Sequence record: OQ031492
Length of the DNA: 64,000 nt
Reading direction: 5' to 3' (one strand)
Origin: Escherichia phage MRostami-2023b
Shown: positions 1 to 64,000 of the stretch, piece after piece
How the letters are laid out: every line of letters starts with the position of its first letter
Position numbering within the stretch: position 1 is the first letter of the stretch
Notes under the pieces: generated by a model
Told to the model about the DNA's origin: nothing
The model's input: the letters and a program-made list of their open reading frames with translations, nothing else
Databases searched by the model: none
Position numbers and translations under genes: made by a program

Positions 1-1
1 A

Positions 2-538
2 TCTAACAGATGGTCAGAAGTGTACGCATCTACAGGAACCATTAATACTTCAGATGGAACATTAAAAACTAAACCTACAGAGATTGAAGATATTTTACTG
101 AAAGCATGGGAAGATATTCATGTAATCTCTTACCAATGGCTTAGTGCTGTCGCGGAGAAAGGAGATTCTGCGCGTATTCATTTTGGTGTTATAGCTCAAG
201 ACGTAAGAGATATTCTGATTAATTATGGTTTAATGGATGAAAATAGCACTGATTGTAAGTATGCTTTTCTGTGTTATGATGAATACCCTGCTATGTACGA
301 TAGTGTTGTTACGGGACAAAAAGAAATCCCTTTATTTGATGATGAAGGGAATGTTGTAATTGATGAAGAAGGTAATCCAGTAACAATCGTAGAAGATGTT
401 GTAGAAACTATCGAAATAATTCCAGCAGGATCGCGATGGGGTATCCGCGCTGACCAAATGTTTTTTATTGAGATGGCTTATCAACGTAAAAAGTTAAAAG
501 CTCTTGAAGAAAGGCTTGCAACCCTAGAAAGTAAATAA
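2..538 (+). CDS. Tail fibre/spike C-terminal fragment with intramolecular chaperone-like domain (5' end outside window)
   Basis: Frame open to window edge; C-terminal region resembles auto-cleaving chaperone domains of phage fibres/endosialidase-type spikes (IHFGVIAQDV..., coiled-coil tail). Confidence 0.5.
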   Translation, partial: SNRWSEVYASTGTINTSDGTLKTKPTEIEDILLKAWEDIHVISYQWLSAVAEKGDSARIHFGVIAQDVRDILINYGLMDENSTDCKYAFLCYDEYPAMYDSVVTGQKEIPLFDDEGNVVIDEEGNPVTIVEDVVETIEIIPAGSRWGIRADQMFFIEMAYQRKKLKALEERLATLESK

Positions 539-586
539 TACCGCTTAGGCGGTATTTCAATCTTTATATCTCACTTAGAGGTACTC

Positions 587-850
587 ATGGCTAAAGAGAA
601 AAACGGTTTTAAAAAATTTATTCGCGGAATGTTCTGCACTTACCCCGGCAACGGGGTAAGCTCTACGAAAGTCTGGAACGCTGTAGGCATGTCTGTTATG
701 ACAGGTATGTTTATCTTTTTAGGAATAGAAAAAGAAATTCCTGAATGGATGGGTTGGGCTTTTGTTTTCATGATAACCCCTTCTCGCCTCATGAAAAATC
801 TTGTTGATTTACGTTGGGGCAGATCACAATCTACCAAAGAGGATGACTAA
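587..850 (+). CDS. Small membrane protein
   Basis: 87 aa ORF, hydrophobic segments, RBS agagg upstream, stop overlaps next start. Confidence 0.4.
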   Translation: MAKEKNGFKKFIRGMFCTYPGNGVSSTKVWNAVGMSVMTGMFIFLGIEKEIPEWMGWAFVFMITPSRLMKNLVDLRWGRSQSTKEDD

Positions 851-2337
851 TGGACGAATATGGTTTGACAGATGCGGGATTTGTAATCCCAACTTTTGAC
901 GATGTTTTAAACAACTACATGACAGCAGTAAAAAACACATTTGGTGCAGATGCAGCCACTTCGGAAGATACTGTGATCGGACAACTGTTTAGAATAATTG
1001 CATACACAGATTACACATTGTGGGAAGGTATGCAAGGGGTCTATAATACTCAAACACTGGATGGTGCAGAAGGTATTTATCTTGACGAAATCTTTTCTAA
1101 ACGCGGTTTCTATCGAGCAGGGGCAGCAGCAAGTACAGGCTATGCGTATGTTAAGAGTAATAACAAAGCAGCTTGGACTTATGAGCTAGGCACAGATATT
1201 TACTTCAACTCTGATAGTGATATGAACTACTATGTTAGCACACCAACTATGTTGAATGCTAAGATTGCGGCTTATCAAATCTCTCGTGCTAATGCAACTG
1301 CTACAGGTGTTCCAAATATTACTTTTTATGCACAAAGTGCGGTAGACGGAGGGCTAAACAGTAAAACACTTGCACCTGGTTCTTCTACATTTATAACCGA
1401 TCTTGAAACTTTTATCAAGGCGAATTTAACAGAAGCTGATCGTAGTCTTGTATTTTCTGATTCAGGTAACTTATCAATTGGTTTTACTTCTTTAACCAGT
1501 GATACTCCAGTGGGACTAGTAACTCCTATCAAATTTTATGCCAGTGTTCCAGTTGGAACCAAATGGAGTGAAATTCCAGTAGTTGCAGCAGAGAAAGGAT
1601 ACAATCCTGTTGGTGTGGAGTCTATTACAGGGATATCTTCTACCTTTACAGGTTATCTTGACAGTGGTAACTTTTATTCATTTTCTCCTGGTCGGGATGT
1701 TGAGACAGACGCAGAATTCCGCTCTCGTTTCAATGACAACGTTGATGAAGCTAATGCGGGGACACGAGCAGCTATTGTGAAAGCACTACTGCTTACAGAT
1801 GGTGTTACCAAAGTGAAAATCTACGATAACCCCACATTACACGATCAAGAACATGCTCCAGCTATGACTTTCCAGACCATAGTTTATGGTGGCAGTGCAG
1901 AAGAAATTGCAAATGTTATCTATAAAACCAAACCAATCAACACTTTGACACACGGAACAACTAACATAACAGTTACAACAGAAGATGGAGGACAAGAAAT
2001 TATTCGCTTCTCTCCTGGTGCTTCTGCTATGTATTCTGTAAAACTTGTTTATCAAACTGTCAACGGAACAACTTTAAGTGGAACAGAAAAACAAAACATT
2101 GTAGAAGCTTTACAAAACCTGCAAGCTTACTTTGAATTAGGTTCTTCAGTAACGAACGATCAAATCAAAGGTGTTATTTATGCAGCACTTGCTTTTGGAC
2201 GCTTGACTTCTCTTCGTGTTTATGTTAAACTTAATACTGAGGATGACAGTAAATATACAGAGAATAATATAGTTCCTGCTTATAATGTTGTCCCTTCTTT
2301 TGACCTTGATAACATTTCTTACGAGTATGGAGTGTAA
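850..2337 (+). CDS. Baseplate J-like structural protein
   Basis: 495 aa; order J-like/I-like/fibre/assembly-chaperone mirrors P2-type baseplate-fibre cassette; start overlaps upstream stop. Confidence 0.45.
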   Translation: MDEYGLTDAGFVIPTFDDVLNNYMTAVKNTFGADAATSEDTVIGQLFRIIAYTDYTLWEGMQGVYNTQTLDGAEGIYLDEIFSKRGFYRAGAAASTGYAYVKSNNKAAWTYELGTDIYFNSDSDMNYYVSTPTMLNAKIAAYQISRANATATGVPNITFYAQSAVDGGLNSKTLAPGSSTFITDLETFIKANLTEADRSLVFSDSGNLSIGFTSLTSDTPVGLVTPIKFYASVPVGTKWSEIPVVAAEKGYNPVGVESITGISSTFTGYLDSGNFYSFSPGRDVETDAEFRSRFNDNVDEANAGTRAAIVKALLLTDGVTKVKIYDNPTLHDQEHAPAMTFQTIVYGGSAEEIANVIYKTKPINTLTHGTTNITVTTEDGGQEIIRFSPGASAMYSVKLVYQTVNGTTLSGTEKQNIVEALQNLQAYFELGSSVTNDQIKGVIYAALAFGRLTSLRVYVKLNTEDDSKYTENNIVPAYNVVPSFDLDNISYEYGV

Positions 2338-2339
2338 AA

Positions 2340-2969
2340 ATGGCAGTGAGTGTTGACCATGTAACAACTTGGGCCAGTATCAATGAAGATGTTAAAAACC
2401 TTCTGATTGAAGATTTTAAATCTTCTCCTAACATTGTCAAGCTCCTCTACATCGTATCCAGTGAAAAGCAAAAGATAGATCAGGCAATGATCTATCTTGC
2501 TAAACACCGCTTGATCTCTACAGCCACAGGCAAATACCTAGATATTCTAGGGGAAGAAATGGGGATCGAACGGAATGGCTCTGATGATGAAGAGTATAGA
2601 ACAATATTAAAAATCAGGGCTTACCGCGTAGCCTCATCGGGGACTCGTGGTGACATAATTGATATCTTCGCCCGTTTCACAGGAACAGAGCGTGAAACGC
2701 TTAATACTTACGTAGGTTTGAATAAAACCTTTGATGTGTTTTTCTACAACCTGTGTCTTCAATCTGATCAAGCTTTAGAGCAGTTGCTAAGTGTTTTCCC
2801 TATTATTAGTAGCTACCGTCTTGGAGCAAAAGCAGGATCAGCTTTTGGTTTTAGTTCTTATTATGCTACCAAACCGCCTCATGGTATTGGTGGTTTAGGT
2901 TCCCTGTACATGGAATCTACTGGGGATGAAACAGGACGCATGTGTACGCTTCTCAAGCAAATAGATTAA
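2340..2969 (+). CDS. Baseplate/tail protein (P2 gpI-like position)
   Basis: 209 aa, positional analogy, tightly coupled to flanking structural genes. Confidence 0.4.
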   Translation: MAVSVDHVTTWASINEDVKNLLIEDFKSSPNIVKLLYIVSSEKQKIDQAMIYLAKHRLISTATGKYLDILGEEMGIERNGSDDEEYRTILKIRAYRVASSGTRGDIIDIFARFTGTERETLNTYVGLNKTFDVFFYNLCLQSDQALEQLLSVFPIISSYRLGAKAGSAFGFSSYYATKPPHGIGGLGSLYMESTGDETGRMCTLLKQID

Positions 2970-2978
2970 GGAGTTTAA

Positions 2979-4040
2979 ATGGCGAAGCCAATATATTATC
3001 CTGACTGGGCTACACAAACTGTAACGCTCCCAGGAACTTTAAACACAAACAAAATTAGACCTAAAGAAACCATCCGCACAATTGGTATGGATTATGGTCA
3101 AATCATGACTTGCGAAGAAATGAACTGGATTCTTAATAATATCGGTTTATGGATTCGCTATTTGGTGGATGACTTTCTTCCAACTTTACCTAATACCTAC
3201 TTGCCTTTAGTGGGAACTAAGATTACAATGGCAGGTGATGCTACTGGTGAGGCTACTTGGAACGGTAACAAAGAAGTTACTTTATCTATCCAGGTTCAAG
3301 ATAACAGTCATAATCACTTGTCGGCAAACATTACAGATGCCACTAGTTCAACAGTAACACCAAACGTGTTGGTAAAACGTGATGCGGGTGGTGCTATTTA
3401 TGGTGGCGATGTTTATGTTAACGGTACTTCCACAACAGATCCTGCAACACTGTTCTTCAAAAACTTTGCAGGACAAACAAATGGTGAGATTTCTGCCGAG
3501 TATCAAAGCGGAGGTCAGCTTTACATCTATCGTAGAAATCCTAGCACAGGTAGTGTATCGGCAGGTATTCGTTTATATGACGCAGGTTATGTTCTAATAG
3601 ATAATCCAAGATCAAACAGTGGACAAGATACTTCTAACGGAAATGCTTTAGTTCGTTTAGATTATCTGAACTCTCGTTTGACTTCCCTTCAGAACACATT
3701 GCAGACGAATATTAACACTGTTCAAAACAACTTGAATAATGTTAACAACAACCTCTCTTCTCGTATAAACAATGTAGAAAGTAATCATCAAAGTCAGATT
3801 ACAAATAACTACAACTATGCTAACGGAACCTTTGTAAGAGATATTCGTTATACTAGCCAAGGTGTGTATTATCCACCAGGGAACGAGGTTTCTTGGACTT
3901 ATATCTGTTCTTCTGGTTATGTTCTTTCTGGTATTATCGTACAGGAAACAGGACGTAGCTCTGCGGATAACATCGGTGGGGTTTACTTCAAACGCCTCCA
4001 GCGCAACGTTAACGGAAACTGGTACGACATTGGAGGCTAA
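2979..4040 (+). CDS. Tail fibre protein with coiled-coil segment
   Basis: 353 aa; N/Q-rich heptad-like stretch LNSRLTSLQNTLQTNINTVQNNLNNVNNNL typical of fibre shafts. Confidence 0.5.
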   Translation: MAKPIYYPDWATQTVTLPGTLNTNKIRPKETIRTIGMDYGQIMTCEEMNWILNNIGLWIRYLVDDFLPTLPNTYLPLVGTKITMAGDATGEATWNGNKEVTLSIQVQDNSHNHLSANITDATSSTVTPNVLVKRDAGGAIYGGDVYVNGTSTTDPATLFFKNFAGQTNGEISAEYQSGGQLYIYRRNPSTGSVSAGIRLYDAGYVLIDNPRSNSGQDTSNGNALVRLDYLNSRLTSLQNTLQTNINTVQNNLNNVNNNLSSRINNVESNHQSQITNNYNYANGTFVRDIRYTSQGVYYPPGNEVSWTYICSSGYVLSGIIVQETGRSSADNIGGVYFKRLQRNVNGNWYDIGG

Positions 4041-4586
4041 ATGATATTTACAAACTTTAAAAAATATATTCCTGAAGACCCTGAACTAAAAGAATTGGTA
4101 GAAGCAGAGAACATTCTTTTTCTTCGTTGCGATCAAGGTTACGATTGGTATGATTTACGTAGCACAGAATTCAATAACGATAAAATGAAAGTCGTTTTTG
4201 ATGATCAAAATCGTATTGTGTTTTGGAATACTGATCCTACACTACTTTGCCCTGAAGATCTTTCTATAGCACAAGTAGACTTTAATATAGATACTTTTGA
4301 GGATATTAGGAACAAGGTTCTGGATTTAGAAACCTTAACTCTTAAGGATAAAGAGTATTCCCGTGAAGAGTTGATGACACAAGCTAGTGCAAAAATTCGC
4401 TCTTTACAAGAAACAGCGGTAGCACTTATAACACCTTTACAGTATGCTAAAGATTTAGAAATGGCTACTGAAGACGAATTAGCTTATCTTAAAAATCTTC
4501 AAGTTTATGTAGTTAAACTAAATCGTGTTCCGCTTCAAAAAGACTATCCTTACGCTATAGATTGGCCTACATTACCGACAGAATAA
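4041..4586 (+). CDS. Tail fibre assembly chaperone-like protein
   Basis: 181 aa immediately downstream of fibre gene (stop/start abutting); size and position typical. Confidence 0.4.
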   Translation: MIFTNFKKYIPEDPELKELVEAENILFLRCDQGYDWYDLRSTEFNNDKMKVVFDDQNRIVFWNTDPTLLCPEDLSIAQVDFNIDTFEDIRNKVLDLETLTLKDKEYSREELMTQASAKIRSLQETAVALITPLQYAKDLEMATEDELAYLKNLQVYVVKLNRVPLQKDYPYAIDWPTLPTE

Positions 4587-4595
4587 GGGATCACT

Positions 4596-4931
4596 ATGGA
4601 ATTTCAAGAAGCATGGGGACTTGCAAAGGATGCAATAATCCCTTTAATCGGAGTCATCTGGTTCTTTTTCAAACAAAAAATGGATAAATTCGGCTCTGAT
4701 CTTGAGGAAATGGAGGAGAAAAGTCGAGAGCTAGAGAAGAAGTTGGTCTTTGTTGAATCAACTTATGCAACTAAAGCCGAACTTACCCAGATGCTAAATC
4801 AAATTAACTCTACATTAATGGCAAATAATAACACCCTTGAGCAAAAAATTGAAAAGATTATGGACCTCAAGAATGCGACTATCCAAATGATGCTAGATGA
4901 CATAGTTAAACGTACACAGAATAAGGGGTAA
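4596..4931 (+). CDS. Hypothetical protein with N-terminal TM segment and coiled coil
   Basis: 111 aa ORF, hydrophobic N-terminus. Confidence 0.4.
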   Translation: MEFQEAWGLAKDAIIPLIGVIWFFFKQKMDKFGSDLEEMEEKSRELEKKLVFVESTYATKAELTQMLNQINSTLMANNNTLEQKIEKIMDLKNATIQMMLDDIVKRTQNKG

Positions 4932-4934
4932 TTA

Positions 4935-7900
4935 ATGGCAACATTCCCAACATATCCAGCAACGTCTCTCGAACAGGGCGTAGACCTGGTTATTTTCTCA
5001 TCTAACCAACTCCATGATGTTATTAATGGAAGTGCTACAGAGAGTATTGAAACAGAATCAGGGTTGATACCAACCCTGAGAAAAGCCCTTGTTGACAACT
5101 TTTTCTTTAAAAGCCCATTGGATTGGGCGCAAGGCACAAACGAAACAGTTTTTAACCAACTTCGTTATTTCCAGAATGGAGTATTGAGCGGTTATTACTA
5201 TGCCCCTAACGCTACATTGGTTAACCCAATCCCTATGCAAGGGACTCCAGTAGGAGATAACAACTGGGTATTGTGGGGACTGAAGACAGAACAATTGGCA
5301 ACAGAAGTCACCCCTTGGGTATATTCTGGTGCAACTGGTTATGAAACAGTAATTAGTCCTCCTTACATCTTTGATAGTGCTATTGTTACGATCAATGGTG
5401 TTATTCAGGTTCTGGGGGAAGCTTTCCGTATAGAAGATAGTAAGATCATCTTATCTGAACCTTTGGGACACGATCCTGCAACAGGACTGCCAAACAAACT
5501 TTTTGCTTATATTGGCAAAATCGTAGCTTCAGCAGATACAGATCCTAATCTAGAGAACCGTCTTGTTAGTTTAGAAACAAAAACGGAAGAACTAACAGAA
5601 AGCATGGATAAAGTCCCTCTGCAAACTATTGCTCGTAAGTATGGTTTGTTAGATGATGAGGTGGCTTACGCAACAGCAGGTCAATCGTTAACAGGGATTA
5701 AAGCTCTGTATGATCCGGTAGCACAGTCTTCCTACACATTACCTCCTAACATCACAGGAACTTTAACATCCTTATCTGTTTCTGGAGTAATGACTTATTC
5801 TGGAGGATCTGTAGACCTTTCTGCACTGGCTGTTGAGCGTGGACAGTTTGTTCATTTGCCTACAAGCTTTGGTAATAACGTAACTCTGACAGCTAAAAAT
5901 CAGACGATTGGACGTGGTGCTGGTCGTTATCGTTGGGCTGGAAGTTTACCAAAAAGTATTTTGGCCTCTGATACATTGGAGACAAGCGGAGGATTAGGTC
6001 CAAATGCATGGGTTCTGACTAATACAGAAGGACTGTTAACTCCTCGTGGTGGAACATACAACGATCTATTCGATGTTGTCTACTTGTCAGAATTTGCTAA
6101 CAATACAACTACCTATACCACACCAGAAGCAGCTTTCCAGGCGGCACTGTTAGCAGCAAAAGCTTCGAAAAGCAAGATTCTCGATGCTTACGGTTGCGAC
6201 ATGACTTTCACGACAAGCTCTTTTGATATTCAAGATATCACTTTGCGTGGTGGTGTGTTCCGTGGTCAACGCGACTATCGTGTGCAGAATGCTACAGTAG
6301 AAGGCACAACTTTCCGTAACTCTCGTGTTATGTATTGGGGTGGTGCTGTGCGCATGTTCGATTGTTTGTGGGACGGTGCTCCTCGCGCAGGTCAAGTTGG
6401 TAGCTTGGTATTCCAAGGCAACCCAATATCAGGTACTTTTGAAATTGATAATTGTACTTTTAAAAACGGGTTATATGGCATTCTTCAACAAGGAACAGGG
6501 GAACCAGTAACACGCGGTGTCTTCCGTAACCTTACCTTCATGGACATGCAAGGTGATGCAATAGAACTGAACGTCATCAATAAACATTATGACGATGGTT
6601 GTGTGATTGAGAATATTTACCTGTCTAATATCGATGGGACTAACGCTCCTATTCCTCTGTCCAACTGGGGTATCGGTATCGGTGTAGCTGGTAAAGGACC
6701 ATATGGTTACGGAATCCCTGATGATCAATATTGTAAGAACATTACAATTCGTAACGTTTTTGCAAAACGTTGTCGTCAGATTGTCCACGTAGAAGTTGGT
6801 CGTAATATCTCTATCGAAAACATTCATGGCGATCCAGATCAAACCGTATCTGTTGGGACAGGTTTGGCAACTGGCGCAGTTGTAATGTATGGAAGTAAAG
6901 ACTTTACGATTGATGGTGTTTATGGAGAGCCTAAAACAGACGGTAGCACACTTGCAAGTAATATCCGTATGATTTACTTGGAGTGGGGAACTAACGCAGT
7001 TCTGGATGAAGAGGGTAATCCGGTAGTTCCGGCACAGGGCAGACCTTCAAACCCATGCTTTAACTATTCTGTTCGTAACATTCACACCAAAACTGGGCGT
7101 GTTTTTGCGGGAGTTTCCGCTGGGCCAGGTTATGAAAACAGAGTTAGCTTTGAAAATATTCGTTGCGCTGCCTTGCAGTTGTTCGGTATAGCTTCTTGGC
7201 TTTCAATGTCTAACATCACCTGTAATATCTTCGATTGTGTTGGTCAACCTGAATCTGGTCCAGGGACATTTTATGATGGATTCTTCCGTAGAGAAAAATC
7301 TGTTCTTGAAATGGTTAACGTAAACTGTTACCCAGATGGCAAGACGATGGTTACTGGTCGTCCACAGTGGAGCCGTTGCCGTTACTCGGATATTCATCGT
7401 GTCAACTGTAATGTTGAAGCTAATATGTATACCAATATCGCAGGTGGTATTGGAGCTATTGTAGGGACAACGGGCAAAGTTTATTACTTAGAGCCTAATC
7501 CTAGTCGAAACATTGATGGAATGCATTTCCCAACAGGGAAAGAGTTTGACAAAGGGGATATGATAGTCAAGGCGGATAATACGTTCTTCCTTGTAACAAC
7601 AAGTGGGGCATATATTCCAGATATCCCAGCTTTCGGTATTCGAGCTACACAGGCAGGAGATACCTTCCTGACACAGAACTTGACTCCTAACGGGACAGCA
7701 ACAAATGCTTCTTGGTTGTATCATTACCCTCTGTCAGCAGGGACACGTATCCGTATTCCTGGCGCTGGTGTAGGTGGAGCAGATTTGGACACAGTTATTA
7801 CTCGTGCACCTTATCAAGATAATGATACGTGGACTAACCCAGTTAAAATAGACATTGCAGATCCAATTGTAACGCCTACAAGTGCTGGAGTTAGAATTAA

Positions 7901-7988
7901 AACCATACCTAATGATTCCAGTAATGTTTCTGTAGGTAATACTGCGGTTATTCGCCCAACGCCAGTAGTAGATGTGCCAACAACCTAA
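4935..7988 (+). CDS. Tailspike/large receptor-binding protein with right-handed beta-helix (pectate-lyase-like) region
   Basis: 1017 aa; repeated N-I-x-I-x-N motifs (NITIRNVFAKRC...ISIENIHGD) characteristic of parallel beta-helix depolymerase spikes. Confidence 0.55.
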   Translation: MATFPTYPATSLEQGVDLVIFSSNQLHDVINGSATESIETESGLIPTLRKALVDNFFFKSPLDWAQGTNETVFNQLRYFQNGVLSGYYYAPNATLVNPIPMQGTPVGDNNWVLWGLKTEQLATEVTPWVYSGATGYETVISPPYIFDSAIVTINGVIQVLGEAFRIEDSKIILSEPLGHDPATGLPNKLFAYIGKIVASADTDPNLENRLVSLETKTEELTESMDKVPLQTIARKYGLLDDEVAYATAGQSLTGIKALYDPVAQSSYTLPPNITGTLTSLSVSGVMTYSGGSVDLSALAVERGQFVHLPTSFGNNVTLTAKNQTIGRGAGRYRWAGSLPKSILASDTLETSGGLGPNAWVLTNTEGLLTPRGGTYNDLFDVVYLSEFANNTTTYTTPEAAFQAALLAAKASKSKILDAYGCDMTFTTSSFDIQDITLRGGVFRGQRDYRVQNATVEGTTFRNSRVMYWGGAVRMFDCLWDGAPRAGQVGSLVFQGNPISGTFEIDNCTFKNGLYGILQQGTGEPVTRGVFRNLTFMDMQGDAIELNVINKHYDDGCVIENIYLSNIDGTNAPIPLSNWGIGIGVAGKGPYGYGIPDDQYCKNITIRNVFAKRCRQIVHVEVGRNISIENIHGDPDQTVSVGTGLATGAVVMYGSKDFTIDGVYGEPKTDGSTLASNIRMIYLEWGTNAVLDEEGNPVVPAQGRPSNPCFNYSVRNIHTKTGRVFAGVSAGPGYENRVSFENIRCAALQLFGIASWLSMSNITCNIFDCVGQPESGPGTFYDGFFRREKSVLEMVNVNCYPDGKTMVTGRPQWSRCRYSDIHRVNCNVEANMYTNIAGGIGAIVGTTGKVYYLEPNPSRNIDGMHFPTGKEFDKGDMIVKADNTFFLVTTSGAYIPDIPAFGIRATQAGDTFLTQNLTPNGTATNASWLYHYPLSAGTRIRIPGAGVGGADLDTVITRAPYQDNDTWTNPVKIDIADPIVTPTSAGVRIKTIPNDSSNVSVGNTAVIRPTPVVDVPTT

Positions 7989-7994
7989 TGGAAT

Positions 7995-8019
7995 AGAGGG
8001 GGGAATCCCCCTCTTCTTC
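7995..8019 (+). terminator. Hairpin terminator-like element
   Basis: gaggggg-gaat-ccccctc stem-loop followed by T-rich tract right after spike stop. Confidence 0.45.
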
Positions 8020-8050
8020 CAATAGAATGGTCTAATGATAGGAGAGATAA

Positions 8051-10075
8051 ATGAATTTAACAAGACCTAATAGTGCGATAGCCGATCTGGTAGAAGCTAC
8101 TTATCGAAAACGTCGCAGCTTTGAGGCAGGTTTTACATTACGTAATTCCCGTGAAGTTTTGCTGTTAGCAGCAGAAGGGAATTATTACCAATGGAAAGGA
8201 ACTTTTCCTAAAGTAGTTCCAGCAAACTCTACGCCAGCCACCACAGGTGGTATTTCTTCCCTTGCATGGCAAAATGTTGGGACCGCTGATGATATAGCAA
8301 TTATCAATGCCAAGTTTACGGCAATGCAGCAACAGATTGATGATCTGTCGGAAACAATACCTGAAGCTGGTAAATCGGCTTATCAGATCGCACTTGATAA
8401 TGGTTTTGTTGGAACAGAAGCACAATGGCTTGCTTCTTTGAAAGGGGATACTGGTGCTCAACTTAATATTAAAGGATCATTAGCAAACACTAGTGAACTA
8501 CCATCCACAGGTAACGTTGCAGGGGATGGTTATATCGTAGGTGATGTAATCTACGCTTGGGATGGTTCTGTTTGGAAACTTATTTCTTCTCTTGGGCCAG
8601 AAGGTAAATCAGCTTACGAGGTATGGTTGGCAGATGGTAATACAGGATCTGTTTATGATTTTCTTACCTCTATAAAAGGTGATAAAGGTGATGTTGGTCC
8701 TACAGGGCCACAGGGAGCACCTGGTGTTAACGCCAATGGTTTTGATTATCGTGGGGATTTGCCTTCTACAAGTAACTTACCACAACCAAACTCTGAAAAC
8801 GTAAGTCAAGCTTATTCTATCAATGGTAATCTTTATGTCTCTAATGGGACAGCTTGGGTCAACATGGGTAATATTGTTGGTCCTCAAGGTCCACAAGGTG
8901 AGGCAGGTAAAGACGGTCTTGATGGAACAGATGGAGATGAAGGGAAATCTGCATATCAAAGTTGGCTGGATGCTGGTAATGAAGGGACAGAAGTAGATTT
9001 TATTGCCTCACTTAAAGGTCCAAAAGGAGACAAAGGTGATCAAGGAGAGCGAGGTCCACAAGGTGAACTAGGTCCACAAGGACCAGTGGGTGCAACAGGA
9101 TCAGGCTTAGATATTATCGGGGTTCTGAACAGTGAAGCTGAACTTCCTCCTACCGGAGAAGTAGGTGATGCATATAAAATTAATAATGATTTATATGTTT
9201 GGGTTCAAGATGCTACGGAATGGATGAATGTTGGCAGTCTTGGAGGAACATCAATTACAGCTAAAGGTCATGTTCCGAACAGTGAAGCTCTCCCTGTTTA
9301 TAATAACTATGGCGATGCCTACTTAACTGAAGACACTAGTAATCTTTACATCTATACCTACGATCAAGACACCAATTCCGCATCTTTTGTTGACATGGGA
9401 AGTATTAAAGGCGACAAAGGTGAAAAAGGGGATAAAGGAGATAAGGGTGATCCTGGAACAAACGGAACCAACGGTACTGATGGGACCAACGGTAAGGACG
9501 GCGCACAGTGGTTTGTAGCAACAACTAATCCAGTTGCAGGAGACGGTGTTATCAATGATTACGCCTTCAATACTACCACTGGAGCAGTGTTTAAGAAAAC
9601 AGATTCTTCTACGTGGACGCTTATAGGCACTCTTCCTAGTATACCAGAAGCCCCTCAAGACGGCTTGACGTATGGTCGGTCTGATGGAAACTGGATCGAA
9701 ATATCAGGATCAGATCCTACGGAAGCTATAACACCAACTAGAGTTACAGCAGGTTTCATGGAACTTGAAACAACTACTGCCAACTCTGGAGCATCTTGGA
9801 CTCCTTCTGGAACTTCCAATATGTATGTTGTTACAGTGACTGATGCTCTGACAGTTGGAGCATGGCCTGGTGTCACTGGCTCTACTAAACCTAAAGCGTT
9901 TTCAGCAATGATTTATTTGATTCAAGATACAACGGGACACACGGTTACACTAGATGCGTCTTATGGAGCACTAAATGATACAGAAATAGCAACTACTGCT
10001 AACGCAGTAACAATTTTGCAATTAACGTATCCTGGTGTGGGTAATGTCGTGGACATGGTTGTTGTAACACGATAA
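8051..10075 (+). CDS. Tail fibre with collagen-like Gly-X-Y repeats
   Basis: 674 aa; several G-X-Y runs (GPQGPQGEAGKDGLDGTDGDEGK; GPKGDKGDQGERGPQGELGPQGPVG; KGDKGEKGDKGDKGDPGTNGTNGTDGTNGKDG). Confidence 0.6.
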   Translation: MNLTRPNSAIADLVEATYRKRRSFEAGFTLRNSREVLLLAAEGNYYQWKGTFPKVVPANSTPATTGGISSLAWQNVGTADDIAIINAKFTAMQQQIDDLSETIPEAGKSAYQIALDNGFVGTEAQWLASLKGDTGAQLNIKGSLANTSELPSTGNVAGDGYIVGDVIYAWDGSVWKLISSLGPEGKSAYEVWLADGNTGSVYDFLTSIKGDKGDVGPTGPQGAPGVNANGFDYRGDLPSTSNLPQPNSENVSQAYSINGNLYVSNGTAWVNMGNIVGPQGPQGEAGKDGLDGTDGDEGKSAYQSWLDAGNEGTEVDFIASLKGPKGDKGDQGERGPQGELGPQGPVGATGSGLDIIGVLNSEAELPPTGEVGDAYKINNDLYVWVQDATEWMNVGSLGGTSITAKGHVPNSEALPVYNNYGDAYLTEDTSNLYIYTYDQDTNSASFVDMGSIKGDKGEKGDKGDKGDPGTNGTNGTDGTNGKDGAQWFVATTNPVAGDGVINDYAFNTTTGAVFKKTDSSTWTLIGTLPSIPEAPQDGLTYGRSDGNWIEISGSDPTEAITPTRVTAGFMELETTTANSGASWTPSGTSNMYVVTVTDALTVGAWPGVTGSTKPKAFSAMIYLIQDTTGHTVTLDASYGALNDTEIATTANAVTILQLTYPGVGNVVDMVVVTR

Positions 10076-10078
10076 CAG

Positions 10079-10103
10079 AAGCCCCGAAAGGGGCTTTCTT
10101 TTT
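10079..10103 (+). terminator. Rho-independent terminator
   Basis: aagcccc-gaaa-ggggctt hairpin followed by tttctttttat. Confidence 0.75.
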
Positions 10104-10116
10104 ATGGAGGGTTTAA

Positions 10117-12789
10117 ATGTTTCCAATTCCAATATTTACTATTATGACCAGCACTGGTGTCGTTCCTCTGCCAGCAGGTATTGTTAAAAAAGTAATCACT
10201 TTAGATTACCCAGATAACGCTGGTAATTCTAACAGCAGTTTAGCAATTTTGCTTAATGATGGTAGATTGTTTACTCAAGGCGCAAACCTCTTTGGTGAGA
10301 TTGCAGATGGAACTCGTAGTGCACGATTCAATAATTTCTACTTAGCTTCTACTGTAGTAGCGGATGTGTTTACCGCAGATCGTTGTTTTGTTATTAAAAC
10401 TAACAGCGGGGGATGGCAATATTCAGGATTGACAGCAGGGTTGGTAGGATCTATAGCAGCAGGTGGTACGGATGCATGTGTAACTACTTGGACCAGCTTT
10501 CCATCTGTAATAACAGGGACTATCTCTTTAGCCAATCTTAAAGAGGTTAAGGGAGGATATAACAACACTCTCTGGTTAATGAATAGTGGTGTTCTTTATG
10601 GATCAGGTCAAAACACAGTAGGCAGTTTAGGTGCAAGTACTACTAACGAAGTTTCTACTCCTCGTCAGATAACAAGTTCAGCAGTTGCTTTTGATGCAGG
10701 TTACAACCAATGCTCTTATGTCAACAATGTGGGAACCTTGCGTGTTTGTGGAGCTAGTAAAGGTTTAGCAGGTAATAATAACACAACAACCGCTTTTGTC
10801 AATGCCACGATATCCACTACTGAAACAGTGTATGTCAAAGATTACATCAATACAGTTTCCCAGACAATAGTTGTAGGAGATACCTCCGGTGGCGCGGGTA
10901 CAGTAAACTACTTATATGTTAGATCTAATACAGAAACAACCTACACTAAACTGGACACCTTTGCAGCAGGTTTCTCAACATGGAAATTTCCACCAAGCCG
11001 CCACTCTTTTTTCGTTGGGATCAATAATTCCTTGTGGGCTATTGGTAAGAACTACACTGCAAACTTAGGTTTGGGATATGATTCTGCGAGCGGAGATCCA
11101 CTCCAAGTGGGAAAACCAGTTAAACCTGAAGGAGTGGGTTCCTGGGATATAAACAAGCTCACAAGCGTTCATACGTTGAATATGGATATTACTAACCAAT
11201 TAGGTTATCAAGGAACCTTTTTCGTTTATAACGGGGATATGTATTATTCCGGTATTTGGAAAGATGGGAAAGCCTCGTATCTGTTCAATAGTGGTCTAAA
11301 CTATAATAAATTCACACCAATAGCAAGCTCCGTGATTACGGGGGATGTTCTGGCAACTGGCTTAACTACAGATTCTTTAGGAATTTGTATTGTAGGTGGA
11401 ACTAAACAGTTGACACATTCTGTTAGCCCAGAAGGAGGTAAACTTTTCAATATTAAATACACTTCTTCTGCCCCTGCAAACATGACAATATCATCTACTG
11501 GTTTAATGACTTTCCATGCAGAAGGTGGTTTTGATGCAGGTATGACAGCCTTAAACGCTGAAGGAACAACTTTATCAGATACCTCTGGAGGATATGCTTC
11601 AACATTGAGTGTTTACACCCCTAGCTTATCTGCGATGGATGTAGGAACAACACAAACAATGGTAGCAGAAATAACGCCAACAGGAGCAGCAAGCTTACCT
11701 GGTATGGTTGTTGAGTATACAACTACAGATCCTAATGTTGCTACAGTAGATCCTACAACTGGTGTAATAACTGGTGTTGGTGATGGTGGTTGTAGAATTG
11801 GTTGCACAGCTACATATCAAGGTGTTGTTACCGCTTCTGATAGTTCTTATTTAACGGTGAACGCTGTTGCGGGAAAGGAGTTAGCTCCATCTCCGAGTAG
11901 TAGTTTAACGGTTCTAAACGGATATTTCAACCACTCGGCAGATGGGGCAATTACGTTCCCAATTTTATCGGGTACTGTCACACCAGCTAACTTTGTAGTT
12001 AAGGTGGATGACGTTGTAATACCTTCAAATAAAGTAATATTTAGAAATAAAGCTTTCTCTACAGTGGATAGTTATCCAGCAGGAGAATATAGACTGGCTA
12101 TTGAATTTGCAAGTGCTTCAGTAGTGAATAGTGTTGATGTGTCTATGGAAGCAAATCCAGATCTTTTAGAATTATGGGGCGGCAACAGAATTGGTTATTC
12201 TACAAGCCCAGCCTCACAATTCTTAAAAGGTTGTGCTAACTTAAGACGAATAACTTCTGATTGTTTTAGTAACACATCTTACACCGGAACATCTATAAGT
12301 GGTATCTTCTCTGGCTGTACAAGTTTGACAGCTATCCCTGAAGGATTATTCAGTGATGCTTTATTTCCTTCAATGACAACAATGTCAAGCACGTTTGAAG
12401 GTTGTACATCTTTAACATCTATTCCTTCAGATTTATTTAAAAATCTATCAAAAGTTACAAGATATTCTTACACCTTTAAAGATTGCACCTCTCTTGCAGA
12501 AGTTCCAGCAGGAATGTTTGATAATATTCCAACGAAAGTGACCTCTTTAACAGCTACATTCCAAGGTTGTTTAGCACTTACAGATTTTAATAAAATCTTT
12601 AATGACAACCCAGGGTTAACTGTTTGTGGTAAACGTGGAGCATTATCTTCTTTCTTTAGTGGATGCACAAATCTTACAGGAACAGGAACAACATTAACAA
12701 ATACATTAGGCGGAGTAGCTAATAGTTACCTATTCAGGTATTGCACAAAACTTTCTGATTATAACAATATTCCTTCGGGTTATAAATAA
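10117..12789 (+). CDS. Tail fibre/adhesin with Ig-like region and C-terminal BspA-type leucine-rich repeats
   Basis: 890 aa; C-terminal repeats GCTSLTAIPEGLF / GCTSLTSIPSDLF / DCTSLAEVPAGMF / GCLALTDF / GCTNLTG. Confidence 0.5.
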   Translation: MFPIPIFTIMTSTGVVPLPAGIVKKVITLDYPDNAGNSNSSLAILLNDGRLFTQGANLFGEIADGTRSARFNNFYLASTVVADVFTADRCFVIKTNSGGWQYSGLTAGLVGSIAAGGTDACVTTWTSFPSVITGTISLANLKEVKGGYNNTLWLMNSGVLYGSGQNTVGSLGASTTNEVSTPRQITSSAVAFDAGYNQCSYVNNVGTLRVCGASKGLAGNNNTTTAFVNATISTTETVYVKDYINTVSQTIVVGDTSGGAGTVNYLYVRSNTETTYTKLDTFAAGFSTWKFPPSRHSFFVGINNSLWAIGKNYTANLGLGYDSASGDPLQVGKPVKPEGVGSWDINKLTSVHTLNMDITNQLGYQGTFFVYNGDMYYSGIWKDGKASYLFNSGLNYNKFTPIASSVITGDVLATGLTTDSLGICIVGGTKQLTHSVSPEGGKLFNIKYTSSAPANMTISSTGLMTFHAEGGFDAGMTALNAEGTTLSDTSGGYASTLSVYTPSLSAMDVGTTQTMVAEITPTGAASLPGMVVEYTTTDPNVATVDPTTGVITGVGDGGCRIGCTATYQGVVTASDSSYLTVNAVAGKELAPSPSSSLTVLNGYFNHSADGAITFPILSGTVTPANFVVKVDDVVIPSNKVIFRNKAFSTVDSYPAGEYRLAIEFASASVVNSVDVSMEANPDLLELWGGNRIGYSTSPASQFLKGCANLRRITSDCFSNTSYTGTSISGIFSGCTSLTAIPEGLFSDALFPSMTTMSSTFEGCTSLTSIPSDLFKNLSKVTRYSYTFKDCTSLAEVPAGMFDNIPTKVTSLTATFQGCLALTDFNKIFNDNPGLTVCGKRGALSSFFSGCTNLTGTGTTLTNTLGGVANSYLFRYCTKLSDYNNIPSGYK

Positions 12790-12791
12790 GA

Positions 12792-12819
12792 AAAGGAGCC
12801 ATTTGGCTCCTTTCTTTTA
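12792..12819. terminator. Bidirectional rho-independent terminator between convergent gene blocks
   Basis: aaaggagcc-attt-ggctccttt hairpin flanked by A-run and T-run; genes converge here. Confidence 0.75.
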
Positions 12820-12845
12820 TAAAAACTCTTTATAGATCAATAAGA

Positions 12846-13733
12846 TCAGAATGGAATATCATCATCGAAGTCCATTGGAGGTTCTTCTTGATTACTTGGA
12901 GTTGGTTCTGGTTGTGGTTCAGGTTTTTTAACTTCTTTCTTCTCTTCTTTCTTAGGTTGTTCTGCGGAACCACGAATGGCAGCAGCAACTTTATCAGACA
13001 AAGCTAGAACTTTACGAGCAGAGTCAATCAAATCTTCTACAGATACAGTCTTAATGGTATGGTCTTTACAAGCATTGAGGATAGCGTGACCAACAGATGC
13101 CCCAAGATCATAATCATTAATGTCAACGCCACGAGATTCAGCAATTTCCGATTTCAGCGTGACAGTTGCAGATTGAACAACCCCAGCGATATCGAAAGCA
13201 TCACCTTTAACACCATTACGAATCAGTTCCAGTGCACCATTTACTGCGTGACCAGTTTCCAGACCTACAGTATCACGTTTTTTATAGGACTGCTTAGGAG
13301 CAGCATCGTTGGAACCTTTATTGCCAGAAGATTTGTTAGACTTCTGAACACCATCGGTAGACAATACTGTAATACGAGATTTTTTAGTATTGTAGTAAGT
13401 TTTACCGCCTTTATTATCAACGCGATCAATATCAATACTTACTTCTACACCTTTTTCAATAGTGATCCAATTATCACCTTCTTTGACTTGCAGGTTTTCA
13501 TAACCTTCTTTCAGTTCAATGTCACCAAGAGAAATCCAAACACCTTTCTCATCTGGTTTAGCACCTTTCTCTTTCAGAACAAGAGAAGCTCGGTGAGTTG
13601 AAACAATCGTTTTTCCTTCCCAATGAAAAGTTTTAGGTTCAGCGAATTTATCCAGTTTAACGTAGTCTACGATACCAGTTGCATAAGTTACGGTTTTGCC
13701 TTTACGATCAGTTTCAGTATTAATTACGGACAT
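12846..13733 (-). CDS. ssb: Single-stranded DNA-binding protein with E. coli SSB-type acidic C-terminal tail
   Basis: 295 aa; C-terminus ...PPMDFDDDIPF identical in type to bacterial SSB-Ct; Pro/Glu/Lys-rich linker before tail. Confidence 0.6.
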   Translation of the reverse strand: MSVINTETDRKGKTVTYATGIVDYVKLDKFAEPKTFHWEGKTIVSTHRASLVLKEKGAKPDEKGVWISLGDIELKEGYENLQVKEGDNWITIEKGVEVSIDIDRVDNKGGKTYYNTKKSRITVLSTDGVQKSNKSSGNKGSNDAAPKQSYKKRDTVGLETGHAVNGALELIRNGVKGDAFDIAGVVQSATVTLKSEIAESRGVDINDYDLGASVGHAILNACKDHTIKTVSVEDLIDSARKVLALSDKVAAAIRGSAEQPKKEEKKEVKKPEPQPEPTPSNQEEPPMDFDDDIPF

Positions 13734-13749
13734 TATTATCTCCTCTACA

Positions 13750-14142
13750 TTACATTAATTTTGCACAGAAAGAGCGGAGTCTTTCCATATCATCTTGCTC
13801 TAACAGGTATTTACCTTTACCTATTCCAACTCCAATTTCACCATTAGGGAAATGAACTATTTGCACTGGAAAACCTCCGAGTTTAATTGTGGCAGCTTTG
13901 CCTTCTTCGTCTATAACGTTTCGGATTGTATCTTGCAGTGAAATGAATTCTTTGTTTGTAACAGTGGTTTCAATTATTTCAGATGTTTCAACACGAGCAG
14001 TTAGCTTCTTGTTTCCACCTTGAATAACCAAAATTTGAAAATAAAAAGAGTTGTCAAGACCTACAACATTTTTCTCAACTAGTGTCAAACTGGTATAGTT
14101 TCCATAAACAGTTTCAACAGCTATCTTAGAACGTTCAGTCAT
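13750..14142 (-). CDS. Hypothetical protein
   Basis: 130 aa ORF in replication operon. Confidence 0.4.
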   Translation of the reverse strand: MTERSKIAVETVYGNYTSLTLVEKNVVGLDNSFYFQILVIQGGNKKLTARVETSEIIETTVTNKEFISLQDTIRNVIDEEGKAATIKLGGFPVQIVHFPNGEIGVGIGKGKYLLEQDDMERLRSFCAKLM

Positions 14143-14187
14143 TGAATGCTATCCTATCATAAAATGTTTAATATTGTCAAGCTTTAA

Positions 14188-14781
14188 TTACCAAGGAATA
14201 TCCTCTTCTTCCAATCTGGTATCTACTTGAGGTGGACGTGGAACCTTAACCTCTTTCACAAAACGAAGATATGGGAAACGTGTAGCAATTTTAATAACGT
14301 GTTTGGCATCTTCTCTAACGTCTTTGTGCAAGAAGCAGATCCCTGTTTCCAAGGTTGTTTCAAAATCTTTAGAATAATAACAATCCTTCCCATCAAATGC
14401 AGCCTGGCAGATGGACAGATCGAACTCATTTAGAAAGGTTGTCATTACGCTTGGTTCCATAATCATAAGGTTGCAAAGCTGACCATCACGTTCAAACTCA
14501 AAAACGTGTTTAAGACCAGTAACACCTTCATAATTGTCAGAAGCCTCTTTGTTTCCTAGTTTACGAATATTGGTTCCCATTAAAGCAGATGCAATTAATC
14601 CTTGTATTTGTTCTTCAGTCCGATGTGCAGGAAGGGATGTATAGAAATCAAGATCACGTCCAGCAATATCAAGAATACGCCAATCACGAACAGCACCGCC
14701 AGCCAAGACAGAATTAGGATCAGCGATCTTTAATACGGTAAGAATTTCTTTGGCAATATTGATTTGTTTTGATTTAGTCAT
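14188..14781 (-). CDS. Pol-beta-superfamily nucleotidyltransferase (CCA-adding-enzyme head-domain-like) with SSB-tail-like C-terminus
   Basis: VLAGGAVRDWRILDIAGRDLDFY matches GGxVRD...DxD nucleotidyltransferase motif of class II tRNA nucleotidyltransferases; ends ...EEEDIPW. Confidence 0.5.
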   Translation of the reverse strand: MTKSKQINIAKEILTVLKIADPNSVLAGGAVRDWRILDIAGRDLDFYTSLPAHRTEEQIQGLIASALMGTNIRKLGNKEASDNYEGVTGLKHVFEFERDGQLCNLMIMEPSVMTTFLNEFDLSICQAAFDGKDCYYSKDFETTLETGICFLHKDVREDAKHVIKIATRFPYLRFVKEVKVPRPPQVDTRLEEEDIPW

Positions 14782-14992
14782 TGATACGCTCCACAGTTAC
14801 TTTTACAACATCATCCATATTAATCTCATCCCCCAAGACCTCAATAACACCTTCCTCATAAAGTCGAGCACATTCTTCCCACACTTCAGCTTCCGTCATT
14901 CCACCTGCAATCTTATTTGCAAGACCTTTAATAACATCTTCATTTTGTTCATCAACAAGAATTGAAACATTAAAGCTCACTAATTTACGCAT
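14774..14992 (-). CDS. Hypothetical protein
   Basis: 72 aa ORF, start overlaps downstream gene. Confidence 0.35.
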   Translation of the reverse strand: MRKLVSFNVSILVDEQNEDVIKGLANKIAGGMTEAEVWEECARLYEEGVIEVLGDEINMDDVVKVTVERIND

Positions 14993-15169
14993 TGTTTTCT
15001 CCTTATACTTCTAAACGGAAAGTTTCTTTAGATACAAAATCGTATCCACCTTTTTCAAGCCAGTCATTGTAAACCTCATCGGCTTGAGACTCTATCATAA
15101 AATACCGAGTGGTAACTTCGTCTCCGACAATACGCACAATTTTATAGCAAATCATGATACCATTTCCCA

Positions 15170-15362
15170 TTAATCTTCCTCCAGATCAATTTCATTATAA
15201 CAATGTATACAGAAACCATCATTGTGCATATGTTGTTCATAAGACATATCTTTACCACAAGACCAACAACGGATATCCCCATCGTCCCATTCACGTTCTT
15301 CTTCGCCTTCAAATTCATCTGGTAGGTAAGGCATACCAAAATAATCTAAATCGTAACTCATA
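15170..15362 (-). CDS. Small zinc-ribbon protein
   Basis: Start re-set to ATG after RBS aggaga (MSYDLDYFG...); CWSCG...CIHC Cys pairs; 9 N just upstream. Confidence 0.4.
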
Positions 15363-15410
15363 TCTTCTCCTANNNNNNNNNAGAAACTCCTTAAAAAGCA
15401 ATAGGTTAGA

Positions 15411-18400
15411 CTAATGGCAACTGGCCCAGGAATTTCCCACGTCATATCCAGCAGTAAGCTGAACATTAAGATTGTAAAATTCTCCAGCCTTAGTAACAGC
15501 TAAAGCAGCAAGTTCACCTGCCCGACTATAAGCTGTAAACCATCCACCTTTGGGAGATTCATGAATGTTAGCCCAAATTTGCCCTGTCTCTTTTTCCTTA
15601 TTATGCTTCCATTCTTCGACTTTAGCAAGGCATTCTTTATCAATTTTCTTTTGTTCTTCAGGATCGTCTACTTTCTTCCAACCTAATGATTCAGGTGAAA
15701 ACCATTTGAATTCTACAAGGTTACGAGAAACTTCAAGCTGGGCTTCATCGTGGTATGCAATCATTTGTTGCACGAAGTCTTTATTCTTCCAGTCATCTTT
15801 AAAGAAGTCAACACTTAGCCCTTCTTCTTCGATCATGTCATCATAAATAACCATTGCACGTTTAGCACAGATAACCCCACCGCTTTGGAACAGAGAGTTA
15901 AGAATCGCGTGAGCAGAACGAGTAGGAACCTTACGACCGTCAATACCCAAAACATATTGTTTACCAGTCTTAACCCAAAAATCGTTTAAACGTTCTTTAA
16001 GACGCGCCAATGGGAATGCAGCTTCCCAGAAAGCATCAAACACCAATTGACCTGTAAACTTATCGCTACCAATTGTTTTAGCAACCTTGTCGGCTTGTGC
16101 ACCATAGGTAATACCATACTTAACAGATTTAGCAGGACTACGTTCAAATTTACGTCCAATAGTTTCAGTGATACGTTTTGCCATCATTGTGTGAACATCG
16201 TTAGGTTTCTCTAACAACAGAGCGTTACAATATTCGTGTGGCTCCGGCTCGTACCGCCAACAGTTNNNNNNNNNNNNNNNNNNNNNNNNNNNNNNNNNNN
16301 NNNNNNNNNNNNNNNNNNNNNNNNNNNNNNNNNNNNNNNNNNNNNNNNNNNNNNNNNNNNNNNNNNNNNNNNNNNNNNNNNNNNNNNNNNNNNNNNNNNN
16401 NNNNNNNNNNNNNNNNNNNNNNNNNNNNNNNNNNNNNNNNNNNNNNNNNNNNNNNNNNNNNNNNNNNNNNNNNNNNNNNNNNNNNNNNNNNNNNNNNNNN
16501 NNNNNNNNNNNNNNNNNNNNNNNNNNNNNNNNNNNNNNNNNNNNNNNNNNNNNNNNNNNNNNNNNNNNNNNNNNNNNNNNNNNNNNNNNNNNNNNNNNNN
16601 NNNNNNNNNNNNNNNNNNNNNNNNNNNNNNNNNNNNNNNNNNNNNNNNNNNNNNNNNNNNNNNNNNNNNNNNNNNNNNNNNNNNNNNNNNNNNNNNNNNN
16701 NNNNNNNNNNNNNNNNNNNNNNNNNNNNNNNNNNNNNNNNNNNNNNNNNNNNNNNNNNNNNNNNNNNNNNNNNNNNNNNNNNNNNNNNNNNNNNNNNNNN
16801 NNNNNNNNNNNNNNNNNNNNNNNNNNNNNNNNNNNNNNNNNNNNNNNNNNNNNNNNNNNNNNNNNNNNNNNNNNNNNNNNNNNNNNNNNNNNNNNNNNNN
16901 NNNNNNNNNNNNNNNNNNNNNNNNNNNNNNNNNNNNNNNNNNNNNNNNNNNNNNNNNNNNNNNNNNNNNNNNNNNNNNNNNNNNNNATCGCCAAACAGTA
17001 GTGTGATTCAATTTTTGCTTCCAAAGAGTCGAAGTCGTAGCCGATCTGGAAGTATTTAGGAACTTCTACACCAAACAAGTTACGCATCTCCCATCCAAAC
17101 AAAGATGTGACACGAGGAATATTAGCTACAGATCTATGCTTCATACGAGAGGTTGCAGCATCACATGTAGCGGCTGGGGTAGGAATACGCCCATCCGCCC
17201 TTACTGCGGCTAAGAAACCTTTGTCATATTCTTGATCTTCCTCATCTTCTTCCCAATCAGCACCACCGCCTAAAATAGAGTTTCTACGATGCTTATACGT
17301 TAAGTATTCTACAATCTGTGTAGCATAAGGGAATTTCTCACCTAAAGCTTGCAGGTTAGGACAGATTTCTTTTTCCTGACCTTTGGTAAAACATGGGTTA
17401 GTCAATACTTTAAGACCGCGACCCTTACCTTTTGCTATACGCTCTTGAATCTTCCTTTCCAAGGTTTCCGGTGTGCACTCCAGATGATCACAACGGTCCT
17501 GACAAAAATTAGAAGATAGAGTTTGCTCAACGTAAGCTCGAATACCTTTCTGAAGTTCTTCCTCGCTCTTTTTAATCTTGGTGCCAGATTTAAGAGTCAA
17601 GTCTTTATCTTTATATTCAGACGGTACCCAACCTAATCCTACAAGCCAGTTTTTAATATGGGTTGTATCGTTCAATGTTGCAGGGATGTTAGGATCACAC
17701 AGAGGCTCATCTGCTGCAACTGGCAGTTTCCACTCTTTCCCCAACATAACTAACCACCAATCGCCATCCCTCTCTTCCAAATGACCATCATGTTTCTTAG
17801 CAAAATTGATCATATGGTTAGTTGGCTCTAAGTTCTTTTTAATTTGCAACTTAGGTGGAATAAAAGCTTTAAGATAACCTTTTGTTGCTGGTTTAGGTGG
17901 CAAAATAGGCTCAACGAGTAAACGAAGACGCTCCATTTCTGCATCCAAAAAAGCAAGGTTCTCTTCTGCTTGTTTCATGTTAAAAGCAAACCCACGGTGT
18001 TCCTGGCGTGTAATAATGTCTGCTACACGTTGTTCAAGTTCAAATGGACCTTCCCATTTATCATAATCACCCCATTCTTCCATAAGGTAATTATATACGC
18101 TCGTATTGGCTTTGTTGTCATAGATACAGTAATAAAGCATATCCGCAGCAAAAGTCTTAAATCGATCTTCTTCTGGAATCTCTTTACGGAAATCTATTTT
18201 TACATCACCACCTGCTTTTCGAGAAAGTGCTGCCAAGCTATGTCCTGATTTGCCCTCAATCTTTCGATCTGGGTTTAACACTTTACTCAAAATCAAGGAG
18301 TCAATAAGTTTTACCTTATTTTTGCCCCACGTATTATATTTAACACTGTAATCTAATCCATAAAACAGTTTTGTAGCCAACCAGTCGTAGTTGATACCGT

Positions 18401-18743
18401 TGTGAGCCACAGCCATTTCAACCAGATATTCAGGCTTGTCTTTAAAATAACCTTCATGATTAATAAAATCTGGGAAATCTTTTAGTTGAAAATGTGTGTA
18501 ATCTTGCGCCACATACTCTTTAAGAACATATGTGTATTTACCATCTGACTCTTCATAAGGACGCCCATCAAAGATGTATTTAGGGCCATCGTGGAAAGCT
18601 ATTATTTCTCCTGTTTCATGGTTCTCTAAGACAATACAGTGCATTTGAAATGTGTCTTTGAGACGATAAGGACTAGCTAAATAATCAATAGTGTCATTAT
18701 TCAACAATCCGTTTGCTTCAATATCCCATGTAAACTTACTCAC
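15411..18743 (-). CDS. DNA polymerase, family A (PolI/T7-like) with N-terminal 3'-5' exonuclease; interior masked by 721 N
   Basis: Exo I motif WDIEANGL; motif B RSPAKSVKYGITYGAQ; motif C HDEAQLEV; 1110 codons including N run 16266-16986. Confidence 0.85.
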   Translation of the reverse strand: MSKFTWDIEANGLLNNDTIDYLASPYRLKDTFQMHCIVLENHETGEIIAFHDGPKYIFDGRPYEESDGKYTYVLKEYVAQDYTHFQLKDFPDFINHEGYFKDKPEYLVEMAVAHNGINYDWLATKLFYGLDYSVKYNTWGKNKVKLIDSLILSKVLNPDRKIEGKSGHSLAALSRKAGGDVKIDFRKEIPEEDRFKTFAADMLYYCIYDNKANTSVYNYLMEEWGDYDKWEGPFELEQRVADIITRQEHRGFAFNMKQAEENLAFLDAEMERLRLLVEPILPPKPATKGYLKAFIPPKLQIKKNLEPTNHMINFAKKHDGHLEERDGDWWLVMLGKEWKLPVAADEPLCDPNIPATLNDTTHIKNWLVGLGWVPSEYKDKDLTLKSGTKIKKSEEELQKGIRAYVEQTLSSNFCQDRCDHLECTPETLERKIQERIAKGKGRGLKVLTNPCFTKGQEKEICPNLQALGEKFPYATQIVEYLTYKHRRNSILGGGADWEEDEEDQEYDKGFLAAVRADGRIPTPAATCDAATSRMKHRSVANIPRVTSLFGWEMRNLFGVEVPKYFQIGYDFDSLEAKIESHYCLAXXXXXXXXXXXXXXXXXXXXXXXXXXXXXXXXXXXXXXXXXXXXXXXXXXXXXXXXXXXXXXXXXXXXXXXXXXXXXXXXXXXXXXXXXXXXXXXXXXXXXXXXXXXXXXXXXXXXXXXXXXXXXXXXXXXXXXXXXXXXXXXXXXXXXXXXXXXXXXXXXXXXXXXXXXXXXXXXXXXXXXXXXXXXXXXXXXXXXXXXXXXXXXXXXXXXXXXXXXXXXXXXXXXXXXXXXXXXXXXXXNCWRYEPEPHEYCNALLLEKPNDVHTMMAKRITETIGRKFERSPAKSVKYGITYGAQADKVAKTIGSDKFTGQLVFDAFWEAAFPLARLKERLNDFWVKTGKQYVLGIDGRKVPTRSAHAILNSLFQSGGVICAKRAMVIYDDMIEEEGLSVDFFKDDWKNKDFVQQMIAYHDEAQLEVSRNLVEFKWFSPESLGWKKVDDPEEQKKIDKECLAKVEEWKHNKEKETGQIWANIHESPKGGWFTAYSRAGELAALAVTKAGEFYNLNVQLTAGYDVGNSWASCH
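16266..16986. other. Masked sequence (721 N) inside DNA polymerase gene
   Basis: N run. Confidence 0.9.
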
Positions 18744-19537
18744 TATTCCTCCTTTCTAATGTTCTCCAGAACCCACTGAAGTTCTTTTAAACTTAAGCTT
18801 CTTACTCCCGCAGTTTTACTAGCTTCAGCTTTAAGTAACGGGTAAGCCTCAATGATACGTGTTTTAAGATCAGAAGTCAAGGCTTTTAAAAAGTAGGTAG
18901 ATGCTTCAGATAAAGAATCTTCTTCTGATAACACTTTACCTGCACTTGCTCCCGCTCTCCTAACGGCTATGTCGTAGTCTTTACTGTTGCCTAATACGAA
19001 TAGTCGATTTTCTCCTAAAACAACGGGAGAACGCTTCTCGTTGCGTTTAATCCATATCTGGAATACACAAGGAACATCCCAAGGTTCTCCATGAAGAATA
19101 AAAGATCCTTTTGGACATTCTTCTTCGTAAAGAAGATGCATGTGGGGATTTAGTTTGTGTGCAAAAAAGATTTTTTGAAATGTGCGAGGCAAGATAAAAC
19201 AAATACCACCTTCGTTATCCAACATTTCAGCACAATGGTTAAAGAACTTAATGGCAAGACTGGCATTTTTTCCAAACGGAGGATTACCGACAAAAGCAGT
19301 TACACTACCAACAGACTCAACAGATTGAGCTAAAAAATCTGCCTCAATACAATCTTCAAACTTAGGGTCAATATCAAAAGAAGTTATGTTTTTAAAACAA
19401 GAAGAGAAAGCTCCTTCTCCCGCAGATGGTTCTACGTAGTTAGCTTCCTCTCCAAAAATTTCTTTGATCTTATCACATAAGAACCCCGCATAAGCGGGGT
19501 TAGTGTAATATTGATCAAGTGTATTCAACTTGCTCAA
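18743..19537 (-). CDS. N6-adenine DNA methyltransferase-like protein
   Basis: SAM motif EPSAGEGAF followed by catalytic NPPFG motif; stop overlaps polymerase start. Confidence 0.55.
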   Translation of the reverse strand: MSKLNTLDQYYTNPAYAGFLCDKIKEIFGEEANYVEPSAGEGAFSSCFKNITSFDIDPKFEDCIEADFLAQSVESVGSVTAFVGNPPFGKNASLAIKFFNHCAEMLDNEGGICFILPRTFQKIFFAHKLNPHMHLLYEEECPKGSFILHGEPWDVPCVFQIWIKRNEKRSPVVLGENRLFVLGNSKDYDIAVRRAGASAGKVLSEEDSLSEASTYFLKALTSDLKTRIIEAYPLLKAEASKTAGVRSLSLKELQWVLENIRKEE

Positions 19538-19546
19538 TAGTCCTCC

Positions 19547-19978
19547 TTAGTTGTTAGCGAACTCAATAGTGAGGTCAACTTTACCATCGTCAGAAATAAC
19601 CATGTTTTTGGTATTTTTAAAGATGATATCTACTTTACCTTCACTTACACGACAGAATGCGACACCATCTGCAACTTTATCGATATAATATTTGTAAGAA
19701 AGAATACCCACTTTACTACGACCAGCACCTTTTGTGAAAGAAGGGCTTACATCGAAACGGAAACCTTTAGAAGAAACAACACGGTAAGAACGTCCAGTTG
19801 GAAGATGTTCAATAACAGAGACATTGTTCTCAACAACTTTTACAGCAAACTCTTCAGGATGATCCTCAACAATCATATGTGGGATGGCAAATGCCAACGC
19901 TTGTTTGTGTTTAATAACACCAGCACCCAGAGCACCAGCAGCTTTAACTTTTGCATTCAGATCGATTGTCATACGCAT
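19547..19978 (-). CDS. Hypothetical protein
   Basis: 143 aa ORF with RBS agaggaga. Confidence 0.4.
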   Translation of the reverse strand: MRMTIDLNAKVKAAGALGAGVIKHKQALAFAIPHMIVEDHPEEFAVKVVENNVSVIEHLPTGRSYRVVSSKGFRFDVSPSFTKGAGRSKVGILSYKYYIDKVADGVAFCRVSEGKVDIIFKNTKNMVISDDGKVDLTIEFANN

Positions 19979-20011
19979 TTTTACTTCTCCTCTTGTTTGG
20001 TTGATGAGACA

Positions 20012-20040
20012 AGTATAAGTCCCTTCCGTAAAGTTGTCAA
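20012..20040 (-). promoter_or_regulatory. Sigma70-like promoter (TTGACA-17-TATACT) on minus strand
   Basis: Reverse complement reads TTGACAactttacggaagggactTATACT upstream of gene at 19978. Confidence 0.45.
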
Positions 20041-20047
20041 CAGGTAT

Positions 20048-20072
20048 TTTTAATAAAAGGGCCGAAGCCCTT
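20048..20072 (-). terminator. Hairpin terminator after primase-helicase
   Basis: aagggc-cgaa-gccctt stem-loop followed on minus strand by U-rich tract. Confidence 0.5.
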
Positions 20073-21849
20073 AATAGTTGCTATCCGTAGGCAAATTAGC
20101 AGGATTGTTGAAATACTGCTCTTTGTCATGCAGGGTTGCAGTTCTAATGTCATAGTAAAACTGCCCTGCCGGACCAGTTTCCGAGAACTCACGGTTTTTT
20201 AGGATAAAACAATGAGTCGTATTGCGTTCTACAGGGTCTTCAGCGGCTTTATCTCGTTCCAAAGCCAAGGTAATACCAGCACCTTTAGCCAAGAAACTAC
20301 TACCCATTGCATCGTCCTCTGTTAAGTGTTCATTGCCACCATTAGCCGATTTCTTAACGTGTGAGATGACGATAATAGTTATAGCATACTCTTTCATGAT
20401 GCGCTTCAACCATGTTGCTAACTCTTCCTGGGCTTGAACATCCATACCAGAAAGCAAATCAGAATAAGGGTCGATAACAAGAATTGTTACTCCAAAATAG
20501 ATGATCATCTCCAAAACTTTTTCTTTGATAGACTCCACATCTGCTCCACGATCATCACACACATAAAAACGTGGTGATCCATCTTCTCTTTCGTAAAAAT
20601 CTAGGATTTTTTCTTTATTCTCTTCCAAGATTTGAAATTTCTCTTCCGGTGTTTTCCTGTGTAGAGGAATATGCAGGAACGAGGACAACAGGTTACGAGA
20701 ATATTTCTTATAAGTTGCTTCCAAGGATAAAATGCCTAGGGTATGTTCTGGGTGCGCAACAATAATATGTTTGGTGATCTCGTTCACCATCAAAGTTTTA
20801 CCGATACTGGTCTTTGCCAGGATGACGGTAATCTCTTCCTCTACTAAACCACCACCCAGCATATTTGCAGCAACACGCATAAAAGGAGGCAAGGTAATCA
20901 TCTTGGATTCCAAGCATTCTAATGCGGCTTCATACAAGACATTAGAAGCATAAACACCTGCTGGGGTGTATAGACGAGCACTCCAAAAAGCTTTTACGAA
21001 GTCTTTTGCACGACCTTCTTCCAGATATTGATTGGCATCCTTAAGATCCATCTGCATACGGTAGACTTTGTTACGAGGCAGCACCTTAACAATATTTTCA
21101 AATGCCTCATTACCAGCTTTGTCATTATCCATGCAAACAATAATCTTCTTAAATTTTTCAAAGAAGGGATATTGTGCCTGAACTTGTTTATACATACTGG
21201 TTTCACCAGTTGTGCCACTAACTACTGCTGGAAGTTCATATTTGTTGTCCAAGTTTTCAGACAGCATTTGATAAGCTGCCAGAGCATCGTGTTCACCACC
21301 TGTAATTACCACAGTATGAGAACGGTCTGCAAAACGAATTTGTCCAAAAAGATCTACATCTTTACCTACTTGACCAATAGGTTTACTGAAATCTTTAGGA
21401 TGAATACGACGCTTAAAACCAACCAATTCTTTACCGATAGTAGTTGGATATAAACAACTTTCTACTACCATCTGATCCCCTTCCTGACGGTATTCATAAC
21501 GAACACCATAGAAAGATGAAACTTTTTCTTTAATACCTCGATAACCACGTGGGTTGGTTGATGTTTCTTGAACAATTTTACGATGAATCTGTTTATTAAA
21601 TTCCGAACCCACAATCTCCTCCTCTTCTTCTAAAACTTCACCATTTTCTCGTAACCATTCTACGCTAGGAATAGTGTATTCACACGCAAAGCACTTAGCA
21701 CCTTTATGCTCTCCATTAGAATCTAATCCATAAACCATCAGGTTATTACGAGAGCGATCCTTGCCATTTTTCATGCAGCGCGGACAACCTGTATGCCCTT
21801 CCTTGCTAAGATCAACATCAAATCCATATTTAGTTATAATGTGCGACAC
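20071..21849 (-). CDS. Bifunctional primase-helicase (T7 gp4-like)
   Basis: N-terminal Cys4 zinc ribbon (CPRC...CFAC), TOPRIM-like CMDNDKAG, Walker A AKTSIGKT in C-terminal helicase domain. Confidence 0.8.
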   Translation of the reverse strand: MSHIITKYGFDVDLSKEGHTGCPRCMKNGKDRSRNNLMVYGLDSNGEHKGAKCFACEYTIPSVEWLRENGEVLEEEEEIVGSEFNKQIHRKIVQETSTNPRGYRGIKEKVSSFYGVRYEYRQEGDQMVVESCLYPTTIGKELVGFKRRIHPKDFSKPIGQVGKDVDLFGQIRFADRSHTVVITGGEHDALAAYQMLSENLDNKYELPAVVSGTTGETSMYKQVQAQYPFFEKFKKIIVCMDNDKAGNEAFENIVKVLPRNKVYRMQMDLKDANQYLEEGRAKDFVKAFWSARLYTPAGVYASNVLYEAALECLESKMITLPPFMRVAANMLGGGLVEEEITVILAKTSIGKTLMVNEITKHIIVAHPEHTLGILSLEATYKKYSRNLLSSFLHIPLHRKTPEEKFQILEENKEKILDFYEREDGSPRFYVCDDRGADVESIKEKVLEMIIYFGVTILVIDPYSDLLSGMDVQAQEELATWLKRIMKEYAITIIVISHVKKSANGGNEHLTEDDAMGSSFLAKGAGITLALERDKAAEDPVERNTTHCFILKNREFSETGPAGQFYYDIRTATLHDKEQYFNNPANLPTDSNY

Positions 21850-21861
21850 TTTGTTCTCCTG

Positions 21862-22140
21862 TTAAAATGGTTCGTTAGTCTCCATCATATATTCTGCTTC
21901 TAGTTCTTCCATATGCTTTCTAAATTGGAAAGCAATTTCTGCTACAGTTACATTTAAATCTTTTTCAAAAACTTCTGTAGAGCCTTCATAAAAACGAATA
22001 CCGTCAATTAAAAGCCCTCCGTGGTAATCCCAATCACTTTCACGAGAAAGCGGGTTAGGCTCTTCATAATAGTAATCCACCTCCACGACTAAAGCTTTCC
22101 CGTTACGAGTGGTGTATTCAAAATCAAAAGTGTTAATCAT
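21862..22140 (-). CDS. Hypothetical protein
   Basis: 92 aa ORF. Confidence 0.35.
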   Translation of the reverse strand: MINTFDFEYTTRNGKALVVEVDYYYEEPNPLSRESDWDYHGGLLIDGIRFYEGSTEVFEKDLNVTVAEIAFQFRKHMEELEAEYMMETNEPF

Positions 22141-23085
22141 TATAGCTCCTCAAATAAAAGTCTACGACGCTCATTCAACACATCAATGTGATAATGAGTC
22201 CTGACATACTTAGCTAATGCTAATCCTTTCTCCATGCAAACATCGGGAGCACTTAATAAGTATTCCGTAATATCTTTCCACTCGGAAGGTGTTTCAGCAA
22301 AGAATAACAAATCTTTAAACTCTTGTGTATGATAATTCTCACGAGGAGAACAGATCAAAGGTAAACCCTTAGCACCTGCCTCAAGAATTTTTAAGATTGC
22401 TTTTTGCATTATTAAACACGTTATCAATCAATGGCGCAAGACTGATTTGATGACCATCGTAAGATTCCATGTAGTTGGCATATGGTCTTACACCTTCATA
22501 AACACAAGTTGGTGCTACATTTTCTCTGATCACAGACCATTCACGACTACTTAAAACTTCAGAATCCCTACGAAAACCACATATTGTAAGATCTTTACCA
22601 AAATCGGGCAAGATAGCCAAATCTTGTTTATGTGTTTCACTTCCAGCCCAGACTAATGGAGTTTTGGAGTAGCGATCACGGGTCAACACAAATTGACCTT
22701 CATCGTAAGGAAGACCATTAGGGATTATGTGCACATTATCATTGTATTGTGAAAGTTCAACTTGCAAAGCAGGTGTCGTAGTTGTAACAAGATCGCTGTG
22801 CTCTAAAAACCATTTTAAATGTTCACGAATACCTGATTCAAAAATACCTTCTAACATGTGTCCTTTTGGAATAACTAAAGAGTCATCCAAATCCATAACC
22901 ATTTTAAAGCCTAGGTTTTTAAGGGCTAAAAAGCCCTCTTTACCTTTTGTTGGCACTCCGTTAAAAACGAAAACGTTGTGTTTAGGTTGTGAAGAGAACT
23001 GCCTTGAGTAAGGCAGCACTACCCTATGGAAATCGCAGACACTATAATTGATTCCGTTACGATTGTCAAGAATTATTTGTCCCAT
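22140..23085 (-). pseudogene. Glycosyltransferase paralogue interrupted by a frameshift (two overlapping ORFs 22381-23085 and 22140-22427)
   Basis: Both pieces align colinearly to the intact neighbour 23093-23920 (…DNVFNNAKSNLK | ILEAGAKGLPLICS…); frame changes within 22381-22427. Confidence 0.5.
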
Positions 23086-23092
23086 ACTTCAC

Positions 23093-23920
23093 CTACAAAC
23101 TTTCAATAACCTGGCGTCGCAACTCGTTTGCATCTGCCAGATTATAATGTGTTCGAACATGTTCAGCCAAGAACAAGCCACGATCTTCCCGATAGTTTGG
23201 ATTGCGAAGAAGCTTAACAATTTCGTAATGCCATTCTGCTTTATTCTCTGCGTAAGCAACAGCGCGAGCATCTACAGGGTTAAAATAAGGTAATACCTTA
23301 GAACAAACAATTGGAATACCTTTTGCTCCAGCTTCCAGGATTTTGAGATTACTTTTACAATTATTAAAATCATTATCTACCAAAGGAGCTATAGCAATAG
23401 CATGACTTTCGTAAACACTCATGTAATTATCTAAATCTTTTACAGCGGCTTTATATTTAGCATTTGGTAAATTTCTGCGAATCTTAATCCACTCTTGTCC
23501 CGTGATGCTTTGTGATGCTTCATATCCCGCAATAGTAAGAAGTTCATCATCGAAAGTATTAGAGACTAGTCGTAAGTCTGGTTCGTGACTAGCACCGCCA
23601 GCCCATACAACAGGGGTACCTGATGAACGATCATTTGACAAAGTGAATTGTCCGCTATCAAAAGGAAGTGCATTTCGGATCACAACAACATTCCTATTTA
23701 AGTGACGGATCTTATATGCCAAATATTCCGTAGTCACAATAACCACATCAGCAAGCTTAACCATAGCTACAATAGCATGAGTGTTTGACTCGTATAGACT
23801 TGCTAAATAATGTTCTGGATTAAGTTGGTAGAAATCATCTAAATCTACAACAATCTTAACACCTTGACGTTTCAAAGATAAAACGTATTCTGCACCTTTA
23901 GAATGGATACGGTTAAACAC
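23093..23920 (-). CDS. Glycosyltransferase (GT-B/GT4-like C-terminal motif)
   Basis: 275 aa; KILEAGAKGIPIVCS resembles the E-A-x-A-x-G-x-P-V-V donor-binding motif of GT1/GT4 enzymes; paralogue of adjacent gene. Confidence 0.45.
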   Translation of the reverse strand: MFNRIHSKGAEYVLSLKRQGVKIVVDLDDFYQLNPEHYLASLYESNTHAIVAMVKLADVVIVTTEYLAYKIRHLNRNVVVIRNALPFDSGQFTLSNDRSSGTPVVWAGGASHEPDLRLVSNTFDDELLTIAGYEASQSITGQEWIKIRRNLPNAKYKAAVKDLDNYMSVYESHAIAIAPLVDNDFNNCKSNLKILEAGAKGIPIVCSKVLPYFNPVDARAVAYAENKAEWHYEIVKLLRNPNYREDRGLFLAEHVRTHYNLADANELRRQVIESL

Positions 23921-24028
23921 AACAACATCTTTCTTAGGTTGAATATTATTGTTGTTAAATGGTATAACAATACGATGATAGTCACAACCGCTGTGAGGTT
24001 TTGCATCAATTTTAGTTTAGACCATTTT

Positions 24029-24712
24029 TTATTTGACATGTGCTAGTGCCTCCTCATAGGAAATTCGGATTTTCCCATTTTTAATATCTTCTAAAGATGC
24101 TTTATATTCTTCCCAGTTAATCCCAATAGCAGCCTCTTTCTCTTCTTTTGTCAGGTTAGCAAAAGGCATAGGATTGTTTCCAAAAACATCGTCTGGGTGG
24201 ATATAAGCCATGATACGAAGTGGACAAGGTGTTGCCTGAATACCATGATTCAAACCAGCAGCTTGCAAACGGTGTCCCCATTCAGCATCTTCAAAACCAT
24301 AACCGTGAGTGTAAGGACGGAAATAACCCATCTTCTCAACAACGGCACGAGAATACATTGCAAATTGACACATTGCAAGTTCCCAGAGAATAACTTCTCC
24401 TTTGCTTCCAACAACTTTATCTTTGAAGTACTCCGGCATACCAAAGAAATCCCATCCTCCAGAGACAGCTTGATCTACAAAATATGTTTCCCATCCCTCC
24501 ATGACTGGGTAGCAATCGTCGTCAAAAATAAACCAATAATCATAACCTTCTTCATAAAACTGGTGCATAAGTTCATTTCTGGCATAAGCTACACCTTTAC
24601 GATCTGGATCGTTGAATACTCGAAAATCTGCACGTGGATCTGTTACAAGGTAGTCTTTAAGTGGACGGACACCTACAGTGATAACACCCACTCCGATTTT
24701 AATATTTTCCAT
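24029..24712 (-). CDS. Glycosyltransferase (GT-A fold, DxD motif)
   Basis: 227 aa; hydrophobic strand followed by FIFDDDCYP. Confidence 0.45.
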   Translation of the reverse strand: MENIKIGVGVITVGVRPLKDYLVTDPRADFRVFNDPDRKGVAYARNELMHQFYEEGYDYWFIFDDDCYPVMEGWETYFVDQAVSGGWDFFGMPEYFKDKVVGSKGEVILWELAMCQFAMYSRAVVEKMGYFRPYTHGYGFEDAEWGHRLQAAGLNHGIQATPCPLRIMAYIHPDDVFGNNPMPFANLTKEEKEAAIGINWEEYKASLEDIKNGKIRISYEEALAHVK

Positions 24713-24720
24713 TTTCTCTC

Positions 24721-25284
24721 CTAAATAGTTTTACTGTGATCATGACAGTGTAATAAATGATGTATAGACCGTTGAGGATTTGTTTGACCTAATCTGTAAA
24801 TGTGAAACAGATACATTCCCCGCATCAATCCTAACCTCTTTCCTTTTTCATGTAAAGTGCGAGAGAAAATTAAGTCGAATTGGATAGATTTTTCTTCGAA
24901 AGGAATTTCATTCCACAATGATTTTCTAAAAAGCAAAAAGAAACCTGCCAGAGGTGTTCCGAAAGGAACTTCTTCAACACTTACTTTATGATATTCTCTT
25001 GCAATCTTAGCATATTCTATATGGTTTAGAATATCTGGATCATCGTTAATTTGGTTAGAGAAAAGCTGATAACCACTGCCTAACCTGTTACAAGTTGCAC
25101 CTATTACATCAAAAGGCGGGTTTGACATAACAAGCTCTTCAAGCATAGATGGTTGATCAGGTAGGAGGAACATTGTATCGGTATCTCTTAAACACACCCA
25201 ACTATCATCTGGAAGAACGGCAATGGCTTCATTGATAGCCTTGCCGATATTTCCTGTCAGATAGGGAGTAATATAATAAATCAT
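24721..25284 (-). CDS. Putative glycosyltransferase-like protein
   Basis: 187 aa; CLRDTDTMF DxD-like motif; weak. Confidence 0.3.
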   Translation of the reverse strand: MIYYITPYLTGNIGKAINEAIAVLPDDSWVCLRDTDTMFLLPDQPSMLEELVMSNPPFDVIGATCNRLGSGYQLFSNQINDDPDILNHIEYAKIAREYHKVSVEEVPFGTPLAGFFLLFRKSLWNEIPFEEKSIQFDLIFSRTLHEKGKRLGLMRGMYLFHIYRLGQTNPQRSIHHLLHCHDHSKTI

Positions 25285-25300
25285 TCTCCCCTCCGTTATA

Positions 25301-25492
25301 TTAACTGTCAGCTACAATCCCACGTTTAATCATTTCTTGTTGGATTTGGATCACACGATCTCGTGCTTCCATATATTCTTTAAAAGATTCTTGGAGATGG
25401 TCACGGGCTACGTCCCGTAGTTTAATCAGTTTGTCGTTTGTCACTTCTTGAAGTTCAATCTCGCCAGTTTCATTGGTCCCAAGCGTTTTCAT
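25301..25492 (-). CDS. Hypothetical small protein
   Basis: 63 aa ORF. Confidence 0.3.
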   Translation of the reverse strand: MKTLGTNETGEIELQEVTNDKLIKLRDVARDHLQESFKEYMEARDRVIQIQQEMIKRGIVADS

Positions 25493-25700
25493 TTACAACC
25501 TCCTTAATAGCTACTGCACAGTTCTTACAAATACATTGACCTTTGTTCTTAGAAATTTCAATGTAAGGTTCATTTTCGTTTTCTCCGCGTCGTGAGTCGT
25601 ATATTACTGTATTGAAGCAGACAACGCAAATGTTTTTAATAACGACATATTTTTGCACTTTCTGTTTAGTGCGAAAATTGACTTCAATGACTTCTCCCAT
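25470..25700 (-). CDS. Small Cys-rich (zinc-binding?) protein
   Basis: Start placed at internal ATG with RBS aggggag; CVVCFN...CICKNC. Confidence 0.35.
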   Translation of the reverse strand: MGEVIEVNFRTKQKVQKYVVIKNICVVCFNTVIYDSRRGENENEPYIEISKNKGQCICKNCAVAIKEVVNENAWDQ

Positions 25701-25984
25701 CAATGAATCTCCCCTAAAATGTTGTTTTGAGACATTACTGCGGAGCATTCTACAGCATCATGAGTCCTTGCAAAACGCTCCCACAACACAGCATCTACTT
25801 TAAGAACCATACAAGGATAAATACTGTCGTTGATCATGTCAATGCTATATTTATCTACATCCTTTTCATCTTCCATAAACAAAGTAGCGTATGCTTCTAA
25901 ATGCTTACGGGTGTAGTATACATCCTCTTCAGTAAGACCGACAACCAGGTAACTTGCTACAACAACAGTATTATCTTCTTGCAT
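25700..25984 (-). CDS. Hypothetical protein
   Basis: Start placed at ATG preceded by GGGGAG RBS; ATGA overlap with downstream gene. Confidence 0.35.
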   Translation of the reverse strand: MQEDNTVVVASYLVVGLTEEDVYYTRKHLEAYATLFMEDEKDVDKYSIDMINDSIYPCMVLKVDAVLWERFARTHDAVECSAVMSQNNILGEIH

Positions 25985-25985
25985 T

Positions 25986-26507
25986 TTAACTCCCCTTTGG
26001 TAGATAGAAACCATGCACTTTATCTCGATAAACAAGACGCATATCACGTTCCCAGTGTGTTCTTATATTCCGTTTCTTGAAGTATAGAGCACCTTTAGTA
26101 ACATCTAAAACAGACCGCAATTCAGGAAAATGTTTCTCTAAATAAAGTAAACGCTCCGCTATTGCTTTTGCTTCCTGCCACTTATCTTTCTCTGTTACGT
26201 TAAAAGTTTTCGCATATGAGAATTGCCCTTTCTGGAACAAGACTCCTCTGACTGTGTTAGGGAAGTAGGTATCATTTCTTCTGTTGATTACCACATTCCC
26301 AACGGCATTCATTCCTTTTTTACCCAGACCGCGACCTTCTGCGTAAATTGCACAAGCTAATAGAATTTTATCATTATATTGCTTTGTACATTTGTGAACT
26401 ACTTTAGCGGTTTTTACGTTTGCAGCTTCGGCTTTCGCCACAACAGGTGTAAATGTAAAAGCAGTTAAGGATAGTAACGCAACTGTTACAAAGTTTTTTA
26501 TCAGCAA
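25986..26507 (-). CDS. Secreted cell-wall hydrolase (SleB/Hydrolase_2-like), candidate endolysin
   Basis: N-terminal signal peptide (…PVVAKAEA); CAIYAEGRG…NAVGNVVINR…FPNTVRGVLFQKGQFS matches SleB-type motif. Confidence 0.65.
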   Translation of the reverse strand: MLIKNFVTVALLSLTAFTFTPVVAKAEAANVKTAKVVHKCTKQYNDKILLACAIYAEGRGLGKKGMNAVGNVVINRRNDTYFPNTVRGVLFQKGQFSYAKTFNVTEKDKWQEAKAIAERLLYLEKHFPELRSVLDVTKGALYFKKRNIRTHWERDMRLVYRDKVHGFYLPKGS

Positions 26508-26567
26508 ATTTTGCCTCCTTTTTAAGTTAACGAATTTCTAGTATAACACGATAGAGGCTTTATTGCA

Positions 26568-26587
26568 AGAGGGGGATTTCTCCCCCT
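26568..26587. other. G-run hairpin between TerD-like gene and hydrolase gene
   Basis: gaggggga-tttc-tccccctc perfect 8-bp stem; no clear U-tract. Confidence 0.3.
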
Positions 26588-26606
26588 CAAAATCATTTGT
26601 TAATTA

Positions 26607-27209
26607 TTACGGACATTCATACCATTCTTTTTTACCACCAAAGGCCATCACCACATCACAAATATCCAGACCAGCTTTACCTACACCATATGCTTTCAGC
26701 TTCCATTCCCCATCTTCACGAACCAAGGAAGCCACGTGGCAGATTGTGTTGCCAGCTACTTCAGGAGCCAGGAAGTCAAAATCCAGAATTTCCACATTGC
26801 GCTCGGAGTCGAAGATTTTAAGCATACCTTCAGAAGCATGACCAAAACGTTTCAGACCTGTATCATCATCAATGGTCAGAACAAAGGCAATCTCTTGTGC
26901 ATCAGGAGAGATTTTAGCCAGAGTAATATCAATCTGCTCCATGCTGCCAGTTCCATCACGAACATCGTCACCAGCGAAGGTAGAACGTTCAGGATCAAAC
27001 TTGTTAGCATAGCAAACCAGATGACGTGCAGACAGCATTTCAGGATTGCCAGCGGCATTGTGACGACAAACCAGTGCACTTACATCCAGATCTAGTTTAG
27101 AATCAGATTTCCAAGAGAATTCCAGGCGCAGTTCTTTCAGAGCCGGAGCAACTTTCTTCAGGGAAATTTTTTCGCTAGAGCCTTTTTTCAGGGAAATTTT
27201 ATCAGTCAT
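26607..27209 (-). CDS. TerD-domain protein
   Basis: 200 aa; N-terminus KISLKKGSSEKISLKK and GDDVRDGTGS Ca-binding-like motif typical of TerD/TerE family. Confidence 0.65.
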   Translation of the reverse strand: MTDKISLKKGSSEKISLKKVAPALKELRLEFSWKSDSKLDLDVSALVCRHNAAGNPEMLSARHLVCYANKFDPERSTFAGDDVRDGTGSMEQIDITLAKISPDAQEIAFVLTIDDDTGLKRFGHASEGMLKIFDSERNVEILDFDFLAPEVAGNTICHVASLVREDGEWKLKAYGVGKAGLDICDVVMAFGGKKEWYECP

Positions 27210-27224
27210 TTTTTGTCTCCTCTA

Positions 27225-27494
27225 TTATTTAAGTGTAATACCAGTTACAGTCAATTCTACTTCCAAAAGCTTAGATGTGTTTTGGATTGATACTAATTGT
27301 GCATGATGGTTTAGTTCTACAGCAGAATAATCATTTTCCCCATCATCTACTTTTAAATAAACAATGATTTCACTAAGGTCTAAACCATTTTCGTCAAATG
27401 CATTTTCATAGACGAAAGTATCTCCTACATCCAAATCTTTAATGGTAAGGCATCGTTTATTTACTTTTTGCTCATCAATTTCGAAGTTTAACAC
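27225..27494 (-). CDS. Hypothetical protein, paralogue of 28516-28794
   Basis: LDVGDTFVYENAFDENGLD…VELTVTGITLK parallels the other copy. Confidence 0.4.
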   Translation of the reverse strand: MLNFEIDEQKVNKRCLTIKDLDVGDTFVYENAFDENGLDLSEIIVYLKVDDGENDYSAVELNHHAQLVSIQNTSKLLEVELTVTGITLK

Positions 27495-27723
27495 TTCTTC
27501 CTCCTAATGTTATCTCCGGTTTGTATATACGAAGAATTATAGCATTTTCATTTTCTTTGTCAACCAATTCTTCATAATCAGGCCATACATGAATCTCTAC
27601 TCTACTTACAATATCTTCCATTCGCACAGTCCCAATGAAATACTCTTTGAGACTGCGCATAATGAAAGCTTCTCTCTCGCGCCAATAATTTTCTATGACT
27701 TGAGAGGCAAGCTCGTCGATCAT
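27475..27723 (-). CDS. Hypothetical protein
   Basis: 82 aa, translationally coupled. Confidence 0.35.
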   Translation of the reverse strand: MIDELASQVIENYWREREAFIMRSLKEYFIGTVRMEDIVSRVEIHVWPDYEELVDKENENAIILRIYKPEITLGGRSVKLRN

Positions 27724-28514
27724 TTTTTAGCACCTACTTTAACAACCCACTCTCCGAACTCTTCAGATAAGAGTTTGTCATAAAGCTCTGAATCTGTCAA
27801 GTCTAAATCTTTAATGCCAATAAAACCAACATTATCATAAGCATTTGCCAGTTCTTTCAGGAAGCCAAACTTCTCATTACCAACGCCAACCATGAACCAA
27901 TAAATAGGTTTATTCTTATTCTCTTCGATAAGACGACGAACAGCACTAGGATCACCATTCTCACCATCAGTCTGGAAGAATACAACACCAGGGGTAACGT
28001 CAGCACCTGGTTCAGATACAGCTACAACTTTTTCACGCTCTACAGACACTGTTTCAGTTTTACCAAGCAGACGATTAAAGAAGCCTTTCTTTGGAGCCTC
28101 CTCTTGTACCACTTGTTTAGTGGTAATATATTTAGTAACAGTGCCAAAATACTCATCGTAGATATCTGCCATTACAGGGGCGTAATTTGTTCCACCTCCG
28201 ATACGAACATTACGCATACATTTACCAACATAATCGTCGTAAACATTTGCTGTTGCTGGAGTAAGCTCTTGGGAACTCGTATTGAAGGCCCACATATCAA
28301 TTTGTTGATTATCGTCGAACAGCATACCAAAAGGAAGCAGTTTACCTACAAAATCACTCACTACCCCACTAGAATATAGACCATGCATACTACCAGAAAT
28401 ATCTAGAGCACATGCTACACGAAGAACAATCTTACCTTCATTCAGGTTCTTATTCTTTTTCAGAGAGAAAGCAAGGTTTTCTTGACGTTTTTTCAGGCTG
28501 ATTTTCTCGGACAT
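27720..28514 (-). CDS. von Willebrand factor A (vWA) domain protein with TerD-like N-terminal motif
   Basis: MIDAS motif DISGSM; N-terminus MSEKISLKK. Confidence 0.6.
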   Translation of the reverse strand: MSEKISLKKRQENLAFSLKKNKNLNEGKIVLRVACALDISGSMHGLYSSGVVSDFVGKLLPFGMLFDDNQQIDMWAFNTSSQELTPATANVYDDYVGKCMRNVRIGGGTNYAPVMADIYDEYFGTVTKYITTKQVVQEEAPKKGFFNRLLGKTETVSVEREKVVAVSEPGADVTPGVVFFQTDGENGDPSAVRRLIEENKNKPIYWFMVGVGNEKFGFLKELANAYDNVGFIGIKDLDLTDSELYDKLLSEEFGEWVVKVGAKK

Positions 28515-28515
28515 A

Positions 28516-28794
28516 TTATTTCTCCTTCTTAAGTGTAATATTGGTAACTTCTAAATCTACTTCCACCATATTTGTATCTGGTGGGATGCAATGAGTATAG
28601 CCTCGTTGTGCTAGTGATCCATTAATACAAATCGCACTGTTTGTGGAATTTTTAATGAACACCAAGTTACGGTAGGTATCCAACCCTGCGTCTTCATAGG
28701 CATCATAATACATGAATGTGGCCCCTACGTCAAGATCTTCGAAAGCAATAGGTAAATCCTGACTTTTTTCTTCTTGAATATTGAATCTAAACAC
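28516..28794 (-). CDS. Hypothetical protein, paralogue of 27225-27494 (GTG start)
   Basis: Start re-set to GTG after gaggagg RBS giving M-FRFNIQEE… matching MLNFEIDEQ… of paralogue. Confidence 0.4.
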   Translation of the reverse strand: MFRFNIQEEKSQDLPIAFEDLDVGATFMYYDAYEDAGLDTYRNLVFIKNSTNSAICINGSLAQRGYTHCIPPDTNMVEVDLEVTNITLKKEK

Positions 28795-29350
28795 ACATAC
28801 CTCCTCTACCAATTTTGAAGCCCAAATCGTAAGCTTCCTTAGTGATCTTTTGTAACTCACTTATAGGAAGTGTTACAAGAGGATCATCTTCTTCAATTTC
28901 CATCTTGTCATCTTCTGTTTCAATGAGAGTATTATGCACTTTGTGATAAGGGTTGTCAACACGTTTAAACTTATTCTTTTCTGTGCTGAAAAAACAATCT
29001 GGATCTTCTTCACCATCACCCCAACCTTGGTTAGGATCTCCGTCAGATTGTTCTGTAGGGATTTCACCTGTAAAGTACTCTTCCAGCACCATAGCGATAC
29101 CGTCCCTTGGATTTGAGGAATGCATCAAATCACAAACCTTACTCCAATCCATAGCCCATTCAAATCGTTCACGAACACCATTTTCATCCTCCTTTCCAGA
29201 GAAAACACAACCATAACTATCATAGTTGCCATACATCTCTTCAATAACAACACCATCCTTCAAAAGAAAGAGGTAGCAAGGCGATCCGTCGAAAGAAGTA
29301 GAAAGGGCAGCTTTGCCCGATTCTTTGCACAAAAAACTAAAACAACCCAT
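28787..29350 (-). CDS. Hypothetical acidic protein
   Basis: 187 aa ORF. Confidence 0.4.
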   Translation of the reverse strand: MGCFSFLCKESGKAALSTSFDGSPCYLFLLKDGVVIEEMYGNYDSYGCVFSGKEDENGVRERFEWAMDWSKVCDLMHSSNPRDGIAMVLEEYFTGEIPTEQSDGDPNQGWGDGEEDPDCFFSTEKNKFKRVDNPYHKVHNTLIETEDDKMEIEEDDPLVTLPISELQKITKEAYDLGFKIGRGGMCV

Positions 29351-29544
29351 TACAAACCCTCCTTCAGATTATCAAGAGCTACAGTGGTTTCACAAAATTC
29401 TCCATAAGCTTTATGATGTTCCAGAAAAGCTTCGGGTCCACCCCAGTCATTATCTTGTGTATTCCAGCCATCAATAAAAGCATCTTCAATGATTGTGATC
29501 AGTTCTTGTCGAGTCAACTGGANNNNNNNNNNNNNNNNNNNGTA

Positions 29545-29718
29545 TTATACATCTTCTTCCTCCTCTAAGATATGGAACCCGTAATTACAATAATCCTGAA
29601 AGGTTTCGTGTGCAAGATCTTCTATATCTTCTTGAGACATATCATCTTCAATTTCGATATCTACAACCTCATTGCATCCACACCAAGCAGTTTCAATATT
29701 CACTCGTAATATTTTCAT
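29545..29718 (-). CDS. Hypothetical small acidic protein
   Basis: 57 aa, RBS ggaggagg, ATG; not in ORF table (<60 aa). Confidence 0.35.
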   Translation of the reverse strand: MKILRVNIETAWCGCNEVVDIEIEDDMSQEDIEDLAHETFQDYCNYGFHILEEEEDV

Positions 29719-29915
29719 TACTCCTCCTCCTCATTGAAGTCAATATCTGCAAGGAGTTCGAATTTACGGAAGTTACGACAACCTTCATAAATATAACAAT
29801 CACGACAAACTGCTAGAACACTTGGGGGATATATGCCTCCCATCGGTGCGAATCGTTTTTCGTCATCATAACGGACACCAATGTCTTCATCAATTATATA
29901 GATACGGATTCTCAT
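29718..29915 (-). CDS. Hypothetical small protein
   Basis: 65 aa, overlaps neighbours by 1-4 nt. Confidence 0.35.
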   Translation of the reverse strand: MRIRIYIIDEDIGVRYDDEKRFAPMGGIYPPSVLAVCRDCYIYEGCRNFRKFELLADIDFNEEEE

Positions 29916-31024
29916 TTACCAAGCCCTCGTTTCACAGCAGCTACCATCCCGTCTTCCAGAGATTGAACTTCATTAATATAATCAACACGAGCAGCACGGG
30001 CTTCCGTATTGATGCGGTTAGTTTCTTCCAACATCTTAACCAAGTTTTCCTGATCGTGACGCAGAGTTTCAATATCCAACACTTGACGGTTAGCCAGTGC
30101 TGCTGCTTCGATCTGATTCTGTGTGGCAAGATCGCTACCCAGTTTAATTGCCAGGTTAAATTCATCAAGAACGTTATTCTGCGTCTCTGCTGCTTTCATT
30201 TGACGTAAGCTCTCGATATACATTGAGAAGTTAGCAGAGTAAGCAGGAATAACATTATTTACTATGTTACGCGCAGATCGCATTAAGCTTGCAGAAACTT
30301 TTTGCATACCTTGTACACGCGGTCCCATTTGGACACACAGTAGGCGCAATGCTTTTAAATCTGCAATACGAATCTCCAGAAGATCCAAAGTATCTCGGAT
30401 CACTTGTCGCTGTTCTACTGCATCTTCTGGAAGAGCAGCCAAAGCTTGTTCTTCTTTTTCATAGGTTGCTGTTAGAAGCTGCATATCTCGGTTCAAACTT
30501 GCAGCATATTGTCCAATAGCTTGATGTAGCTTTTCAAGATATACCAAGGAATCTTCTTCTTTGCGAATATCCATTTGAAGGTTCTTTACCAACTCTTCAA
30601 TACGGTTATTAACATTATCAAACTCCCCAAACAGATCTTCTTTCATACCCATAACTTTTTTAATGAGTTTAGTAATACCCTTGCTTTGTTTAATAGAGTT
30701 TGGATCAAGTTGTTTTGCCTGTTTAATCAAAGCTGTGAGTCGTTCACTCATCTGATCGCCTTGATTACTACGTTGATGTTTTAATACCTCGGCATTCAAG
30801 GAACGCAAGGTTGTTCCTGCCTCTGCCCCAATCTCTTCAATCTCTTGTCGGGTCATAGAAGGCAAAACTGGAACTTCTTGCGGTGCCGCTGGTGCATAAA
30901 CAGGACTGGCATCTAACACGCTTGGAGCGAATACAGATTTACTTGCATCGGTTGTTGCAGCAAATACGCTCATTTCAGGCTTCTTCTGACCACCAGTAGC
31001 TGCTTTTAAAAATGGACTTGTCAT
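29912..31024 (-). CDS. TelA-like (toxic anion resistance / KlaA family) protein
   Basis: 370 aa, alpha-helical composition; size and Ter-gene context; by-eye only. Confidence 0.4.
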   Translation of the reverse strand: MTSPFLKAATGGQKKPEMSVFAATTDASKSVFAPSVLDASPVYAPAAPQEVPVLPSMTRQEIEEIGAEAGTTLRSLNAEVLKHQRSNQGDQMSERLTALIKQAKQLDPNSIKQSKGITKLIKKVMGMKEDLFGEFDNVNNRIEELVKNLQMDIRKEEDSLVYLEKLHQAIGQYAASLNRDMQLLTATYEKEEQALAALPEDAVEQRQVIRDTLDLLEIRIADLKALRLLCVQMGPRVQGMQKVSASLMRSARNIVNNVIPAYSANFSMYIESLRQMKAAETQNNVLDEFNLAIKLGSDLATQNQIEAAALANRQVLDIETLRHDQENLVKMLEETNRINTEARAARVDYINEVQSLEDGMVAAVKRGLGK

Positions 31025-31611
31025 TCTTCATTCTCCTCTTCTGCATCTCTTATATATGGTGAAACACCGTACTCTTTAGCTACTTTAACCCAATCGTCCC
31101 ATTTATACAACCATAATTTTCCTTCGGTCCCTTCTTTATCTGATTTCAACCACATATTAGGTTGCTTACCTGGGTGCATGCGATTAGGTTTACGATTATA
31201 ACCTCTAACACATCTTGTCGCAAACCTATCTACCAGAACAAGAACATATTTATATTCGTGGTTCAACGGCTCTTTGGAAGTGGCTTTAGGATTAGCCCCT
31301 AATTCTGCTGCCAGTTTTTGCCAATGAGCACCGTGCCTACTAAACTTACCCATACAACCATCAATAGCATGAGCAATTTCGTGCTTCATTGTATCCACGA
31401 TCATATCTCTTGTGGAGTTCTTATGCAAGTGCCAATTTACAACAACAATTTTATCTCGGTAGTTGCACCAACCGAAAGAGTTATTCACTTTGTTTCTAAC
31501 ACAAGCTTTATATCCTGCTTCACGTAACATGTTGTAGTAAACAGGAAAATCTTCTTTTATTTCCTGCATCACTTCCCACCACAAGAGTTGCAAGTCTCTC
31601 TCGGTATACAT
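31021..31611 (-). CDS. SprT-like zinc metalloprotease domain protein
   Basis: HEIAHAI (HExxH) followed by SRHGAHWQKLAAELG as in SprT-like domains. Confidence 0.55.
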   Translation of the reverse strand: MYTERDLQLLWWEVMQEIKEDFPVYYNMLREAGYKACVRNKVNNSFGWCNYRDKIVVVNWHLHKNSTRDMIVDTMKHEIAHAIDGCMGKFSRHGAHWQKLAAELGANPKATSKEPLNHEYKYVLVLVDRFATRCVRGYNRKPNRMHPGKQPNMWLKSDKEGTEGKLWLYKWDDWVKVAKEYGVSPYIRDAEEENEE

Positions 31612-31614
31612 AAC

Positions 31615-32208
31615 TTACACCTTAAAAGTGAAATGCGTGGTCGTGGCTTCAAAATCAGGGCCAGATAAACGTGCACTGAAATCTGAAATATTTGTAATTA
31701 AAAAGCTTTTATGCATACCTAACACAGCCACGCTTTCAATATCTTCTACTAACATTTCAATCATGTTAGAAACATGGCTGAACGTAGAGTTTTGTTTTTT
31801 GATGGTGTAGAAAGAAAGATTCCCACCTGCTGTATAAGATACCTCTTCAAAATCTTTAATCGTATATTGTGTACCATCAGTAAAGAAAATGGTAGCTTTA
31901 TTAGTAGCACGTTTCTTGTTTTTTGGTCCTTTTTTACGTTTACTGCGAGTAGGCAAACCGTTTGGGAACACCGTAGCTACAAATTCTTCAGGGGAAACCT
32001 CCTTACCGAAATCATAATCGTAAGAAACAGCGTCTATACACTCGTCGTCTTCATTTTTAAAATAATGAAAATAGGGCCAATTTGAGAGATTATCGAGCAT
32101 CTTATGCGCATCCACAACAGAGAACGTATCCCTCAAAGCACGTGTGATTTGCAAAGCATTAGGCAAACTTTTAACACCTGTAATGGAAGTACGAATAGAA
32201 ATTGTCAT
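31615..32208 (-). CDS. Hypothetical protein
   Basis: 197 aa ORF. Confidence 0.4.
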   Translation of the reverse strand: MTISIRTSITGVKSLPNALQITRALRDTFSVVDAHKMLDNLSNWPYFHYFKNEDDECIDAVSYDYDFGKEVSPEEFVATVFPNGLPTRSKRKKGPKNKKRATNKATIFFTDGTQYTIKDFEEVSYTAGGNLSFYTIKKQNSTFSHVSNMIEMLVEDIESVAVLGMHKSFLITNISDFSARLSGPDFEATTTHFTFKV

Positions 32209-32222
32209 TGTTTTTCTCCTTA

Positions 32223-32660
32223 TTAACGTCGCTTGCTACGAGATGAACTCTTTTTACTTAAAGGGCTATTGTAAGATTTACGAGTTGTATAGCTACTATT
32301 TGTTTTAAAAGTTTGTCTCGGCTTTTCATAAGTTTTTATCTCTTGTTTAGGCTTACCATAAAAATTAGTTTTCGGTTTAGGTGTATTATAATGCTTATTA
32401 ATAATCGTTCTGTTATCGTTATAATCCCCACTGCTACGATTACTACCACCACTCATCATATGCCCTAACAACATACCTGTAGCAAACTCACCAACACCGC
32501 TACTACTAGAACCGCCACCATTGTTGATAATAGTTGTATCTCCGTCAGATCCTTGTTGAGCGTATTGTTGAGGAGGTTGTTGGTATTGTGCAGGATTTGT
32601 TTCATCCTCGCAAGCTGTTAAAAAGATACAACCAATTAAAATCAGGGCTAGTTTTTTCAT
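32223..32660 (-). CDS. Lipoprotein
   Basis: Start at MKKLALILIGCIFLTAC (lipobox LTAC) after RBS aggaaa; Gly/Ser-rich. Confidence 0.5.
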   Translation of the reverse strand: MKKLALILIGCIFLTACEDETNPAQYQQPPQQYAQQGSDGDTTIINNGGGSSSSGVGEFATGMLLGHMMSGGSNRSSGDYNDNRTIINKHYNTPKPKTNFYGKPKQEIKTYEKPRQTFKTNSSYTTRKSYNSPLSKKSSSRSKRR

Positions 32661-32847
32661 ATTTGCTTTCCTCATTTTGACTATTAATACATCTGTGTTT
32701 GAAATCTCCAGAGAAGCAATAAAGTTGCTCTCCATCTCGGTATAAACTCACTTTACTGCCGTTGATTACGCTTGTCAATACAAAAATTACAACAAACAAC
32801 CCTATTGCAAAACAAATATTTTCAAACACAACCAACAAGTATTTCAT
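32602..32847 (-). CDS. Putative small membrane protein (overlaps lipoprotein start)
   Basis: 81 aa, hydrophobic segment, RBS gaggt. Confidence 0.3.
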   Translation of the reverse strand: MKYLLVVFENICFAIGLFVVIFVLTSVINGSKVSLYRDGEQLYCFSGDFKHRCINSQNEESKYEKTSPDFNWLYLFNSLRG

Positions 32848-33194
32848 TTTAAAAATACCTCATCATCAGTCTCATTATCCCAGAAGAACAAATCCCAACC
32901 ATTCGGATCATTCCATTTGGCTGCTGGAGAAGTCCATATTTGTTCGATATCAATATTCAAAACTTCACCGTTTCGTTTTGAAACAGCTTTAGTTAATTCC
33001 CAACGAGATACAGGCTCTACTTCCCCTGAACCACTCCCACAACAAGCTACCACGTTAGGAGGCAAATTAATTGGATCTTTGGTCACGATCATAACGCTTA
33101 CCCCAGGGTAAACTTTTGAAAGATAATCTAAAACGTAATCCACATCACCAGATAAATCCCAAACAAGTTCTTGAATTTCATCAAAATTATTCAT
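32844..33194 (-). CDS. Hypothetical acidic protein
   Basis: 116 aa ORF. Confidence 0.4.
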   Translation of the reverse strand: MNNFDEIQELVWDLSGDVDYVLDYLSKVYPGVSVMIVTKDPINLPPNVVACCGSGSGEVEPVSRWELTKAVSKRNGEVLNIDIEQIWTSPAAKWNDPNGWDLFFWDNETDDEVFLK

Positions 33195-33212
33195 AAGTCT
33201 CTCCTATAAAAT

Positions 33213-33230
33213 AGCCTCCCGAAGGAGGCT
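33213..33230 (-). terminator. Hairpin (terminator-like) after TerC
   Basis: agcctcc-cgaa-ggaggct; U-rich on minus strand. Confidence 0.45.
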
Positions 33231-33236
33231 CATCTA

Positions 33237-34211
33237 TTAAACAGCAGCTTCTTCTTTTTCAGGGAAGATAAAGCTTGCAATAACACCAAGAGCTAATGTG
33301 CCTAGAACAATCATCAGGCTTACGTTAGGGGAAATATCATGCGGGAGGAATGACCACTTGGCATGAAGTGTTTCACCGAACGGGTGATACATAAGTTTAG
33401 CACCAACAAACACCAGAACCACAGCAACAGCTTTCTCTAAGTGAACCAGATATTTCACAGCTACACTTAACACAAAGAAAAGTGCACGTAAACCAAGAAC
33501 AGCCATCAGCATTGCAGAATAAACTAGCAGAGGTTCTTGTGTCACACCGATCACAGCCGGAACTGAATCAAAAGAGAAGACAATATCTGTAAGCTCAATA
33601 ACAAACACACAAAGAATAGCAGGAGTTGCATATTTAATACCATTCTTAATGGTGATGAACTTTTCACCATCCAGTGCATTGTGCACAGGCAGAACTTTAC
33701 CTACTAAACGAACAGCCCAATGCTTAGAGTAATCAATATCCTCTTCTTCGTCACCACCTTTGATGATAGCCACGGCAGACCAAGCTACAATCAAACCGAA
33801 CAACACTTGGACCGACCAATGAAGGTTAAACAAAGCGGTCCCTGCTGCAACAAAAATACCTCGGAAGACAATGGCTCCTGCAATCCCCCAAAGTAAAATC
33901 TTATGTTGGAGATGTGTGCTCTTAATTCCAAAGCTTGCAAAAATTGCCATGAACACCATCAGGTTATCTACAGAAAGACTCTTTTCCAACACATAGCCAC
34001 TTAGGAAAAGCGCGGCAAACTCTTTACCATGTTCTACCCAAATGAATGCGTAATATCCTAAAGCTAAAGCAATCCAAAAAACAGACCAAAGCAAAGCAGA
34101 TTTAATTCCAATTTCTTTATTCTCTTTGTGACCAAAGAAATCAATACCAATAGACAATGCTAAAATACCAACTAAAACAACTACATCAATAATTGGGAAA
34201 CCAAGTTGCAT
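33237..34211 (-). CDS. TerC-family integral membrane protein
   Basis: 324 aa multi-TM protein with EKSLSVDN signature typical of TerC/Alx family. Confidence 0.7.
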   Translation of the reverse strand: MQLGFPIIDVVVLVGILALSIGIDFFGHKENKEIGIKSALLWSVFWIALALGYYAFIWVEHGKEFAALFLSGYVLEKSLSVDNLMVFMAIFASFGIKSTHLQHKILLWGIAGAIVFRGIFVAAGTALFNLHWSVQVLFGLIVAWSAVAIIKGGDEEEDIDYSKHWAVRLVGKVLPVHNALDGEKFITIKNGIKYATPAILCVFVIELTDIVFSFDSVPAVIGVTQEPLLVYSAMLMAVLGLRALFFVLSVAVKYLVHLEKAVAVVLVFVGAKLMYHPFGETLHAKWSFLPHDISPNVSLMIVLGTLALGVIASFIFPEKEEAAV

Positions 34212-34228
34212 TCTTTTCTCCTCTCTTT

Positions 34229-34288
34229 GCGGGGAACTATTCCCCGCTTCATGTGATATATCTTACTCTTTTTAAGAACTATGTCAAC
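34229..34288 (-). promoter_or_regulatory. Promoter plus leader hairpin of the same class as the 55.8-62.4 kb array, upstream of TerC
   Basis: Minus strand reads TTGACA-N17-TAAGAT-atatcac-…GCGGGGAAtagTTCCCCGC then RBS and ATG. Confidence 0.5.
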
Positions 34289-34290
34289 AC

Positions 34291-34512
34291 TTATTTTGTT
34301 GAATGAGAGGAAAAGATTCCTCGTAATACAGCCAGAATAAACGAAACACAAACCACGGTCCAGAAGGTTACTGGGACAGTGATATCTGCATGACCCATAA
34401 CTTCAGCAACATAGTTGTAAGCCAGCAACAGTAACCAAGCTGGAATCAAACTAAGCATAAAAGCAATAACAAAAAAGCTTACCACTGCAACAATACCTGC
34501 AAAAACACCCAT
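34291..34512 (-). CDS. Small membrane protein
   Basis: 73 aa, two hydrophobic helices. Confidence 0.4.
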   Translation of the reverse strand: MGVFAGIVAVVSFFVIAFMLSLIPAWLLLLAYNYVAEVMGHADITVPVTFWTVVCVSFILAVLRGIFSSHSTK

Positions 34513-34524
34513 ACTAATCTCCTC

Positions 34525-34998
34525 TTAAAGTTTATAAATAGTCACATCGTGACCTGTTTTTACTAAAGTTTCTTCAATCATCACTTGGATGATAGCCCAA
34601 TTACCTCCAGCATATCCAGCGCCAATCATAGGTAAGCCGATCTTACATTTTTGGTCACGGAGAAGCAAATCGTTAGCCATAGCTATTAGTGCATCGTAAA
34701 GTGCATCATAGTCCAACTGACGACCTTTAGCATTGTATCCGTAACGGTATTGCCCGTATAGATTATATACCAAAGGGTCTGATTGTTCGTCTGGCACCCC
34801 TAAACTAAAACAACCTAGTTTACTTTGATCACCAGCCATTGTGTCTAAGTCTGCTGCATATGCGTAAGGAAATGCTTGTTTGATTTGTGGGGCAATACCT
34901 GCCCCCATATTACACATACAGTTGCAACAATGAGCAATAACAGTTACTTCACCTGCTTTAGCGGCATCAATAAGATTACCTGTTTTCATTTTAAGCAT
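34525..34998 (-). CDS. Macro-domain (ADP-ribose binding/processing) protein
   Basis: Start set at MLKMKTG after RBS; VIAHCCNCMCNMGAGIA…LPMIGAGYAGGNW pattern. Confidence 0.55.
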   Translation of the reverse strand: MLKMKTGNLIDAAKAGEVTVIAHCCNCMCNMGAGIAPQIKQAFPYAYAADLDTMAGDQSKLGCFSLGVPDEQSDPLVYNLYGQYRYGYNAKGRQLDYDALYDALIAMANDLLLRDQKCKIGLPMIGAGYAGGNWAIIQVMIEETLVKTGHDVTIYKL

Positions 34999-35011
34999 TT
35001 TTAGCTCCTTA

Positions 35012-35839
35012 TTACAGAATGTGTTGTTTTGTGTAACGATCCAAGAATTCAAAGTTTTCAGCATACTTTGAAATTCGGTTGTAACCTTCTCCCAAGCATC
35101 CAAAGAAAAGTTGCTCTACATAGTAATGTGGCAATTGGCTAAGAATGATTTTGAAGTCTTCATGATTTTGGCCCATAAGATACTTAATAGGACGAACAAG
35201 ACACTGTGCATCACGTTCTTCATTAATCATTTTAACAAACGCTTCTGGTGTATTAATGTAGTTAAAATTCAGTTTAGCTTCGGTATCTGCTTGATTACCT
35301 TCGTATTTTGCAAAATACAAGAAGTAAACATCATTTTTAACTTGATTTTCATCAAGGATCTCAATCAGTTTGTCTTCATGCGTTCCAGTGATATTTACAT
35401 CATCAATGAATACAAGCTTCTTATCACCCCAGAATTCTTTGTTGCAGTAGAATGTATCCCCATCAATAAGTTTCTTACGACTAGCTTTATCCAAGAAGCC
35501 ATAATCGTTAATATAGCTAACTTTACGATGAATAATATCCAGTTCTGCTGAACGACCTTGATCATATTGTGCTTGCAACATATTAAAGTAATTAATAAAA
35601 TGATCTGTCATCATTGTTGCAGCATTATGCACATGGTTGTAAGGAGAAGGAATGATAACAAATTGTTCCCCAATATGTTTCATTGCCACTTGAGCAAAAA
35701 ACTGAAGTGCCAATTCTTTACCCATACGACGCGCGGCTTGGTTACTACCAAATTTCAATTTTGAATAATCTTGGATATCAAAAGTAGCAGTTTCCAGGTC
35801 ATCAAATTTATTTGCAAAAATTTGAGTTTGATTACGCAT
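35012..35839 (-). CDS. Type I phosphoribosyltransferase-like protein
   Basis: PRPP-binding motif KLVFIDDVNITGTHE. Confidence 0.5.
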   Translation of the reverse strand: MRNQTQIFANKFDDLETATFDIQDYSKLKFGSNQAARRMGKELALQFFAQVAMKHIGEQFVIIPSPYNHVHNAATMMTDHFINYFNMLQAQYDQGRSAELDIIHRKVSYINDYGFLDKASRKKLIDGDTFYCNKEFWGDKKLVFIDDVNITGTHEDKLIEILDENQVKNDVYFLYFAKYEGNQADTEAKLNFNYINTPEAFVKMINEERDAQCLVRPIKYLMGQNHEDFKIILSQLPHYYVEQLFFGCLGEGYNRISKYAENFEFLDRYTKQHIL

Positions 35840-36488
35840 TTACAATTTCTCCTCTTTTAAGTTTCTCTAGTAAGTCGTTAGGGTTCTTAATATGACAGAA
35901 GTTAAATCCTAAGTCAACACATTTTCCATCATATTCTTCACTATCGCCTACGTGCAACACTTCGTGCCCTAACAGAGGGATCGGAGAATACGTGAGCGTG
36001 CGAGCAAAGAATCGCGGATCTGGTTTACAAAGTAAAGCTTCATCCGAGAAATGGGTGAACTCAAAACAATTCCAACTATCAAACTTACAAGCACGACGCA
36101 GGATATCCCCTGATATGAAGTTGGTATTGCTCTTAATACTCAAATCATAACGCCCCGAAAGATACAGCAAGTACATCGGTAGATCCACAGCTACATGAGG
36201 TGGAAACTTAAGGAACCATTGTTCACACTCGAAACGNNNNNNNNNNNNNNNNNNNNNNNNNNNNNNNNNNNNNNNNNNNNNNNNNNNNNNNNNNNNNNNN
36301 NNNNNNNNNNNNNNNNNNNNNNNNNNNNNNNNNNNNNNNNNNNNNNNNNNNNNNNNNNNNNNNNNNNNNNNNNNNNNNNNNNNNNNNNNNNNNNNNNNNN
36401 NNNNNNNNNNNNNNNNNNNNNNNNNNNNNNNNNNNTTTGCAGTGATCAGTGTGTTCCATACATCAAAAGAGATATGTTTAATAGTCAT
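35832..36488 (-). CDS. HAD-superfamily hydrolase-like protein (interior masked by N)
   Basis: N-terminal ISFDVWNTLI (motif I-like), later KPDP and GDS; 199 N inside. Confidence 0.4.
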   Translation of the reverse strand: MTIKHISFDVWNTLITAXXXXXXXXXXXXXXXXXXXXXXXXXXXXXXXXXXXXXXXXXXXXXXXXXXXXXXXXXXXXXXXXXXXRFECEQWFLKFPPHVAVDLPMYLLYLSGRYDLSIKSNTNFISGDILRRACKFDSWNCFEFTHFSDEALLCKPDPRFFARTLTYSPIPLLGHEVLHVGDSEEYDGKCVDLGFNFCHIKNPNDLLEKLKRGEIVNA

Positions 36489-36489
36489 A

Positions 36490-37095
36490 TTAAGCCCACC
36501 ATGCGTCTAAGTTAAGATTACTGTCCACTACCACTTGTTCTATGTGGTAGCCTTTTATCTGTATCCCACTGTTCAAGAGCATATCATACGCTTCATTGAA
36601 ACGCAACTTATCTTCTGCGGAATATAAGCGAGCATTATAAAATCGGTAATCAACTTCTTCAGCATTAGAAGAAATACGGAAGAAGTTTGTTTCTACTTCG
36701 GGATCACTTGCTGAAGTCTTAATGTGAACTTCTCCGTAATTTTCTTTACTTAGATCCATGAAAAGAACACAGGCAACATGTTTAAACATTCGTTCCAGTT
36801 TGTAACGAACAACATTGAAACCTGCATTCTCAAGTTTTTCTACACACTGCAACATTAAAGTAGTGTCGAGATCGCTTTGATATTTTGTTAACATACGATC
36901 ACGTTGAGACTTTGTATCCCGATGTAAATCAATTGTTGTGCATTTGGCACCAATAATCTTAGCTGCTTTCATCAACTCTCCAGAACTAACGTTAGATAAA
37001 GTAAGATGAAAATGGGCTTTCCACACTTTTTTAGCAGGGACACCAAAAGATTTATCCCCACTATTCGGCATGTTGACTACTACACTATGTTGCAT
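36490..37095 (-). CDS. Hypothetical protein (weak H-x-T-x motif)
   Basis: 201 aa; HFHLTL motif; weak. Confidence 0.35.
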   Translation of the reverse strand: MQHSVVVNMPNSGDKSFGVPAKKVWKAHFHLTLSNVSSGELMKAAKIIGAKCTTIDLHRDTKSQRDRMLTKYQSDLDTTLMLQCVEKLENAGFNVVRYKLERMFKHVACVLFMDLSKENYGEVHIKTSASDPEVETNFFRISSNAEEVDYRFYNARLYSAEDKLRFNEAYDMLLNSGIQIKGYHIEQVVVDSNLNLDAWWA

Positions 37096-37110
37096 TACTT
37101 ATCTCCTCAC

Positions 37111-37335
37111 TTAAAATGGAAGTCTTTGAAGTTCATCTCCTCCGATATCAAGTAATTTAGCAACATCTCGATCAGAAAGCAACTCTTTTCTTTGTAAAAT
37201 ATCCACAAGGGTTGCAAGAATGTCCTTAACGTCCCGATCACTGTTCTTCAAAAGTTCTCCTGCCGTCCCTACTCTATCTCCTACAGCAAAATATGTAACC
37301 ATGAAACCTCCTAAGTTAATCTGATTGCCAACCAC
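37111..37335 (-). CDS. Hypothetical small protein
   Basis: 74 aa ORF overlapping nrdG start. Confidence 0.3.
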   Translation of the reverse strand: MVGNQINLGGFMVTYFAVGDRVGTAGELLKNSDRDVKDILATLVDILQRKELLSDRDVAKLLDIGGDELQRLPF

Positions 37336-37786
37336 TTGCCGTTTTGGTCCATAATCTTTGATTATCTGACCCTCTGAAAGGTTTTGTAGTTGGATTGTTT
37401 ATTTCATACTTTCCGTCTACAATAATGTCAACAAGATTTTTAATATACAAAGGCACTTCCTCAAAAGTATATCCTGTATACACCATTATATCTTTGCTTG
37501 ACCCATAAACGTCTCTAACCTTTTCTATAAGGTTTTTAACATTGTAAATATTCTGCGGATCTAATGGCTCTCCTCCTAAAATTGTTAAACCTTTTACAAA
37601 CGGTCTTGACAAATCTTTTAAAACTTGCTCTACATTTTCGTGAGTAAACGGTTTCCCATAAGAATAAGACCAGGCTTTTTGGTTAAAACAGCCACGACAA
37701 CCGTGGCTACAACCACTAACCCAGAGGGAGCACCTAACTCCCTCACCATTAATAAGATCTACAGGTTCGTATCCTGCAAAATTCAA
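37316..37786 (-). CDS. nrdG: Anaerobic ribonucleotide reductase activating protein (radical SAM)
   Basis: CSHGCRGCFN (CxxxCxxC) motif; overlaps nrdD stop. Confidence 0.8.
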   Translation of the reverse strand: MNFAGYEPVDLINGEGVRCSLWVSGCSHGCRGCFNQKAWSYSYGKPFTHENVEQVLKDLSRPFVKGLTILGGEPLDPQNIYNVKNLIEKVRDVYGSSKDIMVYTGYTFEEVPLYIKNLVDIIVDGKYEINNPTTKPFRGSDNQRLWTKTASGWQSD

Positions 37787-39597
37787 AAATGTTTCTCCCT
37801 TTGCAAAACTTCCTGCATTTTACCTTTGTTATAAGGCCGTGAATTAGGGGCAGAAAGATACCCTGATACACGTCTAACTACAGAAATAGTTTCTTCTTCA
37901 TGGTTGCCACAATCAGGACACTCAAACCCTTTAGCCGTTGCCTTAAATTCCCCATGAAAACCACACTTAAAGCATTGATCCACGGGCTGATTAATACCAA
38001 AATAGTGAATATGTTCATAAGCGTAGTCTACTAAAGTCTCCAAAGCTTCTAAGTTATTCTTTAAGTTTGGTGTTTCGACATAACTTATGTTACCACCATT
38101 ACTAATCTGTGCAAAACCTGCTTCATAATCCCATTTTTCAAAAGGGTTTGTTACCAACCACACAGGTTGATGAAAAGAGTTAGTAAGATAGTCTCTTTCT
38201 ACCAAACCTGGGTATTTTTCATTTAAAGCTGTTGCAAACTTATAGCACAAAGATTCTGCTGGAGTTCCATAGAGACTAAACGCCAAATTAGATCGTTCTT
38301 TAAACACAGCACACACATCTTTCATATGTTGCAGAATGTTTTTACCAAGTTCCTTTTTATCTTTTTCTTCTGGATAAAGGATTTCCAAAGCTTCGGCAAG
38401 ACCTACATAACCAATACTAATAGAAGCATAACCACCTTCAAACAAAACACCAATTTCATCGTTGGCATTTAAACGCGCTAAAGCCCCTTCCATGAAAAGA
38501 ATAGGGTTTTCAGATGCTTTGGTATGTCTGATACGGTTTACACGTAGCATGTGAGCATCGTAGGCTATCTCCATATGTTTATTAAGAAGATCGGTGAAAG
38601 ATTCTCCTTTACTTCTCGCTTCCGCAGCGATCAGAGGTAAGTTGATAGAAACTACTCCAAGGTTGAATCGTCCATCGTATTTTTCTCCTTGTTCTGTGAC
38701 ATAGTACGACAAAAAGGAACGACAACCCATACTCGTAACAGTGCCATCTGCTGATCCCGTAACTTCTTTGTTCAAAGGAACAGAAATAAAATCTGGATAA
38801 ATACGATCAGCACAACATGCCAAAGCTTGTTGCTTAAGGTCATAGTTAGGATCACTAGGTTTCATGTTAACACCTTCTTGTAAAAAGAAAATAACTTTAG
38901 GGAATACAGGCGTTACATGATCTTTGCCTAGACCATTACTATGCACTTTAAGATAGTTAGCTGTGATCATTCTGCCAAAAACAGAGGTATCCAGACCCAT
39001 ACTGATTGTAATAAAAGGAGATTGTCCATTAACACTCATTAAAGTATTAACCTGATACAAGAGAGTTTGCATAGCATCATATACATCTTGTTCGGTCATT
39101 TTTAGGGCTTCTTTCCTTGCATAACAACCGTAGCGACGTTTGGTTATCTCCATGTTTTTAAGGAAACTAGCTTCAACATAAGGACTAAGACCTTTATCAA
39201 TGTGCGCACACGTCTGACCTCCATACTGACTGGAGGCAACAGCTTGGATGATTTGAGTTAGCACTGTGGTAGCTACTCCAATAGATTTTGGTTTTTCTAT
39301 CTGTGCGGCACCGATTTTAAAACCATTTTCTAACATATCTTGATAATTAACAAGACAACAGTTTGTAAGAGGAGAGAGCAGATAATCCAAGTCGTGAATA
39401 TGTCCAAAACCTTCTGTATGCCACTCTGACAAGTTTTTTGGCAGTATCTGTGTCATTGCCATATGTTTGCTTAAAATCCCCGCCAAGAGATCCCTATGCG
39501 TGTTAACGAGGTGGGAAGGTTTGTTTGCATTCTCTCTAGTGTATGTTTCTGAAGTACGATCTAAAAAAGAAAAAACATCTTGGTACAAATCTTTCAT
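37783..39597 (-). CDS. nrdD: Anaerobic ribonucleoside-triphosphate reductase
   Basis: 604 aa; C-terminal Zn ribbon CFKCG…CPDCG and glycyl-radical motif RRVSGYL. Confidence 0.9.
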   Translation of the reverse strand: MKDLYQDVFSFLDRTSETYTRENANKPSHLVNTHRDLLAGILSKHMAMTQILPKNLSEWHTEGFGHIHDLDYLLSPLTNCCLVNYQDMLENGFKIGAAQIEKPKSIGVATTVLTQIIQAVASSQYGGQTCAHIDKGLSPYVEASFLKNMEITKRRYGCYARKEALKMTEQDVYDAMQTLLYQVNTLMSVNGQSPFITISMGLDTSVFGRMITANYLKVHSNGLGKDHVTPVFPKVIFFLQEGVNMKPSDPNYDLKQQALACCADRIYPDFISVPLNKEVTGSADGTVTSMGCRSFLSYYVTEQGEKYDGRFNLGVVSINLPLIAAEARSKGESFTDLLNKHMEIAYDAHMLRVNRIRHTKASENPILFMEGALARLNANDEIGVLFEGGYASISIGYVGLAEALEILYPEEKDKKELGKNILQHMKDVCAVFKERSNLAFSLYGTPAESLCYKFATALNEKYPGLVERDYLTNSFHQPVWLVTNPFEKWDYEAGFAQISNGGNISYVETPNLKNNLEALETLVDYAYEHIHYFGINQPVDQCFKCGFHGEFKATAKGFECPDCGNHEEETISVVRRVSGYLSAPNSRPYNKGKMQEVLQREKHF

Positions 39598-39667
39598 TAT
39601 TAATCCTTATTTTGTGAGTAGAACTATTATTCTACCTCTTCCAACCGAAAAAAGCTTTGAGGAAAAT

Positions 39668-39693
39668 CAAAAAAAGGCGCAAAGTGCGCCTTT
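39668..39693 (-). terminator. Rho-independent terminator
   Basis: ggcgca-aag-tgcgcc hairpin flanked by A8 (U-run on minus transcript). Confidence 0.75.
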
Positions 39694-39698
39694 AAGTT

Positions 39699-41087
39699 TT
39701 ATCGTTTGGAGAGGAATTGTCTTCCCATGATCTTACCGTTCTTTACAGCGGTCCCATCGTGTCCATTATAATCCCAAGTTCCATCAATGTTACGCAAGAA
39801 GCTATCACGAACAGTGTAGGCTTTACCGTTCTCTACTTTACTTTCTTCAACAATGATTGCCATAACAAGCTTATTTTCAATTTCGGTAGTAACCGATTCT
39901 TTAATACCCTCTGTAACTTCACGATCATATTGGATATAAACTCGCTCCTCGGTTACTTGCACATCAACCACATTTTTAAATGTGTATGTCTGTTGTGTAG
40001 TGTAGAGGACACGAACGACACTCTTCTTACCTACCGGAGGCTTCTTACGAGGCTTACGGTAACGTGGTTTAGGGTTGTTAGTTGGAAGCCAACCAACAAT
40101 ATCCCGATCATATCCAACATGACCCCAAGTGAAATGCGTAGCCGATCCACTATCCGTAGTTCCGTCACGAAAGAGAACTTCTACGTGACCACCACAAGGG
40201 CGGTGTCCACCATTATTATAGTTGTATTTTGCCGTGCGCGGGAGAATGAAGTATTCTTTAATCGCCCACTCTTCCAGATTGTCGATATTCCAAGTGAATA
40301 CTGTTCCCTTAGCAACATCTGTTTGACCATTGTTGAAGCGAACCTGCACGAAATCTTCTGAAGGCATAACACCTGTGTTCGGCAGATATTCAAATGCAGT
40401 ATCTTCCGCTACAAACTGTTCTTCCTCTTGCTCCTCAATACTTGGCACAGGCGCAGCTTCATCGTATTTCGCAGCAAACATATTTTTAAATTCTTGAGCC
40501 GTGACTTCTACAAGGCCGCGATCACCAGTAGCAGCAGAGTGTGGGCGTGGTAAATCCCCAACTTCAATATGCATTGCATCTAAGCCTGCTTGACGATCAA
40601 AGAAGATAACCTTGCGGAATTGTTTATCTTTATATTGTGGCAGTTCATACATACTTGGGTCGATTGTCTTCAAACGTTCAGCATCTTCTGGCTTCCAGAA
40701 GCTTTTACCTGTTGCAAATCTAAAGTCTACCAGTAGTTTAATAACATCTCCTAATGATAACCTATCTGCATCTACGAAAACGTCTTCGATTCCCAATAAC
40801 CCTGATTTCTTAAGAATCAGATCTAACATGTAACCTCCTGTGGTTTGTTCTGCGTCTGGATAACGATCAACACTGGTGCTGGTTACACCGTTTATTTCAC
40901 CAGTGGAGGCATTGTAGGAAATATATGGGAAGGTCATATCGTTCATTGCAAAATCACCTGAACAGGTTGGATCATCTTCTCCCTCCCAGCCATACACCTT
41001 CACAATACCTTCACACAATTTGTCATACACACCAGCGCGACGTGCTGCTTCAGCAACTTCCTGTTTACGGGCAAATTTATTAATCAT
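39699..41087 (-). CDS. Large hypothetical protein
   Basis: Start set at MINKFARK after AGGAGG RBS; ~462 aa. Confidence 0.45.
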   Translation of the reverse strand: MINKFARKQEVAEAARRAGVYDKLCEGIVKVYGWEGEDDPTCSGDFAMNDMTFPYISYNASTGEINGVTSTSVDRYPDAEQTTGGYMLDLILKKSGLLGIEDVFVDADRLSLGDVIKLLVDFRFATGKSFWKPEDAERLKTIDPSMYELPQYKDKQFRKVIFFDRQAGLDAMHIEVGDLPRPHSAATGDRGLVEVTAQEFKNMFAAKYDEAAPVPSIEEQEEEQFVAEDTAFEYLPNTGVMPSEDFVQVRFNNGQTDVAKGTVFTWNIDNLEEWAIKEYFILPRTAKYNYNNGGHRPCGGHVEVLFRDGTTDSGSATHFTWGHVGYDRDIVGWLPTNNPKPRYRKPRKKPPVGKKSVVRVLYTTQQTYTFKNVVDVQVTEERVYIQYDREVTEGIKESVTTEIENKLVMAIIVEESKVENGKAYTVRDSFLRNIDGTWDYNGHDGTAVKNGKIMGRQFLSKR

Positions 41088-41637
41088 GATTCCTCCTGTT
41101 AATTGCCATAGATGCACGAGGTTCGGCTATGGCTGTTGCATAAATATATGGATGACCTTGTGGGGACAATCTTGTTCCGAATGACCCTAATTCTAAACCA
41201 TTCATGTCTTCCACGTCAAGCCCTATTTCTGTTTCTACAATTCTTGTTTGGACTTTGTAGTAGGTCCAGAAGAAGTATCGCATTTCTTCGGCATACTCTT
41301 TCACTTCACCAAAGCTGGGATAGAACTCAATCAACTCCAGCTTCAAGAAGATGTTGAAGTGAGAATCATCCAACACTTCCTCTGTGCGGTAACATGGTGT
41401 CAGGGCCATGTAGGGATGACCAGCGATAAACTCGTAGCCATCCTTTTCCATTTGCAAGAATGATTGCTCGGCACTGGCAACATAAAACTTCCCATTAGGA
41501 TGCCCCAAAGGAGCATCTTCTTTGCCAGGTGGCAGTGTGAATGCCAAAATATCTGCATCCACTAAATAAGGAACATCTAACATTTCAGCAAAGCGTCCAT
41601 AACTCTGGATGGCTTCGGCAATCACACCTGTGTTCAT
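41080..41637 (-). CDS. Hypothetical protein
   Basis: 185 aa ORF. Confidence 0.4.
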   Translation of the reverse strand: MNTGVIAEAIQSYGRFAEMLDVPYLVDADILAFTLPPGKEDAPLGHPNGKFYVASAEQSFLQMEKDGYEFIAGHPYMALTPCYRTEEVLDDSHFNIFLKLELIEFYPSFGEVKEYAEEMRYFFWTYYKVQTRIVETEIGLDVEDMNGLELGSFGTRLSPQGHPYIYATAIAEPRASMAINRRNHD

Positions 41638-41885
41638 GACCTTCCTCCTGTGCGAAACGCACGTTTAGTAATGTTGGACATAATGATTAAATCTTGTAAA
41701 GTCATATCTGGGAACTGTTGTTCTAAAACTCCCTCAACAGCACCTATAATATCCGATAATTCAACAAGTTGCATTATTTTGCAATCCTGTTCAACAGCAT
41801 CAAAAAGTTCTTCTACTTCCTCTTTAATCTTTTCTATGCTGCCATAAGGTTGTTTCTTAATGTCTGTTATGTGATACCCCGCCAT
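41634..41885 (-). CDS. MazG-like nucleotide pyrophosphohydrolase (all-alpha NTP-PPase)
   Basis: 83 aa; EKIKEEVEELFDAVE…ELSDIIGAVEGVLEQ resembles EExxE / ELxDxL MazG motifs. Confidence 0.4.
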   Translation of the reverse strand: MAGYHITDIKKQPYGSIEKIKEEVEELFDAVEQDCKIMQLVELSDIIGAVEGVLEQQFPDMTLQDLIIMSNITKRAFRTGGRS

Positions 41886-43478
41886 TTAACGATCCTCTCT
41901 GATTTGATTAATCTTACGAGCAAGGGCAGCTATAAGCTTATCTTCTTCGGATACAGGAGCCGTGCTCTTACCTAAACGATGCATGTCTAGAATCTCTTGA
42001 ACAGTCCGGTTCCATTGTAGACATTTAATACAACGTGTATGTGCAACATACAGAAGATTTCGTTCTGATTCTTCAAGACCTACCCATTCACCCTTCTTAT
42101 CATAATTAGAAGGGAAGTCATTTGCAACAATAACCTGATCCCATTCCAAACCTTTTGATTTGTGGGCTGTAGTTAAAGTAACTTTAGCCGTTGGAGAGTT
42201 ACGGTGCATACGTAAAGTGTATGCAATATTATTAGCTTTACCAGAAACAACAATGTTTAAAAGTCGTTTTGCATCAGGATCTGATTCTGCACACTCTACA
42301 AATTCTTCCCAAGAAGTGTAAGGGAGAACTGTCTCATGCTTAACTTTGTCCAAATCACCTCTACGTAAAGCATTAACACTATCAACCATAGAAATGAAAT
42401 CTTTGGTATCTACGTTAATAATAATCTCTTCTCCGTTAGCGATTCGGTCCATAGCTTCGAGCAACAGAGTCAAATTCTTACGGAAAATAATGGTGTAAGG
42501 TTTACTATAATCTACCACATCAGAATGAAAACTTCCAGTGACAGTATCATAACCTTTGCCTACCAGCGGATGCTTCAGAGGTGAACGATCAGAAAGGATC
42601 GCATTAGCAATGTCCGCAACTTTAGGACCAAAACGAAAACAAGCTGTCAGAGGCAACTCAACCCCATATGTAGCTGTTTGCTTCATCATGTTCTGGCTTC
42701 CACGGAACTGATAAATACTCTGAAATTCATCACCCACAACAACAATACGTTTAGCCGATTTAGCATTACGAAGGATAGACAGGAATGCAGGGTTAACATC
42801 CTGGAATTCATCTCCAAAAATAATATCGTATCCTAAATCTTCTTTGCTCAATTCAAAGAGTTTCACATAGGTGTCATGAGTCATAATGGTTTCTGATTTA
42901 GGATCAATACGCTCACGCCAAAGTTGCTTCGCATATTTAACAACTTCGTTAATAAGTTTTTGTTCGTTGATGTTTTTACGTTTTAGGTCTGACATGTGCA
43001 CTTTAGGAAAATGTTTATGTCCGATATGTTCATCGTCAGAAAACTCATATTTAGCTAAAGTTTGTTTTACCATTAACCCGATCATTGCACGAGTCAGTAG
43101 CACTTTACCATTCTTATCGATCAAGTTCTGAATCTTGAATTTCTTGGCAATCTCACTACCAGTTCCAGCTACGTTAACATATTGACCTTCTGGACGAGAT
43201 AATTTGTGTCGAAGGTTTTGTGGAAGACGCTGGTAACAGATAGAATGTAGCGTTCGGCACATAACATTAGGCGGCATTTTACGTCGAGCTTCCTCTGCCA
43301 TACTTTTGTTAAATGCCAAGTATAGAATACTATCATTTGTGCCATTAGCCAACATATACAGTGTTGACGTTTTACCTGATCCAGATTTAGCTTGAATTGT
43401 AACGAAACGATTTTCTTTATACCCGCTTTCAATAGCGTATTGTTCCTCGGTAGGTGTAAAACTCAATTGTGTAGACAC
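41886..43478 (-). CDS. UvrD/Rep-type SF1 DNA helicase
   Basis: Walker A AKSGSGKT; motif III VVVGDEFQSIYQFRG; motif VI TAHKSKGLEWDQV. Confidence 0.75.
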   Translation of the reverse strand: MSTQLSFTPTEEQYAIESGYKENRFVTIQAKSGSGKTSTLYMLANGTNDSILYLAFNKSMAEEARRKMPPNVMCRTLHSICYQRLPQNLRHKLSRPEGQYVNVAGTGSEIAKKFKIQNLIDKNGKVLLTRAMIGLMVKQTLAKYEFSDDEHIGHKHFPKVHMSDLKRKNINEQKLINEVVKYAKQLWRERIDPKSETIMTHDTYVKLFELSKEDLGYDIIFGDEFQDVNPAFLSILRNAKSAKRIVVVGDEFQSIYQFRGSQNMMKQTATYGVELPLTACFRFGPKVADIANAILSDRSPLKHPLVGKGYDTVTGSFHSDVVDYSKPYTIIFRKNLTLLLEAMDRIANGEEIIINVDTKDFISMVDSVNALRRGDLDKVKHETVLPYTSWEEFVECAESDPDAKRLLNIVVSGKANNIAYTLRMHRNSPTAKVTLTTAHKSKGLEWDQVIVANDFPSNYDKKGEWVGLEESERNLLYVAHTRCIKCLQWNRTVQEILDMHRLGKSTAPVSEEDKLIAALARKINQIREDR

Positions 43479-43492
43479 GTATTTCTCCTCTC

Positions 43493-44008
43493 TTAATAAA
43501 AACTCTTGACAATCCTCATCATTTCCTTAGCTCTGCTGGCATAAGGTTCTTTTAGATTAGGTGGCAAATGTGCATTAATGTACCCCATTTGTTTTTCCCA
43601 TGTCCACTTATCTTTAAATCTTGGCATGGTGTCTCCTGCTAAACTGTTTTCTTTTCGTGTTTGAATAATCCAATTGCATGGAAAATGCACACCACCCTTA
43701 CGGAAGGGAATATAATGTCCCAATGTGAATGCCTTATTGTTCTTTAAACGTCCAGCTAAATTAAGATTAACAATAAGACTACGAAACACGTAGTATTGAT
43801 AAAGATTGTCAACAGTATATACAGAGTAGTATGCTCTAAGTGCATTATCTCTACTAAGATTACCAACATCCAAACTGCACCAGTTTAAATTACTTGGATC
43901 GTAGTTGTGATTATCAATCCATTCTTCTCTTTCCTCAAATTCTGCATTAACAGCAGACTGCCCTGCTGTAGATACAAAAAGAGAATTTGCATCAAAGAAC
44001 ATACTCAC
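43493..44008 (-). CDS. Hypothetical protein (possible degenerate HNH-like segment)
   Basis: 171 aa; GHYIPFRKGGVHFPCNW; weak. Confidence 0.35.
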   Translation of the reverse strand: MSMFFDANSLFVSTAGQSAVNAEFEEREEWIDNHNYDPSNLNWCSLDVGNLSRDNALRAYYSVYTVDNLYQYYVFRSLIVNLNLAGRLKNNKAFTLGHYIPFRKGGVHFPCNWIIQTRKENSLAGDTMPRFKDKWTWEKQMGYINAHLPPNLKEPYASRAKEMMRIVKSFY

Positions 44009-44015
44009 TCCCCCT

Positions 44016-44426
44016 TTAGTTTACATCGTTTAGAGCATTACCAATCTTTAAGATAATAACATCATTAAGAGCTTCTTCTCCATTAAGGCCAGAGAAAGCA
44101 GGAGTAACGAAAGTTACCATATAATAATGGTCTTCTTGTAGAATTGCGATAACGCCGTCTAGTTTAACATCTCCTGTGAAACGAAAAACTTTCAACTTTT
44201 GTTCTAAAGGAAGATCTCCTTCAACATTTAAAACCATATCTCCGACACCAAACTTTTCTGCCCCGATGTAGATGTAAGCTTGGTCCTCTTTTTTATGATA
44301 ATACAGTGTTGCTTGTTTGTCTTGTAGTGTTGTGATACCAAACACATCTACATCAATAATATTTTTCAAAAATTCTCCTCCCAAATCCAATAATTGTCTA
44401 CATAAGTAGGATGCTTTTTGTCCCAC
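44016..44426 (-). CDS. Hypothetical protein
   Basis: 136 aa ORF (start uncertain). Confidence 0.3.
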   Translation of the reverse strand: MGQKASYLCRQLLDLGGEFLKNIIDVDVFGITTLQDKQATLYYHKKEDQAYIYIGAEKFGVGDMVLNVEGDLPLEQKLKVFRFTGDVKLDGVIAILQEDHYYMVTFVTPAFSGLNGEEALNDVIILKIGNALNDVN

Positions 44427-44734
44427 TCTTTTCTAGCCCAAGCTACGGCTGCTACCAATACATCTCCATGACAAGGTTGAGGTGAGCAGAAGCAAACTAA
44501 ATCTTTCCCTTCTAACTCTAATAAATCTTCAAGAGTGATCTTACCACAACGAATTTGCTCCCACAACCACTCTTTATACCTTTTTATGGTTGATCCTCGT
44601 GGTTCATCATCTTTTAACTTAAAAGGATTTGCAAACTTAGAGGCTTTTAGTCCCATATGTGGCATTGCTCTACCAATATAAACAGCACCCTCTGGGATTG
44701 TTTTGCCTAAATGGTAAAAGTTTAATACCTTCAT
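44366..44734 (-). CDS. Hypothetical protein (Cys/His-containing, DUF4326-like)
   Basis: 122 aa; CFCSPQPCHGDVL motif. Confidence 0.35.
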   Translation of the reverse strand: MKVLNFYHLGKTIPEGAVYIGRAMPHMGLKASKFANPFKLKDDEPRGSTIKRYKEWLWEQIRCGKITLEDLLELEGKDLVCFCSPQPCHGDVLVAAVAWARKEWDKKHPTYVDNYWIWEENF

Positions 44735-44735
44735 A

Positions 44736-45098
44736 TTAACCTAAACACATACGTGCGATCAGACCCTGGATGAGTTTATCTGCTTCTTCGCGATCATAGT
44801 CGGTATCTTCTATACCACCATCTTCGTCACGATAAACTTTACCTTCCAGGTACCCAGCATCGATCAAACCAATAATCAAATCGAACTGCCAGCAAGAGTT
44901 ACCGAAAGGGCGTTTTCCACTGAAGCTATCTTCTTCTTCCCAAAGCGTAGAGAGCAGTCGTCTGAAATATTCACGCACAGTAACAGTGCCAAGATCATCG
45001 TCTTCAAAAACAACATCTAAAGCATCTGGTTCAGCTTTCTCTACAACAGGCACATAACGTTGACCATTAATAACAACATCTACGATTGTTTCTCTCAT
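44736..45098 (-). CDS. Hypothetical acidic protein
   Basis: 120 aa ORF. Confidence 0.4.
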   Translation of the reverse strand: MRETIVDVVINGQRYVPVVEKAEPDALDVVFEDDDLGTVTVREYFRRLLSTLWEEEDSFSGKRPFGNSCWQFDLIIGLIDAGYLEGKVYRDEDGGIEDTDYDREEADKLIQGLIARMCLG

Positions 45099-45454
45099 TT
45101 TTCCTCCTTTTTGTATTCAATGAACATATCTGCATAGTAAGCTTTACGTTCTTCAAATTTAGCAGGGTTTACCACAATGAAAANNNNNNNNNNNNNNNNN
45201 NNNNNNNNNNNNNNNNNNNNNNNNNNNNNNNNNNNNNNNNNNNNNNNNNNNNNNNNNNNNNNNNNNNNNNNNNNNNNNNNNNNNNNNNNNNNNNNNNNNN
45301 NNNNNNNNNNNNNNNNNNNNNNNNNNNNNNNNNNNNNNNNNNNNNNNNNNNNNNNNNNNNNNNNNNNNNNNNNNNNNNNNNNNNNNNNNNNNNNNNNNNN
45401 NNNNNNNNNNNNNNNNNNNNNNNNNNNNNNNNNNNNNNNNNNNNCTTTGCTCAT
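45095..45454 (-). CDS. Hypothetical protein, mostly masked by N
   Basis: Only termini readable. Confidence 0.25.
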   Translation of the reverse strand: MSKXXXXXXXXXXXXXXXXXXXXXXXXXXXXXXXXXXXXXXXXXXXXXXXXXXXXXXXXXXXXXXXXXXXXXXXXXXXXXXXXXXXXXXXXFIVVNPAKFEERKAYYADMFIEYKKEEK

Positions 45455-45762
45455 TACATCTCCTCGTCGGACTTCAAGGCTTTAGAGAATACTACGTTAA
45501 ACGTTTCACCGCAACCATTATTAACATAATACATGATGTAATTGTCATCTTCGTCTACAGGCGCACGATACTCCAGTTCATAACTGTATAAATTAGAATT
45601 ACTTGTGCAACCTTGTGGATACCAAAAGTAGAGTTCATCCCCAGATTCTACCCATTTAAGACCAGTCCGATCTTCAAATACTAATGTAGATGGATTTTCT
45701 GAATCTTTTACAGCTTCTTCGTAATACTGGTGCACCGTAACTGCTAATGATAATGTACTCAT
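45454..45762 (-). CDS. Hypothetical protein
   Basis: ATG start one codon inside the listed GTG start. Confidence 0.4.
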   Translation of the reverse strand: MSTLSLAVTVHQYYEEAVKDSENPSTLVFEDRTGLKWVESGDELYFWYPQGCTSNSNLYSYELEYRAPVDEDDNYIMYYVNNGCGETFNVVFSKALKSDEEM

Positions 45763-45935
45763 CACGCCTCCAAATAGTGTTTACAAATGACAAAACGCCA
45801 TGTTTGTTTATAATAGTCTCTTTTTTCAAGAGCCTCTTTGTAAGAGGGTATACGTTGCGACAGAAGCATCCATTCACAATCTGCACCCATTCTTCCATAA
45901 AGCGCGTAACGGATGTTACTTTGTTTATCTCCCAT
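45762..45935 (-). CDS. Hypothetical small protein (not in ORF table)
   Basis: 57 aa MGDKQSNIRYALYGRMGADCEWMLLSQ… with AAGGAGG RBS. Confidence 0.35.
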   Translation of the reverse strand: MGDKQSNIRYALYGRMGADCEWMLLSQRIPSYKEALEKRDYYKQTWRFVICKHYLEA

Positions 45936-45978
45936 AAACGCCTCCTTAATCTTGTTTACAAGTATACCCTCTAATTAG

Positions 45979-46176
45979 TTACACTTTTTCCCAAGTACCA
46001 AAAGCACAGGAAGGGTAGATTCCAACTTGAGGGTTTCCGTTATCATCTTTGAAAGTAAAACTGTTGTTGTCTTTATCAAGAACTGTAGAATAAATCTTAC
46101 CAACAGTAACGCAGTTGGAAGCTTGACCCAGTTCAGTGAGAGTAAGACATTTCATTTTCTGTTTCTTTGTAGCCAT
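45979..46176 (-). CDS. Hypothetical small protein
   Basis: 65 aa ORF. Confidence 0.3.
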   Translation of the reverse strand: MATKKQKMKCLTLTELGQASNCVTVGKIYSTVLDKDNNSFTFKDDNGNPQVGIYPSCAFGTWEKV

Positions 46177-46258
46177 TTATAAAATCTCCTTAGTAAGTGA
46201 ATCTTTATTCTACACAAAGAGCTTTGCACATGTCAAGTAACTCTTTGTCAGATTAGTC

Positions 46259-46528
46259 TTAATGATTGGTGATGTTGATGACAATCTTAGTTTCAACCTT
46301 AGCCCAACAGTAATCTGCTTCATTAAAACGACTAGTCACAATGTATTCTCCTGCACGAGAACCTGTTAAGCACACTGCACCTGTATCTGTAGCTAAGTAG
46401 TAGTCCCGTTCTTGTTCACTTACTTCTGAATCGTAGTAGTAGAAAACAGACATAGGTTCAATTTCAGATAAACGGTATAACTTTGGAACAGGGGATTTCT
46501 CGATAAACTCAACAGAAGTTTTACTCAT
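46259..46528 (-). CDS. Hypothetical protein
   Basis: 89 aa ORF. Confidence 0.35.
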   Translation of the reverse strand: MSKTSVEFIEKSPVPKLYRLSEIEPMSVFYYYDSEVSEQERDYYLATDTGAVCLTGSRAGEYIVTSRFNEADYCWAKVETKIVINITNH

Positions 46529-46761
46529 TTGTTTTCTCCTAGATCTAAACTAATTAAGAAGTCACGAAGGATGATCATTTGTTCTGTAGACAATGATAAT
46601 ACACCTTCTCCATAAATATCACCAGACCATTCAGCAGTTAGATCTAGTGTACCAGTACCAGGAAACCAATCAACAGTGATCTGATTACCATTAGAGTCAG
46701 GTAGTATTTCACTGACTAACATAACACACTCTCCTATTATTGTTCTTGATCTTACGATCAT
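46525..46761 (-). CDS. Hypothetical protein
   Basis: 78 aa ORF, ATGA overlap with downstream gene. Confidence 0.35.
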   Translation of the reverse strand: MIVRSRTIIGECVMLVSEILPDSNGNQITVDWFPGTGTLDLTAEWSGDIYGEGVLSLSTEQMIILRDFLISLDLGENK

Positions 46762-46898
46762 CTACCGATAAGAACAAGTACTTAAATCTCTGTTCTTCGA
46801 ACATCTAACGATAGAGATTAATCTATTACATAATCTATACTCGCTATCGCTCGACCCTTCGGGGTTAGGGTAGCATATTTTTTGAAAAAAGTCAACAC

Positions 46899-47249
46899 TT
46901 ATTTTTTGGTAAGTAGATAAATCAATTGTTCACCTGCTTCTGGTGCATATAGTGTTTTAGTATCGAAGTCAAAGAAGTGAGTGACTCCTGTTACTTTGGA
47001 TGCATGAATAGATAATCGTGCAAGCTTAAGCAGATTATCCATTTCCGCAATCTTTGCACGAAATACTGCACGTGTAGCGTCAAAAGCTGCATGTGGCATG
47101 TATTTACGATTTAGACTACTACGTTTAAATTTACGATAATCTGCAATGATCCTGTTACGTTCTTTGTTCAAGTGCTTTACCAGTGCAGTATATACATGTG
47201 GTTCTTTGTTAGCCATTGTTAATCTCCTCTTCATATGTTGGTAGTGCAT
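46899..47249 (-). CDS. Hypothetical basic protein
   Basis: 116 aa ORF. Confidence 0.35.
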   Translation of the reverse strand: MHYQHMKRRLTMANKEPHVYTALVKHLNKERNRIIADYRKFKRSSLNRKYMPHAAFDATRAVFRAKIAEMDNLLKLARLSIHASKVTGVTHFFDFDTKTLYAPEAGEQLIYLLTKK

Positions 47250-47421
47250 GGTATGCTATCACAGGTGCCAAGTCAAAATAAAAATGACCATTGATAACAG
47301 CTATCGTGCCATTGCGTGTTTTGTTAACTTCACAGAATCCCTTCTTGCCGTTTGCCATGATTACAAGCCACTCTCCGATAGGAACATCCTCGGTACCAGA
47401 TACTTTAATCCATCCACTCAC
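47209..47421 (-). CDS. Hypothetical protein
   Basis: 70 aa ORF. Confidence 0.3.
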   Translation of the reverse strand: MSGWIKVSGTEDVPIGEWLVIMANGKKGFCEVNKTRNGTIAVINGHFYFDLAPVIAYHALPTYEEEINNG

Positions 47422-47678
47422 TTTACTTCCCCTTTGTAATCGGACACTATACCAGGTCTTACTTTTGCCTTAAGATGTTTCAACTCTGCCATAGGAGTTG
47501 CTACTTGTATAAGGTTAATAATTTCAACCTCGTAGATAGTATACTCATAACCCGCATACTTCCCGATGGAATGCAGGTATTTGATAGCATGTTCAGGTGA
47601 ATCTGCTTCAACATACCCCAAATCTTTTGTAGTGCGGCCTTCACAGTCGCCTTCTGTAGTTACGTGATAAAGTGTCAT
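47418..47678 (-). CDS. Hypothetical protein
   Basis: 86 aa ORF. Confidence 0.35.
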   Translation of the reverse strand: MTLYHVTTEGDCEGRTTKDLGYVEADSPEHAIKYLHSIGKYAGYEYTIYEVEIINLIQVATPMAELKHLKAKVRPGIVSDYKGEVK

Positions 47679-47998
47679 AAAACCTCCTCCTTGTTGGCTG
47701 CTTCAATCATAGCGTTAAGAGTCTCCATACCACTTTCAACTGCTTGAGCAATCTCTTGGAACACAGTTTTCTTAAAGATGTATAAAGATCCTGCCTGTAA
47801 GCGTTGCACACAGCATAAGATGGTTTGGTGATCCATAACAAAATCACCATAAGCACAATCAATTTTCCCTGTGATTNNNNNNNNNNNNNNNNNNNNNNNN
47901 NNNNNNNNNNNNNNNNNNNNNNNNNNNNNNNNNNNNNNNNNNNNNNNNNNNNNNNNNNNNNNNNNNNNAATTGACACGCTAAACAGACTGTTTGACAT
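47675..47998 (-). CDS. Hypothetical protein (92 N inside)
   Basis: 107 codons incl. masked part. Confidence 0.3.
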   Translation of the reverse strand: MSNSLFSVSIXXXXXXXXXXXXXXXXXXXXXXXXXXXXXXXITGKIDCAYGDFVMDHQTILCCVQRLQAGSLYIFKKTVFQEIAQAVESGMETLNAMIEAANKEEVL

Positions 47999-48144
47999 TA
48001 AACCTCCTCATAGTAAGGTAAAGCCTTGATCAGTTGTTCTGAAGTGCCATTTTGCACCCACGTAACACCCTTGTCAAGAGAAACATACCCTTTCTTATTG
48101 ATAAATTTACGGAGACAACCAGTGAACTTGTTTTTGTAGATCAT
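47998..48144 (-). CDS. Hypothetical small protein (not in ORF table)
   Basis: 48 aa MIYKNKFTGCLRKFINKKGYVSLDKGVTWVQNG…; TAATG and ATGA overlaps. Confidence 0.3.
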   Translation of the reverse strand: MIYKNKFTGCLRKFINKKGYVSLDKGVTWVQNGTSEQLIKALPYYEEV

Positions 48145-48575
48145 TTCTTCTTTCCTTTCTTTAATTTGTTGTGACCTTTACCCTTATAAAGCTTGTGATT
48201 ACGAGCAGACGGGTTATTTTGGTTCTCCAGTCGGCTAACAGGTGTATTCCAAAGGTTTCCTGCTACAAAAGATGCTGCCACAAGTTCTTCCAGGTATACA
48301 AAATCCAAAGCAGGTATCTTTGTTTCCCTCCTCTCGTGTTCTACATTAGACAACACACCTTCTTCCTTACTGTCTTCTTTTTCAATTACAGACCAACCCT
48401 CTTCCTGCCAAGCTTCCCCTCTGAACCAAGTTTCCATGTTATAACCTTGTTCGTCGAGAATAACACCATCTCGCATTTCAAACCATTCGCCACCACAAAA
48501 ATGGCGGTGCTCAACACGTCTACCTTCCTTCATTGCTTCTTTAGCTTCGGGCCAAGTCAGTTTGATGTTTTGCAT
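48141..48575 (-). CDS. DUF2829-like protein with Lys-rich C-terminal tail
   Basis: N-terminal LTWPEAKEAMKEGRRVEHRHFCGGEWF resembles FxEAlxalKxGKRVxRxxW motif of DUF2829 phage proteins. Confidence 0.4.
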   Translation of the reverse strand: MQNIKLTWPEAKEAMKEGRRVEHRHFCGGEWFEMRDGVILDEQGYNMETWFRGEAWQEEGWSVIEKEDSKEEGVLSNVEHERRETKIPALDFVYLEELVAASFVAGNLWNTPVSRLENQNNPSARNHKLYKGKGHNKLKKGKKK

Positions 48576-48689
48576 TTGTTTTCTCCTTTTGTTTGGTAGG
48601 AGTTGATCTTAACAAGATTAAAAAGTATGTCAATACTTGATCTGAAATTATTTTCAGGTATCATGTATGAACATTAACAAGAGAGGTAG

Positions 48690-48983
48690 ATGATGAACAT
48701 TACTTTAGCAACTAAGAATATTTCTGAAACAATTAACGGTTTTGGTGTGATTGTAGCCTTGCACGGTAACAATGAGAAATGGTTGGCTTCTTTTGAAGAG
48801 GATCGTCAACACAACATTATTTTAGATGCTCCTATAAAAGTTATGCATATCGTTGGTGAAAGCAAAGTGCTTACTTCCTCCCGTTCAAAAGAACAAATTA
48901 CAAATGAATTAGTAAAACTGCTTGACAATGTTCTTAACATGTTTGATAATGCACCCATCGACACAAAACGTGTCTTAATGTGA
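48690..48983 (+). CDS. Hypothetical protein
   Basis: 97 aa, first gene of plus-strand block. Confidence 0.4.
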   Translation: MMNITLATKNISETINGFGVIVALHGNNEKWLASFEEDRQHNIILDAPIKVMHIVGESKVLTSSRSKEQITNELVKLLDNVLNMFDNAPIDTKRVLM

Positions 48984-48995
48984 AAGGAGAACCAA

Positions 48996-49283
48996 ATGTA
49001 TTATTCACAAGACGAAGTAGCAAACATTAAACTGGCAGTTGGCGATCTTATTGTGTCACCTAACTACTATTGGGATAACACAGATTTGGTTGAAGTAGTA
49101 ACCTATGTTGGAGTTGAAGGTATTGTGCTCTACACACTAGGTGGAGGTGTTGTTGGGGAAATGGAACGTTATACGACAACGAAGAAACTGGTAAGCTCTT
49201 ATCACATGTTTTTACACCAAGGTTCGGAAGAGTATACAGCTTTCTTGTTGAAATTAGATGCAGATCGGGAGAAGGCACGATGA
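48996..49283 (+). CDS. Hypothetical protein
   Basis: 95 aa, RBS aaaggaga. Confidence 0.4.
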   Translation: MYYSQDEVANIKLAVGDLIVSPNYYWDNTDLVEVVTYVGVEGIVLYTLGGGVVGEMERYTTTKKLVSSYHMFLHQGSEEYTAFLLKLDADREKAR

Positions 49284-49636
49284 AAATTGTACACGATGAA
49301 ATTCAAATAGAAGAAAGTGACCTGATGGATTTGGATGCAGCTTTGGGGAAGGTAATCTATGCAGGAATTAAAGCCTTCCGTGAGAAGGCAAACAATAGCA
49401 CGTTTGTCATGATCCCCACTAAACTGATGCGTGTTTTGTATCCAAATAGAAGTGCGCCGTATACAGATGAAGAAGAGGAGACAGGTAGAAGAGAGTGGTT
49501 AAATATTTTAGAAAAGATGGAGAATGCTTTTATTGATAGTGGTAATCCAGAAATCGTGTATGCTGAAGATCAAAGGAAGGCACGATTAGAAGGCCGTCTT
49601 TTATTCGCTAGTTATTTTGATAATCTTTGGAGCTAA
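49280..49636 (+). CDS. Hypothetical protein
   Basis: 118 aa, ATGA overlap. Confidence 0.4.
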   Translation: MKIVHDEIQIEESDLMDLDAALGKVIYAGIKAFREKANNSTFVMIPTKLMRVLYPNRSAPYTDEEEETGRREWLNILEKMENAFIDSGNPEIVYAEDQRKARLEGRLLFASYFDNLWS

Positions 49637-49638
49637 AT

Positions 49639-49815
49639 ATGTCTGAATTCTTCACAATGGCTTTCTTAGGGATCTATTTGATTATTAGTGCTGTTGGCTT
49701 AATCATGTCTCTAATAGAGGAAATGGGAATTAAGTGGAACTGTGCATTCGGTATAGCTCTTATGCTCACTCCGGTTTGGATCTACATCTGCAAATCGGTT
49801 GAACTAATTGGTTAA
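49639..49815 (+). CDS. Small membrane protein
   Basis: Start at MSEFFT; two hydrophobic helices. Confidence 0.35.
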   Translation: MSEFFTMAFLGIYLIISAVGLIMSLIEEMGIKWNCAFGIALMLTPVWIYICKSVELIG

Positions 49816-49825
49816 TGGAGGTAAT

Positions 49826-50164
49826 ATGTTTAGTAAAGAAATGAGAGAGGTGATCGCTACTCTGGTAGTTGATCATGGTGTTGAAGTTGAGCGTCACGTT
49901 TGGAAAGATGAGCCTCCTTTCTTTGATTTGGCATCACGGGCTAAAAGTCACATGTATCTCCTTGAAGATGATAAGGATTTTATTCTGCGTATGCGTTATG
50001 ATCGAGAGTTTAGAATTCCTCTTGACACAGATCCTGATGATGTAGTATTGTGGTTGGCAGAGCATTTCGCATTTAACGCTCTACATGGAAGAAGTTTTGG
50101 TAATGAACGTTGGGATACCATTTGTCGTAAACATAATATTGAACCAGAATACGGGAGTATGTAA
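49826..50164 (+). CDS. Hypothetical protein
   Basis: Start at ATG after ggaggt RBS. Confidence 0.4.
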   Translation: MFSKEMREVIATLVVDHGVEVERHVWKDEPPFFDLASRAKSHMYLLEDDKDFILRMRYDREFRIPLDTDPDDVVLWLAEHFAFNALHGRSFGNERWDTICRKHNIEPEYGSM

Positions 50165-50415
50165 TGTTAAGCGTTAAGCCTAAGATGATCAGTGAAGACC
50201 AGAAAGATTTCATTTACAAGTGTGGACGAATCTGGAGAGAGTATACCAAGGGTAACGAGGTCGTGGTGGTTACTGAACACCAGATTGAAATCTCTGATCT
50301 TTTCGGTGATTATTTGCAAGTGATCAAATTAGGCATTGACAGAGGTTTGGTGCAGGTGTTAACATTATCCCAAGTTGAAGCAGAACACTTAGACAAAATC
50401 ATTGTCGAGTTCTAA
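50164..50415 (+). CDS. Hypothetical protein
   Basis: 83 aa. Confidence 0.4.
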   Translation: MLSVKPKMISEDQKDFIYKCGRIWREYTKGNEVVVVTEHQIEISDLFGDYLQVIKLGIDRGLVQVLTLSQVEAEHLDKIIVEF

Positions 50416-50428
50416 GAGGAGAAAGAAT

Positions 50429-50593
50429 ATGATCTCTTTAGAATCAATAGCTTTTAAGAAAGGGTATACCGCAGGGTTCAAGTTTGGTATGTTTAATAAA
50501 GTAAATCCATATTGTCCAAAGACACACAAAAAGGAATTCGAAGAATGGGAAGATGGATTTTCTAAAGGCTACCAGGCAAAGGGTTGGTTGTAA
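50429..50593 (+). CDS. Hypothetical small protein
   Basis: Start at MISLESIAF after agaggaga RBS. Confidence 0.35.
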   Translation: MISLESIAFKKGYTAGFKFGMFNKVNPYCPKTHKKEFEEWEDGFSKGYQAKGWL

Positions 50594-50602
50594 GGAGAGA
50601 AT

Positions 50603-50767
50603 ATGATTTTAAACTTCATCATCAATTTGTGTTTGACATTGGGACTACTTTGTGCAATAGTATCCCCTCTGGTTGGTGAATATTGTTCAGAACTGGCGAT
50701 GTTTATAGTTCTTGGTGCGGCTATTGCTAATATGTTTGTCGCTGCGATTTGTATGTTGTGGGAATAG
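50603..50767 (+). CDS. Small hydrophobic membrane peptide (not in ORF table)
   Basis: 54 aa MILNFIINLCLTLGLLCAIVSPLVGEY… with aaggagag RBS. Confidence 0.35.
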   Translation: MILNFIINLCLTLGLLCAIVSPLVGEYCSELAMFIVLGAAIANMFVAAICMLWE

Positions 50768-50778
50768 GAGGGAAGTTT

Positions 50779-51135
50779 ATGAAAAAATTAATCTTAGCCA
50801 CATTGCTGGCTACCGTAAGCTTCACCACTTACGCTCAAAAATTTGTAGCAGTTAAAACGGATATTGGTAAAGATGTTGTGATCACAGGCAACAAATTTTA
50901 CTATACACCTGGAAATGGTGTTCTGGAAGAGTGCCAAGATGTTGAGGCATATACAGGAAAAGAAGATAACACGGAACGTCCTTTTTATTCGATTATAGCT
51001 ACTTGCAAAAATGAAATAGTAGCTATTAAACAATACAAAGATGCACCTGGAGGAGAGTACTTATTAATCAAGAATATTAAGAGTGAAAAAACTGCAAAGT
51101 TTACAGTAATTATTTTAAAAGGAGAAACGTTCTAA
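50779..51135 (+). CDS. Secreted/periplasmic protein with signal peptide
   Basis: MKKLILATLLATVSFTTYAQK… after ggaggg RBS. Confidence 0.45.
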   Translation: MKKLILATLLATVSFTTYAQKFVAVKTDIGKDVVITGNKFYYTPGNGVLEECQDVEAYTGKEDNTERPFYSIIATCKNEIVAIKQYKDAPGGEYLLIKNIKSEKTAKFTVIILKGETF

Positions 51136-52274
51136 TGAAATACACTATTTTTGGAGATGTGGCTGTTGTAAATAAGGAATATGGTGTTGAAGCTAATAAA
51201 CTTCCTGCTGGAGTTTGGGTTGTCAACTGCGATCCGCACGGTAACTACTCTTTAGTGCGTGGCGAAAGTTTCTCTCTTCCGAACACTCTTTATGGGGAAA
51301 CTAAAGACCGCGCCGCACATGTTATTAAAACATTTGCTCGTCGTAGTAAAGAAGGTAAAAATACTGGGGTGTTACTGACAGGGACAAAGGGCAGTGGTAA
51401 GACGATGTTAGCTAAACTGATTAGCATGTCCCTAATGTCCACAGAAGGTTTAGGTATTCCAACCATTTTGGTGACACAGCCTTACACAGATGCTGGATTC
51501 TTAGAATTTATGAGTAAAATTACAGATCGTGCTGTTGTTTTATTTGACGAGTTTGATAAAGTGTACGCTAAGAAAGAAGATCAGGAAGCACTGTTGACCT
51601 TGTTGGATGGAACAGGAAGTGGGAATAAACTTTACATCCTCACTAAAAATAGTGGTTATATCTCGGAATATTTTGTAAACCGTCCTAGTCGTATCTACTA
51701 CAGTTTCAATTACGATAAACTGTCTAGTGAAACTATGTTAGATTATTTGGATAAGAACTTGGTAAATAAAAAGCACGTAGATAACTTCCAACGTTTATGG
51801 GATGTTAGCACAGAGTTGTCTTTCGATGTTATTCAAGGCATTGTAGAAGAATTGAATTTCTATCCAAAAATGACTTTTAAAGAATGTCTTGAAATGATGG
51901 GTATTTCTTTAGGCAACGATGCTAAATGGAATGTGGCTTCTATCGTAGCTAATGGCAAAACGCTGAAGGTGAATTGGATCAATAACTGGCACGACTTCAC
52001 CCCTACTAAGTTTTTGTCGGGTGCTTGTTCCCTGAACATCTATCTGCAAAGCTTGAAAGATGATGAAGTGGAAGCAATGGAAACCAACAGTTATGTTATC
52101 CTGGATGAAGATGGCGATGCACATATTGATCTATGTGCAACTGCTGATGGTCTAACTTGTGATCTGATTGAAGGTGGTAAGATTCTGGTGATGAGCACTA
52201 CACCAGGAAACACTCTGCGAGTGGTGCTGGAGCCTGTAACACAACGTTCCACCACATTAGGTAGCGTGTTCTAA
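51135..52274 (+). CDS. AAA-type P-loop ATPase
   Basis: Walker A GTKGSGKTMLAK, Walker B-like VVLFDEFDK. Confidence 0.55.
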   Translation: MKYTIFGDVAVVNKEYGVEANKLPAGVWVVNCDPHGNYSLVRGESFSLPNTLYGETKDRAAHVIKTFARRSKEGKNTGVLLTGTKGSGKTMLAKLISMSLMSTEGLGIPTILVTQPYTDAGFLEFMSKITDRAVVLFDEFDKVYAKKEDQEALLTLLDGTGSGNKLYILTKNSGYISEYFVNRPSRIYYSFNYDKLSSETMLDYLDKNLVNKKHVDNFQRLWDVSTELSFDVIQGIVEELNFYPKMTFKECLEMMGISLGNDAKWNVASIVANGKTLKVNWINNWHDFTPTKFLSGACSLNIYLQSLKDDEVEAMETNSYVILDEDGDAHIDLCATADGLTCDLIEGGKILVMSTTPGNTLRVVLEPVTQRSTTLGSVF

Positions 52275-52282
52275 TAAAGATG

Positions 52283-53191
52283 NNNNNNNNNNNNNNNNNN
52301 NNNNNNNNNNNNNNNNNNNNNNNNNNNNNNNNNNNNNNNNNNNNNNNNNNNNNNNNNNNNNNNNNNNNNNNNNNNNNNNNNNNNNNNNNNNNNNNNNNNN
52401 NNNNNNNNNNNNNNNNNNNNNNNNNNNNNNNNNNNNNNNNNNNNNNNNNNNNNNNNNNNNNNNNNNNNNNNNNNNNNNNNNNNNNNNNNNNNNNNNNNNN
52501 NNNNNNNNNNNNNNNNNNNNNNNNNNNNNNNNNNNNNNNNNNNNNNNNNNNNNNNNNNNNNNNNNNNNNNNNNNNNNNNNNNNNNNNNNNNNNNNNNNNN
52601 NNNNNNNNNNNNNNNNNNNNNNNNNNNNNNNNNNNNNNNNNNNNNNNNNNNNNNNNNNNNNNNNNNNNNNNNNNNNNNNNNNNNNNNNNNNNNNNNNNNN
52701 NNNNNNNNNNNNNNNNNNNNNNNNNNNNNNNNNNNNNNNNNNNNNNNNNNNNNNNNNNNNNNNNNNNNNNNNNNNNNNNNNNNNNNNNNNNNNNNNNNNN
52801 NNNNNNNNNNNNNNNNNNNNNNNNNNNNNNNNNNNNNNNNNNNNNNNNNNNNNNNNNNNNNNNNNNNNNNNNNNNNNNNNNNNNNNNNNNNNNNNNNNNN
52901 NNNNNNNNNNNNNNNNNNNNNNNNNNNNNNNNNNNNNNNNNNNNNNNNNNNNNNNNNNNNNNNNNNNNNNNNNNNNNNNNNNNNNNNNNNNNNNNNNNNN
53001 NNNNNNNNNNNNNNNNNNNNNNNNNNNNNNNNNNNNNNNNNNNNNNNNNNNNNNNNNNNNNNNNNNNNNNNNNNNNNNNNNNNNNNNNNNNNNNNNNNNN
53101 NNNNNNNNNNNNNNNNNNNNNNNNNNNNNNNNNNNNNNNNNNNNNNNNNNNNNNNNNNNNNNNNNNNNNNNNNNNNNNNNNNNNNNNNNNN
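52283..53191. other. Masked sequence (909 N)
   Basis: N run; content unknowable. Confidence 0.9.
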
Positions 53192-53524
53192 AATCAACAG
53201 CAATGTTACATTAACTATGTCTATGATGAACAAGGTGTTCTCTGTGCCTTGAAATTTGGCATTACTAAAGATAGCGATAGGCGTATTAAAGAACAAAATA
53301 GCCATAATGTGTTAACTATGAAACAACACCAAGTGTGGCACTTCCCTACTGTTAAGCAGTGCAAAGATGCAGAGAGTCGTTGTAAGCGTATTCTTGATAC
53401 GGAAGCAGTGAGCAAATATGCTATGCCAGATGGCTACACAGAAACAGTAGAGTTATCTTGCATGGCATCAATACAAAACATTTATAAACTTTATGGTGGA
53501 ACATTACAGGAGGAAACATGTTAG
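53192..53524 (+). CDS. C-terminal part of a protein with T5orf172/GIY-YIG-like segment (5' part masked)
   Basis: YINYVYDEQGVLCALKFGITKDSDRRIKEQN; frame continuity across N unverifiable. Confidence 0.3.
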   Translation, partial: NQQQCYINYVYDEQGVLCALKFGITKDSDRRIKEQNSHNVLTMKQHQVWHFPTVKQCKDAESRCKRILDTEAVSKYAMPDGYTETVELSCMASIQNIYKLYGGTLQEETC

Positions 53525-53883
53525 TTGATGTTCAAATTATGCGCAATGAAAGGATGGACTTCTTTGAAGCAGTAGAGAAACATCTGATCCGATGGGACTA
53601 TGAATTTGTTCCTGCTGGATGTGGACCAGTAGAGCATTTAGCGGAAGACGACGATGTATACATGATCATTCGTCAAGTGTACCAGACAGACCAGTGCGAA
53701 GAAACTCCCGAACTGATTTTGTTTGAGTGTAAAGATCTTGCAAAATATTTTGACTATGGCGGAAAAGAGGGTCATAATCTCTCCAGATACAATAAACGTC
53801 TACTTATCTTAGACTACATGCGGAACAACAAACACAAACTCATCGACGCAGACGCAGTTTATGGCTACTGGTGGATGGATTAA
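53518..53883 (+). CDS. Hypothetical protein
   Basis: 121 aa, RBS aggagg. Confidence 0.4.
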   Translation: MLVDVQIMRNERMDFFEAVEKHLIRWDYEFVPAGCGPVEHLAEDDDVYMIIRQVYQTDQCEETPELILFECKDLAKYFDYGGKEGHNLSRYNKRLLILDYMRNNKHKLIDADAVYGYWWMD

Positions 53884-53896
53884 CAAAGGAGAAACT

Positions 53897-54085
53897 ATGG
53901 CACGTTTAGCAGATCATGAAATCTTTAAACCTATTCTGAACCACTATGATGAACTTAAAGCAGTGTTGGATTGTTATAGAGAGGATGAAGAACTCTTGGA
54001 GACAAACCTTAAAGTAGTTCTGATGAAAGCCTATCAGCAAGGGCAACGTGAAATTTTGGAGAGTATGAAAAATGCGAATAACTGA
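53897..54085 (+). CDS. Hypothetical small protein
   Basis: Start at MARLADHE after aaggaga RBS. Confidence 0.35.
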   Translation: MARLADHEIFKPILNHYDELKAVLDCYREDEELLETNLKVVLMKAYQQGQREILESMKNANN

Positions 54086-54614
54086 TGATTATGTATTCTT
54101 CTTTTCACATAAAGATGTTTTTAGTAATTGGTATATTGCACCCTTTACAGAAACCGAACCAGGTTACAATCAGACATTTAATTGTGTCGAACAATACATG
54201 ATGTGGCGTAAAGCTTTGCTTTTTAATGATCACAACACTGCACAGGCTATTCTGACTCATAGTTTGATACGGAAAGATGAGAAGATCCAAGCTTATTACA
54301 AACGTATGGGTAGGGCAGTGTCGGATTTTGATAACAATGTATGGGAAGAGAACCGTGAGCGTATTGTTATGCGAGGTTTATGCTTGAAATATGTACAGAA
54401 TCCAGATTTGTATGCAGACTTACACCTTTACCAATACAAAACGTTTGTTGAAGCAAGCCCCTACGATAAGGTTTACGGAATTGGAATGGGGATGTATGAA
54501 CCAGGGGTGCTAAACCCTGCCACCTGGAAAGGGCAGAATCTTTTAGGTAAATATCATAATAAACTGATCGAAATACTTTTCCCAGACAGAATACCGCAAA
54601 GACGATATTTGTGA
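54072..54614 (+). CDS. NADAR-domain protein (YbiA-like)
   Basis: FFFSHKDVFSNWY…EQYMMWRKALLF…DKVYGIGMG…GQNLLGKYHNKL matches NADAR/DUF1768 landmarks. Confidence 0.65.
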   Translation: MRITDDYVFFFSHKDVFSNWYIAPFTETEPGYNQTFNCVEQYMMWRKALLFNDHNTAQAILTHSLIRKDEKIQAYYKRMGRAVSDFDNNVWEENRERIVMRGLCLKYVQNPDLYADLHLYQYKTFVEASPYDKVYGIGMGMYEPGVLNPATWKGQNLLGKYHNKLIEILFPDRIPQRRYL

Positions 54615-54857
54615 TATTTTAACTTTTTTCATTTTTAGAACAAAGGTGTCACTTTGTAGCACAGAAATAAGGCTCCTACAGCACCGTAGAGAGCCTGTTA
54701 TTTTGTCCTATACAAACCCTTATCTTTTTCAGTTTGCATCACTAGGATTCGATCTAAGTGGGTTCCTGAAGGTCTACTAATAAGATTAAAGGTTATCTCA
54801 AATTCCCATTACCTATTATCTCAAAAATCCCTCAAATTATTTAAACTTTTTAAGAAT

Positions 54858-54895
54858 TTACAAAAGTGAAAGTTGAAAACCAAAATTTAAAGTTT
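54858..54895. repeat. A-rich direct repeat copy 1 in non-coding control region
   Basis: tacaaaagtgaaagttgaaaaccaaaatttaaagttta; near-copies at 54998-55035 and partial at 54937-54966. Confidence 0.5.
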
Positions 54896-54997
54896 AGGAA
54901 AATTATCTTAAAATGTTAGATACAAAACAAAACTCAAAAGTCAAGGAAAATTTTAAAAATTTTGCGCGCCCACAGTATTTAAAGTTTTTTTGCTTTT

Positions 54998-55035
54998 ACA
55001 AAAATGAAAGTACAAAAGCAAAATTTAAAGTTTAC
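54998..55035. repeat. A-rich direct repeat copy 2
   Basis: tacaaaaatgaaagtacaaaagcaaaatttaaagttta. Confidence 0.5.
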
Positions 55036-55039
55036 AAAA

Positions 55040-55175
55040 ATTTTTATGCAGGTGAGAATGAGAAGAGTTCTCATATGGAAATGCAAATGATAATGATTCG
55101 CATTTAAGTTTATAAATGAGATTGATTCTTATTTAATAAGGTAAATGATAACCATTCTCATTTAGAGAATGACGC
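55040..55175. promoter_or_regulatory. Cluster of palindromic operator-like sites
   Basis: gagaatgagaagagttctcat; aaatgc-aaatgataatgatt-cgcattt (Fur-box-like GATAATGAT core); cattctcatttagagaatg. Confidence 0.4.
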
Positions 55176-55420
55176 GCAGGGGCGGTGTTTGTCTCGCGCT
55201 CCCGTGTCCCCTCGCCATGTAATAAGAATAACAGATCCAGCCAGGAAAGCAAGCGATTATTTTATCTTTACATTTCTTTACAAATATATAGCGCCCAGCC
55301 TACCGGCGATCAACCTTCCAACCAGCGCCCTGGTATGTTAGCCCCGCCTTTACGCCGTGGGGTGGCGCTTCCTCTTCTGTATGTAAAACAGTATAAGCCC
55401 TATCCCTGGGCTTGTCAAGA

Positions 55421-55687
55421 TTATTTTTTGTTTTCTTGCCAGGTCAGGACACCTAGCCAAAAATGAATATCACCTTTTCCCCAATGTGGTATATTGCTTT
55501 CNNNNNNNNNACTGCAAGCCCATAGATAACCATTTGCGAACGTATCAAAATGATCTATATCCTCGACCTTATAATCTGATAGGTTGAGAACGGTTTCAAC
55601 CTTTAAGCCCGTTGCGCTTGCTACCTGGTGCACCGTGCCGCCTTGCCAGCCCAATGAGTGCATAAGGTGTAATGTAGTATTTGTCAT
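55421..55687 (-). CDS. Hypothetical protein divergent from the early-gene array (8 N inside)
   Basis: 88 aa ORF; possible TTGCTA-17-TATCAT promoter upstream. Confidence 0.3.
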   Translation of the reverse strand: MTNTTLHLMHSLGWQGGTVHQVASATGLKVETVLNLSDYKVEDIDHFDTFANGYLWACSXXXESNIPHWGKGDIHFWLGVLTWQENKK

Positions 55688-55796
55688 GGTATCGCCCTTT
55701 CTTTGATGTGCGCCCTGGTTGGCGCGGTAGAAAGATGATAGCCCTTTCTTTTATATATAGCAAGCAAAAAGAAAATAAAAAAGATTGAAAAAGTGA

Positions 55797-55854
55797 TTGA
55801 CGTTCGCCAGGTGGCGGCATAATATTTACCACGTAGGGCGGCAATGGTGCCGCT
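55797..55854 (+). promoter_or_regulatory. Sigma70-type promoter (TTGACG-17-TAATAT) plus conserved leader hairpin
   Basis: -10 followed by ttaccacGTAGGGCGGCAatggTGCCGC. Confidence 0.6.
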
Positions 55855-55874
55855 CATTATTTGGAGTTAAAATC

Positions 55875-56072
55875 ATGGCAACATTGCACATTGTGGCGAA
55901 AGCTGGACAAATAAACGTGGTAGTAAACGGTTTTACTGAGTTCAGTCATCCCCAGGATGATCATGAAACGGTTTTATCTTTCATTGATTCACTGTTAGAA
56001 ATGGGAGTAATTACAGAAGACCAGCACGCTACAAAATGCAAACGCGTTAATCAAATTGCAGGGATAGAATAA
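55875..56072 (+). CDS. Small early-type protein
   Basis: 65 aa from ATG after ggagtt RBS. Confidence 0.4.
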   Translation: MATLHIVAKAGQINVVVNGFTEFSHPQDDHETVLSFIDSLLEMGVITEDQHATKCKRVNQIAGIE

Positions 56073-56078
56073 AAAGTA

Positions 56079-56137
56079 TTGACAACAAACAACAACCTGA
56101 TAAGATGTATCACATAGGGCGGGAAGTGGTTTCCCGC
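56079..56137 (+). promoter_or_regulatory. Promoter (TTGACA-16-TAAGAT) plus leader hairpin
   Basis: gtatcacATAGGGCGGGAAgtggtTTCCCGC. Confidence 0.55.
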
Positions 56138-56162
56138 TCGTAACAGAAGAGAGATTATCATC

Positions 56163-56435
56163 ATGGCATCATATAGCGCAACAATGATCGTAGCTGGCAC
56201 CACTGGTAAACCTATGTGCGGTGGCGGATCTTTCGCAAATATCAACATTGACGGGCGTTTATCCCTGGACGCAGCGATCACCGTGGCGCGGGAAACATTT
56301 AAGAAAGAATGTAAATTCAATAAACAAGATTATCTCGGTTTTGCTATTGAAAAAACCGCGCGCTTTGTTGATTATAAAAGCCCGAAAATGGTTGACACTA
56401 CATTAAAAGCGCAAGATGTAGCGTTTTTGCTTTAA
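56163..56435 (+). CDS. Small early-type protein
   Basis: 90 aa, RBS agaagagag. Confidence 0.4.
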   Translation: MASYSATMIVAGTTGKPMCGGGSFANINIDGRLSLDAAITVARETFKKECKFNKQDYLGFAIEKTARFVDYKSPKMVDTTLKAQDVAFLL

Positions 56436-56438
56436 GGC

Positions 56439-56494
56439 TTGACATTAACGACTAATTTGTTAATATGTTACATAAAGCGGGAATAGTTCCCGCT
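56439..56494 (+). promoter_or_regulatory. Promoter (TTGACA-16-TAATAT) plus leader hairpin
   Basis: AGCGGGAAtagTTCCCGCT after -10. Confidence 0.55.
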
Positions 56495-56511
56495 ATTTGT
56501 AAGGTGGTAGA

Positions 56512-56769
56512 ATGTTTTACATCAAATTAAAAGGTCACGTGATCGCGTTCAAAGATAACGCTTTTTACAGATTAGCAAAATATGCGTTAATACATCCCCA
56601 CTATGTTTATATAAGGGGGCGTGATGAAATAAATATCTTTGATCAAACAACATGCGAGAACATCGAGATCCGCAAGGTTGGCGTACGTGATTATCGTACA
56701 TCTTTCTACCCTTGCAAGGATTCAGCAAGTCTTTTCAAAGTATGCCAATTGTTGAAAAAAGGTGGTTAA
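56512..56769 (+). CDS. Small early-type protein
   Basis: 85 aa, RBS aaggtgg. Confidence 0.4.
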   Translation: MFYIKLKGHVIAFKDNAFYRLAKYALIHPHYVYIRGRDEINIFDQTTCENIEIRKVGVRDYRTSFYPCKDSASLFKVCQLLKKGG

Positions 56770-56770
56770 T

Positions 56771-57328
56771 ATGGGCCGCGAATATGTGATCCAGTCTTGG
56801 GTAAAACATGAAGCAGATGATCCGCGCATCATTCCCGATCATCTTATCGATGAATCCACGGGATATAGCGGTGAGCAAATAGGTAACAGATTAGCACGTA
56901 GTAACGGCAACGTAAAAGCACGTTATGTGCGCCCTGGCTGGCTGGCAAATGGTAACGCTGATTTATCCAGTGCGGAAGATGCGAGCGACGGCGCGAAAGA
57001 TAATCCTTTGTACAAAGTTGATCCGGCTTTTCGTGTCCTGGATGAATACCCCAGCAAGATAGCGGCGCTCGATCAGGCCCTGGAAAGTAAGCGCATCACC
57101 TGGACCGCTTACAACATGGCAAAAAACGTACTTGATGGTAAATTGATTCAAGCTGAAAGAAAATTAGCCAAAATTGCAGCTATAGCCCAGGAGGAAGACG
57201 AGGAGACAACGGAAGAGGAAGAGTACGAAGAGATCCCGCCGTTGTTGTGTGTTGATGCTTTTCCTGATTATCAGCCGACAGAGGAAGAAAAAAGGATCGC
57301 ACTAGAAAACTTTGAAAATAGTCTTTGA
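56771..57328 (+). CDS. Acidic hypothetical protein
   Basis: 185 aa from MGREYVIQ; Glu-rich C-terminal tract. Confidence 0.4.
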   Translation: MGREYVIQSWVKHEADDPRIIPDHLIDESTGYSGEQIGNRLARSNGNVKARYVRPGWLANGNADLSSAEDASDGAKDNPLYKVDPAFRVLDEYPSKIAALDQALESKRITWTAYNMAKNVLDGKLIQAERKLAKIAAIAQEEDEETTEEEEYEEIPPLLCVDAFPDYQPTEEEKRIALENFENSL

Positions 57329-57382
57329 CATATCGCCGCCACTGGCATAATATTTACCACGTAGGGCGGCAATGGTGCCGCT
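57325..57382 (+). promoter_or_regulatory. Promoter (TTGACA-17-TAATAT) plus leader hairpin
   Basis: Near-identical to 55797-55854 element. Confidence 0.55.
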
Positions 57383-57410
57383 CATAGTAAAATTATGCAA
57401 GAGGTTTGCA

Positions 57411-57506
57411 ATGATTAATAAAGAAAATAGCTTGACGGTTGGAACGATTAACGCTATCATTTTCGCCGTTCCATTTTGGGTTGTAGTAGCGGCTATTATT
57501 TTCTAA
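57411..57506 (+). CDS. Tiny hydrophobic peptide (31 aa)
   Basis: MINKENSLTVGTINAIIFAVPFWVVVAAIIF; own promoter-hairpin. Confidence 0.3.
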   Translation: MINKENSLTVGTINAIIFAVPFWVVVAAIIF

Positions 57507-57515
57507 AAAATATTC

Positions 57516-57576
57516 TTGACAACGTTTTTTAATCTGATAAGATGTATCACATAGGGCGGCGGAATACTTCCCCGCC
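57516..57576 (+). promoter_or_regulatory. Promoter (TTGACA-16-TAAGAT) plus leader hairpin
   Basis: gtatcacATAGGGCGGCGGAAtacTTCCCCGCC. Confidence 0.55.
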
Positions 57577-57597
57577 AAAACAAAAAAGGGTAACACA

Positions 57598-57960
57598 ATG
57601 AGCAAGCAAATCAGTACTATCATGTTTAATCTGGTATCTTTCCGCGATGATATGAAAAATTTACCACGTGAAACGGTTGATATTCATGTTTCAGCTTATC
57701 GCGCCCTTATTGACATGTTACCGCTAAAACGTGATCAACATGCCGCTAATATGATGCTTAATGCTATGCTTAAAAAGATGATTCAAACTGATCTCACCCT
57801 GGCATATGAGTATCAAGGGCGCTTATATGCAACTTACAACAAAACGGTACCTGGTTTGGGAAGTACCGAAGAGTTGCACGGCTTAAACCTGGATCAAAAC
57901 ACTTGGGATAGTATGCGCCGCGTTATGGTATGGGCCGAAAGCGGTAAAATTTACGAATAA
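57598..57960 (+). CDS. Small early-type protein
   Basis: 120 aa. Confidence 0.4.
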   Translation: MSKQISTIMFNLVSFRDDMKNLPRETVDIHVSAYRALIDMLPLKRDQHAANMMLNAMLKKMIQTDLTLAYEYQGRLYATYNKTVPGLGSTEELHGLNLDQNTWDSMRRVMVWAESGKIYE

Positions 57961-57966
57961 AAACGG

Positions 57967-58023
57967 TTGACACTGTTTAAACTTCTGGTATAGTTTATCA
58001 CGTAGGGCGGCAATGGTGCCGCC
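57967..58023 (+). promoter_or_regulatory. Promoter (TTGACA-16-TATAGT) plus leader hairpin
   Basis: ttatcacGTAGGGCGGCAatggTGCCGCC. Confidence 0.55.
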
Positions 58024-58043
58024 AACAATAAAAGGTTAACACC

Positions 58044-58409
58044 ATGGCTATTAATATCAATGTTTCCGCTTATGCTACCCTGGCTAACACGGCTAAAATC
58101 GAATTATCCAGCATTGAGGCGGTGCATATTAGCGCCCGTCGCTGGTTTCAAAAGTCTTATGGTAATACTTATTTCTCTTTGATGGTTGACGTTGAGATCG
58201 GCGGTAAATTGATCGAAGTGGTTAACGTTCCGTTTCAATATGGCTATGGTGATCATTTTGATACCGTCGCCCTGGAAGAATTTAGCAAGGTTATCAACCT
58301 TGAGGGCAAGGAATTTTCACGCGGCGCGTATCTTTCCCGTTTTTGCCGTGACAATGGGATCACTGTATACAGTCATGCAAGCGATGTTAAACGTAAAAAA
58401 GATCTATAA
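58044..58409 (+). CDS. Small early-type protein
   Basis: 121 aa. Confidence 0.4.
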   Translation: MAININVSAYATLANTAKIELSSIEAVHISARRWFQKSYGNTYFSLMVDVEIGGKLIEVVNVPFQYGYGDHFDTVALEEFSKVINLEGKEFSRGAYLSRFCRDNGITVYSHASDVKRKKDL

Positions 58410-58415
58410 AAAGCA

Positions 58416-58475
58416 TTGACAGCACGAATAAAAAGCGTAAAATGTTTTATATCGAGAGCGGGAACACTTCCCGCC
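58416..58475 (+). promoter_or_regulatory. Promoter (TTGACA-16-TAAAAT) plus leader hairpin
   Basis: GCGGGAAcacTTCCCGC after -10. Confidence 0.5.
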
Positions 58476-58498
58476 TCACTGAAAAAGAGAGAAAAATC

Positions 58499-58738
58499 AT
58501 GGCTAAATCTAAAATGTACAACGGTCACAAAAACAAAACTCATTGGAATGTAAGCCTTTGGATTAATAACGATGAATCGTTATACCGGTTGGCCCAAGAT
58601 TTTATTAACGCTAATGCTAATCGTAATGATGCGGCGCGGGATATGATGCTTTTTCTGGAACAAACTGGACAAGATAAAACGCCAGACGGTTTCAAATATA
58701 GCACTACTGCGATCCGTGCCGCGATGGTTGGAATGTAA
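58499..58738 (+). CDS. Small early-type protein
   Basis: 79 aa from MAKSKMY. Confidence 0.4.
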   Translation: MAKSKMYNGHKNKTHWNVSLWINNDESLYRLAQDFINANANRNDAARDMMLFLEQTGQDKTPDGFKYSTTAIRAAMVGM

Positions 58739-58746
58739 TAAAAACA

Positions 58747-58805
58747 GTTGACAACGTTTAAAATTAGTGTAAGATGTATCACATAGGGCGGGAAGTGGTT
58801 TCCCG
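58747..58805 (+). promoter_or_regulatory. Promoter (TTGACA-16-TAAGAT) plus leader hairpin
   Basis: Near-identical to 56079-56137 element. Confidence 0.55.
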
Positions 58806-58828
58806 CCAAAACAGAGAGATTAAAGATT

Positions 58829-59056
58829 ATGGCTATCAATATTGTTCGCGTATCCGGCACCGTTGGCACTTCACAGGTTATTGCAGTCGTCACNNNNNNN
58901 NNNNNNNNNNNNNNNNNNNNNNCCTTGAATAAGTGGGCTATTGCTAATTTTGGGGAATATGCAAGCGTCGAGTACATCGAATCCTACCAGGTGCCAACCA
59001 TCAGCCTAACCGATCTCAACGTTGATCGCCTGTTATGCCTGGATGAATTAATCTGA
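58829..59056 (+). CDS. Small early-type protein (39 N inside)
   Basis: 75 codons incl. masked part. Confidence 0.3.
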   Translation: MAINIVRVSGTVGTSQVIAVVXXXXXXXXXXXLNKWAIANFGEYASVEYIESYQVPTISLTDLNVDRLLCLDELI

Positions 59057-59065
59057 AAAAGATTG

Positions 59066-59122
59066 TTGACACGGGAAAGAAAAAGAGTAAACTATATTAC
59101 GTAGGGCGGCAATGGTGCCGCT
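59066..59122 (+). promoter_or_regulatory. Promoter (TTGACA-16-TAAACT) plus leader hairpin
   Basis: atattacGTAGGGCGGCAatggTGCCGC. Confidence 0.5.
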
Positions 59123-59143
59123 CACAACAGAAGAGAGATTATC

Positions 59144-59339
59144 ATGNNNNNNNNNNNNNNNNNNNNNNNNNNNNNNNNNNNNNNNNNNNNNNNNNNNNNN
59201 NNNNNNNNNNNNNNNNNNNNNNNNNNNNNNNNNNNNNNNNNNNNNNNNNNNNNNNNNNNNNNNNNNNNNNNNNNNNNNNNNNNNNNNNNNNNNNNNNNNN
59301 NNNNNNNNNNNNNNNNNNNNNNNNNTTATAAAATAAAGC
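59144..59339 (+). CDS. Small ORF, start only; remainder masked
   Basis: ATG after agaagagagattatc RBS; 179 N follow. Confidence 0.2.
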
Positions 59340-59401
59340 TTGACAATAATTTGTTATCTAGTAAAGTGTACGACATAGGGCGGGGCAATAAGGCAACGCC
59401 C
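59340..59401 (+). promoter_or_regulatory. Promoter (TTGACA-16-TAAAGT) plus leader hairpin variant
   Basis: gtacgacATAGGGCGGGG…CGCCC. Confidence 0.45.
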
Positions 59402-59419
59402 ACTAATGAGGGTAAAATC

Positions 59420-59524
59420 ATGTTAGAGAAAATTTTCACGGTTGCAGTGGTTGGCCTGGCGTTATCGGTTGGAGTGGTTGCAACTATGGCTAACATGATC
59501 CTATCTTCCCACGGTATCGGCTAA
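59420..59524 (+). CDS. Tiny hydrophobic peptide (34 aa)
   Basis: MLEKIFTVAVVGLALSVGVVATMANMILSSHGIG. Confidence 0.3.
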   Translation: MLEKIFTVAVVGLALSVGVVATMANMILSSHGIG

Positions 59525-59534
59525 GGTGAAACAA

Positions 59535-59750
59535 ATGATCACGAATAAGACAGGTAAAACGGAATTTTTACGCGGCTTGCAAGTTGGTAAACCTGAGATC
59601 TGGCATTGTACTAAATCCGCACACAATGAAATGAAAGACTTTACCGCTAGTTTACAACGTGTTAAAATATCTATTACGCAGAAAAAAGCCTTGATAGTTG
59701 CAGAAAACGAGATCCCGCAAACCATTATTATTGTCGAGCGTACAGCATGA
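59535..59750 (+). CDS. Small early-type protein
   Basis: Start at ATG after aaggtg. Confidence 0.35.
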   Translation: MITNKTGKTEFLRGLQVGKPEIWHCTKSAHNEMKDFTASLQRVKISITQKKALIVAENEIPQTIIIVERTA

Positions 59751-60133
59751 AAACAGAAATCATTAACGAAATCATCAACGGCTATAAAGAAGCCTTTATT
59801 TTTGCTGAATCAGCAAGGGATCATGAAGGTAATTTTATTGATAACTTAGACGATTATGATTTTTCTCCTAGCGCGGACAAACGGATCGCCCAGGATGTAA
59901 CAGCCTTTATTAATGCTAATCTTGCCGCTATCTCTGAGGCAATGAGCGACGGCGCAACAGCCAACCAGATCGGCAATGATTTACATTTTACCCGTAACGG
60001 TCACGGCGTAGGCTTTTGGGATCGCCTTGAAATCTACACCACTAACACGGCGAACCGCCTAACCAATGCAGCTAAGTTTATGCCGAACGTGTCGGCTTAC
60101 ATTGGTGAAGATAATTTGATTTATATTGAATAA
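59747..60133 (+). CDS. Small early-type protein
   Basis: 128 aa, ATGA overlap. Confidence 0.4.
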   Translation: MKTEIINEIINGYKEAFIFAESARDHEGNFIDNLDDYDFSPSADKRIAQDVTAFINANLAAISEAMSDGATANQIGNDLHFTRNGHGVGFWDRLEIYTTNTANRLTNAAKFMPNVSAYIGEDNLIYIE

Positions 60134-60139
60134 AAAGTA

Positions 60140-60252
60140 TTGACACAGATCGCCAGTGTGATAATATTTACCACGTAGGGCGGCAATGGTGCCGCTGACA
60201 CAGATCGCCAGTGTGCTTATATTTAATGCGTAGGGCGGCAATGGTGCCGCCG
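60140..60252 (+). repeat. Tandem duplication of promoter plus leader hairpin unit (two ~56-bp copies)
   Basis: ttgacacagatcgccagtgtg…gtagggcggcaatggtgccgc followed by ctgacacagatcgccagtgtg…gtagggcggcaatggtgccgcc. Confidence 0.6.
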
Positions 60253-60269
60253 ATAATGAGGAAAGTAAA

Positions 60270-60569
60270 ATGGAAACTATCGCTATTGTTACCGTAGAAA
60301 AACTGGTTGTTGGTGATGTATTCGCGTTAATGGTGCCTAACAGCAGCAAGCTGGGCGCTTATGAAGTAATGGATCATAAAAATGAATCATTTGGCGACGG
60401 TTGCACAATGGCGGTAAAATCTTTAAAGGATGGAATCATCCGCCAGGCTAACTGGCACAAAGGGAATCAAGTCGGATTAATATCAGCTAATTTCTTGCCA
60501 GAAGAGCAAACGTTAGACCAACTATCAGGCGGTAAGACGTTAGCCGAACTACTGGAAACAGCGATCTAA
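60270..60569 (+). CDS. Small early-type protein
   Basis: 99 aa. Confidence 0.4.
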   Translation: METIAIVTVEKLVVGDVFALMVPNSSKLGAYEVMDHKNESFGDGCTMAVKSLKDGIIRQANWHKGNQVGLISANFLPEEQTLDQLSGGKTLAELLETAI

Positions 60570-60577
60570 TCAACAAA

Positions 60578-60593
60578 GGGGCGGCAACGCCCC
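60578..60593 (+). other. GNRA-loop hairpin in intergenic leader
   Basis: GGGGCG-gcaa-CGCCCC; no U-tract. Confidence 0.4.
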
Positions 60594-60613
60594 ACGTCAG
60601 AAAGGAAAAGATT

Positions 60614-60850
60614 ATGAGTATTGCAACAGTATTAAACGCCGTTAAAACCGCTGAATCATCCGGCTTACATGTTGAGCTTATAGATCAACCAGGTGGCGAT
60701 CTCCTTGTCCAGGTTTACCCGCCGAAAGTAGGGGATGATCATTATTGGTGCTATTCTGATACGTTCGAACAAGTAGACACGAAAGCGATCACGGCTTTTA
60801 TTTTAAAAGCTATTGAAGAAAATAACTTTCATTATAACATCAATCAATAA
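60614..60850 (+). CDS. Small early-type protein
   Basis: 78 aa. Confidence 0.4.
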   Translation: MSIATVLNAVKTAESSGLHVELIDQPGGDLLVQVYPPKVGDDHYWCYSDTFEQVDTKAITAFILKAIEENNFHYNINQ

Positions 60851-60859
60851 ACCATAAGC

Positions 60860-60875
60860 GGGGCGGTAACGCCCC
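60860..60875 (+). other. GNRA-loop hairpin in intergenic leader
   Basis: GGGGCG-gtaa-CGCCCC. Confidence 0.4.
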
Positions 60876-60905
60876 ATTAAACGCAATAGGAAGAGGCTAG
60901 AAAGC

Positions 60906-61190
60906 ATGAAAAAGATGATCGCAGTAGTTGCCCTGGTTGTTGGTATTAACGCGCCTGTACTGGCTAATGAGTTGCCAGAATCCATCACGTTAACCGATAT
61001 TAACGCAGTGAATCGGATCGGTGTTAATTATCGCCTATGCCTTGCCGCTAAAACTTTCCAGGACGGCACAACAGAGTACTACGGATTCGAGGGTATCCGC
61101 TGCGGTGAGCTTTCACGCGACCTTAAGGAAGATCCAGACCTTGAGGCCATACCGATGACCGTAAACGGTAAAGCCCACGTAAACCGCTAA
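60906..61190 (+). CDS. Small secreted protein with signal peptide
   Basis: MKKMIAVVALVVGINAPVLA…. Confidence 0.4.
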   Translation: MKKMIAVVALVVGINAPVLANELPESITLTDINAVNRIGVNYRLCLAAKTFQDGTTEYYGFEGIRCGELSRDLKEDPDLEAIPMTVNGKAHVNR

Positions 61191-61192
61191 CC

Positions 61193-61327
61193 ATGAGAAA
61201 GGTAATCATCACAATGGGGATCGTAGTAGCAACGCTGGCGCTTATCCCTTTCATGGTTGAACATGTGCTGATCAATGTTGTCCTGGTAGTCAGTGACCTA
61301 TTGGAAACGGTTGGCAACTGGTTTTAA
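61193..61327 (+). CDS. Small hydrophobic membrane peptide (not in ORF table)
   Basis: 44 aa MRKVIITMGIVVATLALIPFMVEHVLINVV…. Confidence 0.3.
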   Translation: MRKVIITMGIVVATLALIPFMVEHVLINVVLVVSDLLETVGNWF

Positions 61328-61335
61328 GATAATAA

Positions 61336-61362
61336 ATAGGGCTTGCAATAGTCCTATTTTTT
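61336..61362 (+). terminator. Rho-independent terminator
   Basis: atagggc…gtcctat stem followed by tttttt. Confidence 0.5.
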
Positions 61363-61501
61363 GTTATACTTATTGAACGGGCGGCACCTGGGAGCAGGGG
61401 AAGATAATCACCAGAAGACCCCGCTATATATTGATAACTAACGCCTATCAAACAACAAAACATCAAAGGAACAAACTATCAAATCTTTACAATTCTACCT
61501 A

Positions 61502-61551
61502 TTGACACCGGATCACGCTTACATTATTATTTATCACGTAGGGCGAGAATG
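61502..61551 (+). promoter_or_regulatory. Promoter (TTGACA-17-TATTAT) plus start of leader, truncated by N run
   Basis: ttatcacGTAGGGCGAG then masked. Confidence 0.45.
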
Positions 61552-61825
61552 NNNNNNNNNNNNNNNNNNNNNNNNNNNNNNNNNNNNNNNNNNNNNNNNN
61601 NNNNNNNNNNNNNNNNNNNNNNNNNNNNNNNNNNNNNNNNNNNNNNNNNNNNNNNNNNNNNNNNNNNNNNNNNNNNNNNNNNNNNNNNNNNNNNNNNNNN
61701 NNNNNNNNNNNNNNNNNNNNNNNNNNNNNNNNNNNNNNNNNNNNNNNNNNNNNNNNNNNNNNNNNNNNNNNNNNNNNNNNNNNNNNNNNNNNNNNNNNNN
61801 NNNNNNNNNNNNNNNNNNNNNNNNN
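61552..61825. other. Masked sequence (274 N) bounded by near-identical promoter-leader copies
   Basis: Both flanks read attattatttatcacgtagggcgag. Confidence 0.8.
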
Positions 61826-61874
61826 TCATGTTAAATTATTATTTATCACGTAGGGCGAGCAATACAGCAAGCCC
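61826..61874 (+). promoter_or_regulatory. Second copy of -10 plus leader element (-35 masked)
   Basis: tattat-ttatcac-gtagggcgagcaatacagcaagccc. Confidence 0.4.
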
Positions 61875-61891
61875 ACAAAGAGGAAAAGAAG

Positions 61892-62260
61892 ATGAGCAAA
61901 TCAGCAATTAAAGCAGTTGAAAAAGCGCAAGAAGTGATCGCAACGTCCACCACTGGCGCAAAGGTTAATCTCGTTGGTTATCTGACAGATGAAACTATCC
62001 GTAAAAATTGGCGTAATGCTGATTTACTGGCTTGCTTATTGATTAATAGTGTCGCTAATGCTTTCCAGTGTGAAACAGCCGAGAGCCTGGAGGAAAACTT
62101 GTTTGATAATATGGATCAAGCCATTGAAACCTATATACAATCAAACCTGGATAGCTGGAACAGTAAAACATGGCCCGACAATTTACGCGATACAACTGAT
62201 CAACTGATCCGCCTTGCTGTGATGGTTGAACGCGATAACGTTTACAACAGCACAAAGTAA
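61892..62260 (+). CDS. Small early-type protein
   Basis: 122 aa. Confidence 0.4.
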   Translation: MSKSAIKAVEKAQEVIATSTTGAKVNLVGYLTDETIRKNWRNADLLACLLINSVANAFQCETAESLEENLFDNMDQAIETYIQSNLDSWNSKTWPDNLRDTTDQLIRLAVMVERDNVYNSTK

Positions 62261-62269
62261 GATTATACA

Positions 62270-62290
62270 AGGGCGCACCAAGCGCCCTTT
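62270..62290 (+). terminator. Hairpin terminator (weak U-tract), same stem as 62828-62861
   Basis: agggcgc-accaa-gcgccct. Confidence 0.4.
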
Positions 62291-62325
62291 AACGTAAAGA
62301 AATGTAAATAATGCGCTATCCCCTA

Positions 62326-62354
62326 TTGACAGGGGATCGGCGTTATATTATATT
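62326..62354 (+). promoter_or_regulatory. Sigma70-type promoter (TTGACA-17-TATATT) with -35 embedded in palindrome
   Basis: atcccctaTTGACAggggat inverted repeat around -35. Confidence 0.45.
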
Positions 62355-62399
62355 TAACTCACTGGCAGCAAACAACGAAACGAAACAAAGGACAATACC

Positions 62400-62819
62400 A
62401 TGAACATTAAATCAAATAATCCAGCTTACTCCTTCGATAACGCTTTTTGTCACGGTAGCGCCGCCAAAGGCTTCGAAATCGATGGTAAATTGGTTATCGT
62501 GAACGTTGACGGGGAAGAGGTTGCAGTATATCCGGTAAACGATGTTAAAAGCCGTTTACAATGCCGCATGGATGTTACCGCGTATCAGCTTGATCCGATC
62601 CGTGTAGTTGCCCTGGTCCTGGAAGAAGAGATCAAAGCAATGCATCATAGTAACAAGTTTATTGGTGACGCGCAGGACAATATGAAAGTATGCCGCAGTA
62701 AAGTTAATGAAGCCTTGAAAGAATGCGGTTTTAAGGATCTGATGATTAAACGTGATGAAAAATTCCGCTTTCGTAATGACCTGGCGAACCGGATCTACTC
62801 AATATATGAAGCGTTATAA
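62400..62819 (+). CDS. Small early-type protein
   Basis: 139 aa. Confidence 0.4.
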   Translation: MNIKSNNPAYSFDNAFCHGSAAKGFEIDGKLVIVNVDGEEVAVYPVNDVKSRLQCRMDVTAYQLDPIRVVALVLEEEIKAMHHSNKFIGDAQDNMKVCRSKVNEALKECGFKDLMIKRDEKFRFRNDLANRIYSIYEAL

Positions 62820-62827
62820 TTGACAAC

Positions 62828-62861
62828 AAAAAAAGGGGCGCACCAAGCGCCCTTTCTTTTT
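62828..62861 (+). terminator. Rho-independent terminator
   Basis: aaaggggcgc-accaa-gcgccctttcttttt. Confidence 0.75.
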
Positions 62862-62879
62862 GCCCGAATAATGTTGATA

Positions 62880-63440
62880 GCTTTCGCCTATGAAAAACCG
62901 ACACAGAACAAAACTGAATAGATCGCGGTATCGAGCTAATCAACCATTAAACGAATAACCATACCTCCCAGGGTAACAGGTTGTTAGAGAGCCATTTAGA
63001 GCGGTTAAAATCGATCAACAACCAACAACAAACCATCAAAAACACCCTTTTACCTCCTTTCTAGTGCAATGATAACCATTATCATCTATCCATGTTTATC
63101 TATGCAATATAAGTGCATAACTATAATGTTGATAATAGTTCGCAACAACTAACTAACCAACAACCTAAAACAATAAGCAAACTAATCATAATCAAAGGAA
63201 TAATAGCAAGATGATTGATAACGACAAACAATCAAACCATGATGAATACTAAGCAAGATAACGATAACACGACAAAACAACCAACTAACGAACAATAACA
63301 AACGAAACCATTAAAATAATAACTATTGCCATAATAGTGACTGAATGAAATCATTACAAAACGAATCATTCCCAGGATCATCATTAGCACGCTATGCCGG
63401 ACACATAGCGAGCTAATAATAAGCCAACTACACCCCAACA
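62880..63440. other. ORF-free A/C-skewed low-complexity tract
   Basis: Plus strand almost devoid of G runs; repeated aacaa/ccaacaa/ataacga units; no credible ORF. Confidence 0.5.
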
Positions 63441-64000
63441 ATCATAACCATCGGTGACGGTTATTTCTTGTTATTGCGTAGCTTGCAATAATTGCAAGCG
63501 TAATTACGCTTACACTTATTGCGCTGGCTTATTATTAGCATTATATGTAATTACCAAGATCATAACATTAGCGCAATAACAATAATCATTGTGATAATTA
63601 CATAAGGAAATAATTAGCATGGCAATAATTATGGGGGCAATGGGAGGATGATTATCATCATTCCGATACATTGCACACTATGCACATAATAGAATAAAAG
63701 TCAATAATTTTGGGGGCGAAATGTTACCGCCACAGGCGGGAATGTTGAGCATCTTCTCTTAAACGTAAATAAAATCAGAAAATTCTTGATTTATTCTAGT
63801 TTTTATGTTAATAAACGTTTAAATAATAATCATTCTCATATAAATAATAGTCTGCTTGTCATGAGTGGGATTAGTTGACAGTGTTCCGTCATATGATGAA
63901 GTTGCCAAACCATTGATAAATAAGTGTTTGTGTGATTTATAATCAAGTGGCCCACCTTGTCGCTATGTTGGCATGAGCCTTGCATAAGTCATTGAATACG

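Follow-up and report, generated by a model that had tools for sequence, protein, structure and literature searches.

Here, we analyzed a chain of small genes in a 64,000-nucleotide stretch of DNA from a phAPEC8-like coliphage (Phapecoctavirus), hereafter the window, and found that two of these genes encode paralogous members, P92 and P89, of a family, phrog_11278, that adjoins the gene for a vWA-TerF-like protein in every locus retrieved, either before the vWA gene or between it and the gene for TerD. This family is shown here to be genuine and conserved, and to code for protein. We assign a probability of roughly 45% to the reading that phrog_11278 proteins assist the vWA-TerF-like/TerD pair of the phage Ter-like cluster as a dedicated accessory partner. 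Our analysis established the placement of phrog_11278 beside the vWA-TerF-like gene, the existence of two position-specific subgroups and the variation in copy number from 1 to 3.

Clusters of the Ter/TelA type occur widely, in bacteria and large phages as well as on plasmids, and confer resistance to tellurite, colicins and phages; to our knowledge, their mechanism is still to be established. The Ter-dependent stress-response and tellurite-resistance system (TerZABCDEF, TelA) was reportedly delineated by Anantharaman, Iyer and Aravind in 2012, and the window combines, in one cluster, TerD, a TerF-type vWA protein with an intact MIDAS, TelA and TerC. These genes lie on one strand together with those for PRTase_3 and a macro-domain protein, and the TelA-like protein additionally matches phrog_5890, “tellurite resistance” (E = 1.5e-139). 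Ter systems also have a nucleoside-like metabolite module, made up of a PRTase and a HAD phosphatase; the window encodes PRTase_3, and a putative HAD ORF lies mostly under a 199-N run. This gene content matches that of the phage Ter clusters described in PMC7824862, for which Iyer et al. 2021 proposed a role in superinfection exclusion or stress protection. That article also mentions MoxR-vWA chaperone pairs in phages; unlike these, the window cluster has no MoxR ATPase. The accessible portions of PMC7824862 and of PMC8386662, which deals with phiKp34, contain no mention of phrog_11278 or of its pairing with vWA/TerD.

All genes from SprT/TelA through TerD are carried on the minus strand, with the SprT-like gene being the first in the tight chain and the TerD gene the last of the unit (Table 1). 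Comparison of the chain proteins with PADLOC and NCBIfam yielded nothing meaningful, the only hit being a match of TerD to NCBIfam far below the threshold. P187 is restricted to Phapecoctavirus and Justusliebigvirus and has no match in Pfam, PDB, PADLOC or NCBIfam. The match of P57 to DUF7167 is borderline, its score of 23.2 bits (E = 7.5e-5) falling short of the Pfam gathering threshold of 24.4.

Table 1. Features of the Ter-like cluster in the window. Junctions are with the next gene downstream, in nucleotides, negative values denoting overlaps; the ORF over the 19-N run was placed from relatives.
Feature	Position	Strand	Junction	Description
Putative HAD ORF	35832-36488			mostly masked by a 199-N run
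PRTase_3	35012-35839			PF15610, E = 8e-42
TerC	33237-34211			PF03741, E = 5e-40
SprT-like metallopeptidase gene	31021..31611	(-)	-4 (ATGA)	196 aa; Pfam PF10263, E = 4e-9; weak SD
TelA-like gene	29912..31024	(-)	-4 (ATGA)	370 aa; Pfam PF05816, E = 3e-33
P65	29718..29915	(-)	-1 (TAATG)	65-aa ORF; phrog_24000; annotated in relatives
P57	29545..29718	(-)	-8	57-aa acidic ORF; phrog_1997
ORF over 19-N run	29350..29552	(-)	-1 (TAATG)	phrog_14200 in relatives
P187	28787..29350	(-)	-8; P187 stop over P92 GTG	187 aa; phrog_14928
P92, upstream paralogue	28516..28794	(-)	+1	92 aa, GTG start; phrog_11278
vWA-TerF-like protein	27720..28514	(-)	-4 (ATGA)	264 aa; Pfam PF10138, E = 1.3e-37
P82	27475..27723	(-)	-20	82-aa ORF; phrog_22387; no recognisable SD
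Candidate internal promoter	27536..27563	(-)		perfect extended sigma-70 consensus (TTGACA-16 nt-TGcTATAAT), inside P82
P89, downstream paralogue	27225..27494	(-)	+15; 15-nt spacer bears SD	89 aa, GTG start; phrog_11278
TerD-domain protein	26607..27209	(-)		200 aa; PF02342, E = 3e-28, 98.9 bits vs cut-off 25.3
GC-rich hairpin	26569..26588	(-)		GAGGGGGA-GAAA-TCCCCCTC; fold z = -3.2 vs shuffles

A preliminary description of this DNA presented the two small ORFs as paralogues flanking the vWA gene. Its coordinates for both are correct, and the paralogy is borne out by alignment: P89 and P92 are identical at 29 of 89 positions (33%) with no gaps (BLASTP, E = 3e-13), and their Smith-Waterman score is 123, compared to 26.0 +/- 4.6 in 5000 shuffles (maximum, 54; z = 21). 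The flanking arrangement holds for P92, which abuts the vWA gene, but not strictly for P89, which is set apart from it by the 82-aa gene P82. Both paralogues match PHROG 11278 end to end (P89, residues 1-89, E = 7e-45; P92, residues 1-92, E = 4.2e-51), an entry that comes without function or context, and a search of the 64-kb window with the family hidden Markov model (HMM) recovered exactly these two copies. Across the family, the length is constant at 87-93 aa and the ORFs are kept open over a range of 25-90% identity, with the motifs G-x-T-F and G-L-D conserved, the latter within an invariant exposed loop, [YF]-E-x-x-G-L-D. The contrary proposition, that the ORFs are not genes and their similarity stems from chance or from duplicated non-coding sequence, can draw only on how short they are and on their use of GTG as start codon in the window, and is effectively refuted already by the strength of the similarity, the maintenance of open frames, the strong SDs, the confident structural model described below and the membership of both proteins in the PHROG. 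We also considered whether the small proteins are fragments of TerD or vWA and rejected this possibility, the family profile showing no relationship to either.

The family is small: when 1.84 billion representatives were searched exhaustively with an HMM, only about 13 small relatives, of 54-93 aa, were recovered. It is not in Pfam, and all of the loci retrieved are on phage-like contigs, with none in a cellular genome context. Matches of the profile to giant proteins (0.5-5.7 kb) were judged spurious, resulting from the accumulation of score over many short stretches; the 4 such proteins that were scanned carry He_PIG, DUF11, ankyrin or HYR repeats, with G-x-T-F-like motifs as the basis of the match. 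Single-protein scans of IMG/VR (P0036, P0028) gave nothing or one weak match (L007), which the family HMM did not confirm.

The AF2 model of the family, built from an 18-sequence alignment, is that of a small, beta-rich protein and is confident (pLDDT 85.6, pTM 0.75); an earlier model from 8 sequences (pLDDT 42) was discarded. It comprises five main strands and one helix, to which DSSP adds a two-residue bridge. The P92 model superimposes on an independent BFVD model of the phAPEC8 orthologue of P89 with a TM of 0.82-0.84 and an rmsd of 1.9 A; on these models, P89 and P92 share one predicted fold. Foldseek found no significant neighbor of this fold in the PDB: the best match, the FeoA-like 2k4y, has an E-value of 0.44, a probability of 0.33 and a TM of 0.37, and the top hits (TM 0.37-0.43), all non-significant, are SH3-like small beta-barrels, namely, FeoA, the eIF5A N-domain, the uL2 SH3-like domain and KOW. 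Hence, the fold yields no functional hint. A PDB sequence search with the family profile likewise found nothing.

By genomic context, family members come in two types, an upstream one that directly precedes the vWA gene and a downstream one that is located between the vWA and TerD genes and directly precedes the latter. A single upstream copy is present in phi92 (gp175-gp174(family)-gp173(vWA)-gp172(TerD)) and in Klebsiella phage 05F01 (family-vWA-TerD), and a single downstream copy in the metagenomic loci L008, L009, L013 and L014 (vWA-family-TerD-SleB), where vWA is about 48% identical to that of the window and the family proteins only 25-32%. Two copies are found in the window, PsgM04F, L011 and L012, and three in L010; the Phapecoctaviruses keep both types. 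In a neighbor-joining tree, upstream and downstream copies are split from each other and cluster by position, so that, judging by this topology, the duplication is old and position-specific rather than recent.

This distribution can also be read in a more mundane way, with the small ORFs being fast-evolving “filler” or host-takeover genes that have no tie to Ter, their adjacency to vWA/TerD reflecting synteny inherited within a single broad phage lineage and the second copy a neutral old duplication. We consider this reading rather unlikely, but several observations favor it. In every positive locus, the genes are arranged as TelA...vWA-TerD-SleB, and the adjacency could partly represent inherited synteny. 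The family HMM detected no member in other phage clusters with a vWA-TerF-like gene (Klebsiella KP13-16, Caulobacter BL47, Pseudomonas phiPsa374 and MT836679), hence the function of vWA/TerD does not, as a rule, depend on the family, and the lack of members in a cellular context fits the same picture. The variation in copy number implies some dispensability. Furthermore, several unrelated small ORFs of the chain turn over between lineages: an unrelated 239-aa gene replaces P187 in 05F01, and P82, which accompanies the downstream paralogue throughout the Phapecoctavirus/PsgM04F group, is absent from L008 and L013. Against this reading, it is precisely while these surrounding ORFs are replaced that the family gene stays beside vWA, and its length and motifs persist even where identity has fallen to 25-30%. 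Moreover, it is found at two distinct sites, each immediately 5' of a gene for a protein that starts with KISLKK, and the stop/SD/ATG architecture that links it to vWA (see below) is conserved. As for the origin of the downstream module, P82 shows no similarity to P187 or the other ORFs of the chain, which excludes that this module arose by copying of a neighboring gene along with P92.

The genes between TelA and TerD had been described as overlapping by 1-8 nt. This range applies at 7 junctions of the chain, but one overlap is 20 nt long and two junctions have none, so that 8 of the 10 junctions overlap, by 1, 4, 8 or 20 nt. Overlaps are enriched in the chain relative to the rest of the window (17/60; Fisher p = 0.003, obtained with a crude gene caller) and to the annotated flanks of one relative (5/14; p = 0.04). 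Nevertheless, overlapping genes are common throughout the phage genome, a further point for the “filler” reading, and junction overlap is thus a matter of genome style and not a special device. The ATGA and TAATG junctions, as well as the lack of an SD in front of P82, are typical of coupled overlapping phage genes; unlike these, however, most members of the chain also have an independent, strong SD. Indeed, SDs are clear for all chain genes except P82 and SprT (GGAG/GAGG-type sites, 5-10 nt upstream), including a GGAGG-type SD before the GTG start of each paralogue. Given that nearly every gene has such a site, overlap does not prove coupling.

At the junction between the upstream paralogue and vWA, the last codons of P92, AAG AAG GAG AAA TAA, contain the SD of the vWA gene, and the stop is 1 nt before the vWA ATG. 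In upstream copies generally, the terminal codons (K-K/E-E-K) encode the vWA SD, and phi92, 05F01, PsgM04F and L010 all keep 0-1 nt between the stop and the ATG. This spacing and the embedded SD are compatible with coupled, roughly equimolar expression of the two proteins.

One member of the chain, the ORF across the 19-N run, was set aside in the preliminary description as one that could not be confirmed. Alignment with TSP7_1, SF1-1 and PNJ1809-36 shows that it does exist in relatives, where an ORF of either 67 aa or 132 aa is annotated at this position, with a 195-nt indel separating the two forms. In the window, the two visible parts are out of frame: if the 19 N represent 19 bases, the ATG at 29552-29550 is not in frame with the conserved C-terminal part that ends at 29350. 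Every short-form relative is 1 nt longer than the window in this ORF, and a TTG at 29517 would give an ORF of 55 aa. The junction at the N-run of the window has no exact match in IMG/VR and is shared with no GenBank phage record.

The downstream paralogue may have a promoter of its own. The extended sigma-70 consensus inside P82, whose -10 element is 42 nt ahead of the GTG of P89, is the sole exact match in the window (0.13 expected) and is kept at the same place in PsgM04F, L010, L011 and L012, despite divergence of the surrounding DNA; the vWA-TerD spacer of phi92 contains TTGACT-16-TAAAAT. The conservation of this consensus suggests that P89-TerD can form a separate transcription unit. The 3' end of the unit is probably the GC-rich hairpin located 18 nt past the TerD stop codon, with only a weak U-tract; it is followed, at 26568-26540, by a promoter-like site for the gene of the SleB endolysin.

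Taken as accessory partners, the phrog_11278 proteins could work as follows. The upstream copy and vWA would be produced jointly, since a ribosome that completes P92 halts 1 nt short of the vWA ATG and finds the SD for vWA in P92's own last codons; the downstream copy would be made with TerD, by read-through and/or from the conserved candidate promoter inside P82. As an adaptor or a regulatory subunit, each copy would attach to the assembly of vWA and TerD, and the complex would cooperate with TelA and TerC at the membrane in the role of the phage Ter system. Protein ligands or co-factors engage the MIDAS site of vWA domains, as integrin I-domain ligands do, and such ligands generally offer an acidic residue. 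The vWA protein of the window has the complete MIDAS motif (D38-x-S40-x-S42, T109, D183), the DxSxS, T and D residues of which are invariant in 8 phage vWA homologues, and its N-terminal motif KISLKK...SLKK is common to TerD. By analogy, one possibility is that the [YF]-E-x-x-G-L-D loop of the family offers an acidic residue to the vWA MIDAS metal site. In its most specific form, this proposal would have the phrog_11278 proteins serve as purpose-made MIDAS ligands or adaptors for the TerF-type vWA proteins of phages, with one paralogue dedicated to vWA and the other to TerD; we regard this version as unlikely.

Alternatively, the family might consist not of stable subunits but of negative regulators or chaperones of vWA/TerD, either small inhibitors that block the vWA MIDAS or TerD pending a signal, or helpers in folding that are released after assembly. 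The same contextual evidence bears on this possibility, and the translation of each copy just before its presumed target is the order expected of a chaperone or antidote. The GTG starts of both window copies could result in sub-stoichiometric amounts, but GTG is not conserved, ATG being used in PsgM04F, 05F01 and L008-L013, and there is no sequence sign of lability or of a toxin-like partner. We hold the regulator or chaperone variants to be distinctly improbable.

The accessory family is real and modestly interesting, and belongs within a known kind of cluster. If its members are passenger genes only, this locus is an unremarkable part of a phage genus that is already well sequenced. A phage-specific protein that is faithfully kept before the vWA and TerD genes, and that exists here as two specialised copies, is, however, a plausible physical partner of their products. 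Should the phrog_11278 proteins indeed bind, they would provide a cheap entry to the assembly and targets of the vWA/TerD module, and a binder of about 90 aa would be an experimental handle on what vWA/TerD complexes do. If the MIDAS-ligand version of the proposal is true, these phages would have evolved small subunits of their own with which to rewire or target the machinery of Ter membrane stress, superinfection exclusion being one conceivable purpose.

P92 and P89, the two small ORFs of the Ter-like chain (named here, like their neighbours, by length in amino acids) that precede the vWA gene and TerD, respectively, were called clear paralogues in the preliminary description, and this stands. 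The two proteins align without gaps over their full length with 33% identity, the similarity being significant (E=3e-13; z=21 against 5000 shuffles), and each matches PHROG 11278 along its whole length, with no Pfam match for either. In the window, the family HMM detects these two copies and no others. With 18 family sequences as input, AF2 gave a confident model of P92 (pLDDT 85.6, pTM 0.75) with five short main strands and a single helix; among BFVD entries it is closest to the phAPEC8 orthologue of P89, itself an independent prediction (TM 0.82-0.84). A PDB structure search with this model returned nothing significant (best E=0.44), the weak, non-significant top matches being SH3-like barrels. 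Within the family, the G-x-T-F and G-L-D motifs are conserved.

All family members with a readable neighbourhood directly adjoin a vWA-TerF-like gene, but copy number and position differ. Phage phi92 (Justusliebigvirus) and Klebsiella phage 05F01 carry a single copy immediately upstream of vWA, the vWA-TerD interval being empty; a distant uncultured lineage (loci L008, L009, L013 and L014; identity to the window 48% in vWA, 40-43% in TerD and 25-32% in the family protein) has its single copy between vWA and TerD; and both copies are present in Phapecoctaviruses, PsgM04F and two further loci (L011 and L012). In the two-copy phages, a P82 homologue invariably lies before the downstream copy and overlaps it by the same 20 nt. 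The NJ tree contains three clades: upstream copies, downstream copies of Phapecoctaviruses and PsgM04F, and distant downstream copies. Given this grouping by position, and that P92 and P89 are 33-38% identical whereas the window and PsgM04F orthologues share 54% and 45%, the duplication is old. A 56-kb metagenomic phage contig (L010, Logan SRR12532581) encodes three copies, namely, a tandem pair upstream of vWA, one of the PsgM04F type and one of the Phapecoctavirus type, and a third downstream, a mix that suggests recombination between lineages. In L008, TerD is followed by a Band_7/SPFH-domain gene, a further membrane-scaffold component beside the trio of vWA, family protein and TerD.

In all cases, the product of the gene directly 3′ of a family gene starts with M-x-x-K-[IVL]-S-L-K-K...S-L-K-K, and the N-terminal motif M-x-x-K-I-S-L-K-K...S-L-K-K is common to vWA and TerD in every lineage examined. 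Between the two paralogues, the DNA spanning the gene's 3′ end and the start of the following gene is 70% identical over 83 nt. Thus, the repeated unit may be the small gene together with the KISLKK start. Where the copy is upstream, the codons of its C-terminal tail K-(K/E)-E-K double as the SD of vWA, and 0-1 nt separate the stop codon from the vWA ATG in phi92, 05F01, PsgM04F, L010 and the window.

The DNA surrounding the pair, 4.6 kb in all, matches many Phapecoctavirus genomes at 98-99.6% identity (among them phAPEC8, PNJ1809-36, tuntematon and TSP7_1); these phages are E. coli myophages of ~150 kb, in whose records the small chain genes are labelled hypothetical proteins. With SprT, TelA, vWA, TerD, TerC, macro and PRTase genes, the cluster counts among the fairly complete phage Ter clusters, a type considered by Iyer et al. 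2021 (PMC7824862). Five records with other host labels match the coliphage sequence very closely at this locus: Campylobacter phages B15 (MG065650; its P92 is 98.9% identical), C3 (MG065656) and A110a (MG065689), the latter two at a level typical for phi92-like phages, and Acinetobacter phage ABPW7 (OP562383) and Klebsiella phage ZCKP1 (MH252123), both with DNA 98-99% identical to the window. Contamination or broad host claims may lie behind these labels.

Features of the Ter-like cluster and related loci (window positions unless a locus is named; every gene from SprT to TerD is on the minus strand)
Feature	Position	Strand	Remark
NrdG + NrdD	37316-39597		beyond HAD-type ORF
Probable HAD-type ORF	35832-36488		mostly masked by 199-N run
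ComF-like PRTase	35012-35839		upstream in cluster
Macro-domain protein	34525-35103		upstream in cluster
TerC	33237-34211		upstream remainder of cluster
Strong terminator-like hairpin	33213-33230		after TerC
SprT-like	31021-31611	minus	Pfam
TelA	29912-31024	minus	Pfam
P65	29718-29915	minus	
P57	29545-29718	minus	
N-run ORF	about 29350-29552	minus	L002:3351-3749; L003:3351-3554
P187	28787-29350	minus	
P92	28516-28794	minus	PHROG 11278
vWA-TerF-like	27720-28514	minus	Pfam
P82	27475-27723	minus	
Sigma-70 site	27563-27536	minus	within P82
P89	27225-27494	minus	PHROG 11278
TerD	26607-27209	minus	Pfam
Hairpin, then SleB-type endolysin gene			after TerD
Repeated DNA	27150-27265 and 28488-28565		paralogue/next-gene boundaries
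Three family copies	L010 6001-7855		
Band_7/SPFH gene	L008 2095-2574		

N-runs number 11 in the window, the shortest 9 and the longest 909 bases (16266-16986, 52283-53191 and 36237-36435 are among them); several lie inside genes, so that ORF calls across them are provisional. The ORF spanning the 19 N at 29523-29541, which had been noted as unconfirmed, is present in relatives: in phapecoctaviruses, the product of this gene has 67 aa or 132 aa, the alleles differing by a 195-nt indel and the longer having an extra Cys-rich N-terminal segment. The flanks in the window are 99% like those of long-form phages, with borders closer to the short form; the junction is a third, mosaic type, with one base fewer than in any short-form record, and, if the 19 N stand for 19 bases, the ATG at 29552 therefore runs into a stop just past the N-run. 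For the conserved part, the only possible starts are a codon hidden by the N-run and TTG 29517.

Read in order from SprT down to TerD, the spacings between successive genes are -4, -4, -1, -8, -1, -8, +1, -4, -20 and +15 (negative values are overlaps; both values for the N-run ORF are taken from relatives). The overlaps of 1-8 nt described previously thus hold for seven junctions, the others being one 20-nt overlap and two gaps. The chain, with 8 of 10 junctions overlapping, is denser in overlaps than average (17/60 same-strand junctions elsewhere in the window by a crude SD-based gene caller, Fisher p=0.003; 5/14 in the annotated flanks of one relative, p=0.04); nevertheless, overlap is a general habit of the whole genome. 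A clear SD precedes all chain genes but P82 and SprT, so that the sequence permits coupling without requiring it. GTG is the start codon of both paralogues in the window (27494, 28794) and in phi92, whereas ATG is used by the orthologues of PsgM04F, of 05F01 and of the distant lineage, and by the remaining chain genes.

A perfect extended sigma-70 consensus (TTGACA, 16 nt, TGcTATAAT) lies within the P82 coding sequence, with 42 nt between its -10 element and the P89 start. No other exact TTGACA-N(15-19)-TATAAT match occurs in the 64 kb (0.13 expected; 12% of shuffles contain at least one), and the site is kept at the equivalent place in the divergent PsgM04F, L010, L011 and L012, where adjacent DNA is far less conserved. 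Phage phi92, without P82 and P89, has a 10/12 promoter-like site in the vWA-TerD spacer. From these sites and the stable hairpin after the TerD stop, we infer that P89-TerD could be expressed as its own unit and P92 with vWA.

The small proteins could partner vWA and TerD and be synthesised alongside them, and the acidic residue of the G-L-D motif might be presented to the MIDAS metal of vWA, whose MIDAS motif is intact and invariant. The proposal that they are co-translated accessory subunits is plausible and partly borne out: paralogy, conservation and position speak for it, whereas the SDs leave coupling optional. In the main rival explanation, P92 and P89 are passengers that persist through synteny.

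When 1.84 billion representative proteins were searched exhaustively with the family profile, only about 13 small relatives (54-93 aa) emerged; large repeat proteins, heterogeneous in domain content (Ig-like, DUF11, ankyrin and HYR in four scanned), were treated as spurious. Profile comparison detected no relation of the family to TerD or vWA, and the family HMM had no match in four other phage vWA-TerF-like loci (Klebsiella KP13-16, Caulobacter BL47, Pseudomonas phiPsa374 and MT836679). The family is a lineage-restricted accessory and not a universal Ter component. Our literature search found no paper on the family or its link to vWA and TerD. In gut jumbo phages, a 2026 study described two terD genes around an unannotated gene, transcribed together as a single operon (PMC12880540), an arrangement that resembles the present one in theme. 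The phrog_11278 proteins form an undescribed, lineage-specific accessory family, of modest novelty, in a phage cluster of a known type.

Follow-up and report, generated by a model that had tools for sequence, protein, structure and literature searches.

A promoter and hairpin cassette upstream of a phage TerC gene and its likeness to a distant small-ORF array

Why should a single gene for a TerC-family membrane protein be preceded by a promoter and a hairpin that resemble those repeated in an array of small ORFs 20 kb away, on the opposite strand? We addressed this question in a 64,000-nucleotide stretch of Escherichia phage MRostami-2023b (sequence record OQ031492), which was analyzed as a whole and is called the window here. 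The initial annotation of this DNA had placed TerC, and possibly the Ter genes downstream of it, in the same regulon as the array. The region around the site is 97–99.8% identical to Phapecoctavirus genomes (e.g., PNJ1809-36, phAPEC8 and tuntematon), all of them myophages that infect E. coli and belong to the subfamily Stephanstirmvirinae.

Anatomy of the TerC leader and its gene

We read the leader directly on the minus strand, where the order of the parts is aacaaaaTAA gtg, TTGACA, spacer, TAAGAT, linker and hairpin. The A-rich tract aacaaaataa (34291–34300), which is UP-element-like, adjoins the −35 hexamer on its upstream side and contains the stop codon TAA of the upstream 73-aa ORF (34293–34291); in the array copies, ATAAAAA occupies this place. 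The −35 hexamer TTGACA (34282–34287) and the −10 hexamer TAAGAT (34260–34265), both also recovered by a promoter scan, are separated by a spacer of 16 nt (34281–34266). Thus, the initial annotation was correct about the hexamers but not about the spacer, which it had given as 17 nt. The −10 hexamer is followed by a 12-nt linker, atatcacatgaa (34248–34259), and by the hairpin GCGGGGAAtagTTCCCCGC (34229–34247), a perfect 8-bp stem with a 3-nt loop (GCGGGGAA-tag-TTCCCCGC) for which RNA folding gives −13.1 kcal/mol and a z score of −4.0. On the TerC strand the sequence 3' of the hairpin is AAAGAGAGG, without a U-tract, while on the opposite strand the hairpin is followed by TTCATGTGAT. The stretch from the hairpin to the ATG of TerC (34211) reads aaagaGAGGAGaaaaga, and the Shine-Dalgarno sequence GAGGAG (34218–34223), located 6 nt 5' of the ATG, is kept in all orthologues.

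Transcription usually starts 7 ± 1 nt past the −10 hexamer, with a preference for a pyrimidine-purine step. On the basis of this spacing and of the conserved C-purine step (cA or cG) in the linker, we infer that the TerC transcript starts at the A of the cA at 34252, the eighth nucleotide past the −10 hexamer. The transcript would then carry AUGAA-GCGGGG at its 5' end, with approximately 5 unpaired nucleotides before a hairpin at about +6 to +24. Array transcripts are predicted to carry (A/G)UAG-GGCGG, which would place their hairpin 3–5 nt from the 5' end across copies.

In E. coli, alx/TerC is controlled by the yybP-ykoY riboswitch. A search of the whole window with the Rfam covariance models at gathering thresholds gave no matches; when the region 34150–34330 was searched at E ≤ 1, the best hit had an E value of 0.97 (16 bits against a cut-off of 40 bits), and yybP-ykoY was not matched.

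The gene behind this leader (33237–34211, minus strand) encodes a TerC-family integral membrane protein of 324 aa (Pfam PF03741, E 4.7e-40), and its phAPEC8 counterpart, gp214, is labelled ‘integral membrane protein TerC’ in the record. Six nucleotides past the stop codon, a terminator scan located an intrinsic terminator, AGCCTCC-ttcg-GGAGGCT followed by ATTTTAT (33205–33230, minus strand; stem-loop 33230–33213), with a fold of −17 kcal/mol. This terminator is present in 8/8 orthologous loci, its stems varying; the same scan does not list the leader hairpin. In the minus-strand cluster, NrdD/NrdG, hydrolases, a PRTase and a Macro-like protein are encoded upstream of TerC, and three ORFs without Pfam match, a SprT-like protein and TelA downstream. 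TelA, 2.2 kb past the terminator, is the only other Ter-type gene in the window, where our Pfam search found nothing resembling TerD, TerB or TerZ. With a conserved terminator directly past the gene and a promoter and hairpin of its own, TerC would appear to be a self-contained promoter-hairpin-gene-terminator unit inside a long minus-strand operon. The position of this terminator, together with TelA as the sole and distant other Ter-type gene, contradicts the idea that downstream Ter genes are tied to the element.

Besides TerC, this Ter-associated neighbourhood (29912–35839, minus strand) comprises genes for a PRTase_3/ComF-like protein (35012–35839), a Macro-like protein (34525–35103), a SprT-like protein (31021–31611) and TelA (29912–31024), and genes for HAD and other hydrolases as well as NrdDG are located upstream of it. 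The neighbourhood resembles the Ter-linked nucleoside-metabolite modules that Anantharaman et al. reportedly described in 2012. The TerC body (33230–34111, minus strand) is 59–84% identical to that of tuntematon (L012), with both flanks at 97–100%. This difference represents an allele replacement with breakpoints at the conserved terminator on the 3' side and ~100 nt inside the gene on the 5' side, neither of which coincides with the promoter-hairpin element.

The small-ORF array and the spread of the element

Pattern scans located at least 12 promoter-hairpin elements before small ORFs on the plus strand (55797–60251), with −35 hexamers starting at 55797, 56079, 56439, 57325, 57516, 57967, 58416, 58748, 59066, 59340, 60140 and 60195; a thirteenth copy near 61500 is interrupted by an N-run. 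The elements lie 17–30 nt 5' of ORFs of roughly 60–130 aa and are composed of ATAAAAA, TTGACA, a spacer of 16–17 nt, TAAGAT or TAATAT, the linker (g)tatCAC(A/G)TAGG and a hairpin, which is GCGGCA-atgg-TGCCGC, GCGGGAA-(tag, cac or gtggt)-TTCCCGC or a bulged variant. In nearly all copies the distance from the −10 hexamer to the hairpin start is 11–13 nt, and from the outer GCGG to CCGC the hairpin measures 16, 17 or 19 nt overall among copies of one genome. The element at 56439–56494, to which the TerC leader had been described as nearly identical, carries the hairpin GCGGGAAtagTTCCCGC, that is, the TerC hairpin less one G-C pair. Over the 59 nt of the element, the identity between TerC and the array copies ranges from 56 to 74%, with 69% for 56439 and 74% for the closest copy, 58748, so that the near identity applies to the hairpin and not to the element as a whole. 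That both places carry the same element is correct as regards design and approximately correct as regards sequence.

We then asked how far these occurrences exceed chance. The element scans were performed with regular expressions and RNAfold; in the MAFFT alignments A1 and A3 the 3' arms were misplaced as a result of unequal stem lengths, and hence no covariance model was built. Sigma70-like hexamer pairs alone are at chance level in the window (32 sites vs 32.2 in shuffles). The hairpin pattern matched 4 times in the window, against 0.01 expected, and the composite of promoter and GC-rich hairpin occurred 12 times, against a mean of 0.07 and a maximum of 1 in 100 first-order Markov simulations. 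Both this excess and the direct reading bear out the promoter-hairpin element that had been reported 5' of TerC on the minus strand. The genome-wide motif scan that the initial annotation had suggested as a check likewise returned at least 12 array elements (55.8–60.3 kb, plus strand) and, as the only intergenic, co-oriented element outside the array, the copy at TerC; the complete phAPEC8 genome, too, has no other copy in such a position.

In that genome (147.7 kb), hairpins of the GCGG...CCGC type are found at 13 sites, of which 11 have a promoter and belong to the array, one is promoter-less but also in the array region, and one is at TerC. The phAPEC8 array spans the ends of the record. 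The outer GCGG...CCGC is invariant among the Phapecoctavirus copies, including the one at TerC. Further promoter and hairpin matches in the window (31318 and 45787 on the plus strand, 23069 and 11930 on the minus strand) have unrelated hairpins that are not of this array type; those at 23069 and 11930, being inside or antisense to long ORFs, were treated as chance.

Among relatives the array region is a mosaic, and in comparisons with tuntematon, ASO2A and phAPEC8 several indels have their breakpoints at or beside elements (58024–58051, 57479 and 58730–58748). At 60140–60251 (plus strand), two complete elements stand in tandem with a 55-nt period and no ORF between them, where tuntematon and phAPEC8 have a single element. 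Another difference concerns the ~180 nt at 59144–59329, which correspond in tuntematon (L002, 6417–10691) to ~4.1 kb with roughly a dozen small-ORF cassettes; the window junction of this difference is masked by an N-run. The window contains 11 N-runs (e.g., 16266–16986, 52283–53191, 59147–59325 and 61552–61825), two of which interrupt array cassettes. On either side of the array lie stretches of ~1.2 kb each without a convincing ORF (54615–55884 and 62820–64000), the second of which is AT-rich with many caac/caaa repeats.

A sequence search also found the array-type leader CACRTAGGGCGGCAAT(G/A)GTGCCGC, with promoter and hairpin, in three Vequintavirinae genomes, namely FV3 (L024, Vequintavirus; at 1508 and 1783), phiTE (L023, Certrevirus; at 1477) and SSBI34 (L025, genus absent from the record; at 1480 and 2630). 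Since the leader and its hairpin occur in these phages too, the cassette appears to be a feature of the whole rV5/phAPEC8 supergroup. For non-coding DNA, the conservation of this leader across two subfamilies is unusually high.

TerC leaders across lineages

To what extent is the likeness between TerC and the array a property of TerC leaders in general? We compared TerC orthologues with their flanks from IMG/VR (L007–L010) and GenBank (KP13-26, tuntematon, Justusliebigvirus PHB05 and phiWec181). All of them have a −35/−10 pair, a 7–8-bp hairpin located 8–12 nt past the −10 hexamer and then the ATG, which is separated from the hairpin by an A-rich spacer of about 17–20 nt with GGAG. The stems differ from one lineage to another: the window and tuntematon share GCGGGGAA/TTCCCCGC, phAPEC8 has GCGGGGA-gtggt-TCCCCGC, Justusliebigvirus GCGGAGG-attgt-CCTCCGC, L007 GGGAGAG-atagg-CTCTCCC, and L008 and KP13-26 AGAGGGAG-atagg-CTCCCTCT. 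The hairpins of the orthologues are followed by TTCAAAAG or ATTAAAG, with no U-tract.

In an alignment of 7 sequences with 5 distinct stems (A2), the 7 core pairs were 100% paired, and 5/7 had changed on both sides. The covariation score was 0.566, compared with 0.242 in shuffles (reached in 0/500), and slid registers scored at most 0.19. A hairpin at the same position with compensatory changes points to selection on structure at TerC itself. In this small sample the signal is clear and suggests that the structure of the hairpin, not its sequence, is selected at TerC, with the qualification that any selected DNA inverted repeat would also keep covariation.

The comparison with the array gave a different kind of information. 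In KP13-26, the array hairpins are of the GCGGGAA type and the TerC stem is unrelated to them; in the IMG/VR relatives with the KP13-26-type TerC hairpin, this hairpin occurs once per contig. In Phapecoctavirus, the TerC alleles differ by loop types that are also present in the array (AATAG vs AGTGG). As the KP13-26 TerC hairpin is unrelated to the KP13-26 array hairpins, the likeness in sequence that the Phapecoctavirus TerC element has to its array is lineage-specific; it stems from common descent or gene conversion and is no requirement of TerC regulation, and what TerC shares with the array is an architecture, not a recognition sequence. The proposed common regulon consequently holds in part: there is a common cis-design, which outside the array recurs as an intergenic, co-oriented copy at TerC alone, but a specific regulator shared by the two places finds no support, given the unrelated KP13-26 stem and promoters that are host sigma70 consensus.

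Proposed working of the cassette and competing readings

What, then, could the hairpin do? We hypothesize, with a probability of about 0.55, that in this phAPEC8-like (Stephanstirmvirinae) phage the TerC site works as a modular cassette for early gene expression, in which the transcribed hairpin acts as a 5' protective stem-loop. Such a cassette would combine a strong host-sigma70 promoter with an A-rich tract, a stable stem-loop in the first ~25 nt and an open, purine-rich ribosome-binding site. Host RNA polymerase would start about 7–8 nt past TAAGAT, and the nascent RNA would form the hairpin 3–5 nt from its 5' end. There, the hairpin would serve as a shield, hindering RppH as well as the 5'-end-dependent entry and scanning of RNase E, and would insulate the Shine-Dalgarno sequence from upstream sequence, yielding a stable and well-translated early message. 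At TerC the intrinsic terminator would close the cassette, making TerC an independently boosted unit, and the repeated ~60-nt elements of the array appear to be, in addition, recombination points for the gain and loss of cassettes. The start site, the action at the RNA level and the early timing are predictions from the sequence, and our literature search found no transcriptomes of Phapecoctavirus or Stephanstirmvirinae. The hairpin lengths of 16, 17 and 19 nt fit an RNA stem and argue against a rigid dimeric DNA operator. In a G-U strand-asymmetry test, meant to tell an RNA role from a DNA role, the sense RNA was the more stable one in 53/69 leaders; this count comes from copies that are not independent, and clear counter-examples occur, so that it did not decide between the two roles.

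A stable hairpin a few nucleotides from the 5' end, followed by an unstructured ribosome-binding site, is also characteristic of 5' stabilisers such as the ompA and papA 5' UTRs and the T7 phi10 leader of pET vectors. These need no specific sequence, with which the stem turnover among TerC orthologues agrees. In contrast to these classical cases, which they exceed, the cassettes studied here have 3–5 predicted unpaired 5' nucleotides, and their stabilising function is a proposal. Emory, Bouvet and Belasco reportedly described in 1992 a limit on the unpaired 5' nucleotides of classical stabilisers, and the predicted 3–5 nt (5 at TerC) lie at the upper limit. According to a review, base-paired 5' ends slow RNase E (PMC3997798), and a further study reports that sites 3' of a structured obstacle are shielded from RNase E that arrives by scanning from the 5' end (PMC11194081).

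The closest described system appears to be the promoter-early stem-loop (PeSL) cassette of the T4-like phages RB49/phi1, PST and nt-1 (Arbiol et al. 2010, PMC2839356; Comeau et al. 2014, PMC4122927), in which a strong sigma70 promoter and a stem-loop are repeated before ORFans in hyperplastic regions and mediate modular shuffling. The elements described here are likewise repeated composites of ~60–100 nt with an AT-rich tract, a sigma70-like promoter, a GC-rich stem-loop, a Shine-Dalgarno sequence and an ATG, and in both systems they precede small ORFans clustered in a plastic region; several of the indel breakpoints observed here coincide with elements. Near-consensus −35 and −10 hexamers with an AT-rich tract, a stable stem-loop within the repeat and many copies before small ORFs are all found in our sequence; the TerC copy is the exception to this setting, as it lies outside the plastic small-ORF region. 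The two systems also differ in geometry. In RB49/phi1 the stem-loop is mostly between the −35 and −10 hexamers or over the −10 and acts as a terminator (PMC2839356), whereas the phAPEC8-type hairpin is 3' of the −10, in its own transcript, and has no U-tract at TerC. The lineage, Stephanstirmvirinae/Vequintavirinae, is different as well. We would thus classify the TerC site as a PeSL-like cassette with variant geometry.

Could the hairpin nevertheless terminate or attenuate upstream transcription, so that the composite is a junction of terminator and promoter at which transcription is reset from one cassette to the next? In reporter assays, PeSL stem-loops are efficient terminators (PMC2839356), the ASO2A GenBank record labels the array hairpins as rho-independent terminators, U-rich runs follow some of them (TATTTGT after 56493; TCATTATTTGG after 55853), and promoter-less hairpins stand between array ORFs. 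Against this, the sequences past the hairpin at TerC and in the orthologues contain no U-tract in any case, and an efficient terminator located 3' of its own promoter would abort its own transcripts at about +25. Moreover, a textbook hairpin with a T-run is used at 33230–33205, where termination is evidently wanted. We therefore regard this reading as unlikely, and the TerC hairpin as an intrinsic terminator, with AAAGAGAGG behind it, was rejected for its missing U-tract.

Promoter-coupled terminators (Fletcher et al. 2026 preprint, 10.64898/2026.08.19.745784) also combine a stem-loop and a promoter in one short intergenic element between tandem genes. There, the stem serves as the −35, a T-tract precedes the −10, and 3' ends lie ~10 bp upstream of the start. 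This model was rejected because its parts stand in the opposite order: the terminator precedes or overlaps the promoter, the reverse of the TerC site. Another candidate was that the 3' arm sequesters the true Shine-Dalgarno sequence as an anti-SD. By eye, L007 and L008 agree with this idea, but the sequence of the window does not, and it was dropped.

Less probable than termination or attenuation is that a regulator encoded by the phage recognizes this site, with the inverted repeat as a DNA operator or the hairpin as the target of an RNA-binding repressor or nuclease. Such a regulator would turn all the elements off or on at once, and TerC would belong to a true regulon. The leader CACRTAGGGCGGCAAT(G/A)GTGCCGC is strikingly conserved in two subfamilies (FV3, phiTE and SSBI34), a finding that can also come from cassette exchange and gene conversion. 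The invariant outer GCGG...CCGC of the Phapecoctavirus copies, TerC included, would agree with such a site, and a position of +4 to +25 would suit a roadblock operator. However, copies from a single genome differ in the spacing of their half-sites (overall 16, 17 or 19 nt), the loops differ as well (TAG, GTGGT, ATGG and CAC), and in KP13-26 and the IMG/VR relatives the TerC hairpin has no sequence in common with the array hairpins and is unique in its contig. No candidate regulator was found.

A related reading, which we consider very doubtful, takes the hairpin and the conserved CACRTAGGGCGG leader as a recognition element for a phage or host factor across Stephanstirmvirinae and Vequintavirinae. 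The factor could be an RNA-binding shut-off or antitermination protein, or the nascent RNA itself could act as an element on RNA polymerase. If this were true, there would be a real post-initiation early regulon into which Phapecoctavirus TerC had been recruited.

It is highly improbable that the likeness has no function for TerC and is a relic of recombination or gene conversion (a moron-like insertion) with a passive hairpin. In favour of such a relic, the two Phapecoctavirus TerC alleles differ exactly by the array loop types, genomes that are near-identical elsewhere have had their TerC body swapped, and array breakpoints fall at elements. Against it, the position of the hairpin is kept in all lineages examined despite full stem turnover, with compensatory changes. 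Like the lambdoid morons, which are promoter-gene-terminator units, TerC has its own promoter and its own terminator in a larger operon; in contrast to them, TerC and its cassette seem to be ancestral to the subfamily and fixed in position, with no recent insertion.

Returning to the cassette with a protective hairpin, it would also make sense of existing annotation. In the phAPEC8 record (JX561091), the one record examined for regulatory annotation at the TerC site, the TerC promoter (121933–121971) is a ‘putative host dependent promoter determined with MEME’ and the 20-mers GTAGGGCGGCAATGGTGCCG, marked as ‘PHIRE promoter’, are the array hairpins. The two halves thus appear as two kinds of promoter, and the TerC hairpin is unmarked. 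In the ASO2A record, the hairpins called terminators are the same array hairpins and stand directly past promoters; neither record joins promoter and hairpin as one cassette. In the related Certrevirus phages, the small-ORF region is likewise where sigma70/UP promoters cluster, and a few copies lie near replication and nucleotide-metabolism genes (PMC7344957); the promoters are of the same type as here, and hairpins are absent from that description. The TerC promoter and hairpin are real but an ordinary phage design. Of the TerC element, one half, the promoter, already carries an annotation, and each half of the cassette type had been seen before under conflicting labels.

A single promoter and 5'-hairpin cassette would reconcile the labels ‘MEME promoter’, ‘PHIRE promoter’ and ‘terminator’, and it would be one used throughout the rV5/phAPEC8 supergroup of therapeutic-candidate coliphages. 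A host-RNAP promoter of its own hints that TerC, an auxiliary membrane protein of a metal/tellurite-resistance family, is made independently of its neighbours and probably early. The ~80-nt promoter-hairpin-RBS module, together with the UUCG terminator, could serve phage engineering; the current understanding of phage gene regulation is unchanged by the TerC cassette.

Promoter and hairpin also occur apart, as a sigma70 promoter without a hairpin (20042) and as promoter-less hairpins between array ORFs. These cases suggest that the two parts can work separately, and what the hairpin does may not concern the 5' end at all. The hairpin-less promoter, TTGACA-N17-TATACT (20042–20004, minus strand), precedes a 143-aa ORF that belongs to the replication cluster; this promoter lies directly 3' of a terminator, GGGCTTCGGCCC with a T-run, and is a MEME promoter in the phAPEC8 record. 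Two promoter-less hairpins with GNRA loops, GGGGCG-gcaa-CGCCCC (60579–60594) and GGGGCG-gtaa-CGCCCC (about 60858–60875), both on the plus strand, are located ~20–30 nt 5' of start codons of array ORFs. Beyond the window, at about 45636–45695 on the minus strand of phAPEC8, a promoter is followed by the polypurine/polypyrimidine hairpin TGGGAGGA-ggtgag-TCCTCCCA, which lies between the thymidylate synthase gene and gp112 and resembles the KP13-26 TerC-type hairpins.

What the first reader, a model, noticed from the sequence alone, without database searches (positions are those of the whole stretch)
34525..34998. Macro-domain protein next to a phosphoribosyltransferase: ADP-ribose processing in a phage
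The macro fold binds or hydrolyses ADP-ribose derivatives. Together with the NADAR protein at 54072-54614 this gives the phage two ADP-ribose-directed enzymes, which fits removal of host-imposed ADP-ribosylation (DarT-type DNA ADP-ribosylation or NAD-derived signals). The PRTase and HAD neighbours suggest a ribose-phosphate pathway.
Basis: inference. Interest (0 to 1): 0.7.

Follow-up and report, generated by a model that had tools for sequence, protein, structure and literature searches.

The report
Phage macrodomain, likely anti-DarT eraser
A small, strongly conserved gene of this phAPEC8-like E. coli phage encodes a macrodomain enzyme of the kind that strips ADP-ribose off DNA, most likely to defeat the bacterial DarTG2 defence; it is an untested member of a recently described class and is not functionally tied to the phosphoribosyltransferase next door.

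Summary
Window 34525-34998 (minus strand) is a real 157-aa gene (phAPEC8 gp050, annotated 'phosphatase') with a strong ribosome-binding site and dN/dS of 0.05-0.08. It has a confidently predicted macro fold (pLDDT 94.5). Its nearest solved relatives are TARG1, DarG, BT1257 and SCO6735, the macrodomain class that removes ADP-ribose from thymidine in DNA. It has SCO6735's essential Gln (Q83) where TARG1 and DarG have the catalytic Lys. This Gln is invariant in 150 of 150 diverse relatives. The protein is 36% identical to T4 Tk.4 (E 1e-20, same PHROG 335). Tk.4 was recently named AdfM because T4 needs it to resist DarTG2. The NADAR at 54072-54614 is 59% identical to AdfN of phage Bas60, a proven anti-DarTG1 enzyme. 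So the 'two erasers against DarT' reading is supported by homology, and it is already a known concept. The PRTase/HAD 'ribose-phosphate pathway' link is not supported. HAD plus PRTase_3 is a conserved pair in 36 of 40 loci. A macro gene adjoins it only in this phage subfamily and in none of 19 bacterial loci. The pair belongs to an abbreviated Ter system. Verdict: new member of a known kind, modest interest, function untested for this protein.

The parts
34525..34998 (-). Macrodomain gene, 157 aa plus stop (phAPEC8 gp050 orthologue). It belongs to the TARG1/DarG/SCO6735 class and is an AdfM-like candidate DNA ADP-ribosyl glycohydrolase. Key residues are H23, N26, Q83, G126 and G128.
35005..35010 (-). 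Shine-Dalgarno AAGGAG, 7 nt upstream of the macro ATG. Only a 13-nt gap separates the macro gene from the PRTase_3 stop codon.
54072..54614 (+). NADAR gene (180 aa), the second ADP-ribose eraser of the phage. It is 59% identical to AdfN of phage Bas60 (bas60_0111), which was shown to neutralise DarT1 (guanine-ADPr).
35012..35839 (-). Neighbour, not part of the macro function: PRTase_3 (ComF-like phosphoribosyltransferase). It is one half of the conserved HAD-PRTase_3 pair, the biosynthetic module of the Ter system.
35832..36488 (-). Neighbour, not part: HAD-superfamily hydrolase (36237-36435 is N-masked in the window). Its motif I is the non-canonical S-F-D-V-W-N-T-L. It overlaps PRTase_3 by 8 nt.
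34291..34512 (-). Neighbour: small hydrophobic protein (73 aa, PHROG 16065), 12 nt downstream of the macro gene. It co-occurs with the macro only in Stephanstirmvirinae-like loci.
33237..34211 (-). Neighbour: TerC membrane protein, with its own promoter-like site (34287-34260) and terminator (33230-33213).
29912..31024 (-). Neighbour: TelA (toxic anion resistance family), another component of the abbreviated Ter system.

Best explanation
The gene encodes a stand-alone macrodomain ADP-ribosyl glycohydrolase of the ALC1-like class (TARG1/DarG/SCO6735). It is a homologue of phage T4 Tk.4 (AdfM). It is expressed from the co-directional early/middle gene block that starts at nrdD. It most likely binds ADP-ribosylated single-stranded phage DNA and hydrolyses the N-glycosidic bond between ADP-ribose and thymine N3, the mark made by the host toxin DarT2. 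This restores replicable DNA and lets the phage grow on DarTG2-carrying E. coli. Catalysis would follow the SCO6735 scheme: Gln83, not a Lys, positions the distal ribose, Asn26 locks it in place, and Gly126/Gly128 form the flexible phosphate-binding loop. The NADAR at 54072-54614 would do the complementary job on guanine-ADPr made by DarT1. Shown here: the fold, the class, the conserved active-site residues, homology to AdfM and AdfN, and purifying selection. Inferred: the substrate and the biological role.
For: Fold and class. The AF2 model has pLDDT 94.5. The top Foldseek hits are TARG1, BT1257, T. aquaticus and M. tuberculosis DarG, Poa1p and SCO6735. By sequence the best solved relative is SCO6735 (3.5e-12). 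The only NCBIfam and PADLOC hits are DarG models.

Active site. H23, N26, Q83, G126 and G128 align with SCO6735 His24, Asn27, Gln85, Gly126 and Gly128 (alignment). In SCO6735, Gln85Ala abolishes thymidine-ADPr hydrolysis and Gln85 occupies the position of TARG1 Lys84 and DarG Lys80 (PMC9411070). Q83 is invariant in 43 of 43 homologues and in 150 of 150 representatives that are at most 50% identical to each other. N26 is conserved in 149 of 150.

Homology to a genetically validated factor. The protein is 36% identical to T4 Tk.4 (E 1e-20), with the NLYxQ motif shared. Both fall in PHROG 335. Deleting tk.4 sensitises T4 to DarTG2 (bioRxiv 10.1101/2025.11.20.689424). PhiKZ AdfM removes T-ADPr in vitro and protects against DarTG2 (PMC13309987).

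Partner gene. The window's NADAR is 59% identical to AdfN of Bas60, which rescues phages from DarTG1 but not from DarTG2. That leaves the thymine mark for a second enzyme.

The gene is real and selected: dN/dS 0.05-0.08, 2979 phage records carry a homologue, and there are 6020 cluster representatives in total.
Against: There is no experiment on this protein or on any Stephanstirmvirinae macro. The HIDEN-SEQ study used T4, Bas37 and Bas54 only. Identity to T4 AdfM is only 36%, and the evidence for T4 AdfM is genetic and from a preprint. Enzymes of this class are promiscuous. TARG1 and SCO6735 also act on protein Glu-ADPr, on uracil-ADPr in RNA and on O-acetyl-ADP-ribose-type substrates. The protein is acidic (pI 5.2), whereas SCO6735 owes its high DNA activity to an electropositive groove and Lys89, which is not conserved here. 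T4 Tk.4 is also acidic, however (pI 5.9). Many close homologues sit in NAD/ADP-ribose metabolism islands with NamPT-like, Prs-like, Nudix and SIR2 genes. That placement would also fit a small-molecule substrate.
Confidence: 0.6

Rival explanations
1. The macrodomain acts on small ADP-ribose derivatives rather than on DNA. Candidate substrates are O-acetyl-ADP-ribose (the phage genome type also encodes a Sir2), ADP-ribose-1''-phosphate (the Poa1p-type 'phosphatase' activity of the old annotation) and ADPr-derived immune signals. Its role would be to detoxify, to silence signals, or to return free ADP-ribose to NAD metabolism.
For: TARG1 is also known as O-acetyl-ADP-ribose deacetylase 1, and Poa1p is among the structural hits. 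A close relative's genome encodes a Sir2 at 81-881. The closest homologues outside the subfamily lie in islands of NUDIX, NamPT, NADAR, macro, HAD, SIR2 and Prs genes, or next to NamPT-like and Prs-like genes. Iyer et al. [quoted passage not shown]
Confidence: 0.15
2. The macrodomain reverses a different macromolecular ADP-ribosylation. This could be ADP-ribosylated RNA (e.g. uracil-N3 marks) or protein ADP-ribosylation (Glu/Asp-linked), imposed either by a host ART defence other than DarT2 or by the phage's own enzymes.
For: SCO6735, TARG1 and DarG hydrolyse uracil-ADPr in ssRNA (PMC13036486). SCO6735 and TARG1 also de-modify proteins. The class is catalytically versatile, and the family is very large and widespread (6020 representatives), well beyond hosts known to carry DarTG2.
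Against: No bacterial defence is yet known to make uracil-ADPr RNA or Glu-ADPr protein marks against phages. The reported discussion of CmdT-type adenine RNA marks calls them irreversible so far. SCO6735 is inactive on 2'-OH and 5'-phosphate RNA ADP-ribosylation. The homologue with genetic data points to DarTG2.
Confidence: 0.15
3. The macrodomain is a dedicated step of a ribose-phosphate or nucleoside pathway together with the adjacent PRTase_3 and HAD. For example, it might trim a ribosylated intermediate of the Ter-type 'nucleoside-like metabolite'.
For: The packing is tight and co-directional: HAD and PRTase_3 overlap by 8 nt, a 13-nt gap precedes the macro gene, and there is no terminator between nrdD and gp051. 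The same order is kept in the sister genus Justusliebigvirus. TelA, TerC or vWA genes lie within 10 kb of macro homologues in a few other lineages.
Against: Of 40 PRTase_3 loci, 36 keep the HAD partner but only the 6 Stephanstirmvirinae-like ones have an adjacent macro gene, and none of the 19 bacterial loci has one within 10 kb. XaC1, Rhizobium and Brevundimonas phages have the pair without a macro gene. Among macro loci, only 3 of 32 lineages have PRTase_3 nearby. In contig IMGVR_UViG_3300041405_000148 the two genes are about 10.5 kb apart. T4 AdfM works without any such neighbours.
Confidence: 0.05

Closest known systems
T4 Tk.4 = AdfM (anti-DarT factor macro), HIDEN-SEQ preprint 10.1101/2025.11.20.689424
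   Same: Both are stand-alone macrodomains of about 155 aa in the same PHROG 335. They are 36% identical (E 1e-20) and share the NLYxQ motif with Gln at the catalytic position. Both are acidic. Both are phage-encoded alongside a separate NADAR (T4 30.3/AdfN).
   Different: The genomic context differs: T4 tk.4 lies between vs and tk, whereas here the gene lies between PRTase_3 and a small membrane protein. The sequences are diverged. The anti-DarTG2 role is shown genetically for T4 only.
Streptomyces coelicolor SCO6735 (PDB 5E3B)
   Same: It is the best sequence match among solved structures (3.5e-12). It has the same catalytic layout (His, Asn, Gln instead of Lys, Gly-x-Gly loop). It is a stand-alone 'orphan' enzyme that cleaves thymidine-linked ADP-ribose from DNA and rescues cells from DarT.
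   Different: SCO6735 is bacterial and DNA-damage inducible. It has an electropositive DNA groove and Lys89 on a long mobile loop. The phage protein is acidic and has Gly at the aligned position of Lys89.
DarG antitoxin of DarTG2 (T. aquaticus, M. tuberculosis; PDB 5M3E, 5M3I)
   Same: Same macro class. The PADLOC DarG model aligns over the whole protein (4e-10). Foldseek TM is about 0.76-0.79. DarG removes ADP-ribose from thymidine in ssDNA.
   Different: DarG is about 330-340 aa with a C-terminal DarT-binding domain. It is encoded next to darT and uses a catalytic Lys80. The phage protein has none of these features (NCBIfam 35 bits against a cutoff of 250).
PhiKZ gp104 = AdfM of chimalliviruses (Cell Rep 2026, PMC13309987)
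   Same: It is a phage-encoded orphan macrodomain that removes DarT2-made T-ADPr and protects against DarTG2.
   Different: It is the DarG-like subtype with a conserved Lys (K78) and is imported into the phage nucleus. Sequence relatedness to the window protein was not tested here.
Human TARG1/OARD1 (PDB 4J5S)
   Same: It is the top structural match (E 4e-11, TM 0.79-0.88) and reverses thymine- and uracil-linked ADP-ribosylation.
   Different: It uses a Lys84/Asp125 dyad. The phage protein has Gln83 at the Lys position and Ala-Gly-Gly where TARG1 has Asp125. TARG1 is eukaryotic and basic.

Membership tests
Macro domain superfamily (Pfam PF01661) | Three-layer alpha/beta/alpha macro fold | tested here: met
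   The AF2 model has pLDDT 94.5 and pTM 0.91. Foldseek gives 207 PDB hits at E<=1e-3, all macrodomains among the top 50.
Macro domain superfamily (Pfam PF01661) | Score at or above the Pfam gathering threshold | tested here: met
   22.4 bits against a cutoff of 22 (E 1.3e-4). The match is marginal. The Bas60 orthologue scores 31.4 bits.
ALC1-like / TARG1-like macrodomain class | Closest structural and sequence neighbours are TARG1, DarG, BT1257 and SCO6735, rather than MacroD, PARG or viral macros | tested here: met
   The phmmer ranking and the Foldseek ranking both show this. MacroD-type and alphavirus macros rank lower, with 12-16% identity.
SCO6735-type subclass (Gln-dependent T-ADPr hydrolases) | Gln at the position of TARG1 Lys84 and DarG Lys80, plus His24, Asn27 and Gly126/Gly128 | tested here: met
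   Q83, H23, N26, G126 and G128 align with these residues. Q83 is conserved in 150 of 150 representatives.
SCO6735-type subclass (Gln-dependent T-ADPr hydrolases) | Electropositive DNA-binding groove and lysine-bearing mobile loop (Lys89) | tested here: not met
   The protein has pI 5.2, and Gly87 aligns with Lys89. The functional T4 AdfM is also acidic (pI 5.9), so this feature may not be required.
SCO6735-type subclass (Gln-dependent T-ADPr hydrolases) | Hydrolysis of thymidine-linked ADP-ribose on ssDNA | not testable with these tools
   This needs an in vitro assay.
DarG antitoxin (NCBIfam NF048014, type II TA DarTG2) | C-terminal DarT-binding domain (protein of about 330 aa) | tested here: not met
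   The protein is 157 aa. It scores 35.2 bits against a cutoff of 250 and matches only the N-terminal macro part.
DarG antitoxin (NCBIfam NF048014, type II TA DarTG2) | Encoded next to a darT toxin gene | tested here: not met
   The neighbours are PRTase_3 and a 73-aa membrane protein. No ART gene is annotated in the region.
DarG antitoxin (NCBIfam NF048014, type II TA DarTG2) | Catalytic Lys (T. aquaticus K80) | tested here: not met
   The equivalent position holds Gln83.
AdfM (phage anti-DarT factor macro), T4 Tk.4 type | Phage-encoded orphan macrodomain homologous to Tk.4 | tested here: met
   BLASTP gives 36% identity at E 1e-20. Both proteins fall in PHROG 335 (1.2e-53 and 1.3e-65).
AdfM (phage anti-DarT factor macro), T4 Tk.4 type | Required for, or sufficient for, phage growth on DarTG2 hosts | not testable with these tools
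   No published test of a Stephanstirmvirinae macro was found.
Poa1p-like ADP-ribose-1''-phosphate phosphatase (origin of the 'phosphatase' annotation) | Specific similarity to Poa1p and phosphatase activity | tested here: inconclusive
   Poa1p is a weaker hit than TARG1 and DarG (phmmer 2e-3 over residues 18-92 only; Foldseek 8e-8). Activity was not testable.
Ter-system biosynthetic module (PRTase + HAD) | Conserved co-occurrence with the PRTase_3/HAD pair across lineages | tested here: not met
   A macro gene is adjacent in 6 of 40 PRTase_3 loci, all from one phage subfamily, and in 0 of 19 bacterial loci. Only 3 of 32 macro lineages have PRTase_3 nearby.

The most novel reading that the evidence does not exclude
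The main in vivo substrate of this very large Gln-type phage macrodomain family (PHROG 335) may not be DarT2-modified DNA. It could be another ADP-ribose conjugate, such as RNA uracil-ADPr, a protein mark, or a small ADPr-derived metabolite or signal. In Stephanstirmvirinae the fixed HAD(Trp-type)-PRTase_3-macro-membrane protein-TerC arrangement would then reflect a real functional coupling of an ADP-ribose eraser to the Ter-type nucleoside pathway. Such coupling has not been described.
Probability: 0.12. Interest if true: 0.6.

Novelty: new member of a known kind. Interest (0 to 1): 0.3.

Why it matters
If the protein is an AdfM, phAPEC8-like phages carry a matched pair of DNA ADP-ribose erasers: the macro for thymine marks and the NADAR for guanine marks. 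These phages are candidates for therapy against avian-pathogenic and other E. coli. The pair would make them intrinsically resistant to both DarTG subtypes, which is relevant to predicting host range. It would also show that the T4-type AdfM belongs to the Gln-dependent SCO6735 mechanistic subclass and not to the Lys-dependent DarG/PhiKZ type. Phages would then have recruited two different catalytic solutions for the same counter-defence. Correcting the inherited 'phosphatase' annotation would affect roughly 3000 phage genome records.

Tried and rejected
1. Macro as part of a PRTase/HAD pathway. Rejected by synteny counts in 40 PRTase_3 loci and 80 macro loci.

3. ADP-ribose recycling through NARP1. 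Many homologues sit near NamPT-like and Prs-like genes, but this phage type has neither in the roughly 133 kb checked.

4. NADAR-macro adjacency as a general rule. It appears in 20 of 80 loci, but these collapse into a single lineage at 70% identity. In this window the two genes are 19 kb apart on opposite strands.

5. Acidic pI as an argument against DNA binding. This is weakened because the functional T4 AdfM is also acidic.

6. LeRoux et al. 2022 and Anantharaman et al. 2012 could not be read because they are not held. The DarTG2 sensitivity of Bas60-62 therefore remains unknown to me.

7. The longer TTG-initiated ORF (192 aa, from 35103) was rejected. It overlaps the PRTase_3 gene, lacks a ribosome-binding site, and no homologue aligns to the extension.

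Full report
WHAT THE WINDOW IS. Megablast of 33000-38000 finds 77 phage records. The best is 99.5% identical, and 67 records cover at least 80% of the query. Nearly all are Phapecoctavirus (subfamily Stephanstirmvirinae), the phAPEC8-like E. coli myophages of about 150 kb. In phAPEC8 the gene in question is gp050, annotated 'phosphatase'.

THE OBSERVATION. The minus-strand ORF ending at 34525 (TAA) starts at the ATG at 34998 and encodes 157 aa. AAGGAG sits 7 nt upstream of the ATG. The PRTase_3 stop codon is 13 nt upstream, and the next gene starts 12 nt downstream with its own AGGAG. The longer TTG-initiated reading (192 aa) overlaps the PRTase gene, and no homologue supports it.

Against diverged relatives (18-82 nucleotide differences) dN/dS is 0.05-0.08, so the gene is under strong purifying selection. 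The Pfam Macro hit is only just above threshold (22.4 against 22 bits), but every other test agrees:
- PHROG 335 at 1.2e-53.
- PDB sequence hits to SCO6735 (3.5e-12), BT1257, TARG1, DarG and Poa1p.
- The PADLOC DarG model at 4e-10 across the whole protein, and NCBIfam antitoxin_DarG as the only hit.
- An AlphaFold2 model with pLDDT 94.5 and pTM 0.91.
- Best Foldseek matches to TARG1 (E 4e-11, TM 0.79-0.88), BT1257, T. aquaticus and M. tuberculosis DarG, Poa1p and SCO6735.

WHICH MACRODOMAIN. The protein belongs to the ALC1-like/TARG1-like class. [quoted passage not shown] Numbering the HMMER alignment to SCO6735 through the paper's residues gives these equivalences: phage H23/N26 = His24/Asn27, Q83 = Gln85, and G126/G128 = Gly126/Gly128. 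Gln85 occupies the position of the catalytic Lys84 of TARG1 and Lys80 of DarG, and its mutation abolishes SCO6735 activity. TARG1 Asp125 has no counterpart here (the sequence is Ala-Gly-Gly).

In an alignment of 43 homologues down to 45% identity, H23, N26, Q83, G126, G128 and W134 are invariant. A full HMMER scan of 1.84 billion cluster representatives finds 6020 relatives (2011 at E <= 1e-10). Among the best 150, which are mutually at most 50% identical, Q83 is present in 150 of 150 and N26 in 149 of 150. The family is therefore a large, catalytically intact, Gln-type branch of the TARG1/DarG class.

LINK TO EXPERIMENTALLY CHARACTERISED PHAGE PROTEINS. tblastn finds homologues in 2979 phage records, including T4-like, rV5-like, FelixO1-like, KVP40-like and PAK_P1-like phages. 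In T4-type genomes the hit is tk.4. Direct BLASTP of the window protein against T4 Tk.4 gives 36% identity and E 1e-20, with the NLYxQ motif aligned. Both proteins, and the rV5-type, FelixO1-type, Bas60 and Pseudomonas M5.1 versions, fall in PHROG 335.

A 2025 preprint showed by transposon sequencing and a clean knockout that tk.4 is the single T4 gene needed to resist DarTG2, and named it adfM. Independently, PhiKZ gp104, a DarG-like macrodomain with the Lys retained, was shown to remove DarT2-made ADP-ribose from DNA and to protect chimalliviruses. It was also named AdfM.

For the second enzyme, the window's NADAR is 59% identical (E 2e-69) to bas60_0111 of phage PaulScherrer (Bas60, Justusliebigvirus, same subfamily). 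AdfN of Bas60 neutralises DarT1 and rescues three sensitive phages from DarTG1, but not from DarTG2. The pair in this phage therefore mirrors T4's AdfN plus AdfM.

MOST LIKELY MECHANISM. The protein is made from the co-directional block that begins after the terminator at 39693-39673 and runs through nrdD, nrdG, a 201-aa gene, HAD, PRTase_3, macro and gp051 with no terminator-like site. A separate promoter-like site (34287-34260) and a terminator (33230-33213) flank terC. It would bind ADP-ribosylated ssDNA and hydrolyse the thymine-N3-ribose bond by the SCO6735-type, Gln-assisted, water-mediated route.

The fold, class, residues and homology are shown. The substrate and role are inferred. I put this explanation at about 0.6. 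That the protein is an active ADP-ribosyl hydrolase of this class I put near 0.9.

THE PRTase/HAD QUESTION.

From the macro side, I examined 80 IMG/VR loci with the closest homologues and 10-kb flanks. PRTase_3 is nearby in 5 of them, all Stephanstirmvirinae-like. Clustered at 70% macro identity, that is 3 of 32 lineages, and about 19 lineages show none of the tested neighbours.

From the PRTase side, the protein occurs in only 156 phage records. I examined 40 loci: 19 bacterial (rhizobia, Bacteroidetes and others), 16 IMG/VR, three GenBank phages, one Justusliebigvirus, and one 'MAG' contig that is the phage itself. The HAD gene lies directly upstream in 36 of them. A macro gene is adjacent only in the 6 Stephanstirmvirinae-like loci, lies 7 kb away in one jumbo contig, and is absent from every bacterial locus. 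One related 153-kb contig has the macro and PRTase_3 about 10.5 kb apart (L015/L133).

The conserved unit is thus HAD-PRTase_3. With TelA (29912-31024), TerC, a SprT-like protein and a weak vWA-like hit (around 28179-28430), it fits the abbreviated phage Ter system. In that system PRTase plus HAD are proposed to make a nucleoside-like signal (PMC7824862). The macro gene looks like an insertion into this early region, not a component of it.

OTHER CONTEXTS AND RIVALS. Outside the subfamily the closest homologues lie in NAD/ADP-ribose islands.
- Pseudomonas phage M5.1 has Prs-like, NamPT-like and macro genes, with TelA, vWA and TerC further on.
- Jumbo-phage contigs have NUDIX, NamPT, NADAR, macro, HAD_SAK_2, SIR2 and Prs genes.

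Such co-occurrence of Macro, NADAR, Nudix and SLOG domains was described by Iyer et al. 2022, who favoured small-molecule substrates. This keeps a small-molecule role alive (O-acetyl-ADP-ribose, ADPr-1''-P, signals). A relative's genome also encodes a Sir2. However, the phage lacks NamPT-like and Prs-like genes, and the upstream 201-aa protein is not a 2H phosphoesterase. The tested phage Macro and NADAR proteins have so far turned out to be DNA erasers. Activity on RNA uracil-ADPr or on protein marks is biochemically plausible for this class, but it has no known defence counterpart.

COMPARISON AND NOVELTY. The protein works like DarG but is not a DarG. It has no C-terminal DarT-binding domain, no adjacent darT gene and no catalytic Lys, and it scores 35 bits against the 250-bit cutoff. 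It is best filed as a T4-type AdfM homologue of the SCO6735 mechanistic subclass.

The concept of orphan antitoxin-like erasers in phages was published in 2025-2026, and the sister-genus NADAR has been tested. The finding is therefore a new, untested member of a known kind.

Modest points of interest remain:
- The T4-type and PhiKZ-type AdfM proteins use different catalytic residues.
- The widespread 'phosphatase' annotation is probably wrong.
- The fixed HAD-PRTase_3-macro order within one subfamily is unexplained, though probably historical.

Interest: 0.3.

Noticed in passing
[not shown]
   Followed up: partly
window 35832-36488 (-); L001:7836-8492; loci L100-L136: The HAD partner of PRTase_3 has a strictly conserved non-canonical motif I, S-F-D-[VLF]-W-x-T-L. 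Trp replaces the second Asp (the general acid/base of HAD phosphatases) in phages, rhizobia and Bacteroidetes alike. It may therefore not be an ordinary phosphatase, which bears on the proposed 'nucleoside-like metabolite' chemistry of Ter systems.
   Followed up: partly
window 28179-34211 (-): An abbreviated Ter system is present in the phage. It comprises a vWA-like hit (around 28179-28430, 36% identity to the M5.1 vWA protein), TelA (29912-31024), a SprT-like metallopeptidase (31021-31611, HEIAH motif) and TerC (33237-34211, with its own promoter-like site and terminator), together with the HAD/PRTase_3 pair.
   Followed up: partly
L095, L096 (jumbo-phage contigs); L011 (Pseudomonas phage M5.1): The closest macro homologues outside the subfamily sit in NAD/ADP-ribose islands. 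One arrangement is NUDIX - Glu_synthase - NamPT - NADAR - x - Macro - HAD_SAK_2 - ... - SIR2 - ... - Prs - PhyH - Thg1. In M5.1 the order is Prs-like - x - NamPT-like - macro, then TelA - vWA - TerC 2-4 kb further on.
   Followed up: partly
L005:6833-7567 (Bas60 bas60_0070); L009:3995-4780 (FelixO1-type gp13): Some orthologues carry extra regions. The Bas60 macro is annotated with an N-terminal extension of about 90 aa (244 aa in total, part of it matched by PHROG 335). The FelixO1-type protein has a C-terminal extension of about 105 aa (261 aa in total). The function of these extensions is unknown.
   Followed up: no
window 15373-61825 (11 runs): The window contains 11 runs of N (9-909 bases). 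One of them, 36237-36435, lies inside the HAD gene. Others are 16266-16986 and 52283-53191, and they cause the apparent GC dips. Any reading of those genes has to use relatives such as phAPEC8.
   Followed up: yes
search hits H3, H45, H143, H137: GenBank records named as Acinetobacter, Campylobacter and Pseudomonas phages (e.g. vB_AbaM_ABPW7 at 99.0% identity, Campylobacter phage C3/C5, PsgM04F) are near-identical to E. coli Stephanstirmvirinae or Vequintavirinae. This suggests mislabelled hosts or contaminant phages in those deposits.
   Followed up: no
OR437326.1 81-881 and 29792-31277 (outside the window; L098): The same phage type encodes a Sir2-like NAD-dependent deacetylase and an RNA ligase plus phosphoesterase pair. 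These are further NAD/ADPr- and RNA-repair-related functions that could interact with the macro and NADAR.
   Followed up: no
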